A stretch of 64,000 nucleotides of DNA from Tubiluchus corallicola (GCA_030141605.1 JAQGDQ010000047.1:1-64000); one strand, 5' to 3'. Shown: positions 1 to 64,000, counted from the stretch's first letter. Numbers and translations are program-made. Notes: generated from the letters alone by a model not told the origin.

Positions 1-3000
1 AAAATATGGCACAAATGTGAAAATAGGAAAAAATGGTACACTTATAAAATATGAGTTTAGGGTTAGGGTTGCTGTAAGGGGTAGAAAATTAATTATTCTA
101 TTATTCCAAGTAAGTTATAAGCTACTTCAACGCTTTTTGTTTATTAGGCTGTTTTTTCTATTACACACCACTCCAGTAAGCTTATTACGCAAAAAATTAC
201 GCAGAAATTAAAAGGTTTCCACGAATCTGTAGAGAAGGTGGAAAGGGGACAAAAAGGTGTATTTTGATGCACATTCCTGGTTAGGAGGAGGGAGTGAAAA
301 CTGCCAAAATGGGTTTTTTCTTACTTAAAGGCATATTTTATTGCTGACGTGAATACCATCAGCAATTGCAAGTGCATGGCAGTAATCAGCGTGCTTCTTC
401 AGTGATTATATCTAGTTAAGGCCATGCCTTCTCCATTAGCGACACAACGTTAATCACTTGATTTGCTTGTTTACATAAGCATTATAATAGTATGAATCAG
501 TCATTTAATCATTTCATTTGCAAAGTTGGTCAACGATGTGGCCTTGACAATAAACCAACTTTCGAATGACTTAAAAACGCCAAGTAGACAATAGATGAGG
601 CTCAGCAACGAGTCTAAAAGTAGTGTCAAACTGGCGTTATGAAGCTCTCTCTCAAGAACTGCCATATTATTTCTATCTATCTAGATAGTACTTCTCAAAT
701 CGCTGTCTTACACTCATTCAATACATATCCGAGTGGAAAAGTCCAACATTAATTTTAATTTTACTTATTTTTCAGACATAAAAGCGTTATGAGTTAGTTG
801 CAGACACAAAAGACAGAGTTAGTTGCACACCTTAAACAACAAAAATACAGGGTAGAGAGTAATTTCCAGAAATTAAACGTTATTTTCCGTTTGGAGTTTC
901 GGCTTTTCTACACAAAACAGTAAAAATGTAACAGCAAAAACTGTTGAAGAGATACGTTGCGCAACGAAGACGCCAGCAAAAATTAAACACTCGTGTGCGT
1001 CTTAATCTCATATTCAGTGTAACTTCTTCAAAGCAGTTTGCTGGGGCCTATACACCTTGTTTCATTTACCAATTCATATACATTTCATTTACCCTAATAC
1101 ATTACCGACATTTTGCCAATCATGTTAATAGCAAACGCCTTTTTTACTTGGCCTATACCTTTGTACATAGAAATTTTGATCTAGTAGTGAACACTTGTTG
1201 CTTATTTGTATGATATTTTTGCAAATAAAGAATTCATTAATTTTATCGCATTTTTGTGGTCATTATTTTTCAAGTGTTTATAACCTTAGACCTAGAGATA
1301 TAATCCTAAAGAAGTGTCTGCACGTATCGTAACATGTAGCAAGTTAAATTTTGCTATAAATAAATGAAATTCCTACTATGTTCATCCACTTACTGCTTTA
1401 AAAAGGCCTTATAAAGGAATGTGTCTCAAAAATTCTCATATTTCAATTAGCGCAGAGATATATTAAGGAGACCAAAAGATGCCGCAATAGAATTTAGTCA
1501 ATATTCCTAGCAGTTCGTAGCTATATATTCAGAACTTTATAGCAGTTCAAATTAGTTAGAAATTACCTAGCTTATAGAGTATAGTGCATTTTTGCAATGT
1601 AAATTGTCAATTAATGTTTATATAGTTTGTAATTTTCGTTGTACATACAAACCTGGGTTACAAATCAATTTTATTTAGACTATTCACCGTACACTTTATA
1701 ACATAACAAAGAAAAATATATTTATTAAAAAAGAAATGTGTCCGGCATCGGATGACGATAGCAACAATGAAAAGGTAAATGTATGAAAACCTTTACAAAG
1801 AAATAGAATTTATCTAACTAATTTACTAGCAAACCAGCTTTCCTGTAATCAGGAAAACAATTTTCTGGTGTAGAATTTCATAGAAAAGGACCCAGGGAAA
1901 AAACAAGATACATAAAGATTTGTACATCTAAGAACGTCTAAGGTTAAGTACGGAAAGCAGAAGAAAGGCAAGTACAAAGAACAAACTGTCGGCGTTCAAG
2001 AACCAATGAACAGAGCATCTTTCATAGAGTAACGCTGAATAACACTAACGACAATAACTGTGGCAATGAATAAAAAATACTACAATTAAAAAACAATGTG
2101 GGTTAACACGATTTAAGTCATTTATTTAACAAACACGTGACAGTAAAACGGTAGCCCAAAAGGAGAATAACCAAAGAGGTGAACGAAATGTGTTAAATAT
2201 ATTATTATTTAACTACTTTACAAAAGTTATTATAGGACAAAGCATTTGAATTTGTGCAAAATGCCATAAATTTAACCTAGTACACCACAGACAGTTTCCG
2301 CCTCATTCTAAACTATAAGGTGGACGCTCACTGACGTCTTATAACTATCCCGGCACAATACAGGAAATGAAGGTAAGAAGCACCGGGCCGAATGCGGTCG
2401 CTTAACTGATTAGCAACGCCATCAGTCGCAAAATAGCATCACCTTCAATGACTCAGGTAGTGTCTGACGCAGAGCAAAAACAGTCACGCATAATGAGCAG
2501 TAAGAATGTTCGACGGCGTGAAATCTCTGTGTTGGTGACGTGCATACTGTAACTACAGCATTTCCCGGTATTTAGTTACTAACTTATATACATCGGCTGC
2601 CTTGCGGATACAGTATAGTCTCGTAAAATTGGATGTTAATATGCCATTTCGATTGTACATTTGTCATTATTCACAGTATTCGACTTTGTATAGATATCAC
2701 GTAAGTATCATTGTAAGTATACGTGACGATAATGGCAAGTAGGGATGCAGGTAAGATATTTATGATAATGACTGTAGTCTCTAGTAATCCTACTGTATTT
2801 TAAACTTATAATTCTAGCATCTCGGACATTGAAGTGTTAACAACTAGCTAAAAGTGCGTGGGTCGTTTTTTAATCATGAACAATGAAAATATCCATTAAT
2901 AATAGCCTGCTTAATAATAGCCATAATAGTACATGTATACGTAGACACTGCATACTCTGCGGTAACAGATTTAAATCATCTAATGATAATAATGTTAGGC

Positions 3001-4311
3001 CTGCGTGCAACACAGAATATAGAACCGTTAAAATTAATGTGTGTTTCACATTTTTTAACTCGAGTCTATTTGGGACTGACGAGGTTACAGGAACAAACAC
3101 ATGTCTACAGCGCACGCTAAACCTCGTCTACACGGTTCACTGTCACCCAGTATGCTGGCTGACAGCCACTACAATACGACAAAATGACATTTAATCTCTA
3201 GACAAAGCGCTAAAAAACATTAAGAACGGGTGCACGTTGGTAGCAATTTTTCATTTATTCCACAAACTATCATTGTTATATGCTTACCGGCGTACAAGAA
3301 ACTGTCAAGCAACTTGTTGCAAAAAAGGCGCAATTATTTCACTCGAGGATATGTTCATTATAAAATTTACTCATGATTAATCAAAAGGAGTGATGCAAAC
3401 AATATGAGTTCAAACAACATTTAAATAGTTAATTACCTCAGAAAAATTTTGTATAATTATTATAATAAATAAGAAGTCGCCGAATAATGGATGTTAAGCA
3501 TTATTGCTCATTTTTGCTGTAGTATTTTATCAATTTCTTAGTAATTTATCAATATCAGTAACAGTATAAAAACAAATTAAAAAAATACTAAACTGTTTAC
3601 CTTCCGACAGACATTTATTAATTTGAAAGAGTTCAGCTCATGTTGTCTTACAAGTTTGGAGAGATTCGATTCAGTGGCAGATTTGTTTTTTTTTTGGATT
3701 AGGAGAAACATAACTCTGACTCTATCTTTCTGATTTCTGGGTTTCTGTTACCCAAGCACAGTGTTTCCGACTATAATGTCTCTGTTTTACTGCTAAACAA
3801 ATTTTAGTTGGCTAGAAAAAATAAAAATAATGATTATACACACTTGACGTTAACTCTCACAATACGTTTCAATACACTCAGGTTTCTGTTGTGTGTAGCT
3901 TTTTGTAGTTTTTTGGTACTGCATTTACTGCAACAAATCGTTGGCCGATCTGTGATTGTACTACAAAAATACATCTGATCTTGCTGGAGATAATTGTTGA
4001 ACGTAGTGTGAAAGGTTACAAAGTTGCATTAAAATTCGGTATTTGGTAAAGTATAAAGATAAAGTGCCTTCCAAATTTCAATCATTATCTCATTTTGCTT
4101 GTATTTTGTGGGAAAAACCAAAAACTTGATTATTTAAAATTATTGAAGATAAGCAGTAAAATCTTTGTCAGTTAGATGATACGTTTATGTGTAGATGAGT
4201 AAGAGAATTATACACTTACATAAGATTCTGATACACTTACAACTACAACTAAACATAAATAAACTGCATTCTGTACGTTTGCTTATTTTCTAGGTTGCAT
4301 TATAATTTGAA

Positions 4312-5076
4312 ATGGCAACAGCTGCAAGTGAATTCTCTGGGAGTAGAAATGGAAAGACAGCAGCTGTATACAAGACTGATGAAGATGACCAAAGTGACTA
4401 CAATGATGATGATGATGAGCAGCAAAGGCAAGCAAGACAAGCATTAGACTCAAGTATAGGCGAGACCACATTTGATCCTTATGAAGATGATTTTGACAAG
4501 TATACGACAGCCACCACTGCCACAACGAGAGTTGTATATCATCAAAAACCTTTGATAGTATTATCAAAGAAAGCCATATGGGTCCTTACACTGCTGCATT
4601 TTGCCATGGCTGCAGCAACGATCAGTGTTTGGTGTACAATATTTGTCATCAGCAATAATCTTTATTTAGAACACGAGTGGAAAACACTTATCAAAGGAAT
4701 TGTGTGTGCTCTTGTGTTTCTCTTAACAGCTTTGTCTGGATTTTTCTTTTCTAGAAAAATGGACATTACCAGAGCAAAAATCTTCTTGGGTTTCTGTGTA
4801 GCATCTGCTCTTGTTTCAGTAGTGCTATTTGTCCTATCATGTGCTTCTGCTTCTGTAAGTGTAAATTGCCTTGTTCTCTACAGTACACCTCTTGTTGACA
4901 TTTATCGTTGCCAGTGTCGATATTACATTAAAATGATCAATGTTGTTTACATACTTATTTCTCTGGTAGAGTTCTTTTCATCTTTATATCCTTTGGTAGT
5001 AGGGAAGCGGAGAGCTCATAAAAGAGGAACACGCACTATGGTAGCTTATGAAGAGGTAGAAGTGGCCCCTGATTAA
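4312..5076 (+). CDS. 254-aa four-transmembrane protein, CD20/MS4A-like (tentative family); single coding exon
   Basis: Open ATG-TAA frame. Acidic N-terminal tail, four hydrophobic helices (AIWVLTLLHFAMAAATISVW; GIVCALVFLLTALSGFFF; IFLGFCVASALVSVVLFVLS; INVVYILISLVEFFSSLYPLV), Cys-rich loop between TM3 and TM4. A splice acceptor (ttattttctag) just upstream implies a non-coding 5' exon. Family call is by motif resemblance only. Confidence 0.75.
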   Translation: MATAASEFSGSRNGKTAAVYKTDEDDQSDYNDDDDEQQRQARQALDSSIGETTFDPYEDDFDKYTTATTATTRVVYHQKPLIVLSKKAIWVLTLLHFAMAAATISVWCTIFVISNNLYLEHEWKTLIKGIVCALVFLLTALSGFFFSRKMDITRAKIFLGFCVASALVSVVLFVLSCASASVSVNCLVLYSTPLVDIYRCQCRYYIKMINVVYILISLVEFFSSLYPLVVGKRRAHKRGTRTMVAYEEVEVAPD

Positions 5077-5675
5077 ATGGAGTTAATTTAATTTTTTACG
5101 ATACAAAGTGATATGCTTTGATTTCAAAATAGATTATTTCACTAATATTATCTTTATTTGTACATCAACTGAGTATTACAAGAGCAGGGAGCTATATTTA
5201 CTCAGTATTAAATAACCAAAAGAATTTTAGGTAACTTGTTTAGCTGCAGTAGGTACATTGCGAGGTCACCTAGGATAATTTGCTAATGATGATGGCTATG
5301 TCTAGCTACAATTTCTAAAAGTTAAACATAGGTAACAAAATGGCTTTAAAAATATTCTGGTGAAGAATGTTTGTAGATTTACATTGTAGATAAAAATTAT
5401 TGCCTACTGTCATTTTATAATAAAGAATTTTAACCACATAATTAGCTTTAAAATGAAATTGTATTTTTAGCTATTTCTGCACCTATTCTAGTACTTGCTA
5501 TAAATATATATATGTAATTGACTGAATGCAACATCTTGTACAGTTTCATTTTATGTCTGTATTAAGGTTCATTATGTAACAATACACTCATTACGTAACA
5601 ATGCAACAATATGTAACAAACTAGTGCAGTGTCTGCAGAAAGTACTTGTCGCAATCTGGTTTTACTCCAATTATT

Positions 5676-5857
5676 GGACTGAGTCAGTCTCTTTCTGTTC
5701 TAGATGTGGGTTTGTCTGATTTATCAGAGGTCTGGTCTGTGGTTGGCCTGTCTGGTCATCAGAGGACTGAGTCAGTCTCTTTCTGTTCTAGATGTGGGTT
5801 TGTCTGATTTATCAGAGGTCTGGTCTGTGGTTGGCCTGTCTGGTCATCAGAGGACTG
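5676..5857. repeat. Perfect 88-bp tandem duplication
   Basis: ggactgagtcagtctctttc...ggtcatcaga starts at 5676 and again at 5764; degenerate tctggtctg motifs continue to about 5985. Confidence 0.95.
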
Positions 5858-6639
5858 TGGCTGACTTGTTTGTGGTTTGATCTATCTAAGATTTAATCTA
5901 TCAGTGGTCTGGTCTGCAACTGGCATATGCAAAATCTGGTCTGTTGAGATCTGGTCTATCAGTAGTTTGGTCTGTGACTGACCAGAAAATGAATCTATTG
6001 TCAGGTTAAATAAAAAATATGTATTTTCTAATTAGTAAAGCATACAATGTTGGCTGTGTATCTTAAAATGTATCAGTAACAGTGTTGACAATAAACAGAT
6101 ATATTGGTAACAGAGTTGACAATGAACAGATGTTGGTAACACCACTTACAGCACTTACTTCTTGAACTTCTGTTTGTACAGTTTCAGTTAATTTTTAAAA
6201 TCGCAATTATAACAAAGCCTGGTGATTTATTTTTATAGTCAACCCTGTTACCACATAGCAGCAACAGGTTTGACAACAGAGTTGACAATTCAACAAAATT
6301 CGCATATGGCTGACATTCGTTAATTTATTCTTCACTTCTAAAGCCTGCGTAGCTGACCATAAACTAGTGTAGTATCTGATGTTGGGGATAAGTTTTAGGT
6401 CCATTATATAAAATGTTTGCTCTTGTGATAAAACAGAGTTGACAGTTAAATAACGTACTTATCAAAGCTGACACAAATAGTTGGCGAATCTTTTGTGAGC
6501 TCATAAAAAGTTGATGCTCTATAGATAATGCAGTGTATGATTAGTTAATGTCATTGGACACAAATGTGTACCCTACCCGTAGAATGTCCCTTATGTAATA
6601 CCATACTACGGAGTTGTAGAGGTTAATAGAGTAAACTTA

Positions 6640-7133
6640 TTGCACCCCATATTTCATACCTAAATATCTGTCCAGGATGTTCTTAAAATTATTGTTATTA
6701 TTTCTCTGCATACAAACTACCTCTTTGTCATTCCTAATAGTTTGGTTTGCTCTCTTCACCACCTCATCACACTGACTTGCAGATTTCAAGTAATCAGTTG
6801 CTGACACACCCAAATATTTTTCTTGTCTAACAGATGTCAACTGTACTCCATTCATGTTATACACCTTACCGGGGCTGTTGTGTCCAAAGTGCTTGACCTT
6901 GCATTTATTAACATTGAAAAATCGACATCTGCCAATTCGTGTTCCAGCTTACATCTGCATAACTGGTCTAAATCATTTTGCAACTCAACAGCATCATGCT
7001 CAGATGGTACCTGCTTGTAATATTTTTGTGTCATCAGCAAATCAGTTTACTTGATCTGTGCAGATGTCTCAATGTTGTTCTTCAAAATTACAAAGAGTCG
7101 AGGACCGAGAATGGACCCTGTGAGACATCACTC
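6640..7133 (-). mobile_element. Degraded CR1-type LINE reverse-transcriptase 3' fragment
   Basis: Minus-strand frameshifted motifs SQGSILGPRLF, FADDTK, ELQNDLDQL, WQM..FNVNKCK, EKYLGV, CDEVVKRAN and terminal FKNILDRYL. 5'-truncated and internally deleted. Boundaries approximate. Confidence 0.8.
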
Positions 7134-7230
7134 TCAAAGGAGGAATATAAGTGAGTAATGTATCTTATTTGTATCCCTCGGGAAAAGCCATGGAGTGCTC
7201 TTTGCTCCTCTCCCGGGGCAACTGTGAAAT

Positions 7231-7569
7231 TGTTGTGGAGATCTGGAATATTCTATAGGATAGTAGAACAATCTTCTTATCTTGTAGAAGATTCGAGAAC
7301 TTTCTATATGCGATGCGCATAGTAGTTCTAGATTGTTCATTTGCACTGATATATAAGGCGGAGTTCGCCGCTCGAGTTTATTCTCGTATTGTCATATTCT
7401 CAGGTATGCTTTCTCGTTTTCACATTTCCAGATTAACACATTGACTATAAATATTTCGTGTTCCTTCATACTTGTGTGTTGTAGAATTCTCACACAATAA
7501 ACGTGCTTAATTTGACAACGTGTTTTCTGGTTTTCTCTACAAGCCATCCGAGAGAAACAAAACACAACA
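7231..7569 (+). repeat. 5' LTR (339 bp)
   Basis: Direct repeat of 11418-11738; TG...CA ends; TATATAA and AATAAA inside. Confidence 0.97.
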
Positions 7570-7574
7570 AATTT

Positions 7575-7592
7575 TGGCGCAGTCGACAGGAT
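7575..7592 (+). other. Primer-binding site, probably tRNA-Ser
   Basis: TGGCGCAGTCGACAGGAT just after the 5' LTR; close to the reverse complement of the recalled tRNA-Ser 3' end (...ATCCTRCCGACTRCGCCA). Confidence 0.75.
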
Positions 7593-7631
7593 CCTTGGTG
7601 ACTCAGTGGACAGTTGTTTATCTTAGCAAAG

Positions 7632-10600
7632 ATGGCAGAGCAGATGGGCGAACTTATCAAGCTCCTCCGCGAACAGATGGATCGGCAGGTGCAGCAACAC
7701 AAAGAAGACATGGAGGCTGCTTCAGGCTCGAACTCCTGAAGATGATGTCAGTTCAAGCACCTTTGCTGCTTTTGATCCAATTTCTGAACTGTGGCCTGAG
7801 TACTGGTCAAGATTTTGTACCTTTGTGGCTGCCAACGCAGTGCCTGACTAATGCAAGGCTCATGTTTTCCTAACAAATCAGACTGCTGCTATCTACAAAC
7901 AACTGGCGAATCTAGCCCCTCAACAGTCTCCAAGGATATCAACGAACTGTCAATACACGAGATTGTCGACCTTATGAAGGAACAGTTTGACCCGAAACTC
8001 TTCATTGTGCGAGAACGTTTCAAGTTCTGGAGTGACAAGCAACGGAAGCCAGGCGAAACTCTTCAGGAGTTAGCAGCTCGCACACACCAAGACGCTGCTA
8101 CCTGTGACTTTTCTTCAATCCAACACCCACAAGATGAAGCTCTAAGGCAGAGATTCAAATGCTCTGTCAACAACAACACTGTCTTGAAGGCTATTTTCAA
8201 GATCAAGGACGAAGATCTGACTTTCGCCCGTGCTGTCCAAATCGCTATCGAGACTGAAGACACGGCAAACCATCAACAGTCAAATTCCATAGACATGGAT
8301 ACAAAGTGCTACCGTTGTGGAAAGGCCCACAAAGTGACAGACTGTTCCTACAAAGATGCCAAGTGCCATTTCTGTGACAAGAAAGAACATTTGGAGGCTG
8401 TTTGCATGAAGAAGCAATGACAGCAACGAGACCGGAAATCTTGAAAGTCTGTGAGGAGAATCATGAAAGCTGAGTTTGAGAAGGCAATCCTCGGTGAAGT
8501 TCCTGAAGATTCTCCTGGTTTGGATGTCGAAGTCACCATCCGATTTCCTGTGGTTGCAGTGTGAAGTTCCATCTTGAACTGTCGGTCTTGGATGTCGAAG
8601 TCACCATCCAAGACCGACAGTTCAAGATGGTACTTCACACTGCAACCACAGGAAATTTCCTTTCAGTGTCGGTCTGGAAGCAACTAGGAAAGCCGAAGCT
8701 GGATGATGTCAGACATCGCTACGAGTCTGCCAGCAAGCATGACCTGCCAGTGCTGGGAACTTTCATGGGCCAGACCAAGGATCCAAAGACTGGTAAACAA
8801 AGCTCACTTTCCTACATCGTCACCAAGATCCCTGACCTGAACCTGCTTGGACGAAACGCTATCCAGATTCTGGGAATTTCTGTGGACAATGCTCTAGGAC
8901 TGAGCGTAGAGAGTCAAGACAAGAGTGGGGGTGTAAAATGTCACATCCAAAGACATCTGACACGTCTTATGCTTCCCTGTAATGAGGTTGCCACAACCTG
9001 TGTGACGAGTTCCCAGATCTCTTCACAGAAGAATTGGGGTGTCTTAAGGACGTTGAACTGGAAGTGAAGTTCAAGTCTGATGCAAAGCCAGTTTTTCACA
9101 AGGCACGACTGGTTCCATTCGCTCTTTGTGATGACCTGGCCAAAGGTTATGAAGAAGGCATCGTCAAAAGTATCTGGAAGCCAGTCCAGTTCAACGAATA
9201 TGGAACGCCAGTGATTCCGATTCGTAAAGCTGACACTCCAGGCACTCAGAAGCCCAAGCTGCGGATCTGTGGTGACTACTCTGTCGGCATCAATAAACAG
9301 CTAGAGGACTACAGTCATCCGATGCCACTCCCAGAGGAACTGATGCAGGAGCTGGGAGACGGATATGGCTACACAAAGATCGACCTTGCTGATGCCTACA
9401 GCCAGATTAAGCTGGCACCCGAAAGTCAACGTAGGCTAGCTCTCAGCACCCACCGTGGGGTACTGCTGCAGCAACGACTCCCTTTCGGAATCAAGTCAGT
9501 GCCTGGTTACTTTCAGGAGATCATGCAGAACCTGACCAGTGATCTGCCTGGAGTTGCTGTCTTTCAAGACGATATGCTTGTCAGCGGGCAAAACGCCAAT
9601 GACCATCTGAGCAACCTGAGATGCATGCTCACTCGTCTGAATGACAAAGGACTCAGATGTCGTCGAAAAAATGCTTGTTTGCACAACCAAGTGTGGAATA
9701 TCTTGGACACACCCTATCGGCCGAAGGAGTCGCAAAGGGATCCAAGGTCAAGGTAGTCATGAAGATGCCACCTCCTACAGACGTCTCAATCTTGAAGTCT
9801 TTCTTGGGTTCGGTTCAGTTACACGGGAAGTTCATCCCAAGCCTGGTTACTATGGGAGAGCCTCTTTATCACTTGACCAAGAAGACAGTCCCTTGGAAGT
9901 GGAGAGGTGAGGAGCAAACAGCATTTGAACTGTTGAAAAATGTGCTATCCTCAGATAAAGTCCTTGTGAATTTCGACCCAGACAAGCCTCTGGGATAGGC
10001 TTGTGATGCGTCCAACGTTGGAATTGGAGCTGTCTTATTTCATCGCTATCCGTACTGAAGTGAGCACCCAATTGCCAATGTGTCTAAGACTCTTGCGGCT
10101 GCAGAAAGGAACTACAGCCAAATACATAAGGAAACCCTAGCCATCATTTTCGGCTTGCAGAAATTCTACCAATACCTCTACGGGCGTCATTTCATACTGG
10201 TGACTGATCATAAGCCACTGACATCACTCTTCAGACCGAAGAAAGGTGTGCCACTTCTTGCAGCTAATCATCTAGCTCAGTAGCCCTGTGGCTGAACCAG
10301 TTTGACTACACCATCAAGTACCAGAAAACAGCAGATCACGACAATGCAGATGTCCTTAGTCGCTTGCCATCTGGAGACGACAACGACTTTGACAGGGAGG
10401 AAAATGGTGAAGACATGGACATGGTGTGTGCCATCAAAGTTCTCAGTCTTCAAGTCAAGCCTGTGAATGCTAGCATCCTCCGACAAGAGTCAGGGAAAGA
10501 TCCAGTGCTAGCTACAGTCATGCACTACATCCGAGAAGGGTGGCCGCCCAAGTACGTTGAGATCAATAAAGAAGTCGAAAAGTTCAGGAAGTTGTCGGAT

Positions 10601-11400
10601 TCACTCAGTATCTGCCACAGATGCCTCATCCATGGATCAAGAGTTGTGATTCCACAGAGCATGTAGTCCAAGATCCCGGATCTACTGCATATCGGGCACT
10701 TCGGCATGGAATGCATGAAACAGTTGCCAAGAACTGCTGTCTACTGGCCCGGTATCAATGCAGCTATTGAGATGGCAAGCCGACAAAGTGACTCGTGCGG
10801 AGAACATCAAAACAAGCCATCCAAGCCTGCAGTTCTCCCATGGATGCTACCAGAGAAGCCATGGAGCCACTTACATCTGGATCACGCCATTAACTTCATG
10901 GGTACGAACTGGCTGGTGATCACGGATGCTTACTCAAAGTATCCATGCATTCACCCTATGTCTTCCACGTCCACTAGAGCCACTCTAGATCTGCTGGAAG
11001 AGGACTTCGCTCACTTCAGATTACCTCACACGCTGGTCACAGACAATGCATCAACCTTCACGTCTGATGAGTTACAGTCAAGAGTTCCTGATGCAGTACC
11101 GGAGAACACCAACATCCTGTGGATTCTCTCCGAGTGAACTCTTGATGTCTTGGCAGATACAGACAAGGATCAACTCTCTGCTACCCTCACCAGTTCACAC
11201 TCCTCAGGGCAGGCTCCACCTGATCATCCAATGTAGATCCCGGAAGAACTGCCAGAAACTCTGAAGCAGACCGGAGCACCTCTGCTGAAATCCGAGACCA
11301 AGCCGCATGTGCCAGAGTATGGACCGGATGACCCCAGACGATCCAAGAGAACACCCAGGCCAAGAGAGAGACTTTGTTGCTGATGCATTGGAGGTAGCGT
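7632..11400 (+). pseudogene. gag-pol pseudogene of the LTR element
   Basis: gag ATG 7632; zinc knuckles CYRCGKAHKVTDC and CHFCDKKEHLEAVC; protease site LHTA (normally LDTA/G) and LLGRN; RT KLRICGDY, KIDLADAY, RLPFG, FQDD; RNase H CDAS, ERNYSQIHKE; integrase HLDHA, TDNA. Many stops, frameshifts and deletions. Confidence 0.92.
8543..8656. repeat. Inverted duplication: 52-bp arms, 10-bp spacer, one mismatch
   Basis: 8543-8594 is the reverse complement of 8605-8656; ttggatgtcgaagtcaccatcc occurs directly at 8520-8541 and 8588-8609. Confidence 0.95.
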
Positions 11401-11417
11401 CAGTTTCGGTGGGGAGG

Positions 11418-11738
11418 TGTTGTGGAGATCTAGAATATTCTATAGGATAGTAGAACAATCTTCTTACCTTGTAGAAGATTTGAGAACTTTCTATATGCAA
11501 TGCGTGTAGTAGTTACTAGATTGTTCATTTGCACTGATATATAAGGCGGAGCTAGCCACGAGTTTATTCTCGTATTCTCAGATACGCTTTCATGTTTCCA
11601 GATTATACATTAACTGTAAATATTTCGCATTCCTTCATACTTGTGTGTTGTAGAATTCTCACACAATAAACCTGTTTAATTTGACAACGTGTTTTTTGGT
11701 TTTCTCTACGAGCCGTCCGAGAGAAACAAAACACAACA
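11418..11738 (+). repeat. 3' LTR (321 bp)
   Basis: Follows the purine tract ggtggggagg; matches the 5' LTR with substitutions and small indels. Confidence 0.97.
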
Positions 11739-14135
11739 GAAATAGCGCAGCCTGCCCAGCTACGTCACAGCCAGTATTGCGGTAGACTGGGTAGAGCCAA
11801 GGCCCTTATTAGTTATTAGTCAATACGATGTTTTTTTTACAGTTCACCATTATAGTTAAATTACTGTACCTGACATTACTTCCAATGATAAGTCAGCTAA
11901 TAAAATAACTATTATCATTGCATGCCTGCATTAGTGGAATTCCGTCGAGTTTATGAGAGAGAAACAATTATTTTTCCGCCATGTCGTGGAAATTCTAAGT
12001 GCATACAAGAACAATAAAATGCTTCAACAAATGTGTGAATAATGCAAGGAAAGTTAATTAAATTAATTGTAAGAATCTGCCTGGATTTTGTTTTAATTTT
12101 TGTGGCAGTAATTGAGAGCTTCGTCTACAAACAAACAAGTTGCAAAAGTCCTCGCCTGGGTTGTTGTAGAAACAGACTCAACATAGTGCAGACAATTACA
12201 TTTTATTCTGCTGGAATTCATGAATTTCTAAATGCACCGAACAATGTGAACATCAATTAAATGTGCTGCTAGCAGCTAGCATGACATAGTAACGAAGTAT
12301 AATTTTGTCAGTCTTGACAAGAATGTGTGAAATTTATAAAGTTCATGTAATGATACAGATATTACAACACAATAATTTTTACTTAATGTTAAATATTTAT
12401 ATATTTTTCAGTCCCTGCAGGTAAGATTTAATGAGTACGAAGCAACAGTTTAGCTGTTCTCCCTTTGCTCATACAACAACTGAGAAATAATTACAAACCT
12501 ACGAAAAGTATATTAATTTTAAAAATAAATATTTTTCCTAACCATTAATGTGATAAAGTTAAGTATGAATTTAATTCACAGAGCTCTTTCTATAGCAGCC
12601 AGGCTGTTTTAATGATTACTTACAAGCCAATTTTGTAATACTGTCAGTTTTATGAAGTGACTATTCAAATCAGAATTTCATTTAAGCTAGATTAATGTTT
12701 TCTCAAAGAAATCACCTGAAACTCTAAAATTGAGAATGACTGGAGAGAGAGGAGTGAAAGTCATTTTTGCATTTTTTTGACAAAATTGTCTTAGCAGAGT
12801 AAAAAACAAAATTATAGTCATCATACAAGCTCAACTTGATTTTGATGATATTCCCCCTTAACCTCTAGTAATGATGTGTCCATCAATAACAACTCTTTGT
12901 TTTTACTTTGTCAACCAACAATCTATATATGTGCTAACTGCCTCAGAAATGGTATACCATGTGCAGCAACATTTTTTTAAACCTTTGAAATATTTATATA
13001 ATGGTCTCCCCACGTTTGTAATTGATATCAGTTACTGTGAATGCTCAACTGTGGTCCACCTTGGCATGTTGGTTGAAGGGTCAATATTGGTTGCCCCACT
13101 ATTGCCCATCTTTGATGTGTATATTTTAGTTTTGATTATTGAAACATGCATAGATCTGGTTTCCCACTGAACCAAGAACAAGATCAGCAACATTGCACAG
13201 AAGAAAAATATATAAGAAAAACAAAATATAATAAAAAGGAAATTCAGATTTTGTTAACAAGAAAACTTACAGCATCTAGCATGTACCTGTATTGCTAACC
13301 AGGGAATTCAACAATTTGTGACAATTTCTTTAAAAAATTATCACGTTCGACACATTAGACACGTTAATTAGCGACCATATATTCATTATAACACCTCAGT
13401 GGCATTAATTCTAACTATACCCCTGTCCGTGTCTTACTAGATGTTCTAAACGACGTTGGCGTACTGGACATTCCTCGGTGAGTATTAAATTCAAAGATAA
13501 TGTCATGCAAGAAGAAGGCATCATTTTGGTTTATCAACTTCGTGCCTTTTGCATAGAAGTTGGTTACTTAATGGAACATGTAATGTTAGCAATAACTTTT
13601 TGTAGTCTTGTTTATTTTACAGTATTTCCGTAGTGTTTGTAAAGGTTGCTCACTTACTGAGATTCGTTTCTTTTCGTGATGCTAGTTACGGTATAACCGC
13701 CAGGTAAATTTTGGTAATTTGCACAAGTGCGGTTACCAACGTTGGAAATCTAATTGCCAATGATTGCTCAGTTCCTCTCATACTTACTCAAGGCCAATGT
13801 TTATGTTATTTAAACATACTATATAAATAACGATTTTAGATGGAGTATTAAGAAGAGGTTTTTGAAAACTTGTCTTTTGAAAAGATATTTGCAGCATTGT
13901 CTTGTAATACATTTAAAAAATAAAAGCTTATTTTTAGACAAGTGATGTCTGTTGCGATAACACTAGAGCGAAACCTGTGCATAATCCAATGACTTTCACC
14001 CAGTGGTTTATGTTCAGAAACATTGAAAGAGAATTTTACATTTATTTGAATGCCTGTTTTTAAAGGAAAACTGAACCCAGTTCTAAACCGTAGGTCAAAA
14101 ACAATCTACCCTTTAACATATTGAAAGAATGTATA

Positions 14136-15064
14136 CAGTAGGCGCCGCTTAACAGACTCACGGTTACTAGACTCAATCACCTAAATGACTCAAAACTGCC
14201 AGGAACGGGCTGCTTCTATTCAAATATACGTAAAAACTATCGGTAATTGACTCTAATAACTCCGCATAATTGACTCAATTTTTTCCTTCACCTACTTAAA
14301 ATAAGATATTTGTGTATGCCAAAAGAGCCTTTCCTACTTTTATGTCGTCTTTACTTCGTTTTTGTGCACTATGTGTGCAGAAACAATCACGTTAAGTACC
14401 TTTCTGTTTGTAAGCAGGTACGTTTATCATGCACTGATACGCTAGCATAGCGGTTTTACTTTGAATCTGTTACCCAAAGAATTTCTGGAAGCTAAACAGC
14501 TTAATCACTTGTCTAGCAGTTTCCTTTTGATGCTCTCGTTGCAAATCATGCTTTCAGGCTTAATGAGTTAACAGTCAAAGATGCAGGTACAGTAATTAGC
14601 CGGTATTCCTTGTGACTTACATCATACAGCAAATAAGAGCAATGTCAGTGAACAGACCATTCAGAACTGTTTTAGTCATGCACAAAAACAGATTTTCAAC
14701 GTTTTTATATTTATAACTTTGTGGGCCAACTTCTTCGCGAGAAAATGAAGCAGCCGACTTTGAGGGAATTTTATAATTTTGACAAATGAGCAAATAAGTC
14801 TGTGATTTAGAATAGTTTTTAATTTATTGCTGATTCACTTATATGAATTAATATTTTAAAATGTTTTTTCTAATTTTTAACTGCACAAAGGAATTTAGGC
14901 ATTATTTCGTTTCTAGAATTTCATTAAAAACCTTTGCAGTGCATAGTAAGCTGGTGGCTCATACTTATACCTGTAATACTACACCCATCGGTTAATAGGT
15001 TCAGTCGGTTAATTTGATCAAAACACGTCGGTCCCAAAGTGAGTCTATTAAGCGGCGCCAACTG
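14136..15064 (+). mobile_element. Non-autonomous pogo/Tigger-like (Tc1/mariner superfamily) DNA transposon
   Basis: 26-bp TIRs cagtaggcgccgcttaacagactcac / gtgagtctattaagcggcgccaactg (24/26), TA on both sides; internal remnant NVSEQTIQNCFSHA at 14641 resembles the pogo 'TI.NCF' motif. Confidence 0.88.
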
Positions 15065-15362
15065 TATTTTTAAAGAATGACTTAACGTTGAAGAATTATT
15101 ACCACACATTTCTAGTTCTTCGCTGTCGCATGCATTTCGCCGTTTGTTTGTTAGATGGTCATTGGCACCTGTATTTCGGAAAGGCTTTGCATGGAAAACA
15201 GGTGCTGCACTTCTCAATTCAGACTTGTTCATGTGTTATGCAGTACATGCGTTCAAGGGCTCATGCCTGAGCACAGTGGTAAATTTAAACTTTCAATTTT
15301 TATCTTAAAATTTGCCGAGTTTTAAATATGACACTGAACGTTGTATAGTAGCAGAGTACTTC

Positions 15363-16618
15363 CAGCGGCGTAGTTAGAGCTTCAGGCCACTTGAGTTTGC
15401 TGCCCGCCAACCTGAACTACAACACCTTGAGTAACAACATCCTTGTGTAGGAGGATTTTAGAAACTACGAGTACGGCAACTAATTCTGAGTACATTGACA
15501 ATTTACTTTAAAAAAATTGTCTACCCTTTACTTGAATTTTGACTGCCACCTGTAGCAATGAAGTAAAACTGTTTTGTATTTCAGGAACTATTTTAATAAT
15601 ACAGCGTAGCACTGAGGGTTTGAAATAGATTCAATTTGTCCTGTGAATTGTTAATACCTTAATTGACTCGCCAGACAATTTTCAACTTGTTTAATCTTTG
15701 TCTTTACAATGTACAAGACGAAGCAGGTAGAAATTGAAACTACAACAACACGGCATGTCGAAATACTCCATGTACTTTAAGCTTATATCGCGTGTGACAG
15801 TAGTGTGTCAGAAAAAATAAGATGCCCACAATGTCAAAAAATGATATTTTTAATTCGCTAACAATCATCAAACATATACACATATTTTGTTGTTAATAAT
15901 GAACACATCAATAAAATTATGAAACCAATGTATAAGAAAATCTTATGGAGCTCAGAAACGGTTCCAGTTTCAGTAGTAACAGCACATTCAGAAACTGATC
16001 CAGTTTCAACCGTAACACTTAGGCTCAGAAATTACTTGAGTGTTAACAGTATAGCTTCACCAGTAGTAGTTTCCTCGTGACTAAGTTCAGCAGTGCCCGT
16101 TCACTCTTTCTTAGTGATTCCTCTCTAGCCTTTTTCTTCTTTCTAAAAGCACCACCACTCTCTTTTGTTTGGTTCATGTATAGAAAACTTGGTAGATTAA
16201 TAAAGCTTTAAAAGCACTAGTAAAAGATTATTTGCTAAGGATGAAGCGAATTTACCCTGCATGATTGAAGAAGCAAAAGTTAGATTACTTTGCAGCTTCT
16301 TTAAATTTTAACAGAAGAAAGACTATATAAGTGTGTTTCGCAGAGTGTCAGTTAACGTAAAACATGTACTGCAAATTTTGAAGGAAGAGAATGAAACACT
16401 ATGTAAATATCACAAAGCTATTAAATTACTAATTATAAATGATATTTTATCATCTTTCTTTGCCAGAAACTTTCGGCAATAAGCGTTATAAGCAGTGGTT
16501 TTTGTGGGCAATTGTTAGGTTTTTGTTTTTCTACTGTTCCTAGTGAATGAATTTTTCCAGTGGACTTGATCAAAGTGCCGCCTGCACCTCCCCCCCCCCC
16601 CCATTAGCTATGCCACTG
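15363..16618. mobile_element. Non-autonomous hAT transposon
   Basis: Perfect 8-bp TSD AGTACTTC (15355-15362 and 16619-16626); TIRs cagcggcgtagtta / tagctatgccactg; transposase-like remnants inside. Confidence 0.88.
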
Positions 16619-16697
16619 AGTACTTCAATTTTTGATTTCACAAACATGTGCAGTACGCTCGTAGAATGTTTGTGCTTTTGAAAATTATGTTCGTTTG

Positions 16698-16705
16698 TGA
16701 CGTCA
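16698..16705. promoter_or_regulatory. Palindromic CRE (TGACGTCA) in the presumed ZC3H15 promoter
   Basis: Exact CRE/ATF octamer about 350 bp upstream of the ZC3H15 ATG; function untested. Confidence 0.35.
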
Positions 16706-17052
16706 TTACTTGCTGGACTCGTCGCCCACCATTAATTAAGTTTTCACCTATTATTTAAATATCAGAAACACTTTGGCATTGTTAAGGGGTTAAAATGTAT
16801 ACATTTTACCATACTTCAAAATGGGGTAGGATATGAAAAATTGTCCTGTTTTGCTTTAAGTGGGCCTGACTGGGCTTTACTCTTGTCTTGACTCTTAATT
16901 GGTTGATTTGATATGTATTCCTTTATTCAGGAAATATTGAAAAATAATCTATGAAATACAGCTGTTTAATGATAATAACTTAATGATAATTTCTTAATGT
17001 TCTGTTTGGTAATTATTTTAATGAGTTGAAATTTTTCAGGGAGTGATAAGCA

Positions 17053-20000
17053 ATGCCACCAAAATCAAAGAAAAATGAACCAAGCAAGAAAACAGAAGCT
17101 AAGAAAAAAGAGAAAATAATAGAGGTACACATGTTTTTGTGAGTAGTTTTTATGTATACAATCTTACGAGATTCCATTTGTGAAACTGAGGTCTTTTGTT
17201 CCATGTCAGTTTCATTAAAACATTGCAAAATTGCAACATAATTGAAGAATCAGCATTTAAAATCATGCGTAGTTTACAAGTTTATTTTAAGTTGTCAGTA
17301 TAATAGTCATATAAATATTGTGATTATCTTGAGTTTAGGTGCAGAATTTTATATTCTTTGCATTCAAATTTTAATAGTTTTTGTGTTTATAAATTTTAAT
17401 TATTTTTGCCAGGATAAAACATTTGGTTTAAAGAATAAAAAAGGTGGAAAACAGCAGAAATTTATCCAAAATGTAGAAAAACAAGTTAAATTTGGAAATG
17501 TCAGTGCAAGAAAGGTAAGCACACTTAATCACTAACTCTAGTTTTGCTTAACCATGTTTTAGATAATACAGATTTTACGAAATTGGGTATTTTTACTGTG
17601 CCTTGTGACGTATAACGTTTATTGAAGCATATTTAGCCATATGTTTCTTAGCAGTAAACAAATAAGAAAGAAACTTTGACAAAACAAAAAAAGGTGAGTA
17701 TATTTGTTTTTCTTGGAATTTGCAAACTACTGACTTGTAAAAATATAATGATTTGAAATATTGATTTTCATTTGGTTTTATGGTTAAAAATAGGCAGGTG
17801 AAATAGATCAAGCAACAAAGAAAAAAGAATTACAGGAAAAGAAGAAAAAGGAACAGGAAGAATTAAACTTACTCTTTCGACCTGTTCAACAAAAGGCAAG
17901 CAAAGGTGACATTTGCTTTTTTGTTCAGTTTTGTTTACAAGTTACTTATTCTTAATTTCATGACTATATATTTGTGATGGCATGAACCCACTATTAAGAA
18001 ACAAAAAACCAAAGGTGATCTAAAAGAAAATACTAAAAAAGTTCAGACTTGGACCGGGAGCTTTAGATTAGGCATAAAAATTGTTTTTATATGTGTGCTT
18101 TATCTTTCTTTTTCAATTAAAATGAATAAACCAGGTTATGAGCATGTAATGTAAGCACTAGCACTGACCACTGAGCTTAATTATCCACATTTGATGCTTA
18201 AAAACACCATCTTCATGACATCATTTTGTTTAGAATTTCGAGATGGCTGCAGCCACTTGTGTAATATATTAGCTATAATATTGCACGTTCTACGACAGAC
18301 AGGATGATGATTTTAGTATATAGATTTTGGCTTTAAAAATAAAGGGTATGGAATAGTATGCAGTATGGCTGCTATTTTCAAGATGGCTGACAAGATTTGA
18401 TGTCCCAGATATTTCTGAGCATCAGATATGGATTTCTTGGCCTTCAAAATTGTATTTAGACACCCAAACCATCGTCTTGTCTGCAGCAACAGCTAAGATA
18501 GGACTATGGCTTTCAGAAAATAGTAACAGCCAAGAATCTTGTTGAAAATGGTGGCCACGATGATTTTCGCTTGGTCTCATCCAATTTCCAAAATTAATCA
18601 TCTTGATAGGTTATAGCAGTGTGACTAGTATTCCAAAGTTTACTAACTTTTATGCGAAATGAGCAAGTTTTTCACTATCCTGCTAAACAATTATGCTGAA
18701 TCCCAGCGGCCATTTTGTTTTTTGATTATTGGACTGTTTAAGTCATTTTGCATCTGTTTTGGGGGTCTTGTAGCATTGTTTTAGATTCCCCAAGGTCAAA
18801 TTGATGATTTCATTTTGTGTGGCGGCCACTTTGAAAATGGTGGCCATTTTTGAAATAAAAGTAACAGAAATGGATTCCTTAGGTGTTACTGGCCTGGAAT
18901 AGATGTCATAATTGCCTCTTAATATTACTTTTCTGGGCATTACATTTTACGAATATTGTTTGAGCAAAAACTTAACGACCATTTTTGTGTTTTTAACCCT
19001 TTTGCACTAATTTTTCAAGCCGGCAACTATTTTTTCTAATTCAGCTTAGTCAAATTAATAAGAATTAATTTGTTACCCACTTTTAGAAAAAACTTCTCCA
19101 GCGTTCCAGTTTTCTGAAAATTACTCGAAAAGTGCCAGATATAAATTGTGTCGAGTCCCAAACTCCCTAATAAATTTAATGCTTTGAGAGGCTCACTTTT
19201 ACTTGTACTGAAATCCAAAATTTATACTTTTTGATCAATAATGAAAATGATTTATCTTCTCTTTGCAACTATATAAGTTAGCCCGTATTGAACAATTGCA
19301 TTATCAGATTATTTCATTAGGAGTAACACTGTACAGGCTGCAGTGGTGCCTGGTAGCTGCTACGGTATCAAGTTACAACTTTGGATGGATGAACACTGGT
19401 CATTTTATTTACATTTTACAAATGACTTGATAAAAGGTGAATCTGGTAACCATCGGTAGGCAAATAAAAAATTTTATTTTGAAAAATGGGATAAAATAAT
19501 TTGAGTCGCACCTAAAACGGTCGGCAACCAGAAACACAAATTTTTTTCTGTGCCTTAATAGATTGTAAGAAAATTCTAAGAACACTGGCTTGAATACTAT
19601 GCTACGGCAGGCCACTTGTGATCAATGCAGGTTTTAATTCAATCTTAGTATCTCCCAGCTAATGAAACATTACCAATTGTTATTTTATCCTGCCGCTGTA
19701 ACTCCTGATCATTTAGATTGTTTTGTCATTAGAACCTAGAATAATCTTTGAGTGACTGGTTCGTTATTTGTTAACTTACTTTGAAAGTGATACACTGATA
19801 ATATCCTTTCAAAATACACTAACTGTGGATTCATACGCACACTGATAATATCCTTTCTAAATACATTAATTGTGGGTTCATGCCTTCTAACTCGTTATAA
19901 TGTTTTTATAATTTGAGTGATTTTTAACTAATATTGCTTGTGAAGGTATAAGCACTTTCTTTTCAACTTTTTTATAGGAATCGGTAGTCAGTAAACTAAA

Positions 20001-23000
20001 TGTTTATAGACATTTATTTGTATTGCATATGTCTGCTATATTTGAAAACAATTAGAGCTTACTTTTGCTTATTTTAATCCCATGATAAGAAAGCTTTATT
20101 CGGTGAAAGTTGGGAAGCAATCAGGAAAACTTTAAAGCTGCTGAGTAATTTTAATTTTCTAAGGATAAAATGTGAGTACTACTTTCTGAAAACATCTTGA
20201 CTTCATTATACAAGTAATTTTGCTAAGTAAGTTGTTGTTGCACTTGTTGTGCGCTACATAAAACCACAAAAAATGAAAATGTGTTAACAGTCAGTAACTG
20301 AATAAACCACCTTTCTCTAATTTTCTTGTCTTCCAGATGCTGATCCTAAGTCAATACTCTGTGCTTTCTTCAAACAAGGAGCATGCAGCAAAGGTGATAA
20401 GTGTAAGTTTTCTCATGACTTGGCAGTGGACCGAAAGGGTGAGAAGAGAAGTCTGTATGTCGATGCAAGAGGAGACGGTAAGTAAAAGTTAAACAATATG
20501 TACTCTTAACCTCTTCATTGCTGTGCAGTTTGTATTTTAGCTGGCATAGGAGAACATTTTAAGAATTGCTACTGATACTACAGACTGCAACTTTTGCTAT
20601 ATCACCATCAATTTTACTGCCGCAACTATCATTGCTACCACAATAGCTATTGACAACCCTCCATAATTTCCACTTCTGCCACCCTGCTGCTGTTCTCCCA
20701 TACCATCATGAGTACTACCATTTTCATCAATGCCATGTCATCACATCATTTGAAAAATTGTTTTGTTTTGCGTGGTATAATACAAAGCATCTTGCAAAAT
20801 ATAAGATGTAAAGACTGCATTTGCTAAAGTGTAATTGGAAAATAGTTAGCTAAGTAATATAGATAGAAAAATTACTTATTAATTACCTTTCTTTAACAAA
20901 TGGCTACAGCCATATATACATATAGCCATATTACACTGCAGACGGGCATTGCTTTAGCATGTCTGGAAGCGTTAAGTAAGCAGCTATTGTATATATGTAT
21001 GTTTGTGACATTAGGACACGACTGATTGTCATAAGTCCACCTTTACCTAAATAAACACTGCTCTTTTTTCATCATTTGAGTGGACATATTATTTTCAAAA
21101 TGATTTTAATTTATTAATCAGAAGATACAATGGATCAGTGGGATGAGCAAAAACTGGAAGATGTTGTGACAAAAAAGCATGGTGAAGCTGACAAAGCCAA
21201 ACCAAAAACTGACATAGTAAGTCATTTTTGCTATTGTGAAGTATGGTGAAATAGCAGTCATGCTTGATTTCCTATATGTTTCTGGAATGTATGTTTCAGT
21301 TTTAACTTTATTCTTGCATTTAAATTTTTTTCATAATATTATAGTATTGTCAGATGCACTAAGAATGAACATTTACATCGCAATGTCACATAATATCACA
21401 TTTGCTTTTGTTCAGATTTGCAAGCACTTTTTAACAGCTATCGAAAATAAGAAATATGGATGGTTCTGGGAGTGCCCAAATGGAGACAAATGTATATACA
21501 GACATGCTCTTCCTCCTGGATTTGTACTCAAAAAAGATGTACCAAAAGCAGAGAAAAAAGATGAAATTTCCATCGAAGAACTGGTAGAAAATGAGGTAAC
21601 TGTTGAGTTTCAATGCATTTTTCTTCAAATATAACTTTTACAATAGTGCAAAATAAGATTATTTTTACATTCATCTATGGATACCTACTGTTCTCTGTTT
21701 AGTGTTTTACATTTAGTGGAGCAGAATTATTTGAAACTTTAACTAGAATAATATCAGAAAAACTATGCAATATGTCAAAAGGGCTTTCCACTGACTGAGA
21801 GGGCAGACAATGAACAATAGTAATTAATAAATAATAATAAACTACAAATATTAAAACAACAAAAGATTTAGTCTGAGGCTAAAAGTACACGATTTCGCAG
21901 CATAATATCATAATTGTTAAGTGAGAAAATGCAGTTATAACTTGTGAAACTAAAACCATTTGGCTAATTATATGTTATTAAAATATATGTTAAAAAGTTA
22001 ACACTTGTCAATGGCAAACTGGTAGGTTTCTTCTCATCAAGTTACTTTATTGATTTTAGTCTGTTTTACTGAAATTTTCATATAGATAAATGTTGAGTCT
22101 TAATATATATATATATATATATATATATCATAATATAGTCAACAAAAAGCCTGGTGAAATGCTACAAGATAAAACTGATAATAATAGATCATTGTTGAGA
22201 GTTATTGATTTTTTTTCCAGCTGCTGGCTTTGATGTTCAGCACTCTGTTCAGTAGAAAATGATTATTAAAATCATAATTTCTTTTTTGTATTCCTTTCCC
22301 AGCAAGACATTCAATCAGTTGGTTTCCAACATTAAACATTTTTGGGCATACTTAAACGTTTTGATGTTATTTTAAATGTTTCGCCTCTACTGTATTATCT
22401 GTTTTGCTTGCAACATTCCTTAGGCTGTATGTACGATTTTTGAAGTTTAATAAGTTTTTTAATATTTGTAAACAGAGAGCAGCACTCGGTCCAAACGTCA
22501 CAAGAGTTACGCTAGAATCATTTCTCGCTTGGAAGGAGAGAAAGGTGTGTAATTATTTTGATAATATGCTATTTTTTATTGATTAATATCATTTTTAATG
22601 AGTAACATTTTAAACCTAACCGTATGTTACTTTTAATTGCTCTATGCATTCGACTGTATCAGTTGCATTCATTAAATATCAACAATTCATTATCTTATTT
22701 TCTTTTGCATTTCACCATCAATATTTGTAGTTAAAAGAAAAGAAGGAACAGTTTCGCTCTGAACAAGAAAAGAAGAAAAGTGATTACAAAGCTGGTAAAA
22801 TTTTTGGAGTAAGTATGAAAAAGATTGTTGTTTTAAAGGCATTGTGTTTAGCAGAGTTGAGCATTTTCAATGAATGAACTGTGAAATTCTGTCTTCTGTT
22901 GTTTTTTTGATTAATCTAGGTTGAATCTAATAACTTTGTAGAAATTTGATTTTGTTCTGCTAATAATTCGAACTCTGTCTTTGTAATGCTGTTCTTTTAT

Positions 23001-25217
23001 TTATTTTAACCTATTGAATAAAGACAAAAACATGTGTACAAAGAGCATTTAAGTTAAGATTTCACATATTTGAATCATGTTTTCCACAGTATGCATTTGT
23101 TGCTGTCAGATTTTTCAAAACACAAAAACTTTTATATAAGGTGAGTCATTTACAGTTTGGCTTCTTCCTAACTATGAAATTTTCACCTTTATCAGCCCTG
23201 TATAAAGCTAGTAGTGGTGTTTTACTACATATGTACAATAATTTTGAGAACAGTGTGTACATTCTTTGAAAGAGCATTAAATTTTCTTTCCAGTGATGTT
23301 AATTTATTTCATAAGTTTTATATTTAGTGTGCAAATTAACAAAATAATTAAAAAAATGGGCAAAAATATTTTGAAATCCTGCTTATTCTAAAGTTTCATT
23401 TATCACTAAATTTGAGCAGAATTTGGTTAGAATTGCTTTGAAATCTTGCTTATTCTTAAGGTTCATCTGTTAAAAATTATTTAATTGGAAAATACACAAA
23501 CTTTTATAGCTCTTTCTATGTGGACATATAGTGGCTTATAAACATCTTTGTGTATTTGTGCAAACTAGTAAAACAATAATACACTGGCAGCCAATACACT
23601 TTTGTGTACATAGTCTACATAGCACATACGGGTCAGTACTTTCTTCTGCAGTAAATGCTGTTCACTATCAGTGAAAATTCTTGACGATTTCAGTAAAAAA
23701 TCGTTAAAAGTGTGAAACTTGTAGAGTGACTATAAATATTGATTTTACCTGCTGAAAAGATGAGAGAGTGTATTTACTCATCAAAAAAGAGTGTCGTGTG
23801 AAGTTGGCTTTTCTTTCTAGGAGAGCACAAATATGATAACTGATAAAGTTACATCTAAAGGCTTCCAAATATTGGGGGGCATGAAGTATATTTTCTTTGG
23901 CTTTTATTGATTTGGAATCAAAGTTAGTTATGCTTTGCTTGACATCTAAAGTCTATTTTAGATTAGTGGCAGGGAAATGTTCACTTTCAAGCCCGACCTG
24001 GCATTAGAGGATGACGAAGAAGCCGATGATGTGTATGAACGTGAATATGAGGTATTTGTTCACATGGTTGCTATGCAGTGGGACTTTCATGACTACATAA
24101 ATTCACTAAGATACGACTGATAACATATAGCTCTATGCAATAATTCTTTCCCATAAATACTTGTGTATGAAATAGTATCATAGCATATACGTGCGGTATT
24201 TATTTTCTTGAATTTCATGAATATACATTTAAACTAAAGGAATTAGGCTAAAGGCATTTATCTAATCTAGTGCAGTTGTTAAGAATCAGGCATCTCAAGT
24301 TATTTGTTGTCATTCAGTTGTTTTGAGATTTTATGGGTCTTAAAAAATGAGTTACAGAAAAAGCAGGTACAGTAATTGCTCATGATGTGCCACATTCCAC
24401 TTGAAAATTGCATCATACAATTTTACAGGATAGTGATGATGATGGTACTCAAGCCAAAGAGATAACAGCTGAAAGTTTAGCCATGCTAGCGACAAGTGCG
24501 ACAGATACAGCAGCATCACCTCACATTATGCTAAACAATGTCGGTAAGTTTGTTTATATATGTGATGGGAACACAAAAGAATTTCCTTCATAGCATATGG
24601 TGTTCGCAGAAATCTTTATTTCTGTACATATAAAAAAATGAAAATAATAAATTTGACTGCTTTTCACTGATTACAAATGTATAATAATCTAATTATTATA
24701 ATTTAAGATAATAAAGTAAATATTACTCACATCGTGCGGCTATAACAACTTAATAGATCCTTGGAACGTCATACTGGTTTACAGCAAATCAGGTAAAGAC
24801 GCTATACTTGAACATTTGTCAAACATTGTTTAACGTTTGCTGAGGCTTCTGTGAGCGTGTTTAGCAAGGCACTACCTAATTTACAACTTCACAGGTAAAA
24901 TTACAGGTAAGTTCACATAGGTGCTGCCACCTACATGTTAAGGCCAGAAACTGACCTTAACAATATATATGACCATTTTTCCAGTCTTTACTCATCATTC
25001 TGCAGCTTTCTATGTACTCCAATTTTTTTCATTTTCAGATGAAGCTACTAAACTGGCTGAAGCAAGTGCGTTACCCAATGGCATCGATGCTTCCATTGAC
25101 AGTGATGGTCTGGAGGCTGGCGGAGAACCAATACCAATCAATGAAGATCTTTTTGATCCCGACGATTTGGATGATTTAGATGAAGATTTAGAAAATCTGG
25201 ATTTGGAAAGTCAGTGA
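17053..25217 (+). CDS. ZC3H15: Zinc finger CCCH domain-containing protein 15 (DFRP1/Tma46 family), 11 coding exons, 410 aa
   Basis: Exons 17053-17124, 17413-17514, 17794-17905, 20337-20477, 21122-21216, 21416-21595, 22476-22544, 22731-22808, 23962-24051, 24429-24543, 25039-25217; all GT-AG and in phase. MPPK...[19 protein letters not shown] fingers ([19 protein letters not shown]; [17 protein letters not shown]), [16 protein letters not shown], acidic tail. Confidence 0.97.
19792..19882. repeat. Imperfect 47-bp tandem duplication in ZC3H15 intron 3
   Basis: acactgataatatcctttc... at 19792 and 19839. Confidence 0.85.
22103..22128. repeat. (AT)n microsatellite
   Basis: Pure AT run. Confidence 0.95.
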
Positions 25218-26755
25218 CGTTCGTAATAATAGTTATAATACTAGCATTTTTTACATACAAAGTTGTTCATATGGTGTGAGAAATGGCATTTTTGATTAAA
25301 TGTGAACTGTGTCAGATTCTTTCGACATGCATAGTGTTCCATTGTAAAGTATTGTCAAATGTTGTTTTTTCTTAGCAGTCTTCTCGTACTTTTACCAGCA
25401 CTTTTCTGAATAAATGAAAACGTTGCATACTTAAAGTTAAGCCAAAATTTTTCTTTCATATTGATTATGACGATTGTAGAATGTCTACATTTCATTATCT
25501 TCAATAAGGGAACACACAATAGGATAGAAATATGAAATGCCATTCTTGAGTCACGTGATGCTCTTGTTTGTTTTATACAGTCTGTTAAATTAATTAGGCA
25601 TTCATTACTTTCCTGTATGTTTGATTTTGATTTTTTTACTGGCATAATTTATTATTGTAGCGTGAGGTGACTGGGCTAATTAATAAATTCAGATGAGAAT
25701 TTGCTATATTTTTGCTCTCTTACTTAATACATCATATTAGTAGTAAACGATTTCATAGCTGCACTTCAGCTGTTTTTAACTTTCAATCAAAGCATTATTT
25801 ACTGACTACAGGTAATTGTGTCGTACTGCTACAAGTTTCAATAACCTAAACACACCTAACCTGACAGTTGCACAATCATGTTAGGCACGAATTAATGTGT
25901 AAACAAGGCATTTTGTAATAATATGATAAGTGCCAAAGTAGTTACTGAAAGTTTAGTTTTCATAATACAATGTACATATTCATTATTAAAAATACAATCA
26001 CTATTGGTTAGAAAAAGCAGAATCAAAGTGCAGCAAAATTGTGTATATGTACAAATTCAAATTTACAGTGATATTTACACAATTATTTAACACTACATGA
26101 ACAGTTTAGGAGTCAACATCTACGATAATTCTAGCATATTGTTTTATGCAAGGAGAATTTGGATTTTATCATTTTTGTTTAAATTATGTTAAAATTACTC
26201 ATTCAATAAGTTACACTATTTTTACATGACTGTAATTGCAAATATGCAAAGTCTGTTTGAAATTTAGTACTTTATCAGCCTTGCATTATCTTTGTTGTTG
26301 TTATATAGCCATGGTCCTTAGCCATTGACCTGAATTGCTAATGTTCTAAGTAGACCCCTGCCACACCAAGTTCAGAAACTTTTTTTGTTGTTGTTATTTG
26401 TGGGTTCTAATACATTATTAGAGTCAGGAATTCTCCTATGCAAAATTGGAATCGATGCCTATTTGAGCAAAGTTAAAGAGGTGTAGCCCTAGAGTCTATA
26501 GTAGCTGTAGTGGATTCACAGTTTACTGAATTACTTCTTCAAAGTGTCCACGTTCGTAGCAAACATTTTGATTCAATCTCCCAAATACACTGTAATGATT
26601 TTCTTTCCATAGCAGGGTGGTTCTATTTCTACTGAAGTGTCTCTTTAATAAATAAGTCACAGCTGCAAGTTAGGACTGATTGGGAATTGAGTATTTGCAT
26701 TTTTGTACTCTGCCGTTCTTCTGCCACATTTTTATCTGACAATGGGTTAACAACA

Positions 26756-28079
26756 TTACATTGAAATCCATTCTGGAGGATAGCGATCAATGATTCGCAT
26801 TCGTGAAGCAAACGCTGATCCAGGCACAGTTGAGTTTGCATCGTAAATCACGGTCCCTTTGCACAAGTAGCCACCCCACCAACCAAATGTTCCTACTGTC
26901 ATAATCACATGATGGCTATGAGCTAAAATACACATGTCAACTTTTGCCTCATTGTCATTCATAAAAATAATGTCCGGACCGCTCATGTTATCAGTACACC
27001 ATTGGAGATCATTACTTGTTACTAGAAATAGCACATTCTCATATCTTTCTCTAAAGTAACTCATTGCACGATTAATATAGTCAAAATTCGATATCCGTCT
27101 ACCATAGTTGTAAGATTTTGGATCACTGAAGTCTCCACGCCGCACATGTACACCTACTTTAATGTTATGTGCTCGAAGAGAAATGCCTCTTTCTTTAGCA
27201 GCCTTCTTGATTGAGCCTTGGGCCTGTGTAACAATTTCTGTTGAAAACTGAAACTGTTTGAGTATTTCTGTTCTCACATGATGAAAGTAGCGAAATGAGT
27301 GAAGGTTCATCTGGCCAACTGAGGTGTTCTGATTTGGTAACTTTTCCATAATTGTGTCATAAGTACAGCAATTTTGTGCCGTAACATATGTAAAATTACC
27401 CCTGTTAAAGTCGGCTTTTGTCAGATAAGTTGCAGACAAATTTGGAAATACTGTAACAATTTCGTCATCTCTCAATACACTTGGTCTCATGTGATTTGTA
27501 TTTGCAATACCATACATTGACGCATAACGAAATAGTTTATTTCCTAGTCCAACTTTGGAGCCTCCGTTTCCCACAACGAAGGCTTCTCGCATTTGTAACT
27601 TTTCCACAGATTGTGCAGCAGCCGAATTTGGGTGCCAATAATTATCATTTTGAAGTAGTTCATTAAGTGAATTAACATAGTTTGTAGTAGAATCTAGGAG
27701 ATTATTGCCAAACCAACAAATGGAAAGAATTCCCACTGTACCAGTAATCACCAGCAATGTGAATGGATTGAAAAAACGTGTAATACCTATGCAAAAAAGA
27801 ATAGTTCTAAAATTTGTGACGCAAATCGAGTAACCTGTTCCTTCTGTATCTACAGAGATTTCAGCAAGCAAGACACAAGTTTTATTTGGTTAGTTTTGTT
27901 TTATAGCAATGATCACCTGCTAGATTTATAGTCTTTATTCATAATAGCTGCACCTTGACCAGTTTTCTGATAAAAATTTGTTGCTTTACAGCTCTGTGAC
28001 AGTGTTTATAAAGTCTCCTGTATTTTTAACATTATATCATTTACTCACCTCTAGACCTGTATCTACCACGCAATCTCAT
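26756..28079 (-). CDS. Glycosyltransferase family 11, galactoside alpha-1,2-fucosyltransferase-like, about 374 aa
   Basis: Exon 28079-28049 (MRLRGRYRSR, donor gtgagt, phase 1) joins exon 27849-26756 in frame. N-terminal signal anchor, then GLGNKLFRYA, VGVHVRRGDF, FLVTSND, DMCILAHSHHVIMTVGTFGWWGGYL (GT11 motifs). The track ORF starts at an intronic TTG. Confidence 0.92.
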
Positions 28080-29807
28080 GTCAGCACATGCATTAAATTT
28101 TTAAAACGCACCTAAAGTTTTCAGGTAACTATAACAATCTTCAGCTTTTTTTGCTTAATTGTGCACTATTGATCTGCCATCAAGTACAGTAAACAGCACA
28201 GTCTTAAGCGTGATCAGGCATAATTCACAAATTTACATACTTGCAACCTTTGGATTTTTATATTGATGATCTGTTTGAAATAACAAACATACTGCAAGTA
28301 CTAATGCGCATGGCTAGTTTTATTTAGTTGATTATCCTATAACTTTAGAAAGGCATAAGGTTGTTGAAATACCATTAACCAAATTTACTTTATAACTTTG
28401 CAAATCATAATGCTTATATTTTAGTCCTGGATTCATAGCAGAAGTATAAGTCTTTGAGTCAACACTAAACTACAATAAATACTTAGGCAACCAAACTTTG
28501 GGTGCTTGTACTACCAGACAGCAAACAGATGACCTTAACTGAACTTTAACTGAATGGTCAATGGTCAAAGATCAATTAGAACTGAAAAACCAAGTATGGT
28601 TTGAGGTTAAATGTCATGTGCAATTCAAACCTATAAGGAGCTAGGCAACTAAATCTGGGTATTTTATACAACCAACGTGCTTAGACGCTGTGTACAAAAA
28701 ATAAACCTGAAGCCAACAAATCCAGAACATTTAAAAGCATTGCCAGAATGGTGCTGTCCAAAATAATTTCAACGAAAAGATTATGAGCCCCAAAATGAAA
28801 AGGTGAAAAAAGTTGCCTGGTGCACTCATTTCCAAATTGTTGGCTTAGTATGAAAAATAAAGAATGTAGGATATCCAGAATATATAATATAAATAATTTA
28901 GGTGTATATTGCAGCTTAGCGGTTTATATTTAAACAGTTTCTTGGTGTTAAGCAAAACAATTTCATTTCAAAGAATAAAACTTAAAGCCCCTCTTGATAC
29001 TAATTACAAGTAACCAACTATTTTGTTAATAAACTTAAATTGAACTAATTCAAACTGCTGTTTATGCTAACAATTTTCTTAGTAACGAATGGATTCAATT
29101 ATTACATAATTATAGTAAAGAAACCAAAAGGTTTGTCCAGAATTATATAATAGAAGTATGAACTGCGATATGGCTGAACTATACTAGTCAGTTTCTTGAG
29201 TGATTATTGGCTGAGGGTTCTTGCTGTTTTGCTGAGACGATTATTCCTCTTCGTCAAGGGCTGTAGAGTCATTCAATACTCTGGCTGACTTCCGGACCCT
29301 AATTACCAAATTTATAATGAGCAGTTGTGCTTAATAAAAGTCTAAGTTTAAGCAAATAGCACGTAGCACTGAAACATAGCATTATTTTTTTTCGTTTTCT
29401 CGGACGAACAACTTGGACCAGCATGTTTACTATATTTTGAACAAAATATGAGGTTACACTGTTCCTTTTGGTAGAATCCTTTCTGCTAACAACTCCAGTG
29501 TTAATGCGCTCTACATCAACAAGGGTATTTGTTGTGAGAGATTGGACTCGGCCGAGTTTATAGCCAAGAAAATCTCTTCACAACGCTTACATTAATTTAC
29601 ACGAAGCTCTAGGCTTAAACTATTAGTGGGATAACCTTATAATGCGCCACCAACAACTTAAACGCTTACGTGATGCTCATACGTTCGACGTTTTTACGAA
29701 ACAAAAATAAAGTTGTTTAAACTTTGCAAGTCCGTTATTTAGTAGTGGACATTACGCCTGAAGCACCATGAGGTGCGGGTGCATAAACGTTAATGTGAAA
29801 CGTAATA

Positions 29808-32800
29808 ATGCAAGAAGAAGACTTGTTAGACCGTTGTGACTTATCTGTCAATGCAAGGGCATTTTTTATAGACAAACTTCTTAATCATGTGCCTGACAAT
29901 AGCTGGTCTGAGAAGTCAGATGAATGCAACTATAGTATGAAAATAACGGAGAAGGTTAGTCCAGAAACTGGTAAGTTCTTAGTCAACTATAATGACATGC
30001 TTTGTTCATTCACTCTCTTTCCTCTCTCTCACTGTCTTTCTCTCTCTTTCTCTTTAGTTTTCTCTCTACCCTTTCCTACTTTCCGTCGTTCTCACATGTA
30101 CAACTTAGATGCTGAAAAGCTGTCTCGTTAAAGTGGGTTAAATTTTTACTGATTAACGTGTGTAATTAAAACGCCGTATATGAATGGTAGACATGAAGAT
30201 TCGCCTCTTGATTTGCAGACTTGCCTCTTGAGAAGTCTTTTTTAAAATTGCAGTTGACAATTTGTTAGAGGAGAATGAAAGCTCTTGCCATGTTATGCAC
30301 CTGCCTTTAGTTACGTGTATTCTACAAGGTAAAGGGTTATGGAATCAGTTTCATTCTCATGGGACAGAAATGATAGTAACAAAGTCAGGAAGGTATTGTT
30401 CACATTTGTCTCAACTTTTTATTGTCAAAGGTGATACAGCTTATAGTGCTGCTTCTTTTTATTAATAGATGTCGCCACCTTACGCGTAATATGCTATTAC
30501 CATCAATAAATATCAGTAAATGAATTTATGTAAGTAGTTTACAGCTTGAATGGATTCGAATCTTCAAAAGTAGGTTTCAATTTTATGGAACACAGTTGCT
30601 TACCTACTTTATAGGACAAATGTACATCCAAAAAAGGATTGCATTATATCTGCTAATAAAAACATCTTTGGTGTTATTCATGTATACTTATTCATTTGTA
30701 TTTTGTAGTTAATGCATTATTACTCAATTTGTTCTGCTGTTTCTTTTTTAATTTCAGTTTTCAATTACTTTTATAGGAGAATGTTTCCTACTTTGCGAGT
30801 TGCTTTCCAAGGCTTGCGAGCAGAAGAAAAGTACTCCGTGTTTCTAGAATTTTTGGCCATGGATAATCACAAGTACAGATTCTTTTATCATAGGTCAGAA
30901 TGGCTGAAGTCAGGAAAAGCAGAAGCAATGACTGAAACAAGGTAGATAATTAAATAATAATTAACTTAGTAACATGATGGAAAATAATTTAAATTTGCAT
31001 AAAAATATAGGTTATTTTATAGTGAATGAATGAAATGTTAAGTACAATAGCAGACCTGATGACTAACATTCACCACAGCTTGACACTGTTGACTATTATA
31101 TGACTACCATAATATTCTGTCTAGTTGCGTCTTAGTACATTTTTAAAGTTTCGTACGAAATTGTTTAATAATAACAGTAAACATGATCAAATTTTTTTAA
31201 CCTTGCTTCGTAGGTTAGTTCCTTACCCAGATTGTCCAATCAGTGGAGAAAGACTGGAAAAAACTGTTTTATCATTTGAAAAGGTCAAAATCTCTAACAA
31301 TGTGAACTGCAAACAAAACCACGTATGTTCTGTGTGCTTTGTAGTGCCCAGTTTTATATTCACAGGTTTTATGAAGACAAAGTTTCCTTTTCGCAGGTTG
31401 TTTTTCTGAACCTGTGACCTCACTTCCTTTACAATTCTACCGCATGGGTTTTGGTGCTTTTTTTTCTCTCGTAAATGTACGAGTTAGGGGACTAACATAG
31501 ATTTACATGAAATGTAGAGCATCAACGTGCAATTAAACTAATCACTAAGGATAAGGTACAATAACATGAGCATGATACAATGCTAGAGTAATATGGTACA
31601 GTTGATTCTTTCAGAAGTTGCACTTTGCTTTTAAGGCCCGTGTCACACAGAGCTGGACATAATCCGTAAGGCGCCTTACGCATTGATTAGTGGGCTACAG
31701 CGGTTTGCCTACCGTAAGGCGTTTGCCATAATCCGCAGTACATTCCTCACAAGCCGTTTTGGGCAGTTCATAAGGCGCCTTATCGTGAAATGAATTTGCT
31801 CATTAATTCTATGCTTGTCGCTAACGTGAAAATTAGTATAATTAAGCTTTTTTCTATACACAATTAATTTTGGTCATAAGAATTCATAACACTGACGTAA
31901 CCTAAACATTAAAAAGTATGTTTAACCCCTACTACACATATTTACGAATACTACATTACTAACAGTAAACATAAGAAAGGTATACTACATGCAGCCTGAT
32001 GCAGGAGGCTACCAGTCAATCGCATTATACAATGCGTGTTGACAATTTGTTATTCAGTAAAAAAGAAATCTGTTATTCTGTAGTGACTAATGTGTAACAG
32101 TATTTAAACAGTTGTTAATAAAATTTGAAATTAATACAAATATTTGACAATAAACTGTTCTGTCATATTAATGCATTATCTAGTCGTCTGTGCGTGAACA
32201 TGAAACAAACTGCCCATGAATTTCTAAGCGTACCGCGAGGCTTTTTTAGTATAACTGAACAAGCATTGTTTAATTATTTTTTCTGTTAGTAGATTGTGTA
32301 GTTTGTGATTATGTGTGGTTTCAGCTCACTGTACTAAGTTACTAGTGAGCATTGATATAGTAACTTATATAGTAACTATTAAACTATAGTATCTATTATA
32401 TTAAAATATAGTAGTTTCCTGCATTCCCAACAAAAGCGGATTATGGCAAAACGCCTTGCTAGTTACACAGAGCAAGGCGCATATCTCGGATTACGACATG
32501 CGCCTTACGGAAGATGGAAGACGCCTTATGGCTTACTCCTTCCGGCTTTTTCTGTGTGACGTTACGTTACAATGTCCTTTATGCCTTTCTTGCATCTGCA
32601 AGTTGTAGTGTTTCTTATATTCCCACCTACCTGAGCTCTCTCCACTGAATATGGAGTGGCTGCTTAATTTTGCTTCGCAGCAAGATTATATAAATAATAA
32701 TCACTGACAAAATAAACTTGAATAAAGGTTGAATAACAGTAAGCAGGCTTAGTTTACATCTCGCTCATTATGTTAAATATTAAGTAAATAGTTTTGCAAG

Positions 32801-34650
32801 TTTTTACTTGAGTCCCTAACATAAGACCCATTTTTAATTATTGACTTTCACAACTTTTGTGAAACATATATGTATTTTCATAAATTGTGTGCATTAAATG
32901 AAAACATGTTACTGATACTAATTATTGCATTTCTTATTTTTTGTAGGTTCAGCTTAAGTCTATGTATAAGTATCAACCGACAATACATCTAGTCTGTCAC
33001 AAAGATACACTGCATTGCAAGTTTTCCAGTGAGTTGAAAGGACTTGACCATCGAAGCTTCCAATTTCCTGAGACTCAGTTTATCGCTGTCACAGCATACC
33101 AAAATCAAATGGTAAATACAAAACAGCATACAGTCTAGCCTCGTTATCTCGCCCCTCATTATGCCGCCAAACTCGTTTCTCGCCATAGAAGAAAGTACCA
33201 GGATGGATTTCCTGCTTTAATATTTACCTCGTTAAGTCGCCACCCTCGCTTCTCGCCCTTGCCACGTCATGCTAGGATGAGTACTTATGTAAACTATATT
33301 CGTTATGTCGCCAAACAGACAAACTCAGAGGTGAATCGATCAATACATATGCCGCGTGTCGATCAATATAACCGTGGTATGTAGACAATGCTGCTGTACT
33401 CGATAGACAGACATAATTAATCTAGTGTGTGTCTCACCAGGATTAGATTAGGAGTGCTGTGGTTGGTTAACGGGCAGTTGCGATGAAGACGATGGCGCAT
33501 CTCATGTATCAAATGACCAGGCAGCAGCAGCTGTCGACACACTGATGCGATACTTTGAACAGACTAACAGAGTCACAAGCGACGATATTCAAGGATTGTG
33601 TTTGATTAAACGTCGTGTTGACTGCTTGCGTGTATCATCAATGAAACAGTCGTCTCTTCTGAATTATTTCAGTCGTCAGTAACTCATTTGTGAACATTTC
33701 TAAATCTTTTGCTAAGTTTATTGCATTTAAGTGTATACTCGAAAAAGGTTTTTTAAATAAAAAAGTAACATTCTAAGATTATTTTTATGACATTTTTTCA
33801 TTTCTGATTTAATGTTGATTGGTATCATAATGCGAAATATATTTTATATGTACATAGAGGAACACTATGTTAATCAACTATTATGTATATACATATAGAC
33901 TAACTTCGTTATATTCCCGTTATCTCGCCATACTCGCCTCTCGCCAAAAATTTGCCCTAGACGGACAGTGGCGAGATAACGAGGCTAGACTGTACATTTG
34001 TGCCAAATAAAAATTTACTACCAAAGACGTATTCTCTTGTACTACAATATTTAATACTATAGGCCTTTTATTTTATTCATAATGGAATTTATAAAACACA
34101 CTAAGGAACTCTCTGTGAATCAACACAAAATGAAAACGATATTTTGATTTTATAGTTGTCCAAGTCTTGTTAAAGTCAACAATAATATGTAAACTATTTT
34201 AAAAATTTGTTTTGGTTGCAGATAACAAAGCTGAAGATTGATAACAACCCATTTGCTAAAGGTTTTAGAGAACTATCAAGAAATTCTCGTACTGACAGTT
34301 ACATGCTACCGCTAAGGTAAATAATCTACTTAAGCAATTTAAGTAATTTTTTCAATTGGAATGGCCAATTCAATTTCATAAAGTAATATTTTAGAAATTA
34401 AGCTATATGTGCATATAACTGCAGTGTGATGTTAATGTCTGTTTTTTGTTTTAGGCGACAACATCACTCCTTTCTACCTCGTGTCATACCATTACCCATG
34501 ACAGAATACATGAAAGCACAGAGAAGTATGAGTACTTCAGTATTCAGTCAACAATGGCTTCTAAGGACAAATGTGTGCTACTCTTCTGACACTACTCACT
34601 ACACCAAACCCAGTCCTGTGCATCAGTACAATCCAAAGCTCAAGAACTAA
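29808..34650 (+). CDS. TBX20: Divergent T-box transcription factor, Tbx20/H15-like, 7 exons, 343 aa
   Basis: Exons 29808-29970, 30254-30392, 30777-30941, 31214-31322, 32947-33111, 34222-34316, 34455-34650; in phase. [75 protein letters not shown]; N-terminal eh1-like LSVNARAFFIDKLL. T-box is certain, Tbx20 orthology is tentative. Confidence 0.85.
31635..32566. mobile_element. Probable PIF/Harbinger-like non-autonomous element in T-box intron 4
   Basis: Ends taa|ggcccgtgtcacacag and ctgtgtgacgttacg|tta share an inverted GTCACACAG core; subterminal taaggcg/cgcctta repeats cluster at both ends around an AT-rich middle. Confidence 0.6.
33131..33992 (+). mobile_element. Non-autonomous pogo/Tigger-like element in T-box intron 5
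   Basis: Perfect 23-bp TIRs cagtctagcctcgttatctcgcc / ggcgagataacgaggctagactg, TA on both sides, subterminal tctcgcc repeats; remnant MKQSSLLNYFSRQ* at 33641-33682. Confidence 0.93.
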
Positions 34651-36533
34651 GCAGTAATGAAACATGATTAAGCCATACGCCTGATAAAAAGCATAAGCCT
34701 ATTGAAAACCATAGGAAAGGCAATGGCAGTGGGAAACAGATGAATGACTTTTGGAATAAAAAAGCAAAAACCTAAATGATCATGTAAAAAACCAACAGCC
34801 TACAGAGAGTTAAATAAAGTTTTTTTAGTTATAATTTATTAACACACAAATGACCAATTTTGGTGTTAAAATAATTGTAAAAAGTAAGTAAGAACATGAA
34901 ATACAGCAAAGAAATGAAACCTAGTGTTATTTCTTATCGCATTTATGAGACTATAGCATTATTACAGTAATCACTTTTCACCATTCAAATTAGTCTCTGT
35001 AAAAGGGATTAGTTGAAATGAATTATATATATTATCTAAGTAGCAAAATCAAATTGTTATCACATTTTCAAAAAAATTATAATAAAACTAGTGTATATAA
35101 CATAGTAAAATGCAGCACATAATACAATCTATTTATCCATAGAAACAAAAATTAACATAATGTACATGAACTGCAGTCTAAAATGTATTAACAGAAATGA
35201 GCAAAATTATGCTTGTGAAGAGACTGCTTAGACGCTAAAAAGTTTTTTAGGTAAGTGAACCATAATTCGAACAAAGTATAGCAAAAAGAATTTGCTTGAA
35301 GGTTTTACCAAAATATTTTCTTAACTGCCTTCACAAATCTTTAACTGCTGTGTTTGAATTTCAATTTCGATCAAAGAAACTTCAGATCTACAAAAAAGAG
35401 CTCACTCACAACAAAAAGCACCACATAACAAGTAACACAATAGTCTCAAGGAAAATAATCGGGAACGAAAAGTCTCCATTCTTCACCGTTAACAGCATTA
35501 TGCAGCGGTATTAGTACTGGACGTTAAATACTAATCTGACCATTATTTTATTTCGTTGTACCTAATGATAAGCAGATTGAAAAATTCTTTCACAGTTCTA
35601 CATTTGAAACACTGACTATGATGAAAACATTTGGGGACTGGACTATTAATATAGAAAATTAACCACACATTCTGATTGACAAAGACAAACTTTAAAAGCT
35701 TGATGTCTATATGACTGTCAACAATTCATTAAATTATACTAGTTTGAATAAGCCTTGGGCTTTAACACTTTTACTGACCCTTACACTTCTTTAGTCCTGG
35801 TCAAGCATCCTTTTTTATGAATGGACACTATTATTATTCCTACTACTATTCAAGCAACAATCTTTTATGCAACATTATTTTGAGCCACACAATGTGTTCT
35901 AGATGCACAATACTTGTTCAATAAACCATTTTGACACCAATTCACAATAATTCGGCTATAGCACTTTATTAACCACTATAACAGCTAGAAAACTTTGCCT
36001 TTCTTTTTCAGATACATCAGATGAGTTTATTCCAAAAACATACTTACATAACACTCTTCTCAGATCATACGTGTTTAGATAAAAACAGATTATTGTAAAA
36101 TGGGTTATAATTGTAAAAAATAAATAATCTTAAATAAATGCTTTCTTCACTTTACAATAAATAGTTAAGTTAATTTTTGCGTACAATAATGAATACTTAT
36201 TAAACAAAACTTTACATAGATACAAAGACAAGTTTTGCACAGATTAATTAAAAAGAATGTAATTAACTTCGCTGAGGATTTCGTAAAAAACCTCTCATAA
36301 AATGTTACATTTTGTTGCAGTGACACTTAATAAGAACTCCCTCTGTGTATCTAGAACTACAAAAATAAGCAAAATGAAAACCTATACATAATTTGATACA
36401 CTTTCTGCATATGTTGTACCTCTAAGGAGTATATCAGGTGTTTACTGAGATTCCTTAGTTAATAAGCAGCTGATATTCTAGTTTTCACCTGTTCTGATAC
36501 TGCAACATAATGAAGTTAATGGTGAAGGTTATC

Positions 36534-39500
36534 CTATGCCACTTTGATTTTTGTACCTGTAAACAAAAGAAAAAACATTAGTTGGGACCTTGCCCACACA
36601 AGTTGTTGCACTGTCACATCACTATTTATTTTATGAATTTCATTCATTCAAAATATCTGAAAAATTATAGATAAATAGTAATTACAAATCACAGAAATTT
36701 TGTTAGGACAAAGGGGAGTTTATTTCAAGCATGGGCTTATGCAAAGCAATTAAAAAATAAGAATTACAGTCATAACTAAGGCCGTATAACACTTTCTAAG
36801 TTGTTCTTACCCAAAGCCAAGAAGCAGAGTCAATGTTTACACCTAATTTAAGTATCAAAACTAAGATTACATTTTTCGTACATACTACCATATCAAAACA
36901 ACATAAATAACAAAGTTCTAAAATTTCCTGCTTCCATTTAAACATTCGTCTGCAGAGCCAGCAATGCAGGCAGTTTTAAAGCTAATACCAATTCACATTT
37001 GAGTACACTTTACCTGTGAAATGACTCACAATTTAATGCAAATTACAGATATTGGTCTTAATATCTATTCAGTTCGTTTTGGTAAAAAAATGCTTTAGTG
37101 TCTCGATCAATTTTCTGCCATTATTATTATTATTATTATTATCATCATCATTATCATTATTAACAACACACTTGTAACATGAAAATGCCTATACATTAAA
37201 CGAGACCTGTTTTAATGAGCCTCTGATTACCACGTGTGAATTTCAAACTCCCGTCAAATCTAAGTCATAGCTTACAGCGAGTTCCGATATTAAGTTTTTG
37301 TTTATTACAGTGAAATTTGTAACACATAGGCTAACTAGACTGTAGACTTAGTTATCAGATGATGTAGGCCCATATTCATAATTATAAATTTTATTGTGCC
37401 TGCACAGATACTAAAAAATAGCGGTGATATCCACCCAGACAGGTATTCGGTGTCTTAGGCAGCTTAAATGACAATAATGCAAATGCAAAACACAATCGGC
37501 TATCAGCAGATGTCATAATAATTACAGCAGTGGTTTAGAAAAGCAACTTGTGGGGCAATTCTTCTCAAGAACTATTGCATAAAATACTGCCTTAATCCAG
37601 AAATAACATAGTTTAATACCCCTTTGTGATAAAATGGTTGCTGAACAGTGACGTTCATTAAAAATCTTGTGCCAGTCTCAAAGGAATGTGCTCTTCACTG
37701 TTACATCCTATCAGCCTTATATAGGATTCACTTCTATCTTTTACATACAATCAAACAATTGACCTCGGGTATAATGAGATGCTGTTATAGTGATAAAATT
37801 TTTACAGTCCCTTGAAACTCGTTACAAGCGGATAATATTGCATTAGATATTCAATGTCATGGTACTTAAAAGTAGCTTCATAAAATAAGAACGAACATAA
37901 CCCTACGACAGTACATACATTAAAATTCAAGTTATACTAAAATAATGATGAATTAATTAAAATCTTATAAAAGCCAATGGGTTTCAGTTTTATTCCTAAG
38001 ACTTAGTACAGAGTCACAGTACACAGGAAAATGATACCAATTCATCTAGCAACTAAAAACTTTTTCTTCTGATATAGTATAGGTAGCTATGTTACACCCA
38101 TGGCACCATGAATTGGGTATTACTATAAAATGAAGAAATGGCTTACAACTAAGTGCATGTATAATTGCAGCGTTCAGCCAAAAAGAAAAAAAATTAGAAA
38201 ACAGATTACCACTAGCACTGGCTTCAACATCAGAGAGCTGATCCATACCATGTCTTAAATTTGGATCATCAGCTTCCTCACTTTTACCAAATGACCTAAA
38301 TAACGATTTTTACAGATTTATGCTGTTTTTGCAATTAAATGATTTCACCAGTTTAGTCATTAACTGTGAGATAGTATCTAACCAATTCTATACACTGCAA
38401 CATCTATTTTCCACAGCAGTCATTATGAATTTCATCAATCTACTAAACCTTAGTCTCATTCATAACCAAAAATGTTTCAAAGCTATTTATTATAATGTCG
38501 GGTTAAGAAATGAAATATTGTGTGACTAGCTTTGTAATCATTATACCAATACCACAAATAATTATTTTAAACGATTGCCAAAAAAGTTACAAGTTTCTAA
38601 TATACTAGTCATCACAGCCATAGAGAAAAGCACTTCAAAACACATATTTTGCAAACGCATCATGAAGTGTAATTGTCTGTTTAACTTAATTAAGATTTGC
38701 TTTTTTGGGGGGGATAATAACATTAAAAATAATGAAGCTAGATATTTGGTTTAGGGTCATTCTGGGTGTTCAATTTTCTCACAACTTTGATGATTCACTT
38801 TCAAACACAGACCCTCAGCCAAGACCTTCCAGATCAATTGAATGAGATGCCAATGCCGAGCTCATATGAGAAGCTTGGATATAACAGACGTATGTGATGC
38901 CAGTTAAAGACATCTATCAGGGTGTAATTGGTATTTGTAGTTTGTAAAGTGCCTCTAAATGATGCCCCAAAATGGCCTAAATTAAAAATAAAAGATATCA
39001 GTTGGTTTTAAGTTTATATTACACATAGCTTATGATCCACCAATGACAAACATTTTGAGTGAATGCCTGCAAGACACTCCAGTTCTTGTATTTAAAAGCA
39101 ATTCTAGAATTCCATTTATATAGAGCTGATACAGGATTCTTTAAGTAAGGGATATATATGGAATTGTAATATTTTTAAACTTAAGTTGATTAAATTGCAA
39201 GTATTATTTATTCATACTGTTTATTTTGTAAATAATTAAAGCAAGAAATTTACACATAATCCACAGCAAAATAAAGTTAGCTTTTTAGGATATGAGTTGA
39301 TTTGTCTTTTTAAAGACTTTATTCAAAATATGATCACAGTGTGCTGGCCTCTCAAAAGTCACCTTAGCGTGACATATTTTATCATTCAAGAAAAAGTCAC
39401 TGAAAACTATCAGTTTCCTCTTCAAAAGTCAAAATTACAGAGAAGAGAAGTGAATTTAAGTAGGAAAGATAAAATTGGCAAATTAATGTTTGAAGTAACT

Positions 39501-42500
39501 AGACACATTGACGACTTTTTATATTTAGTATCTTCATACTTTGATTGCCAAGCTATAATATAAAATTAAAAATAGCATCTTTTATCTTCTATCTAGGGCG
39601 TTTGGGGAATGAGAGTCATTTAGTGATTCCCTAGAGACTACATAATCCAAAGGCATCCCAGAAGACATCGCAAATTATGTTTAGGCTTTTTATATAATTA
39701 AATAATAGTACCTTGCTCAATCGACCTGAAAGGTCCTGAATGAAGGTTTAACAATAAATGAAAGTTACAAGCAGTAAATTAAACAGTGAAGAGAAATAAA
39801 GATAGTAAAAATATTGAGAAAAAGCATACTTTCCGAGATAGATTTCAGATCCAAAAGCGTTACAGTCATCTTTTCCTTTTGCTGGCTCTTTAGGTTCTTC
39901 CATTTGTTTCTTCATTTTCTGCTTGGCTGCGTGAAGCTCTTGATATACGTGAAATAATTTGGCATATTCCGGCTTCTTCTGTGCATATGCATAAAACTGA
40001 TCTGTGAAAATTGTTTATGGAAATCAATTAATGTCTTCAATGATCAGAAAAATGTAAATAAAAAAATACAGGACTGAAAGCTCACACAAGATTAATAAAA
40101 TTATTGTTTTGTACACATTAAAAAAACAAATATATACATTATAATGAATAGCAGAACAAACGATATTACAAGGAACACGCTGGATATTAAATGCCTATCA
40201 TGTGTCCTGCCTGAAATTCTTGAATATTTATTGTTACCCTATTTTGGTTTCACTTGAAGATCTGCACCTTAACTGGATGATAATAAATTAGTAAGAATTC
40301 GAACATCTCATGTAGCTCACACACTAGGAGATTAATAAATTATAGAATGTAACTCGTACTGCTATTCGTTATTTGCTATAGATTTCAACCCAGGAAATGT
40401 AGAAGCATTATATAAAAAACTGAGTATTCTATATTTAAGGAGGTAAACAAATTATACCATAAGTTATATAACCGAAGTTTTCTGTATCAACTTGACTGAA
40501 AAGTTTCTGCACTTGGTCATCTCCCATGTTAAAAGCTGTCAAGAGAATGTTTTTAAGTTTGCTCAGTGTTATGTGACCAGAACCCTCTGGGTCAAAAACC
40601 TATAAGAAAATTAAAGAGATAAATATCTCTCTTTTTTTATTATTATTATTATTATTATTATCACATTCAGTACAATATAAAGCACACAGTGACATCCAAA
40701 TTATTACATTTACAGTATTAAATTGTTATGTTTCATACACGATCGTTATCATAAAAGATTGTATTGTAGTGGGCTAGAGAAGCAAAGGCTTGTATAAGCC
40801 CACTGTCATGTGAACCTGATAAAAAAAATGGATGAGTGAACAAAAAAAGAACTGGGAGAAAGGTTAGATCACACAGGAAGGGTAGAAGGATGTGTTAGTG
40901 GAAATGGTAGAAAGAAAGATAATAGATTGCAGTATCTTTCAGTATCTTTATATCTTCTCATGCATTTACAACTCATACAGCTTCAAACATGTTGTAGATG
41001 AAAGGATTATCTTTTTTAATTGGTAAACAGATACTGTTGTACAAGTCACAAATTGGCAGGCAAATATGAAAGCTAGTATATATAAAACAGTTCACTAAAA
41101 TTGAAATCCACCATAACAGAAAAAACATGTAGAAAGTGCTGCCACATCTGGCAAAGAAGCACGTAGCACAGTGCAGCTGCTGCAATAACCGGATACCAAC
41201 AAAAGCAAAATTCTGCCGTGCTAGCTGGTGCTCGAGCTAGTGTTTACTAGTATTGCTTACAATGCGCTTCACTGAAAATCACAGAAAATTATCAAAAAGT
41301 TGAAATTGTCCATTATAACTTTGTATGTCCCTAGGTAATTACATAACTTTTTGCTGTTTTCGTGATACAATCATACAAGTGGCTTTCATTAATAATGTGC
41401 AGTTACATATTTTTCCAAGTAGGATGCGGCTCTAAAATTAACTTCTTCGGCAAACTCAGTTAAAGCGTTTCGATTTAACTAGGTATTAGGTTAAGTAGGA
41501 ATTGTTTGGCAGTGGTGAAACTTTATCACAACCAATGGAAATTGTTGAAAAGCCCCAGATTTAGAGAAGCACGTTATCAAGGTCTCAGGGTGTTATATGT
41601 GTACTACAACACTAGTTCGCACTTCCTCGACAGCACCATTTACTGCAGTGGCAAACTAAACTGCCACACCATATACCACGCCACAGCTGCACATACCAAG
41701 TTGGTATGTAGGTCCGCAGTACTTGATATGGTTGCACTCTGCAAGACTACACAAAGAAACGTCGAGCAAACACAACCGTCCCATGACGTGTCATACAGAG
41801 GGTTTCCAAACACACACATCTCTTTCAAATGATTTTCTAATACAAGAAATTACTAAATGCTTAATTTAATGCTTAATGCACACATTACACAAATTATTAT
41901 CTACTAATGAAATCAACCTCAAAACTAAAAATGGAGTGGTTTGTCCAAAAAATAAGAAGTTGCTTTGCACATAGAATGTCAAAACAACGAAAAAGTTGTA
42001 AATATGGCAGATCTTAAAGCTCTGAGTTTTGTGTCACATTGATACATATGAAAAGTTTTATTATAACCTTGCTCATTCACTTAAAAAGATAATTTTTAAT
42101 GATACCCTATTGATTGTTTATACCTTGAAGGCTGTTTGTATCGTTTCTTCTGTATTAGATGGCTGTGCAACAAGAGCTACACCGATTAGGTATTCTCTGA
42201 AATCTATTGTACCTGTCCCATTCTGAAATTACAAAATCAAACCTTTTACTACTGTTAAAGGTTTATACAAAACAGAATTTACAGATTAATTTCATAAAAT
42301 ACAGCTGTATCATAGAGCAACTGTATGAAAAAACTATATAGAACATTATAGAGTAAAAAGCGGTATGCAGAATGGTCTTAGAAGCCGCCTACAAGAACCA
42401 TTAAATAGTGTCTCAACATCTCGTGGAAACTGAATTTGATTTTGCAATTTTCCCAGTTCCTACGTTCATTAGGATTTACTTCACAACTCCTTCATTTAAA

Positions 42501-45500
42501 CAAGAAAACACATTTGCGATGCCAACAGACAATCATGGCATACCCTGTCATATAGCTCAAACAAGTCCTGCAATGCTTCTGAAACAGGTAATTCAAGATA
42601 TGCGGCAAATTTGTTGATGTCAATTCTGCCTTCACAGCTGTCTCTTACAATCTCTGAATAATGAGACAGAAGTTGCACTACTGTGTCTAAATTCATTCTG
42701 GAAAAAAGAAAATAAAGTAGTTATACAAACTTGTCTAGTTCTTTTCTTAGCATCATACCTAACAATTATGGTTCGGTGTCATCTTACCTAGCAATTAAAT
42801 AGAAAGTAAATACTTGCCTGTTGCAGAATAAGACTATTCACAGATGGTTTAAGTTTCAGTTACATTACTAAACAACAAATCGAGCAGATGTGCATACGTG
42901 TACAATTATCTTCTAACTAGAATAAACTAGTTTAAACATAGTTTATTTGGTTCAGATTAGACACTTTTAAAACTGATACATGAACTGGTATTAACTCAAC
43001 TTGAATGCATTAAGGAATTAGTACTGCTAACCATATACCCAAGTTTGGAATGAATTTTATTGTATTCTATCAATCCTATTTCGATTGGGAGATTCTTCTT
43101 CAAACATATGTCCATCAGTCGACAATCATCGTATGTGTGGTCTGTTATGGGAATTCCCAGACATCTGCAACACAAAGAGCAACTATAATAATCTACAGTA
43201 AAATCTGCTTAAAACAGAACTTGTTAACAGTCTTCATCTTACCCTATCAGATTCCAAGCGACAGGGCCGCTATGCATACAAGAATAATGACAGAACCTAT
43301 AATTCACTCACTCGTAGTTTCATTGCTATTTATTTAATCTGGTAGTGATACAAAAATGATTATGGCACTACGTAATTTCCTAAATGGTAAACACAAAACA
43401 TCCCTAATTAAACACAAACATACAACAAGAGCTACTATACTACACGTATAACACTTACTTGGCCATCACATCTCTGACATTATTTGCAAACAGCCTTGGA
43501 TTCTCTTTTTCTGCTGCACTAGGCTTATAAACAGGCAGAAACTGCAAAAGAAATACATTTGATTACATTAGTTGCAAAAGATTGAAGATAGTAATTTCAT
43601 GGTTTTGAACCAAGTTATTTGGTTTACTGAAAGAAAAGACAACCAAAATATTACAACTGAGCATTTACATAAAGGAAAGATATTTACACTTGCGTCATTA
43701 TAGTACAGTAAGTCATTACAGTAAGTGCATTATACTTACGCCAAATGCCAAGTCAGGTGTATTGTGATACTTATCGTATCATGAGGTCACTTATCGTGAT
43801 GGTCTATATCATTACAGCCGTAAACATTACACGAGCTCAGAATTTTGATATTTAGCAAACAAACAAACAAAATCAACGTCATGGAGTTTCTTACTTTCTC
43901 AATTTTTTTGTGCTAAACAAATTTCTGTTAGTTTGTTAATTAATATGTTAATGTGCTGAACAAATTACTGTGTATACTGAAACTTATTACAACTAGATAC
44001 TTGGCCATCAACACTAAAATATACTACATAATAATGTGACAATATGACAATACTGAAAAGTCCACTTTACCTCCACTTCAATTCTTGTATGAAACTGACA
44101 CAGGGTGTACCACAAGCAATGAAACCTAAAAGGAAAACATGATACTACGAACGTAATACAAAGATTAGCTGTTTTTATCAAAGTAATATGCCAGTTAAAT
44201 GCAGGGGCATAATGATCCAATTTAGGTTAACACTCAGCATTGAGGAATATGATAGAATTAAGTTAGATTAATTTGTGCAAGAGAACGTACCCATCTAAGC
44301 CTTCCCAAGTCCAAGTCACTGTATCTAATTTATTGGGATACCTAATTAAAACAGGTTGAACTGGAACTCCAGGATGGAAAGCACCTATTAACAAAAACGT
44401 ATATTGTACTTCATATGCAGGCACTGTTCCTTAATGCTCAAACTTGGCCACGTGCAGCAGGAATGCCATAATGTTGAATAATGTTGGCTACTATTCTTTT
44501 CTGTTGGTAAGTAACTTACTACAAAGATTCACCTCCTACTTCCGTGTATATATATATACAAGAAACAATTCACCTGATTTGAAAGTGATCAAGCATGATC
44601 GATTTGTGCATGTTCCTTCTGGAAAAATGGCGATCTGCGGCCAATTGTCTTTAGACACTGCTCTGCGCTTGATCTCCTTAATCGTGTTTGCCCGTGAGTT
44701 AGGGTCTTCCCGAGAAACCAACACGGGCTGGGTAAATTGCACAAGTGCTGTAATAATAAACAATGTGTCCTATTTCGTTAATATAAATTTATGTTAAGCT
44801 GCAATAAAGACATTTGATTCACAAATTGGCAATGGTGACATGCTAGAGATACTATGACTAAGAATCTGCAAAGCCAGTTGATCAAAATTTGCAACAAAAA
44901 TATATGAAACTCTAGAATTTGAATTGACTGCAGTTCCAGCAATACTAAACACCAATTTCGAAATACATTGCACAATTTTTATTATCTATATATCGAAATC
45001 CTATAATATTGTTTTAACACAAATTTTTTATTGTAATCATCATCATAAACGTCATCATTTACAATAAACTATTTTATAAATATTACTATGGGATTTCACA
45101 TAAGAACTGGTTGATTCTTGACAAAAAGAATTTTATAGTAATATAGTGCACAAGTTTTCTTTAAAGTTAAAAGTGTAAAAATATTACAAAATAAAGTTAT
45201 CCAAGCCAAAAATGATAGCAATAATAAAACATTTTTAACACTAACTGAAGACATAGTTAAAAACTCAATACTAGTGAATCTAGCAATAAGTCAAAATTTA
45301 TAATTAATAACAATGACAAATTTGATTCATTCATCCTAATAACATTTTTAAGAAAAACATGTGTCACAGGCAGTAACATAAACTTTAAAAATGAAATTAC
45401 AAAAAGCAATTTAAAATAAGTTTCAATTACTACGCATAACAAATAAACATGTTAAATGGTTAGTCAGGAATGCAAAATGTAGACAATGAGTAAAAGTGCA

Positions 45501-48500
45501 TGCAAAACAAAAACAAAAAACAAAAGAATGTGATAATGCAAAATTAATAACTTTTTAATTTTATCTTCATTATCTCCACCTGAAAACGAGTTCAACAGTG
45601 CTGAAAATCATAGTGAATTTTACTCATTACCAACACGATACATACAGAATTATCACAGAATGTCACAAATGCAGTAAAATCTGTACAGTTGCACAACGTC
45701 TTGCAGTAATTAACAATTTTAAAACGTAGAGAAATCTGCATGTGTCTTCAGTCAAACTCGACATACTTTATAAAATTATGCACTTAATATAAAAATATTA
45801 AGAAACTGTCTAACTGGAGTTTGATTAAATTCTTTACCATTGCAAAAAAACGCGTTTCTTGATTTGTCGAATACGAGAGCTCTACTAATTAGGCTTATCA
45901 TCTATATTAGGATTTTTCACTATTTGTTCTCAATAGGTCGGTTTTCGCAACCAAATACTCTTTTTTGGACAAATGGCTTCTTGGAACAATAGCACAATAC
46001 TCAAATGTTATCCAAATAGGTCACTAACACAGAAGCTAAACCCTAGCCTCTATCGTTAACCTCAACGATGGCAACTTTGTGGTAACTTATCAGTTTTTAG
46101 CTCTCTTTAATAAAAAAAGAGAAATAAGTTGCTAAAATATAAAAAGTGGGCATAAGTCACACTATTTTCAAACAAAAATTAAACCTACAATGTTAAATGG
46201 CCATTAAACAGTGCATGGTTGTGCCAATAGTAGCAGCTTTATGCAGCTAGAGCAGCAAATTTAGCCAAAGAATTCTGAGGCAAATTTGCTGGAATTGACT
46301 TTTTGAGAGGCCCAACTAAATACTCCTAAAGTCAAAATATTTTTCACATGGCAAGTATTTAGAAAAAATACACTTTAAACTGCTAAGTTTTATGTTGTGC
46401 AGCAGGAAAAAACAAACATGACATAGTGCATATTGTTAAAAGACGGAAATCATTTCAACAGTGACAAAATAATCATCAGAGTAGAACAAGACGATGAACA
46501 TTTTTTCAAGTAGACAAATTTTTCAGCAAACTGTCTATTAAGAGCTATGTACGTACTTCCCATTAAAGGCATGACTACATTCTCAGCACGTGACACAGAT
46601 GCAGGTAGCTGGCTAACGAAGCCAGCAACGGCATCAAAGAATGTGCTGTGTGGTCCAAAGACAAAGACAGGAGCTTCTGCTCTGTTGGCACGCTGACCAA
46701 TCACATGCACATAGTGGAAACCCATTGTAAAGAAACAGGCCCGCCCTAAGAATATCAATGGGTATCGCATAGCCCTAAGGTAAAAATGAAAGAAATCGAA
46801 TTTACAGTCATAAAAAGCAAATGGGCTGAAAGCAAAAATCAATATTAACATGTTTCCATGCCCAAACTAAATGATTCTCGTTCTGAAAGAACACAAGCAC
46901 CGGTTATAAATGAGACAAACAAATAGTATTCACTTTCACAATGCTATGCAGAGGCGATATACACCAGACCGTACGATGCCTCAGAAAACATTACTATGGT
47001 CGAATAATATAAACTGCAGGCATAAGGAGCTAGTATAGTCAGGAAAGTAAATTCCATCGCTTGGAAAGAAAATTTCACACTGGTCAAAATATCAATTAGG
47101 GGCTGCGATAAAAAATTTATAACTAAAAAAAATTGTTTAGTTAGTCAAAGATTACACAGTTTTTTGCATCTTTTACATTTTTTATATATTTTAATACAAA
47201 ATTATAAAACAAAAGCATTCAAAAAGAGTTGAAGTTTGAAAACAGTCATGTGCTATAAAAATAAGAAATGAAGAATTTTCTTGCTACAATAACAGAAATT
47301 TGAAGTTCTGCAGCTTTATGAAAAAATACATTTTTCTCTTTCAAACTTTTTTATACATACTTTGTGCATGGTGGGCAGCTTTTTTCAATTATAGCGTGAT
47401 TTTGTAGCATTTACACTTAATAAACCATCTTTACAAATAGCATGTGCACAGTGACAAGCATAAAGTGAATGAAATAATAAAGCAGCGTGATTAAGTTATA
47501 CAATTTTGAAGTTACAGCATTCAAGCAGCTTGTCTGCAAGCATAATAAAAGTGAACACTCGTCAGAAGTTACTTAGTAATTGTTAGTAGCAGGATAGTCT
47601 AATTCTAATGATGTAACATTCACCAGGAAAGCATGCAGTTGCATAATATCCTCTTCAGGCTTGTCACCTAGAAATACATACTTTTGAAAAACAGCACCTC
47701 GGTGGCCTCTATTTTAGCAACGACAGAACATAACCGAAGACAACAAATGGGAATGGCATCATAGTAACTAGTGTGAGGAGCAAGAACAATGATAGGCGCC
47801 TCCTTTGCAGATGCCGGCTGCCCCTTAATATGGTAACGATGAAATCCAGCACAGAAAAAAACTCCCCTTGACAGTGTAGTTATTAAGAAACGAGCAACAC
47901 TGGGGAAAAGAAAAGTGTTAGCAAGTACCATTTTTTATGCTGTTATTTACACAGACAGTGACGCACAAAAGGCAATATCATACACAGTACTGTGTGACAG
48001 TATTATTAAACAAAGGCCAACATATGTTTTCTAAAAGAAGCTTTTCAGTCTAACTCTTGAAAGAAGAAATTGCTTAAATTTGCTTAATGAGCAATTACTT
48101 CTAAGGAAACACAAAATACAAGAAAAACATTTTAAGCGTATTTTTGTTCAAAGCAGTATAGTATATTAATTAAATTGAAGCAATGATAACATCGAAGAAA
48201 ACAATTTATGGTTGATGTGTAACCTAGTCTAAGACAAGAATTCACTATAGTTCTCTACGGCTGTTTACTTTTATTAACCATAGAAGTTTGCAGATATTCA
48301 AGAATTTACAAAAAAGTTTTTGCTACACTGGTACTACAAATTCAATCATTAAATTTACAAAAAACTGAATTGTAAAAAATGATTTTAGTCCACGTTTTTA
48401 CCACGTTTTTTACTGGAATCTTCATTACGCATTAATTTTCAAAATTAATTGTAATTTACGTTTAAAATCTTAATAAAGAGCTATACTACAAACCTTCTCC

Positions 48501-49793
48501 AGCCTTTCATTGGTTTTAACTTGTCTTGTTCTGAACGACCCCATAGAGCAACAAAAGCTATCGGCCAGCATAAAAGTAATAGAAAACTGACAAGTAACAG
48601 GCGAACAGGAAATACAGTCACTGTCATCAATGCAATCTGTAGAAAAAATTATTTACAAATGAAAAAATGTATTTAACAATCGTTATTTTTCAGCCCTTAA
48701 AAAATAAAAATCACATTTCTTATCTTTTTATATTTTCTACTGCTCAAGTATAATGAAACATTAATGTGAGGGGTACAGTTGAGTGATCACGGTGTATGCT
48801 TAGTGACAAAAAAGAGGTATGTTCGCCTGAAAAATTGTTTCTTGGCAGTTTCATCTGACATACTTCCTATACTGGCTGTTTATCTCATTATTTACATATG
48901 TCATGTCATGACTAAGAACTCCTCTGCCGGTCACTACGGCCTCTCAAAGGATAATGAGATGGGTACTAGTCCTACCATAATTATCAATATGAGTAGTAGG
49001 GATGTCACGAATCTAAAATTACCAAACACGAATTTACACCGAATCTCATTTTATAATAATTTTCGAGACCAAATCAAATCCAAATTTCAGTTGAAATTTT
49101 CGAAACCGAACCGAATTTGAATCTCAATTTTTCAAATAGTTCCTTCAACTGAATCTTTTCTGCTGATGACTAACAATATAAAATGATCTGTTAATCAAAA
49201 ATTCCTTGGGGTGCTAGTTTCTTCAACTGAATCTTTTCTGCTGATGACTAACAATATAAAATGATCTGTTAATCAAAAAATTCCTTGGGGTGCTCTTACT
49301 TACACTCCATGAGTCCGTGTAACGTGCTCTGTCAAAGTAACATGAGAAATCTTGGCGTTTTTGTTGAAATTAGCAGTAAAATGGAAATGCGGTGCATACT
49401 TTCGAGTAGGATTTCATGAGTTGGACTGAAACGCTGAAACTAAATACGACATTGGCGCATTTCAATTAGAGCAAAATTATGAAAAAAGGCAGTGATTTCA
49501 TGATTTTGCCAAAAAATTTAAAGGTAAATAAGCATATAATGCTTTTGTAAAAAAACGCTCCAGAATCGCCTCTGCAGCTGAAGCTAAACCGGGTTTTTTA
49601 CGTCCCTGTCGAATTGGATTGGATCTAAGGTAATACAGAAATTCAGAGGCTTGAATCGAATCAAAGCTTCACAAATGTTTACCTTCAGTTTTTCCATAAA
49701 CGGCAACTCCAAATGATGAACAAACGGATTTTTAACTGTAGGCATCAGAAGGGAATTCTGCCGTGGCAAAACCATGTTTCTACGTTGAGCCAT
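36534..49793 (-). CDS. LPCAT2: Lysophosphatidylcholine acyltransferase (LPCAT1/2 type, EF-hands), 559 aa per isoform, with mutually exclusive exons 3a/3b
   Basis: Exons 49793-49683, 48636-48494, [47899-47682 or 46774-46557], 44747-44574, 44384-44291, 44125-44071, 43541-43459, 43164-43039, 42697-42544, 42222-42124, 40599-40458, 40001-39830, 38295-38210, 36556-36534. NPFVH, Hxxxx[19 protein letters not shown]-hands ([12 protein letters not shown]; DPEGSGHIT), C-terminal KIKVA (KxKxx ER retrieval). Last two exons less certain. Probably co-orthologous to LPCAT1/2/4. Confidence 0.93.
46557..46774 (-). CDS. LPCAT alternative exon 3b (218 nt, PHSTFFD)
   Basis: Acceptor ttcatttttaccttag, donor gtacgt; encodes (R)[72 protein letters not shown]. 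Confidence 0.92.
47682..47899 (-). CDS. LPCAT alternative exon 3a (218 nt, PHTSYYD)
   Basis: Acceptor gctaacacttttcttttccccag, donor gtatgt; encodes (S)[72 protein letters not shown]. Confidence 0.92.
49143..49294. repeat. Near-perfect 78-bp-period tandem duplication in LPCAT intron 1
   Basis: cttcaactgaatcttttctgctgatg...ccttggggtgct at 49143 and 49221. Confidence 0.93.
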
Positions 49794-50621
49794 TATCTGA
49801 CAACAACACTAACTTCAAATCCCATGTAATGGTCACGTCTTCCAGTGCAAATATCGTTGACTCAACTGACTTCAAATGCAGCTGGTCTGCTGTAACTTTC
49901 AGCTCTTCAGCATTACTGTACCTGTAACATAATGCCAAACACGTACAAGGAAGTACATTAAAAAACAACATTGACGTACAGGAAAGGAACTTAAATGATC
50001 CCAGCCTGTATCCCCAGTAATTATCTGTTGTGTAGTTTCCACACAACAGAACTAATAAAGGAAAATTTTAAATTTTCCTTCATTTCAATTATCCTTCAAA
50101 ATAATCAAACTGTTCTAAATAATATAATATGATATAAAAACAGCTCCAAATTAATGCATTATTCATTTAAAAAGTTAGTGTAATAAATAAAAAAGTCAAA
50201 GTAAAGACTTTTAGTTGCAAATTTTTGATTTGTGTTCAAATCACCATCAGTGATAAAAGTTTTGCATAAATGCCCAACGGTTTATGTATTCGTAAATTGA
50301 AAATTTGCAAATCATGTTTGATTCTTTTATTAATTATGCTGAAAATCACTTCAAAAACTGTGCTCATTCTGCTTCTTTGACAGAAGATTCCTTAAATTAC
50401 ATATTTCTTCATATTTATAAATAAAAGTATTTTCAAAATAATTAACAATACATGTGTGAATACGCCTGTGCTTGGCATCAAGTGTTTTAAATAAAATTTT
50501 AACCTTTTAACCTGTGACCTCGGTGTCAGGCATCAACCAATGCGTGTATGACTCACACCACTCAATTGTCTCTACAATTTACTGTGTTGCTCAACAGTTG
50601 AAGCCTTTATTTTTCTGTTAC

Positions 50622-51108
50622 CAGTGGTGGCTCATAATTAAAATTAGTGGGGGTAGTGCTTAGGAAGTTTTAGCCATTGTTTTAATACTGTGTAAAACAA
50701 AACAAACATATGTAATTTAATGTTGTAATCTTAATTGTAATTTTAAACAAACAAACAGGAAAATTTATGTATAAATTTGACAAATTCCTAAACCAAAAAA
50801 TTTTTTCTTATGAATAGCCTAAATTGCCACAGCAGTTCAAAAATATGCCGGTACACGGTTTTTAAGCACGTGACAATTGACAACAAACCGTGTGAGCAAC
50901 AGTAACTTCTCTACCGGCATGTGCACAACAGCTGAACACACCACAGTGCTAAGGCTGTGAAGCAAGCAGTACTAGCCTCACAAGCTCCCCTACAAGTGTA
51001 AAGAGAGAACTAAAGAAAAAAACTTATTACTGAGTGACAATATCGATAATATTGAGTGAAAATAGAGGGTGCTGCAGTTTCACAGTACCTATACATGAGC
51101 CACCACTG
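50622..51108. mobile_element. hAT-like MITE
   Basis: Perfect 14-bp TIRs cagtggtggctcat / atgagccaccactg; flanking 8-mers only partly match (tctgttac / tccctgac). Confidence 0.75.
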
Positions 51109-53531
51109 TCCCTGACTCCACCGAATTTCATATTTTGCCCCATAGTAGAGTCAGGGGTTTAGGCTAATCTAGGCTTAATTCTTATAGTTCAATTTGCCTC
51201 ATCCGAGACATTTCACTTGATATACTACAAGAAACTAAAACTAGAAGTTATCACTTTTCAAAGGTGACCTTGGAGTCATCCCAACCAATGTGGGATGGAC
51301 ATGCCACATTATCACTCATACCACTCATTATCTCGTCGAGACCTTTTATTCGATGTAGTATAACCTACTGTTGCTCGACAGTGGAAGCGTTTATGTCACT
51401 GAGCCCCATTTTCAATTTTTGTCCTCTAGCAATGTCAGGGATCAACCAGTCTAGGCTTAACTCATACCATTCAATTCACCTCACCAACCTACTGTGGCTT
51501 GAAACTGGAAACTCTCCTGTCCGGACTCCCCAATTTCGGTTTTCCCTCCAGCAAAGTCATGGGCTAACCAATCTGGCCATAACTCATAAATCGAACTTTC
51601 CATTTGATGCACTACAAGCCACTGCTGTTCGAAAATGAAAACATAATTTGTCTTCTCAGCACACCCAATTTTGGTTTTCCACCCAATTGTCAACCAATCT
51701 ACCTTATACAGTTTAAACTGTCGCATCAAAACTTTCCACTTGATATACTATAAGTTATTGTAAACTTCTCAATCATAGAAGCACTGCTGATCCTGGTTTT
51801 TCATTTGATATGGTACAAGCTACTGTTTCTTGGCAGTGGAAGGATAGGTGTCTCGCCTCGATTATGGTTTTTGCTCTCTACCGAAAATTTTTCCCTTTTA
51901 CAAATGGTCCATGTTCAGCCAAACACAATATTTCGATTCGACTTAGTCACATTAGCTCAGAGCTTAGTCAGATTAGCTCAAAAATTGTAGAAGGAGATCC
52001 AGTCTAACAAAAAGACATGAAACCCACCTGCTACCTTTGACCGGGGTGTCGGGACACGCGTAAACATAAATTACCCTACTTGTGGACTTTATCCTTTGAC
52101 TGGCTGTGAGTTTCATGACTATAGTCTTGCACATTTTTGAGTTATCAACAAAACAAAAAGGCACATAAATGAAAGACACAATGGGCATTTTCCCAGACCA
52201 AACTCCCAATTTTTTTTAAATTTTGGCCTGTAGAAAAAACGTTCTAGCAGCGTTCAGTGGGACTCTTGGAAGGAGATATATAGCTCTTTAGAAAGAGGAT
52301 AAACAGGGCTACACATTGATATGGGCTGCGTTTTAGGACGCTTCCTTCCTAAGGAGCTATGATAAGTTGATTGGAGGTTCCATTTTGCACGATTTTCGCT
52401 AGAAAAACTGCTGATGCAAAGCCATTGTTCTGACGTCATCCATTATACTCTGCTTATAACCTTGTAATTTTAATTCAGTAAAAGCTGCTGGCTTTGCGTT
52501 ATAAATGAGGACTATGTAGGATGTTCGCGTATTTTTGATTATAAGTGTATTTATACGCAAATTTTTTTGCAGGGCCTTGCTAGTTGCATAATTAATTTTA
52601 AAGGTTTCACTTGGCAGAGGGTTTAAATGTTCAAATACCAGCATTATTAATAAACAGTTAAGGACTTTGTAGTAAAACAAACAGACCTATACATCTCTTT
52701 GAAAATGTTTTGCTGAGCATGTAAGACAAATAAAAATCAAAACACTATGCGCAAAAATATCAGTGTAATAGCATTTTCTTTTCTGTCAATACATAGCGAT
52801 ATATATATATGTATATACATATATATACATATATATGAGAAAGAGAAAATTTATTTTAAAACCATTACACAATTTTCTGCATATACATATATATATTGTA
52901 GACATCAAATTATATTACTTTCCAGTTTGACGTATAATTTCTAGTAACCACTGTGAACGACAGCTTATCTTACTGCATCTTGATTTATAGTGATCTGCAA
53001 TATTATCAGTGTAAAAAAATTATTGATATCATCTAATAATACTACATTATTAAGATAACGGTTAGACTCTTCTAAACAGGCAAGCAACTTCGTACTTATT
53101 TCAGAAAAACCAGAAAGAAAAGATAGAGCACTTGTCGTTAACACAATACTATCGTGAGATTATAGGTCGTACTGCCACATACGTAAGGACAATCGTCAAA
53201 AAAGGTTAAATTACTCTCCATAGTGAATCATATATTTTCTAATCTCTTCAATGTAAATTAACTATTAAACTTTTAAATGCTTTTTAAAAATGGATAACGC
53301 AAAATAAAGGCAGAAAAATTTAACTGCAGCAGTCTAACGGTATAAATATGGTACTTTTCTCAAATTTTCTAATTTCCGCCTGGATTTCCTGCCTTTCCCG
53401 AAAATTCCACCAACAATATGAAACGTCTTCGATTGTTGCAAAATCGGCAAAGTTGAATCAAAGAGTGTAAAGTGGTTGCATATTACATTTTGTACTAGCA
53501 CATGGACTATCCAGAGTACAAGTGGCCAGAG

Positions 53532-54117
53532 TAGGGTTACCAGTTAGAATATTACAAATACGGGACACTTAAAATCTCTTTCTATATTACTGTATTTATA
53601 AATTTATATACGCCTACGCACCAAGACTAATATATTAATAATTATTATTATGTAAAAGCAGAGACGTAAGTTGAAAACATAAAGCAAAGATTAATGGGTT
53701 ATGAGGAAAACAAAAGTAAAATCAATTGAAAAAAATCAGACAATAGAGAACTATTAAGTATTATTATTATTTAACAGAGGCAATATAGATAACTAAAAGA
53801 AATTCTGAAAAAGAGAAAGTGAAATCTTTGCAAAATTCTTATTCAATAGAGACGATATTATAAAAATGTAAATTTGAAAATTATTTAATACAAACAATAC
53901 AGAAAATAAACTAAAAATTCTATTTCATAAGGAGAATATGAAAAGAAACAAAATTGAGAAGCAATTTTATTTTTATATATAAAAGCATATTTTTGTTACA
54001 AAATTTGAAAATGAACTAAATACTGGACATTTGAGTGTCCCTGAAAGGTCAGCACTGGACTGGACAAAATTACCGAATATGGGACATGTCCCGTATATAA
54101 GGACGCTTGTCAACCCT
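53532..54117. mobile_element. hAT-like MITE just upstream of ACOT8
   Basis: Ends tagggttacca / ttgtcaaccct, subterminal (c/t)gggaca and tggaca repeats, very AT-rich core; TSD degraded. Confidence 0.6.
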
Positions 54118-54247
54118 CAGCTAGACAAATTCAGGAAGATAAATTTTTACCAATTGTTTGTCGTCAAATTGTCTCTGTAGTTGACTATCTACTAACTAGG
54201 TATCGGTCAAATACTAGAAATAGTTTTTCTCGATCGACATTACCGGT

Positions 54248-57200
54248 ATGGCATTAAAAGTATGGGCAGCTGATCGTGAAAGTGATACTGATAGCATTAA
54301 TAGTAGGCTTATCGCTAGTTACCTGCCCGGAGAAGACAAACATCGCAATGCTAAAGTTCTTCTGTCAGAACATGCACTGGAACTTGAAGAACTAGATAAA
54401 AACCTGTTTAGGTAGGTCTTTGATTGATTCGATACACTCGTCAATGTCACTCATCAAATGTAAATGACATTCGAACTGCCATGCTTGGCCCAGGCCCGAA
54501 CATCGATGCACTTCTTGCACTGTAGATGTTTTCATAGGGAATAGGCGATTCCAAATGAAGGAAAATTGGATACAGCCATTTGGGCATCAGTGCCATCACA
54601 GGCAGTGCTGCACATAGTGACTGCTTCTAGTTTAGGTGGTTCCTTTTTAATGCGTGCCCAGATTGCCCAAATCAAAAATATCGCTGAAACAAGTGCTCCA
54701 ATAGAAAAGAGGCATCCTTTGTCTACACACTGATGTAAAGAAAATAGCAAACTACCTCATACCTAAAAAAATACAAATTTTTTTAAAAGTTGGTGTCATT
54801 TTACCAAAATATTTTCTTTTTTGAGTTTGCAAAAACCAATAATTTTTATCTACCACTGTACGGCTTACCATTGAAACATGCAGACATTGTAGACAGTTAT
54901 TATAGCCATGTAGCTGCTATAGATAGGCTTTAAATATAACGATTTTTAAAATATGTGTTCTTTATGCATGTGTGTATATGAGTATGCTGGTCCATAGTGC
55001 AACAGAACTGAACTTGTTTTATTCTCTGTTCTAGAATTATGATGTTGTGAGATGTAAAAACAAACATTTTACGTTGTGCCTGAGGGCATGAGTTGAAGAT
55101 ATGAGTAATCTGTCATTTCTAAAAAATCTGTTCACTAATTATGAACCGAGCTAAAGTTACTAAAAATGTTGTTCATTTCAGAAGTCCATCTGGAATTTTA
55201 TGGAAGCCATATGGTGCCCGCTTCATATATGGTGGACAAGTGATAGGACAAGCTTTAGTTGCAGCATATAAAAGTGTTGAACATGAATTTCACATACATA
55301 GTGTTCACAGTTACTTTATCTTAGGAGGTAAGAGAGTGCAAGTTATTCCCAAGTTATGCTACATATCAACCACTACTCTTTTCTTCTGTGCTCCTCTGGA
55401 AGGTATCGTAACAAATTGTGGTTTTGATTTTATGTCTTATGCTGATGATACGCAACTTTATCTTATTTGCAAAAATGCTTTTTTGTCACAAATGAATGTA
55501 GAAAACTGTGTAAATGACATCCACTCTTACATGGCAGCCAACAAACCAATTTTAAATGACCGCAAAACTGAACTAAATCACATTCATTCAAAATTTTGTG
55601 AGTTTTATTGATTAGAAATCCAAGGATTTGGGTATTTATTTTGATGAGGACGGCATTCCTAATAGTCATGTTTCACAAATTGTCAGAAAAGCATCTTATG
55701 CTCTGTAACATATTGGTCGCATTTGTAATGTGCTTAGCCGCCACTACAGCTGAATCTCTAGTCCATGCATTTATTACATCTCATTTAGACTATTGAAATA
55801 ATCTTTTACATGACCTTCAACCAAATTATCTTACAAACTGTCTACACACAGTACATGGCAGCATGACTCAATACGTGAACTCAGCCTTATAAACAAATCA
55901 CACCAGTTCTTTGGAACTTGCGTCAATTGTCTTTTTACAAGCACGCTGAATTCAAACTTCTAGTATTTACTTACAAAATTTTGGACAGTGTGCAATATAT
56001 TTGTCTGATCTTTTATTTCTGCATAGTGCTGCTCATGATGGCGTTGCAAGTCATATCCGCACAGCAGCTGATCCTTCACATTTAATAGAACCTACATAGA
56101 ACCTAAGCAAAAAACATAAGGCTGTCGTGCCTTTGCAATTTTCGCTCTATGATTGTGAAATCATTTATCATTAACTGTGCATCAATTGCCATCATTACGA
56201 AATTTTAAAAAGCACTTTAAAGCATACCTGTTTAAGCAGCATATGGATCATAGCAATATCTGTGCATTACAGTAGAGTATGCTGGTACAATTTTATGATT
56301 TTGGTTGAATGTAAGATAATTTGGTTGAAGGTCATGTAAAAGATCATTGCAATAGTTTAAATGAGACATAATAAATGCATGGACTAGAGATTCAGCTGTA
56401 GTGGCGGCTAAGCATATTTTTAAAATAATTATTTTTTTATTAACTGTATTTGTAATTGTAAATTATAACGGACTTTTTTATTGTAAAGCACATCGAGATC
56501 ACTTGATGTGATGTGCTATACAAATAATAATAATAATTATTATTATTATTATTATTATCATCATCATTATTACTGTTGGAAAGTATTTTGGCATCCAATG
56601 CTAAAAACAAGGGGTTGATAAAGCATGGAAAATAATTATGGCTTATTATTATCACCAGAAGCAAAATAAATGGCGACAAATCAGATGCTGCATGTTTCAA
56701 GAAATCAGTTAGACAAGGGGTCCCCAAACTTTTTAGACCATTGACCCCTTCATTGAATCCTTGATTTCTAATTGACCCCATGTACAAAAAATAAATATTA
56801 ATAATAATTAAGTAGAGAGTGCAGTTTCCATACACAGTAGTGTGAGGAACTGCATACCAAACTCTGCTTTCCATATACATAAGTAAGGAAAACTACATAC
56901 CAAGCCCTGAAAAACTGTTGTTCTAAATCCCCTCCCCTGTGAATATATCTCATGAAATATAGGGAAACAAAAACGAAAAACTGTTTACTGTTGTTTTGGA
57001 AATCATAATGTACAAAATATTGAATATAATGTCGGAATTCGACATAAAAATGTTCGAACTTATTGAAATATGTTAGAGAGCATTTGGTAAGAGGGAGATG
57101 GGTAATATCATAGTTATGACATATGCTCCAAAGGACAGCAAACAAATTTGCTTCTCTGTTTATTTCCCAGTATTTCATGCGACATATTCATTTATCATGA

Positions 57201-59924
57201 TGTGTTTATCAATAATCATGATAAATGAATATGTCGCATGAAATACTGGGAAATAAACAGAGAAGCAAATTTGTTTGCTGTCCTTTGGAGCATATGTCAT
57301 AACTATGATATTACCCATCTCCCTCTTACCAAATGCTCTCTAACACTCCAAGCAAACAGAAAGAAAGAGAGAGGAAAATCTTATACGAATGTCAGCTTTT
57401 GACCCCAAAATTACATACTGCCCCGGCATTTATCGACCCCTTTTTGACCCCCAGTGTTTATTAACCCTTGGATAGTCCCATCAACACCAAAAGTCGATAT
57501 CGAGCACTTTGGAAACTCCTGAGTTAGAGAGTTAACATATGCTTTTCAATTTCATTAATAAATTTTGTATTGGCTGTCTGTGTCAAAAAACTAATTATTA
57601 CACTCAGAGTTACTTGCCGTCTATGTTGGCAGCTTTTGTTTGAGTTAAATATTTGCTCGATTTACATGTGTAATGTGTATGTTCCAATGAATGGAACGAA
57701 TAAGAGACCTTTCTTGTTCAAATTACTTGTAAATTCAAAATATGCGTGTTCGACTAAAGTGTGTTCTATTGTATTAATACATTAGTAGACAGCAACAGCA
57801 GTCCAGACTGTCTTTCAAAGTAGGATATCTCACTCTAATAACAGACAAAAAAACCCACTGATAAAGTTGACACAAACATCATGTTCGTGTTGTTCACCTC
57901 ACCAGGAATGCTTCTGTTATAGGGTAGTATTTGAGATTTGTTGGTGTTGTAGCATATGATCTGTGCCTGCCACACAATACCATGCTTAAACTTCCACTAG
58001 TTACAATGCATTTATGTTACAAATAAATGTATTTATAATATTTATTTTACACATTTATATTAATATTTTTAAGTTTAGCATGTCATTTACTGTGATAACT
58101 ATACAATGTGGTATTTTATTTGTGAGATAGTTGATTTTTATTTCAATTAGGGAATAATGAATTGCCTGTGATTTATCACGTGGAAAGGGTTAGAGATGGA
58201 AAAAGTTTTGCAACACGTTCTGTAAAAGCTGTTCAATCTGGCCGAATTATTTTTCAGTGTTTAGTGAGTACATTTTTAAGCTCATTTTGCACGAGTCACT
58301 ATTTTGATGAATAAACTTTTAAAAAATATTTGTGCAGTTATATAAATTATTTTAAATATGATTATACAAAGTGTTTTTAGATTTTAAAATATACATTGTT
58401 TACTTACAAGCAAAAACTATGTATAGTTAAAGCCATTATTTTTTGTACACTTATATCTCATTATTTTTTATCACACATGTACATAAACATCCACACTGAG
58501 CACTGTAAATGTTTATTTTTATAGCTGCATAAAACTGGCAACAAGCCAACAATTTTTCTTCAGTGGTCAGCATGAAATATCACAATAACTACTTTCATTT
58601 TTCAGGCTTCATTTCAGCTACATCAGCCATCTCCTCTGTCCCACCAGTGGATGATGCCTGTTGTACCATCACCAGAACAATGTCCTGACGAGAATGAACT
58701 CTGGCGGCTTACAATGCAGTAAGTGCGTTGGGTATTTCTGTATTTTTTAGGAAAAAATTGTTGTGAGAAGTTCAGTTTGTTGTGAACCAGATAAATTGCA
58801 TGTAACACACTCCTAGCATGAATTTTTTGTCTCTTGTGGTGTGTCATGGCCATGGAGCCAGATTTCAGGTACATTCGTTGCTTCCACTATATGTCTGTAT
58901 GGTGTGTAGTGAGTGTTAAATTTATTCAATCATGCAAATTAAAACCAATGCCCGCCAAAACTAGACATTGTACAGTGCACAATGTATTGATGCATTATAC
59001 TGCCCCTCAGAGTGATTGAAAATTTACTTATTTTAGTTTATAATACATACAAATCACTGTGTATATGTATGTAGGTATGTACATACATGCATGTACAATT
59101 TATACATGTATATATCCTTCAGTCATGTACAGCACAGTGCTTATTGTACCAAAATTTATCATGTATACTAGAAGCTGACATAACCCAGGTAATACATTAA
59201 ATGAATTATTTATGTTAAGTTGATAAAATAATTATTTTACACATTACGTTGAGTCATGTTATCTTTTAGCACACACGGTAAATTTTGGTATAAAATAAGC
59301 ACTGTGCTTTATTTTTGATCCAGTGCTTGTTAAGTTGCTCTTTTGCAAAAAGAAAAATGCCAGTTTTTTTTGTTTTTTCTACTGATCACCTAAATATTAG
59401 AAGATAGTCTCTGATGACAGTATTTAAAATAGATGCCCAGAAGTGTCAGAGAAGGTTAAGGGACACATAAGATATGTTATGGAAGACAATCACGTGCAGT
59501 CCTTTGAATGCAGGCACATAGACCCAGAAATACCATTGCGACTAAAGCCTACAGGAAACTTTCCCAGGGTTGTGAAGTGGCTACGAGCTAAAATGGAACC
59601 CGGTAACAAATGTTTATTTATTAGCAAGAAGCAATACTGTTAATGTTTTATTATCCTTGAGCACTTAGTTTGGAGTGTGCATATATGTGGGAACTTGAAG
59701 AACCAAAGAAAAGTATTGTAATCACATTTTTGGAATAAAAATGCTAGGGTTATCTGATTCAGCTGCATTGCTTGTAAATTTTGCATACGTTTGAGAATGA
59801 CTTGAAATAAAGTCAATTTGTTTCAGGTGAACATAGTAACAACTTGCATCGTTGTGTTGCTGCTTACTTATCTGATCTAAAAATAGCACACACAGGGTTT
59901 CTTCCGCATGCCCATTCACACAAG
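54248..59924 (+). CDS. ACOT8: Acyl-CoA thioesterase 8 (TesB family), first six exons; gene continues past the window
   Basis: Exons 54248-54411, 55182-55327, 58151-58263, 58606-58718, 59433-59602, 59827-59924; in phase. LELEELDKNLFR, YGGQVIGQALVAA, HSVHSYF, VIYHVERVRDGKSFATRSVKAVQ, ASFQ, HRCVAAYLSD. A possible next exon begins at 63967 (VEITKKVLNTS...). Confidence 0.93.
55375..56570 (+). mobile_element. 5'-truncated L2-clade LINE in ACOT8 intron 2
   Basis: YADDTQLY, NKPILNDRKTE, DLGIYFD, AESLVHAFITSHLDY, FKKHFKAYLF; 3' tail ttgtaaagcac...gtgctatacaaat followed by (AAT/ATT)n. Boundaries approximate. Confidence 0.85.
56714..57521. mobile_element. hAT (Charlie-like) non-autonomous element carrying a long palindrome
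   Basis: Ends caaggggtccccaaact / actttggaaactcctg; AGTTAGA on both flanks; subterminal tgacccc repeats. Confidence 0.75.
57071..57345. repeat. Perfect inverted repeat: 131-bp arms, 13-bp spacer
   Basis: 57071-57201 is the reverse complement of 57215-57345; spacer gtgtttatcaata. Confidence 0.97.
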
Positions 59925-61279
59925 GTAAGTGTGCTATTGTGTTGTCATTTTTTGTTGTTAAGTTACACGATTATAGTGTATGTGTAGTTATGCACATTGC
60001 ATTCACTGAAGGTAATATTAAAGAATGAAAGTTATATGATTGTGTAACACAATTATGTAAAATCTCGTTGAAATATTGACCATACTGAATATAGAGAAAG
60101 ATAACTTTGATAAATTATGTACATTGTGCTAGACTGGCAGACTGTAAACCAGAGTCCAATATTCAATGTTAGACTTAATTTTGATGTTTATAACGGAATT
60201 GATTTATTATCACAGATAATGCTCTAGTACAAGTCACTAAACTGGCACATTCATGTTAACCACTTTTCGATCAAAGTGCAAGCCTATTGTTCTGCAAGCT
60301 GCAGCAAACACAATAGTTTTACTTACTATTTTTTAATTTATTAGAAATAATTTTAAAATTAAGAAACAAGCAGTTATTAAGCTTCAATTAATTAAAAACT
60401 AAACGAGGTCACCTTTACATGAGGAACACCTTAATAATTTAGTTGTCATGTTTTATTGAAAATGAAACAGCTAAGTAAAGGAACTTGATATTGTCAACAT
60501 TGTTATGAAATTTGAAAGCCAATAAGCCAAGTGCAAATGGTTCTAAAGTTAGCACAGTCTAAGTCAGTTGACTAGATGCACATAATTATATTAAATCAGA
60601 TTATGGCACACTTACAGTTTAGGCAGTCCTTGTAAGTCGTTCATGCATTACTAAACGTGCTGCCATCACGTCAAAAAACCGTAATGCTAGAATAATGGAA
60701 ATTCCGATGTAATTCCGGTATTAATTAGAGAGAACCACCTAAACGGTAAACTCCTCTGACTATGTCAGCTTGAGCAGACTGAGCTAACTGAACAAACACT
60801 CAAAATTTTTGTTTATGATTTAACATGTAAATTTAGTACAAATGGTAATAGTTTCCTAATTTTTATTTAAACACATTAATAGATAAATAATAGAACATAA
60901 TATACAATAATTTTGGTATCGAAACTCAAGAACAAAGTGGTGCGGCAATGATCCAAGCTATGAATGCAAAATAGGGGCTCGGTAAATCCTGGACACAAAG
61001 GGGTCACGACCTTTCAAAGTGCAGACCTGAATGAATGATACTGCCCAATGTGAGTAATTAAACCCCAATGGTGTTTGACAGCCTCAGTTTTTTTGAGATA
61101 GTTTTCCTTTCCATAGGCATTCAGTAAGCAAGAATCTCTAACTTTTTATGCGAAGTCTGCAGTTTGTATTCTGCAGGAGTCTCTAAGAGACGCCATATTT
61201 TATCTAAATATAGCACTCAGAAAATGTAGAAAATATATACCTTAAATATAAATGTAGAAAAATATAGAAAATGTCTCAC

Positions 61280-61430
61280 GCAGACCATGTAATATCTCGA
61301 GCTGATCAGATAATATATCGAGCTGGCCAGCTAATATCTTGAGATCCAAAAATAACAGCTCTTACTCATTAGATAATCTCTAGCTCACCGGATAATGTCT
61401 GCAGCTGACTAGGTAACAGTCAGCTGAACA
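61280..61430. repeat. Degenerate tandem repeat, about 21-bp unit
   Basis: Units like taatatctcgagctgatcaga / taatatatcgagctggccagc. Confidence 0.7.
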
Positions 61431-61549
61431 AATGTCCATTATGTAAATTGTGAATCTGAGTTCTTTAGCAATTTTCTGCAAGTGTTTGCCTTTTACAAAT
61501 TACCTGCGAATTTTACTGTATTTCTAACTACAAACAAGAATTGTTGTAG

Positions 61550-61721
61550 CAAAAAATGTACAGGTAAAAATGGCACAGGAAAAAATGGCATGGTAAAAAT
61601 GGCACAGGAATAAATGGCACAGGAAAAATGGCACAGCACAAAATGGCACAGGAAAAAATGGCACGGTAAAAATGGCACCAGAAAAAATGTCATAAATAGA
61701 AAAGTAGGAAAAAATGGCACA
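61550..61721. repeat. Minisatellite (aaaaatggcacagg)n
   Basis: About ten 13-15-bp units; related sequence at window positions 1-41. Confidence 0.92.
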
Positions 61722-61844
61722 CATGTTATTTTGATGCAATTGATTTCTATAATAAAATTAGAATGTGCTCACTAGGAAGCAGATCTCCGCCAAAGCCGAA
61801 CAGTCCCAAATTTATTTGCTGATTCTTTTGATTCCAAAAATTTA

Positions 61845-62477
61845 CCATATATACTTATGTACAAGTCGAACTTTTGGGAGGCGATTTTAAGATGAAATTT
61901 TTGGGGTCAACTTATACTTACGATATGTTTTTGGGAGATGTCGCTAAAGAGTCGTCTACAATACGAATATGTATTTAAATAATCCTTCATTATACGCTGG
62001 ACTGAATGAACACTCATACTGTGATGCTTCACATCAGAGAATGTTTGCATCTTCACATTACTTCACAAAATTAACAAATATTACTGTAATTTATTTTAAT
62101 GTATGTGAAATTAAGTTAAAATTTATATATTACCAGTAAATAAACTAAAGTTATCCTAAGGTACGTACGTACGTATGTATGTATGTATGTATGTATGTAT
62201 GTTTGTATGTATGTATTTATGTATGTATGTATGTGTATGTATATATATACATCGGGTACGTATAATATACTCGGCCCAGGCACCTGCACGTATCTTGCAC
62301 ACTAACACAGTAGGCTATTGATTTATTACTCGGCCATTGTTGACATCATTTACTCTGGAATATCTTAATATTTTATGGTTGACTTGTACACAGGTAATAT
62401 ATAAAATGATGCAATTTTTGGTCTTAAAATGCACATCGGCTTGTACATAAGGTCGACTTGTACACACGTATATATGG
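61845..62477. mobile_element. Tc2/pogo-like MITE with internal (GTAT)n
   Basis: 25-bp TIRs ccatatatacttatgtacaagtcga / tcgacttgtacacacgtatatatgg (23/25), TA on both sides; (GTAT)n at about 62161-62245. Confidence 0.85.
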
Positions 62478-62619
62478 TAACCCAAAGATAAGCAAGCAAA
62501 CATAAAAAAATGTACCTGTGTTAGTTTTATACAGACTAGCAATAGTCTCACAAAATAACTGTTTATTAAATCGATTAATAATCATCTAGCCAAACCCCGC
62601 AAAAGAATTTTTGCGCATA

Positions 62620-62825
62620 AACTCACAATAACAACCCATACCACATCACTCCACTCACAACACACAACCCATACCCTACCACCCCACCACATTATCCACA
62701 TCACTTCACCCACACCACACCACCCTGACCAAACTACACCACTCTACCAACACCACACCACAACCCACCCGACCACACCATCCACAGCACACCATTCACA
62801 GCACACACACCACACACACCACTTC
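62620..62825. repeat. C/A-rich low-complexity tract
   Basis: Degenerate cacac/ccacc runs almost lacking G. Confidence 0.85.
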
Positions 62826-64000
62826 ATATGGTGATCATGATGTTGATGACTATGATGATGATGACGACATCTACAGCCCCAACACCAACAGTAAGCATCA
62901 CAGCAAAACCATGCAAAACATTTCGCACAAAGTTGAAACGGTGTACTACAATAGATGCTCTTAATCTGTCTACCAATGATCAATAATGCGCGGACAATCT
63001 GCATAGTTTTGTTTGCTGCTTCTCAGATTATAATTAGGCTAACAGAACATAATTATGTACATGTATAATCTATAACACTGTAGAACGACGGATGATGACA
63101 ATGTGTGGAAGACCCACGAAATTTCTCAAACTCAAAGGCAGTGGATGTTCCAAATAGCGAGCAGCAAAGGGGGTTATAAAAGAACCTCGAAAATACACCC
63201 CTCCCGTTTTGTCTAGTGGACATCTCTCCTAGTGAAACCTTCAACATTTTGTAGACTGTTTTGTCCTTTTTCTCCAAGTATGTTTATTTCTTCTTAGCTT
63301 GCCCAAACAGTTACACAAATTGCTCTAGTTTTTCTAGAGGCTGTTTGAGCAGTTTTCAGCATAATTTGCGTGGTTGGGTCCGGGAAAATGCCTATAGTGG
63401 GTATTCGTGGCCCTCCTGCTAAGTCTAAATATGACTATTACACCCACTGTTGAACGGGCTATCTAACCATTACTGGCACCACCCCGGCACGTTCCCGTTC
63501 TCTAGAAATAAGAGGTATAAGTTTTGCAATTTTTTGCAAAAAATGGTCAAAAGGGGCCATTTTGGAGGTTTTTCGCCCCATATTCCTCACGGTGGGCCTG
63601 ATTCGAATAAATAATAAATCGAAAAATAAACCCCCATGTACGAACCTTTCGTTTGACGTATAGATTGTCGAAAATGGTGCAGTCGTTGCAGCTGTAGCCT
63701 CGTCAGTTATATATCCATATACATCTTTACCACCGAAATTAATAATGCACGAATGTTCCACATAATGTTTATCTACCTTTTTAACTATTATTTTTGGCGA
63801 TCATAGTAGACTGACAAATATATAAGTATATATGTTATGTATATTGCCTTGTCACCTTATAAGGCTATACATATTAATTAGCAAAAGTTATAGGCAGTGT
63901 TACACTGTTTTGCAAGTGAGACTTTCTTGAAATGGAACTGGTACTAACTCGTAGTTGTTTGTTCAGGTGGAGATAACAAAAAAAGTACTAAACACTTCCT

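Follow-up and report, generated by a model that had tools for sequence, protein, structure and literature searches.

The window, that is, the whole stretch of 64,000 nucleotides that was analysed, contains a predicted lysophospholipid acyltransferase (LPCAT) gene of the AGPAT family, with 12 exons on the minus strand between 39.7 and 49.8 kb. The third exon is present in two copies, 3a and 3b, and the exon map is as follows.

Exon 1, 49683..49793, minus strand: 111 nt; ATG at 49793; PRQxS motif resembling the site of Ser34 phosphorylation in LPCAT2
Exon 2, 48494..48636, minus strand: 143 nt; first membrane helix
Exon 3a, 47682..47899, minus strand: 218 nt; apparently derived, LPCAT1-type copy; second membrane helix, HxxxxD, A-K-x-E strand
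Catalytic His codon of exon 3a, 47775-47773, minus strand
Exon 3b, 46557..46774, minus strand: 218 nt; apparently ancestral-type copy, as in LPCAT2/4; HxxxxD, S-R-x-E-N strand, P-x-x-G
Catalytic His codon of exon 3b, 46650-46648, minus strand
Exon 4, 44574..44747, minus strand: 174 nt; AGPAT motifs 2-3 (FPEGT); PF01553, E 1.2e-6
Exon 5, 44291..44384, minus strand: 94 nt; motif 4
Exon 6, 44071..44125, minus strand: 55 nt
Exon 7, 43459..43541, minus strand: 83 nt
Exon 8, 43039..43164, minus strand: 126 nt
Exon 9, 42544..42697, minus strand: 154 nt; EF-hand region
Exon 10, 42124..42222, minus strand: 99 nt; EF-hand
Exon 11, 40458..40599, minus strand: 142 nt; EF-hand
Exon 12, 39748..40001, minus strand: open as far as the stop at 39748; putative 3' end

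On the basis of its motifs, modelled fold and homologues, the gene is classed as an AGPAT-family LPCAT. HxxxxD is present in both 3a and 3b, the PF01553 match on exon 4 is above the curated cut-off, and the best homologues of the encoded protein are named LPCATs. A PlsC-like fold with a two-helix N-terminal anchor was observed in models of two oyster isoforms, which were used as stand-ins, and the EF-hand exons are present in the window itself. In these models, exon 3 runs from the second membrane helix through two strands and the HxxxxD loop and helix to the strand that follows, and both isoforms give the same local structure. The best PDB match of the 3b model was PlsC (5KYM; Foldseek, E 7.7e-7), followed by calmodulin-like chains, and no LPCAT structure was found in this PDB search. 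With exon 3 removed, the window protein falls among the spiralians, nearest to that of the annelid Owenia, with no starred support. The intron between exons 9 and 10 (42543-42223) is absent from one contig of run X2, which is RNA by guess only; the contigs of this run do not cover 43000-50000, so they are uninformative either way about exon 3.

The following features were also observed in the window.

54224-55330, plus strand: acyl-CoA thioesterase exons (PF13622), divergent from and about 4.5 kb upstream of the LPCAT gene
About 29800-33000, plus strand: T-box gene exons, with PF00907 at 30232-30462 and 30709-30942
26759-27889, minus strand: single-exon glycosyltransferase family 11 gene (PF01531)
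21221-25214, plus strand: CCCH zinc-finger protein exons, with weak Pfam hits
7848-11261, plus strand: decayed LTR-type retroelement, with fragments of reverse transcriptase and integrase in several frames
40648-41311, 50608-51271 and 51936-52599: very high-copy repeats, as judged by the contig depth of run X1

The thioesterase and the neighbouring LPCAT both use acyl-CoA. The zinc-finger gene is presumably ZC3H15-like.

Two tandem copies of exon 3

Exons 3a and 3b are of the same length, are bounded by AG and GT, and have identical phases. Their peptides share 32% identity over 72 columns without gaps, the ungapped nucleotide identity is 45%, and both retain HxxxxD. The peptide motifs quoted for the two copies by the initial annotation are present in the window. 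When 4236 six-frame segments from the window and four other loci were scanned with a profile, exactly two copies of exon 3 were found in the window. Contigs of run X1, which is DNA-like and may have been the origin of the window, span 46493-46975 and 47542-48122, covering both exons with 0 differences from the window.

The reading frame is open through exons 2-3a-4 and through exons 2-3b-4. Inclusion of both copies (2-3a-3b-4) leads to a stop at codon 126 of 251, and skipping of both (2-4) to a stop at codon 63 of 105 (zero-based index), so that only the inclusion of exactly one copy yields a full protein. The two exons have the attributes of mutually exclusive tandem exons, being adjacent homologues of like length and phase, with splice sites and open frames, and they are likely to be spliced in one at a time. 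As double inclusion causes frame loss, transcripts carrying both copies would probably be cleared by nonsense-mediated decay.

Steric exclusion was rejected as a mechanism, as the intron between 3a and 3b is 907 nt long and all the sites are GT-AG. RNA structures were also considered, and two crossing stems predicted in the 3a-3b intron perhaps aid exclusivity. Both are presented as leads only.

47436..47681, minus strand: predicted RNA stem, the 3a donor region 47681-47652 pairing with 47465-47436
46920..47561, minus strand: predicted RNA stem, 47561-47532 pairing with 46949-46920 and crossing the 3a-donor stem

The free energies of the two stems are -29.5 and -26.3 kcal/mol, and one of them masks the 3a donor. 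The stronger stem was reached by 0 of 50 shuffles, and the stem arms are not repeated elsewhere in the window; a stem of similar strength was present in one of nine control introns of the same gene. When the 3a-3b introns of other loci were compared with shuffles, that of L008 beat 15 of 15 and that of L059 2 of 2, but that of L063 only 3 of 15. It is possible, on these predictions, that the stems control exon choice. Two other candidates were discarded: a stem flanking 3a (48257-48276 with 47543-47562), as 20 of 20 shuffles equalled the best pairing of the introns concerned, and a pairing across 3b, which was equalled by 8 of 8. A strong stem (-28.8 kcal/mol) is also predicted at 41151-41750, in the intron between exons 10 and 11.

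The exon pair among animals, and exon 3 of the vertebrate paralogues

Relatives of the gene were collected by an exon-4 search; with the 3a peptide alone as query, nothing was found (8 candidates). The exon-4 search returned 1283 relatives, and two types of exon 3 recurred among the best 120. Thirteen named same-species isoform pairs were checked within these 120, from Lingula, Octopus, Saccostrea and ten insects, and in every pair the two isoforms differed in a single block of 70-77 aa only. The pair was found in brachiopod, mollusc and arthropod genes, which upholds the earlier claim that the exon duplication is ancient and contradicts the opposite case, in which no other bilaterian locus would have the pair. 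Two copies of exon 3 were also present in 4 of 80 metagenome loci, with 3a before 3b each time, as in the window; the peptides of L063 and L065 are the same, so the four represent three distinct loci. The donor phase of exon 3 was common to every locus inspected. Both copies were contained in 7 of the 333 proteins with an exon-3 hit, none of the seven was from a vertebrate, and 3a clearly preceded 3b in six. At locus L041, for which the best match is the coral protein P0170, the exon 1-3 region is uninterrupted and has a single copy.

At locus L003 (5819-7929), the only exon 3 of the LPCAT gene, between exons 2 and 4, is of the 3b type; this invertebrate copy of the gene appears to have lost 3a independently. 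That 3b can occur alone in a gene copy, and that the window copies are known here from genomic sequence alone, would suit an explanation in which one of the window copies is dead or unused and alternative splicing does not occur in this species. This is very improbable, as both copies are full length, have intact splice sites and HxxxxD, and are placed among their orthologues; furthermore, both Apis cerana isoforms (P0023 and P0062) have Logan assemblies among their listed sources. We favour the use of both window exons, one per transcript.

Invertebrate deuterostomes were also sought. A Trichoplax-based search aimed at amphioxus and echinoderms gave 22 hits with neither group among them, and among 30 representatives whose names were looked up there was no sequence named as amphioxus, echinoderm, hemichordate, tunicate or other invertebrate deuterostome. 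Two unnamed groups of sequences, P0131/P0148/P0159 (mostly 3a-type) and P0127/P0135/P0178 (on the 3b side, and sister to the vertebrates), may be invertebrate deuterostomes. A mosaic exon 3, with a 3a-like front and a 3b-like S/T-R-x-E tail, was observed in P0161 (Clastoptera) and in the unnamed P0131; exon conversion or a third exon type are possible explanations.

The initial annotation had likened 3a to vertebrate LPCAT1 and 3b to LPCAT2 and LPCAT4. Vertebrate sequences were obtained from a profile search of 50% representatives and from look-ups, with no human sequence among them. The named rows were mouse LPCAT1 and hagfish LPCAT1-like, opossum and reedfish LPCAT4, and LPCAT2 of frog, caecilian, skink, sawshark and tarpon; nine more vertebrate-type rows were unnamed and were assigned by tree. 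Outgroup counts refer to the five named rows only (Pocillopora, Sanderia, two of Trichoplax, and Amoebidium). With type profiles trained on seven protostome pairs only, all six LPCAT1 rows were of the 3a type (+13.7 to +22.4 bits) and all seven LPCAT2 rows were of the 3b type (-2.6 to -17.0 bits). The signal for LPCAT4 was weak, with three of five rows leaning to 3b and two near zero, and it was no more 3b-like than that of the named outgroups (-7.0 to +1.5 bits). P0148 and P0159 were scored as 3a-type, and P0127, P0135 and P0178 were on the 3b side. When the type labels were swapped, the true labelling ranked second of 64, beaten only by the swap of a divergent moth pair.

A tree of exon 3 was built under LG+C20 from 47 rows and 72 columns, 23 of the 70 aligned rows having been removed as partial, redundant or unplaced. 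Eleven protostome 3a exons and four LPCAT1 rows, including that of hagfish, formed a single branch (98/95, with the bootstrap not fully settled), which was still recovered (96/93) when the motif columns (exon positions 61, 62 and 65) were removed. When the exon was divided into three parts, each part of all six LPCAT1 rows leaned to 3a. No supported grouping was obtained for the 3b, LPCAT2, LPCAT4 and non-bilaterian exons. AU tests were run after the tree had been seen, yet on the criteria that the initial annotation had laid down. They rejected a clade of window 3a plus 3b (p-AU 0.036) and a single clade of all vertebrate exon 3 sequences (p-AU 0.034). The likeness of 3a to LPCAT1 is therefore borne out; that of 3b holds for LPCAT2 by profile, but it is weak for LPCAT4 and has no supported clade behind it.

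A duplication specific to the lineage of this animal is hardly credible. No point was found in its favour; it is contradicted by the cross-phylum pairs and by the rejection of the window clade, a grouping that the initial annotation had named as one that would tell against its reading, and the best identity of each window copy to its counterpart in other phyla is 54-56%, compared with 32% to its neighbour. It might also be argued that the duplication occurred in protostomes only and that vertebrate LPCAT1 converged on 3a-like residues through similar substrate demands. The alignment is short (72 columns), the rejection of vertebrate exon-3 monophyly is narrow, the V-A-K strand is also present in some protist-like unnamed proteins, and a deuterostome pair was not seen among the sequences retrieved. 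However, the link between 3a and LPCAT1 survives the removal of the motif columns, its signal is distributed over all three exon parts, and the rank of the true labelling also speaks for it, so that convergence is judged quite improbable and common descent of the 3a type is preferred.

The strand past the catalytic helix is informative on the polarity of the two types. It reads S-[RK]-x-E-N in all five named outgroups (R in four) and S-R-x-E-[NT] in LPCAT2 and LPCAT4, A-K in 13 of 13 protostome 3a exons and [MTA]-K in six of six LPCAT1 rows. Position 62 is K in every one of these 3a and LPCAT1 rows, and R in 7/7 LPCAT2, 5/5 LPCAT4, 9/13 protostome 3b and 4/5 named outgroup rows. As the 3b-type strand is present both in the outgroups and in LPCAT2/4, we infer that 3b represents the ancestral state of the exon, shared with cnidarians, Trichoplax and Amoebidium, and that 3a is the diverged copy. 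On these sequences, the resemblance of 3b to LPCAT2/4 is mostly shared ancestry, which would account for the missing 3b-LPCAT2/4 clade, and the only derived signal is the link between 3a and LPCAT1.

A tree of the protein without exon 3 (37 rows, 382 columns) gave a different result. LPCAT1, LPCAT2 and LPCAT4 formed one branch (96/91), with the unnamed P0127 as its sister, and hagfish grouped with LPCAT1 (97/87). Placement of LPCAT1 with the protostomes was narrowly rejected on these columns (p-AU 0.048, in a test run after the tree had been seen). The exon tree and this rest-of-protein tree are in conflict exactly at LPCAT1, which is the outcome that the initial annotation had proposed to look for. 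The order within the vertebrate branch varied: IQ-TREE favoured LPCAT1 with LPCAT4 (96/93), FastTree gave LPCAT1 with LPCAT2 (99), and LPCAT2 with LPCAT4 was not rejected (p 0.089). If LPCAT1 and LPCAT4 are paired, two losses of 3a are required. The vertebrate clade was not recovered from the 243 catalytic columns alone, after removal of the EF-hand region, and with more unnamed rows added, hagfish left LPCAT1 and joined P0131/P0148/P0159 (SH 96, quick tree).

The motif LPRQNS is encoded in exon 1 (49752-49769, minus strand), 113 residues ahead of the catalytic His. The corresponding offset of Ser34 in tetrapod-type LPCAT2 rows is 112, and Ser34 is a phosphorylation site of LPCAT2 (PMC4140912). 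LPCAT2 and the majority of spiralian rows have a PRQxS-type site, which is missing from the LPCAT1 and LPCAT4 rows checked; by this distribution it appears to be a second ancestral feature retained by a single paralogue.

These results are best explained by two tandem copies of exon 3, likely spliced in one at a time, that likely arose once in the bilaterian ancestor and were likely divided later, with the 3a type in LPCAT1 and the 3b type in LPCAT2 and LPCAT4; we regard this account as a whole as probable. Exon 3 would have been duplicated in the bilaterian stem, with 3b the original, and the vertebrate paralogues would then have sorted the splice isoforms, LPCAT1 keeping 3a and LPCAT2/4 the 3b type. 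Since 3a is in LPCAT1 and a non-3a exon is in LPCAT2/4, on a shared backbone, the vertebrate ancestor most simply had both. A pre-duplication gene with both exons is seen in protostomes, and for the vertebrate ancestor it is implied by the trees. The earlier claim that each vertebrate paralogue kept one exon is supported for LPCAT1, in the exon tree and in the full tree of the remainder, but the 3b link on which its other half depended appears to be mostly ancestral rather than derived.

We infer that the exons were sorted at the vertebrate duplications. The same sorting might be older, if a split into 3a-only and 3b-only genes took place in the deuterostome or chordate stem, which would make LPCAT1 and LPCAT2/4 deep paralogues and not products of vertebrate genome duplication. 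P0148 and P0159, which are unnamed, non-protostome-like and 3a-type, draw the hagfish LPCAT1-like sequence away from the vertebrates, P0127, P0135 and P0178, which are related to one another, have 3b-side scores, and the catalytic-only tree has no vertebrate clade. However, the full rest-of-protein tree unites the three paralogues and places hagfish with LPCAT1, and hagfish shares with jawed-vertebrate LPCAT1 a one-residue deletion in exon 3 that P0148 does not have. The older split is therefore considered unlikely. We also take the human LPCAT1, LPCAT2 and LPCAT4 genes to be located in paralogous regions, with IRX, SLC6A2/3 and SLC12A genes as neighbours, which counts against deep paralogues. 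A literature search returned nothing on LPCAT synteny or ohnology, and there was no match in one supplement of PMC4504502.

The catalytic site and comparison with known systems

Mouse LPCAT2 requires His146 and Asp151, its Pro173-x-x-Gly176 forms a needed kink, and the substitutions A115L and A115W alter its acyl-CoA preference (Hamano et al., bioRxiv 10.1101/2020.10.31.363515). Arg166 has been modelled on the phosphate of lyso-PAF (review PMC8753187). Offsets from the catalytic His in four tetrapod-type LPCAT2 rows reproduce Ser34, Arg166, Pro173 and Gly176, and on the same offsets, taken from these tetrapod rows and not from mouse LPCAT2, Ala115 maps to exon position 10. Position 10 is G in 11 of the 12 protostome 3b exons with a residue there, is larger than G in 13 of 13 protostome 3a exons (S in window 3a), and is M in six of six LPCAT1 rows. 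At the Arg166 equivalent, window 3b has R and window 3a has K. Because the residues equivalent to Ala115 and Arg166 change, the choice of exon probably retunes the acyl pocket and the acceptor site, that is, the choice of substrate, while the rest of the enzyme and the EF-hands would stay constant.

It might even be that the substrate difference between mammalian LPCAT1 (saturated, surfactant-type PC) and LPCAT2/4 resides largely on this one exon, and that the bilaterian ancestor already chose between its two forms by splicing. In most invertebrates, one gene would then continue to supply either active site, the LPCAT1-like or the LPCAT2/4-like, with competing RNA stems as a possible switch, and exchange of exon 3 alone would exchange the specificity. 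This proposal is tentative, and we hold it as possible rather than probable. LPCAT1 is involved in lung surfactant and is amplified in cancers, while LPCAT2 makes inflammatory platelet-activating factor and is a drug target (PMC8753187). The proposed history provides an origin for the split among three human lipid-remodelling enzymes, LPCAT1, LPCAT2 and LPCAT4, and as each invertebrate isoform pair differs by one naturally exchanged exon in an otherwise constant protein, the determinants of LPCAT1 versus LPCAT2 selectivity become directly testable.

The window gene has the same AGPAT motifs, two N-terminal helices, EF-hand region and PlsC-like fold as vertebrate LPCAT1 (LPLAT8), LPCAT2 (LPLAT9) and LPCAT4 (LPLAT10). 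It differs in being one gene with two choices of exon 3, whereas the vertebrates have three genes with one each, and in that its LPCAT2-like N-terminal PRQxS site is combined with a catalytic exon of the LPCAT1 type or of the LPCAT2/4 type. In its adjacent homologous exons of the same phase, the loss of frame and the intron stems, it resembles the mutually exclusive exons with competing RNA structures treated in the portions of PMC6071210 and PMC9013439 consulted; unlike those, the window stems are predicted from one genome, with a similar stem in a control intron.

The separation of splice isoforms after gene duplication is already known as a process, and RefSeq already annotates LPCAT isoforms. 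Eleven such events were described by Abascal et al. (2015, PMC4494069), among them CALU, U2AF1, MARVELD3, CACNA1C/1D and FYN, and CACNA1F/1S and FYN-derived kinases were added by Martinez Gomez et al. (2022, PMC9741552). LPCAT is absent from the main texts of both papers and from one supplement of the second, and a literature search, with most subscription journals outside its scope, returned no paper on LPCAT exon duplication. As in the published events, ancestral mutually exclusive homologous exons appear to have been distributed one per paralogue, with a conflict between the exon tree and the gene tree. Unlike the cases in those main texts, the LPCAT exon encodes an enzyme's catalytic motif, and it would date at least to the protostome-deuterostome split. 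The two screens, as their main texts present them, start from pairs surviving in human genes, whereas no retrieved vertebrate protein has the LPCAT pair, so that its ancestral state is visible only in invertebrates. As no human gene is expected to retain the pair, LPCAT would expose a class of isoform separation that is invisible to human-anchored screens.
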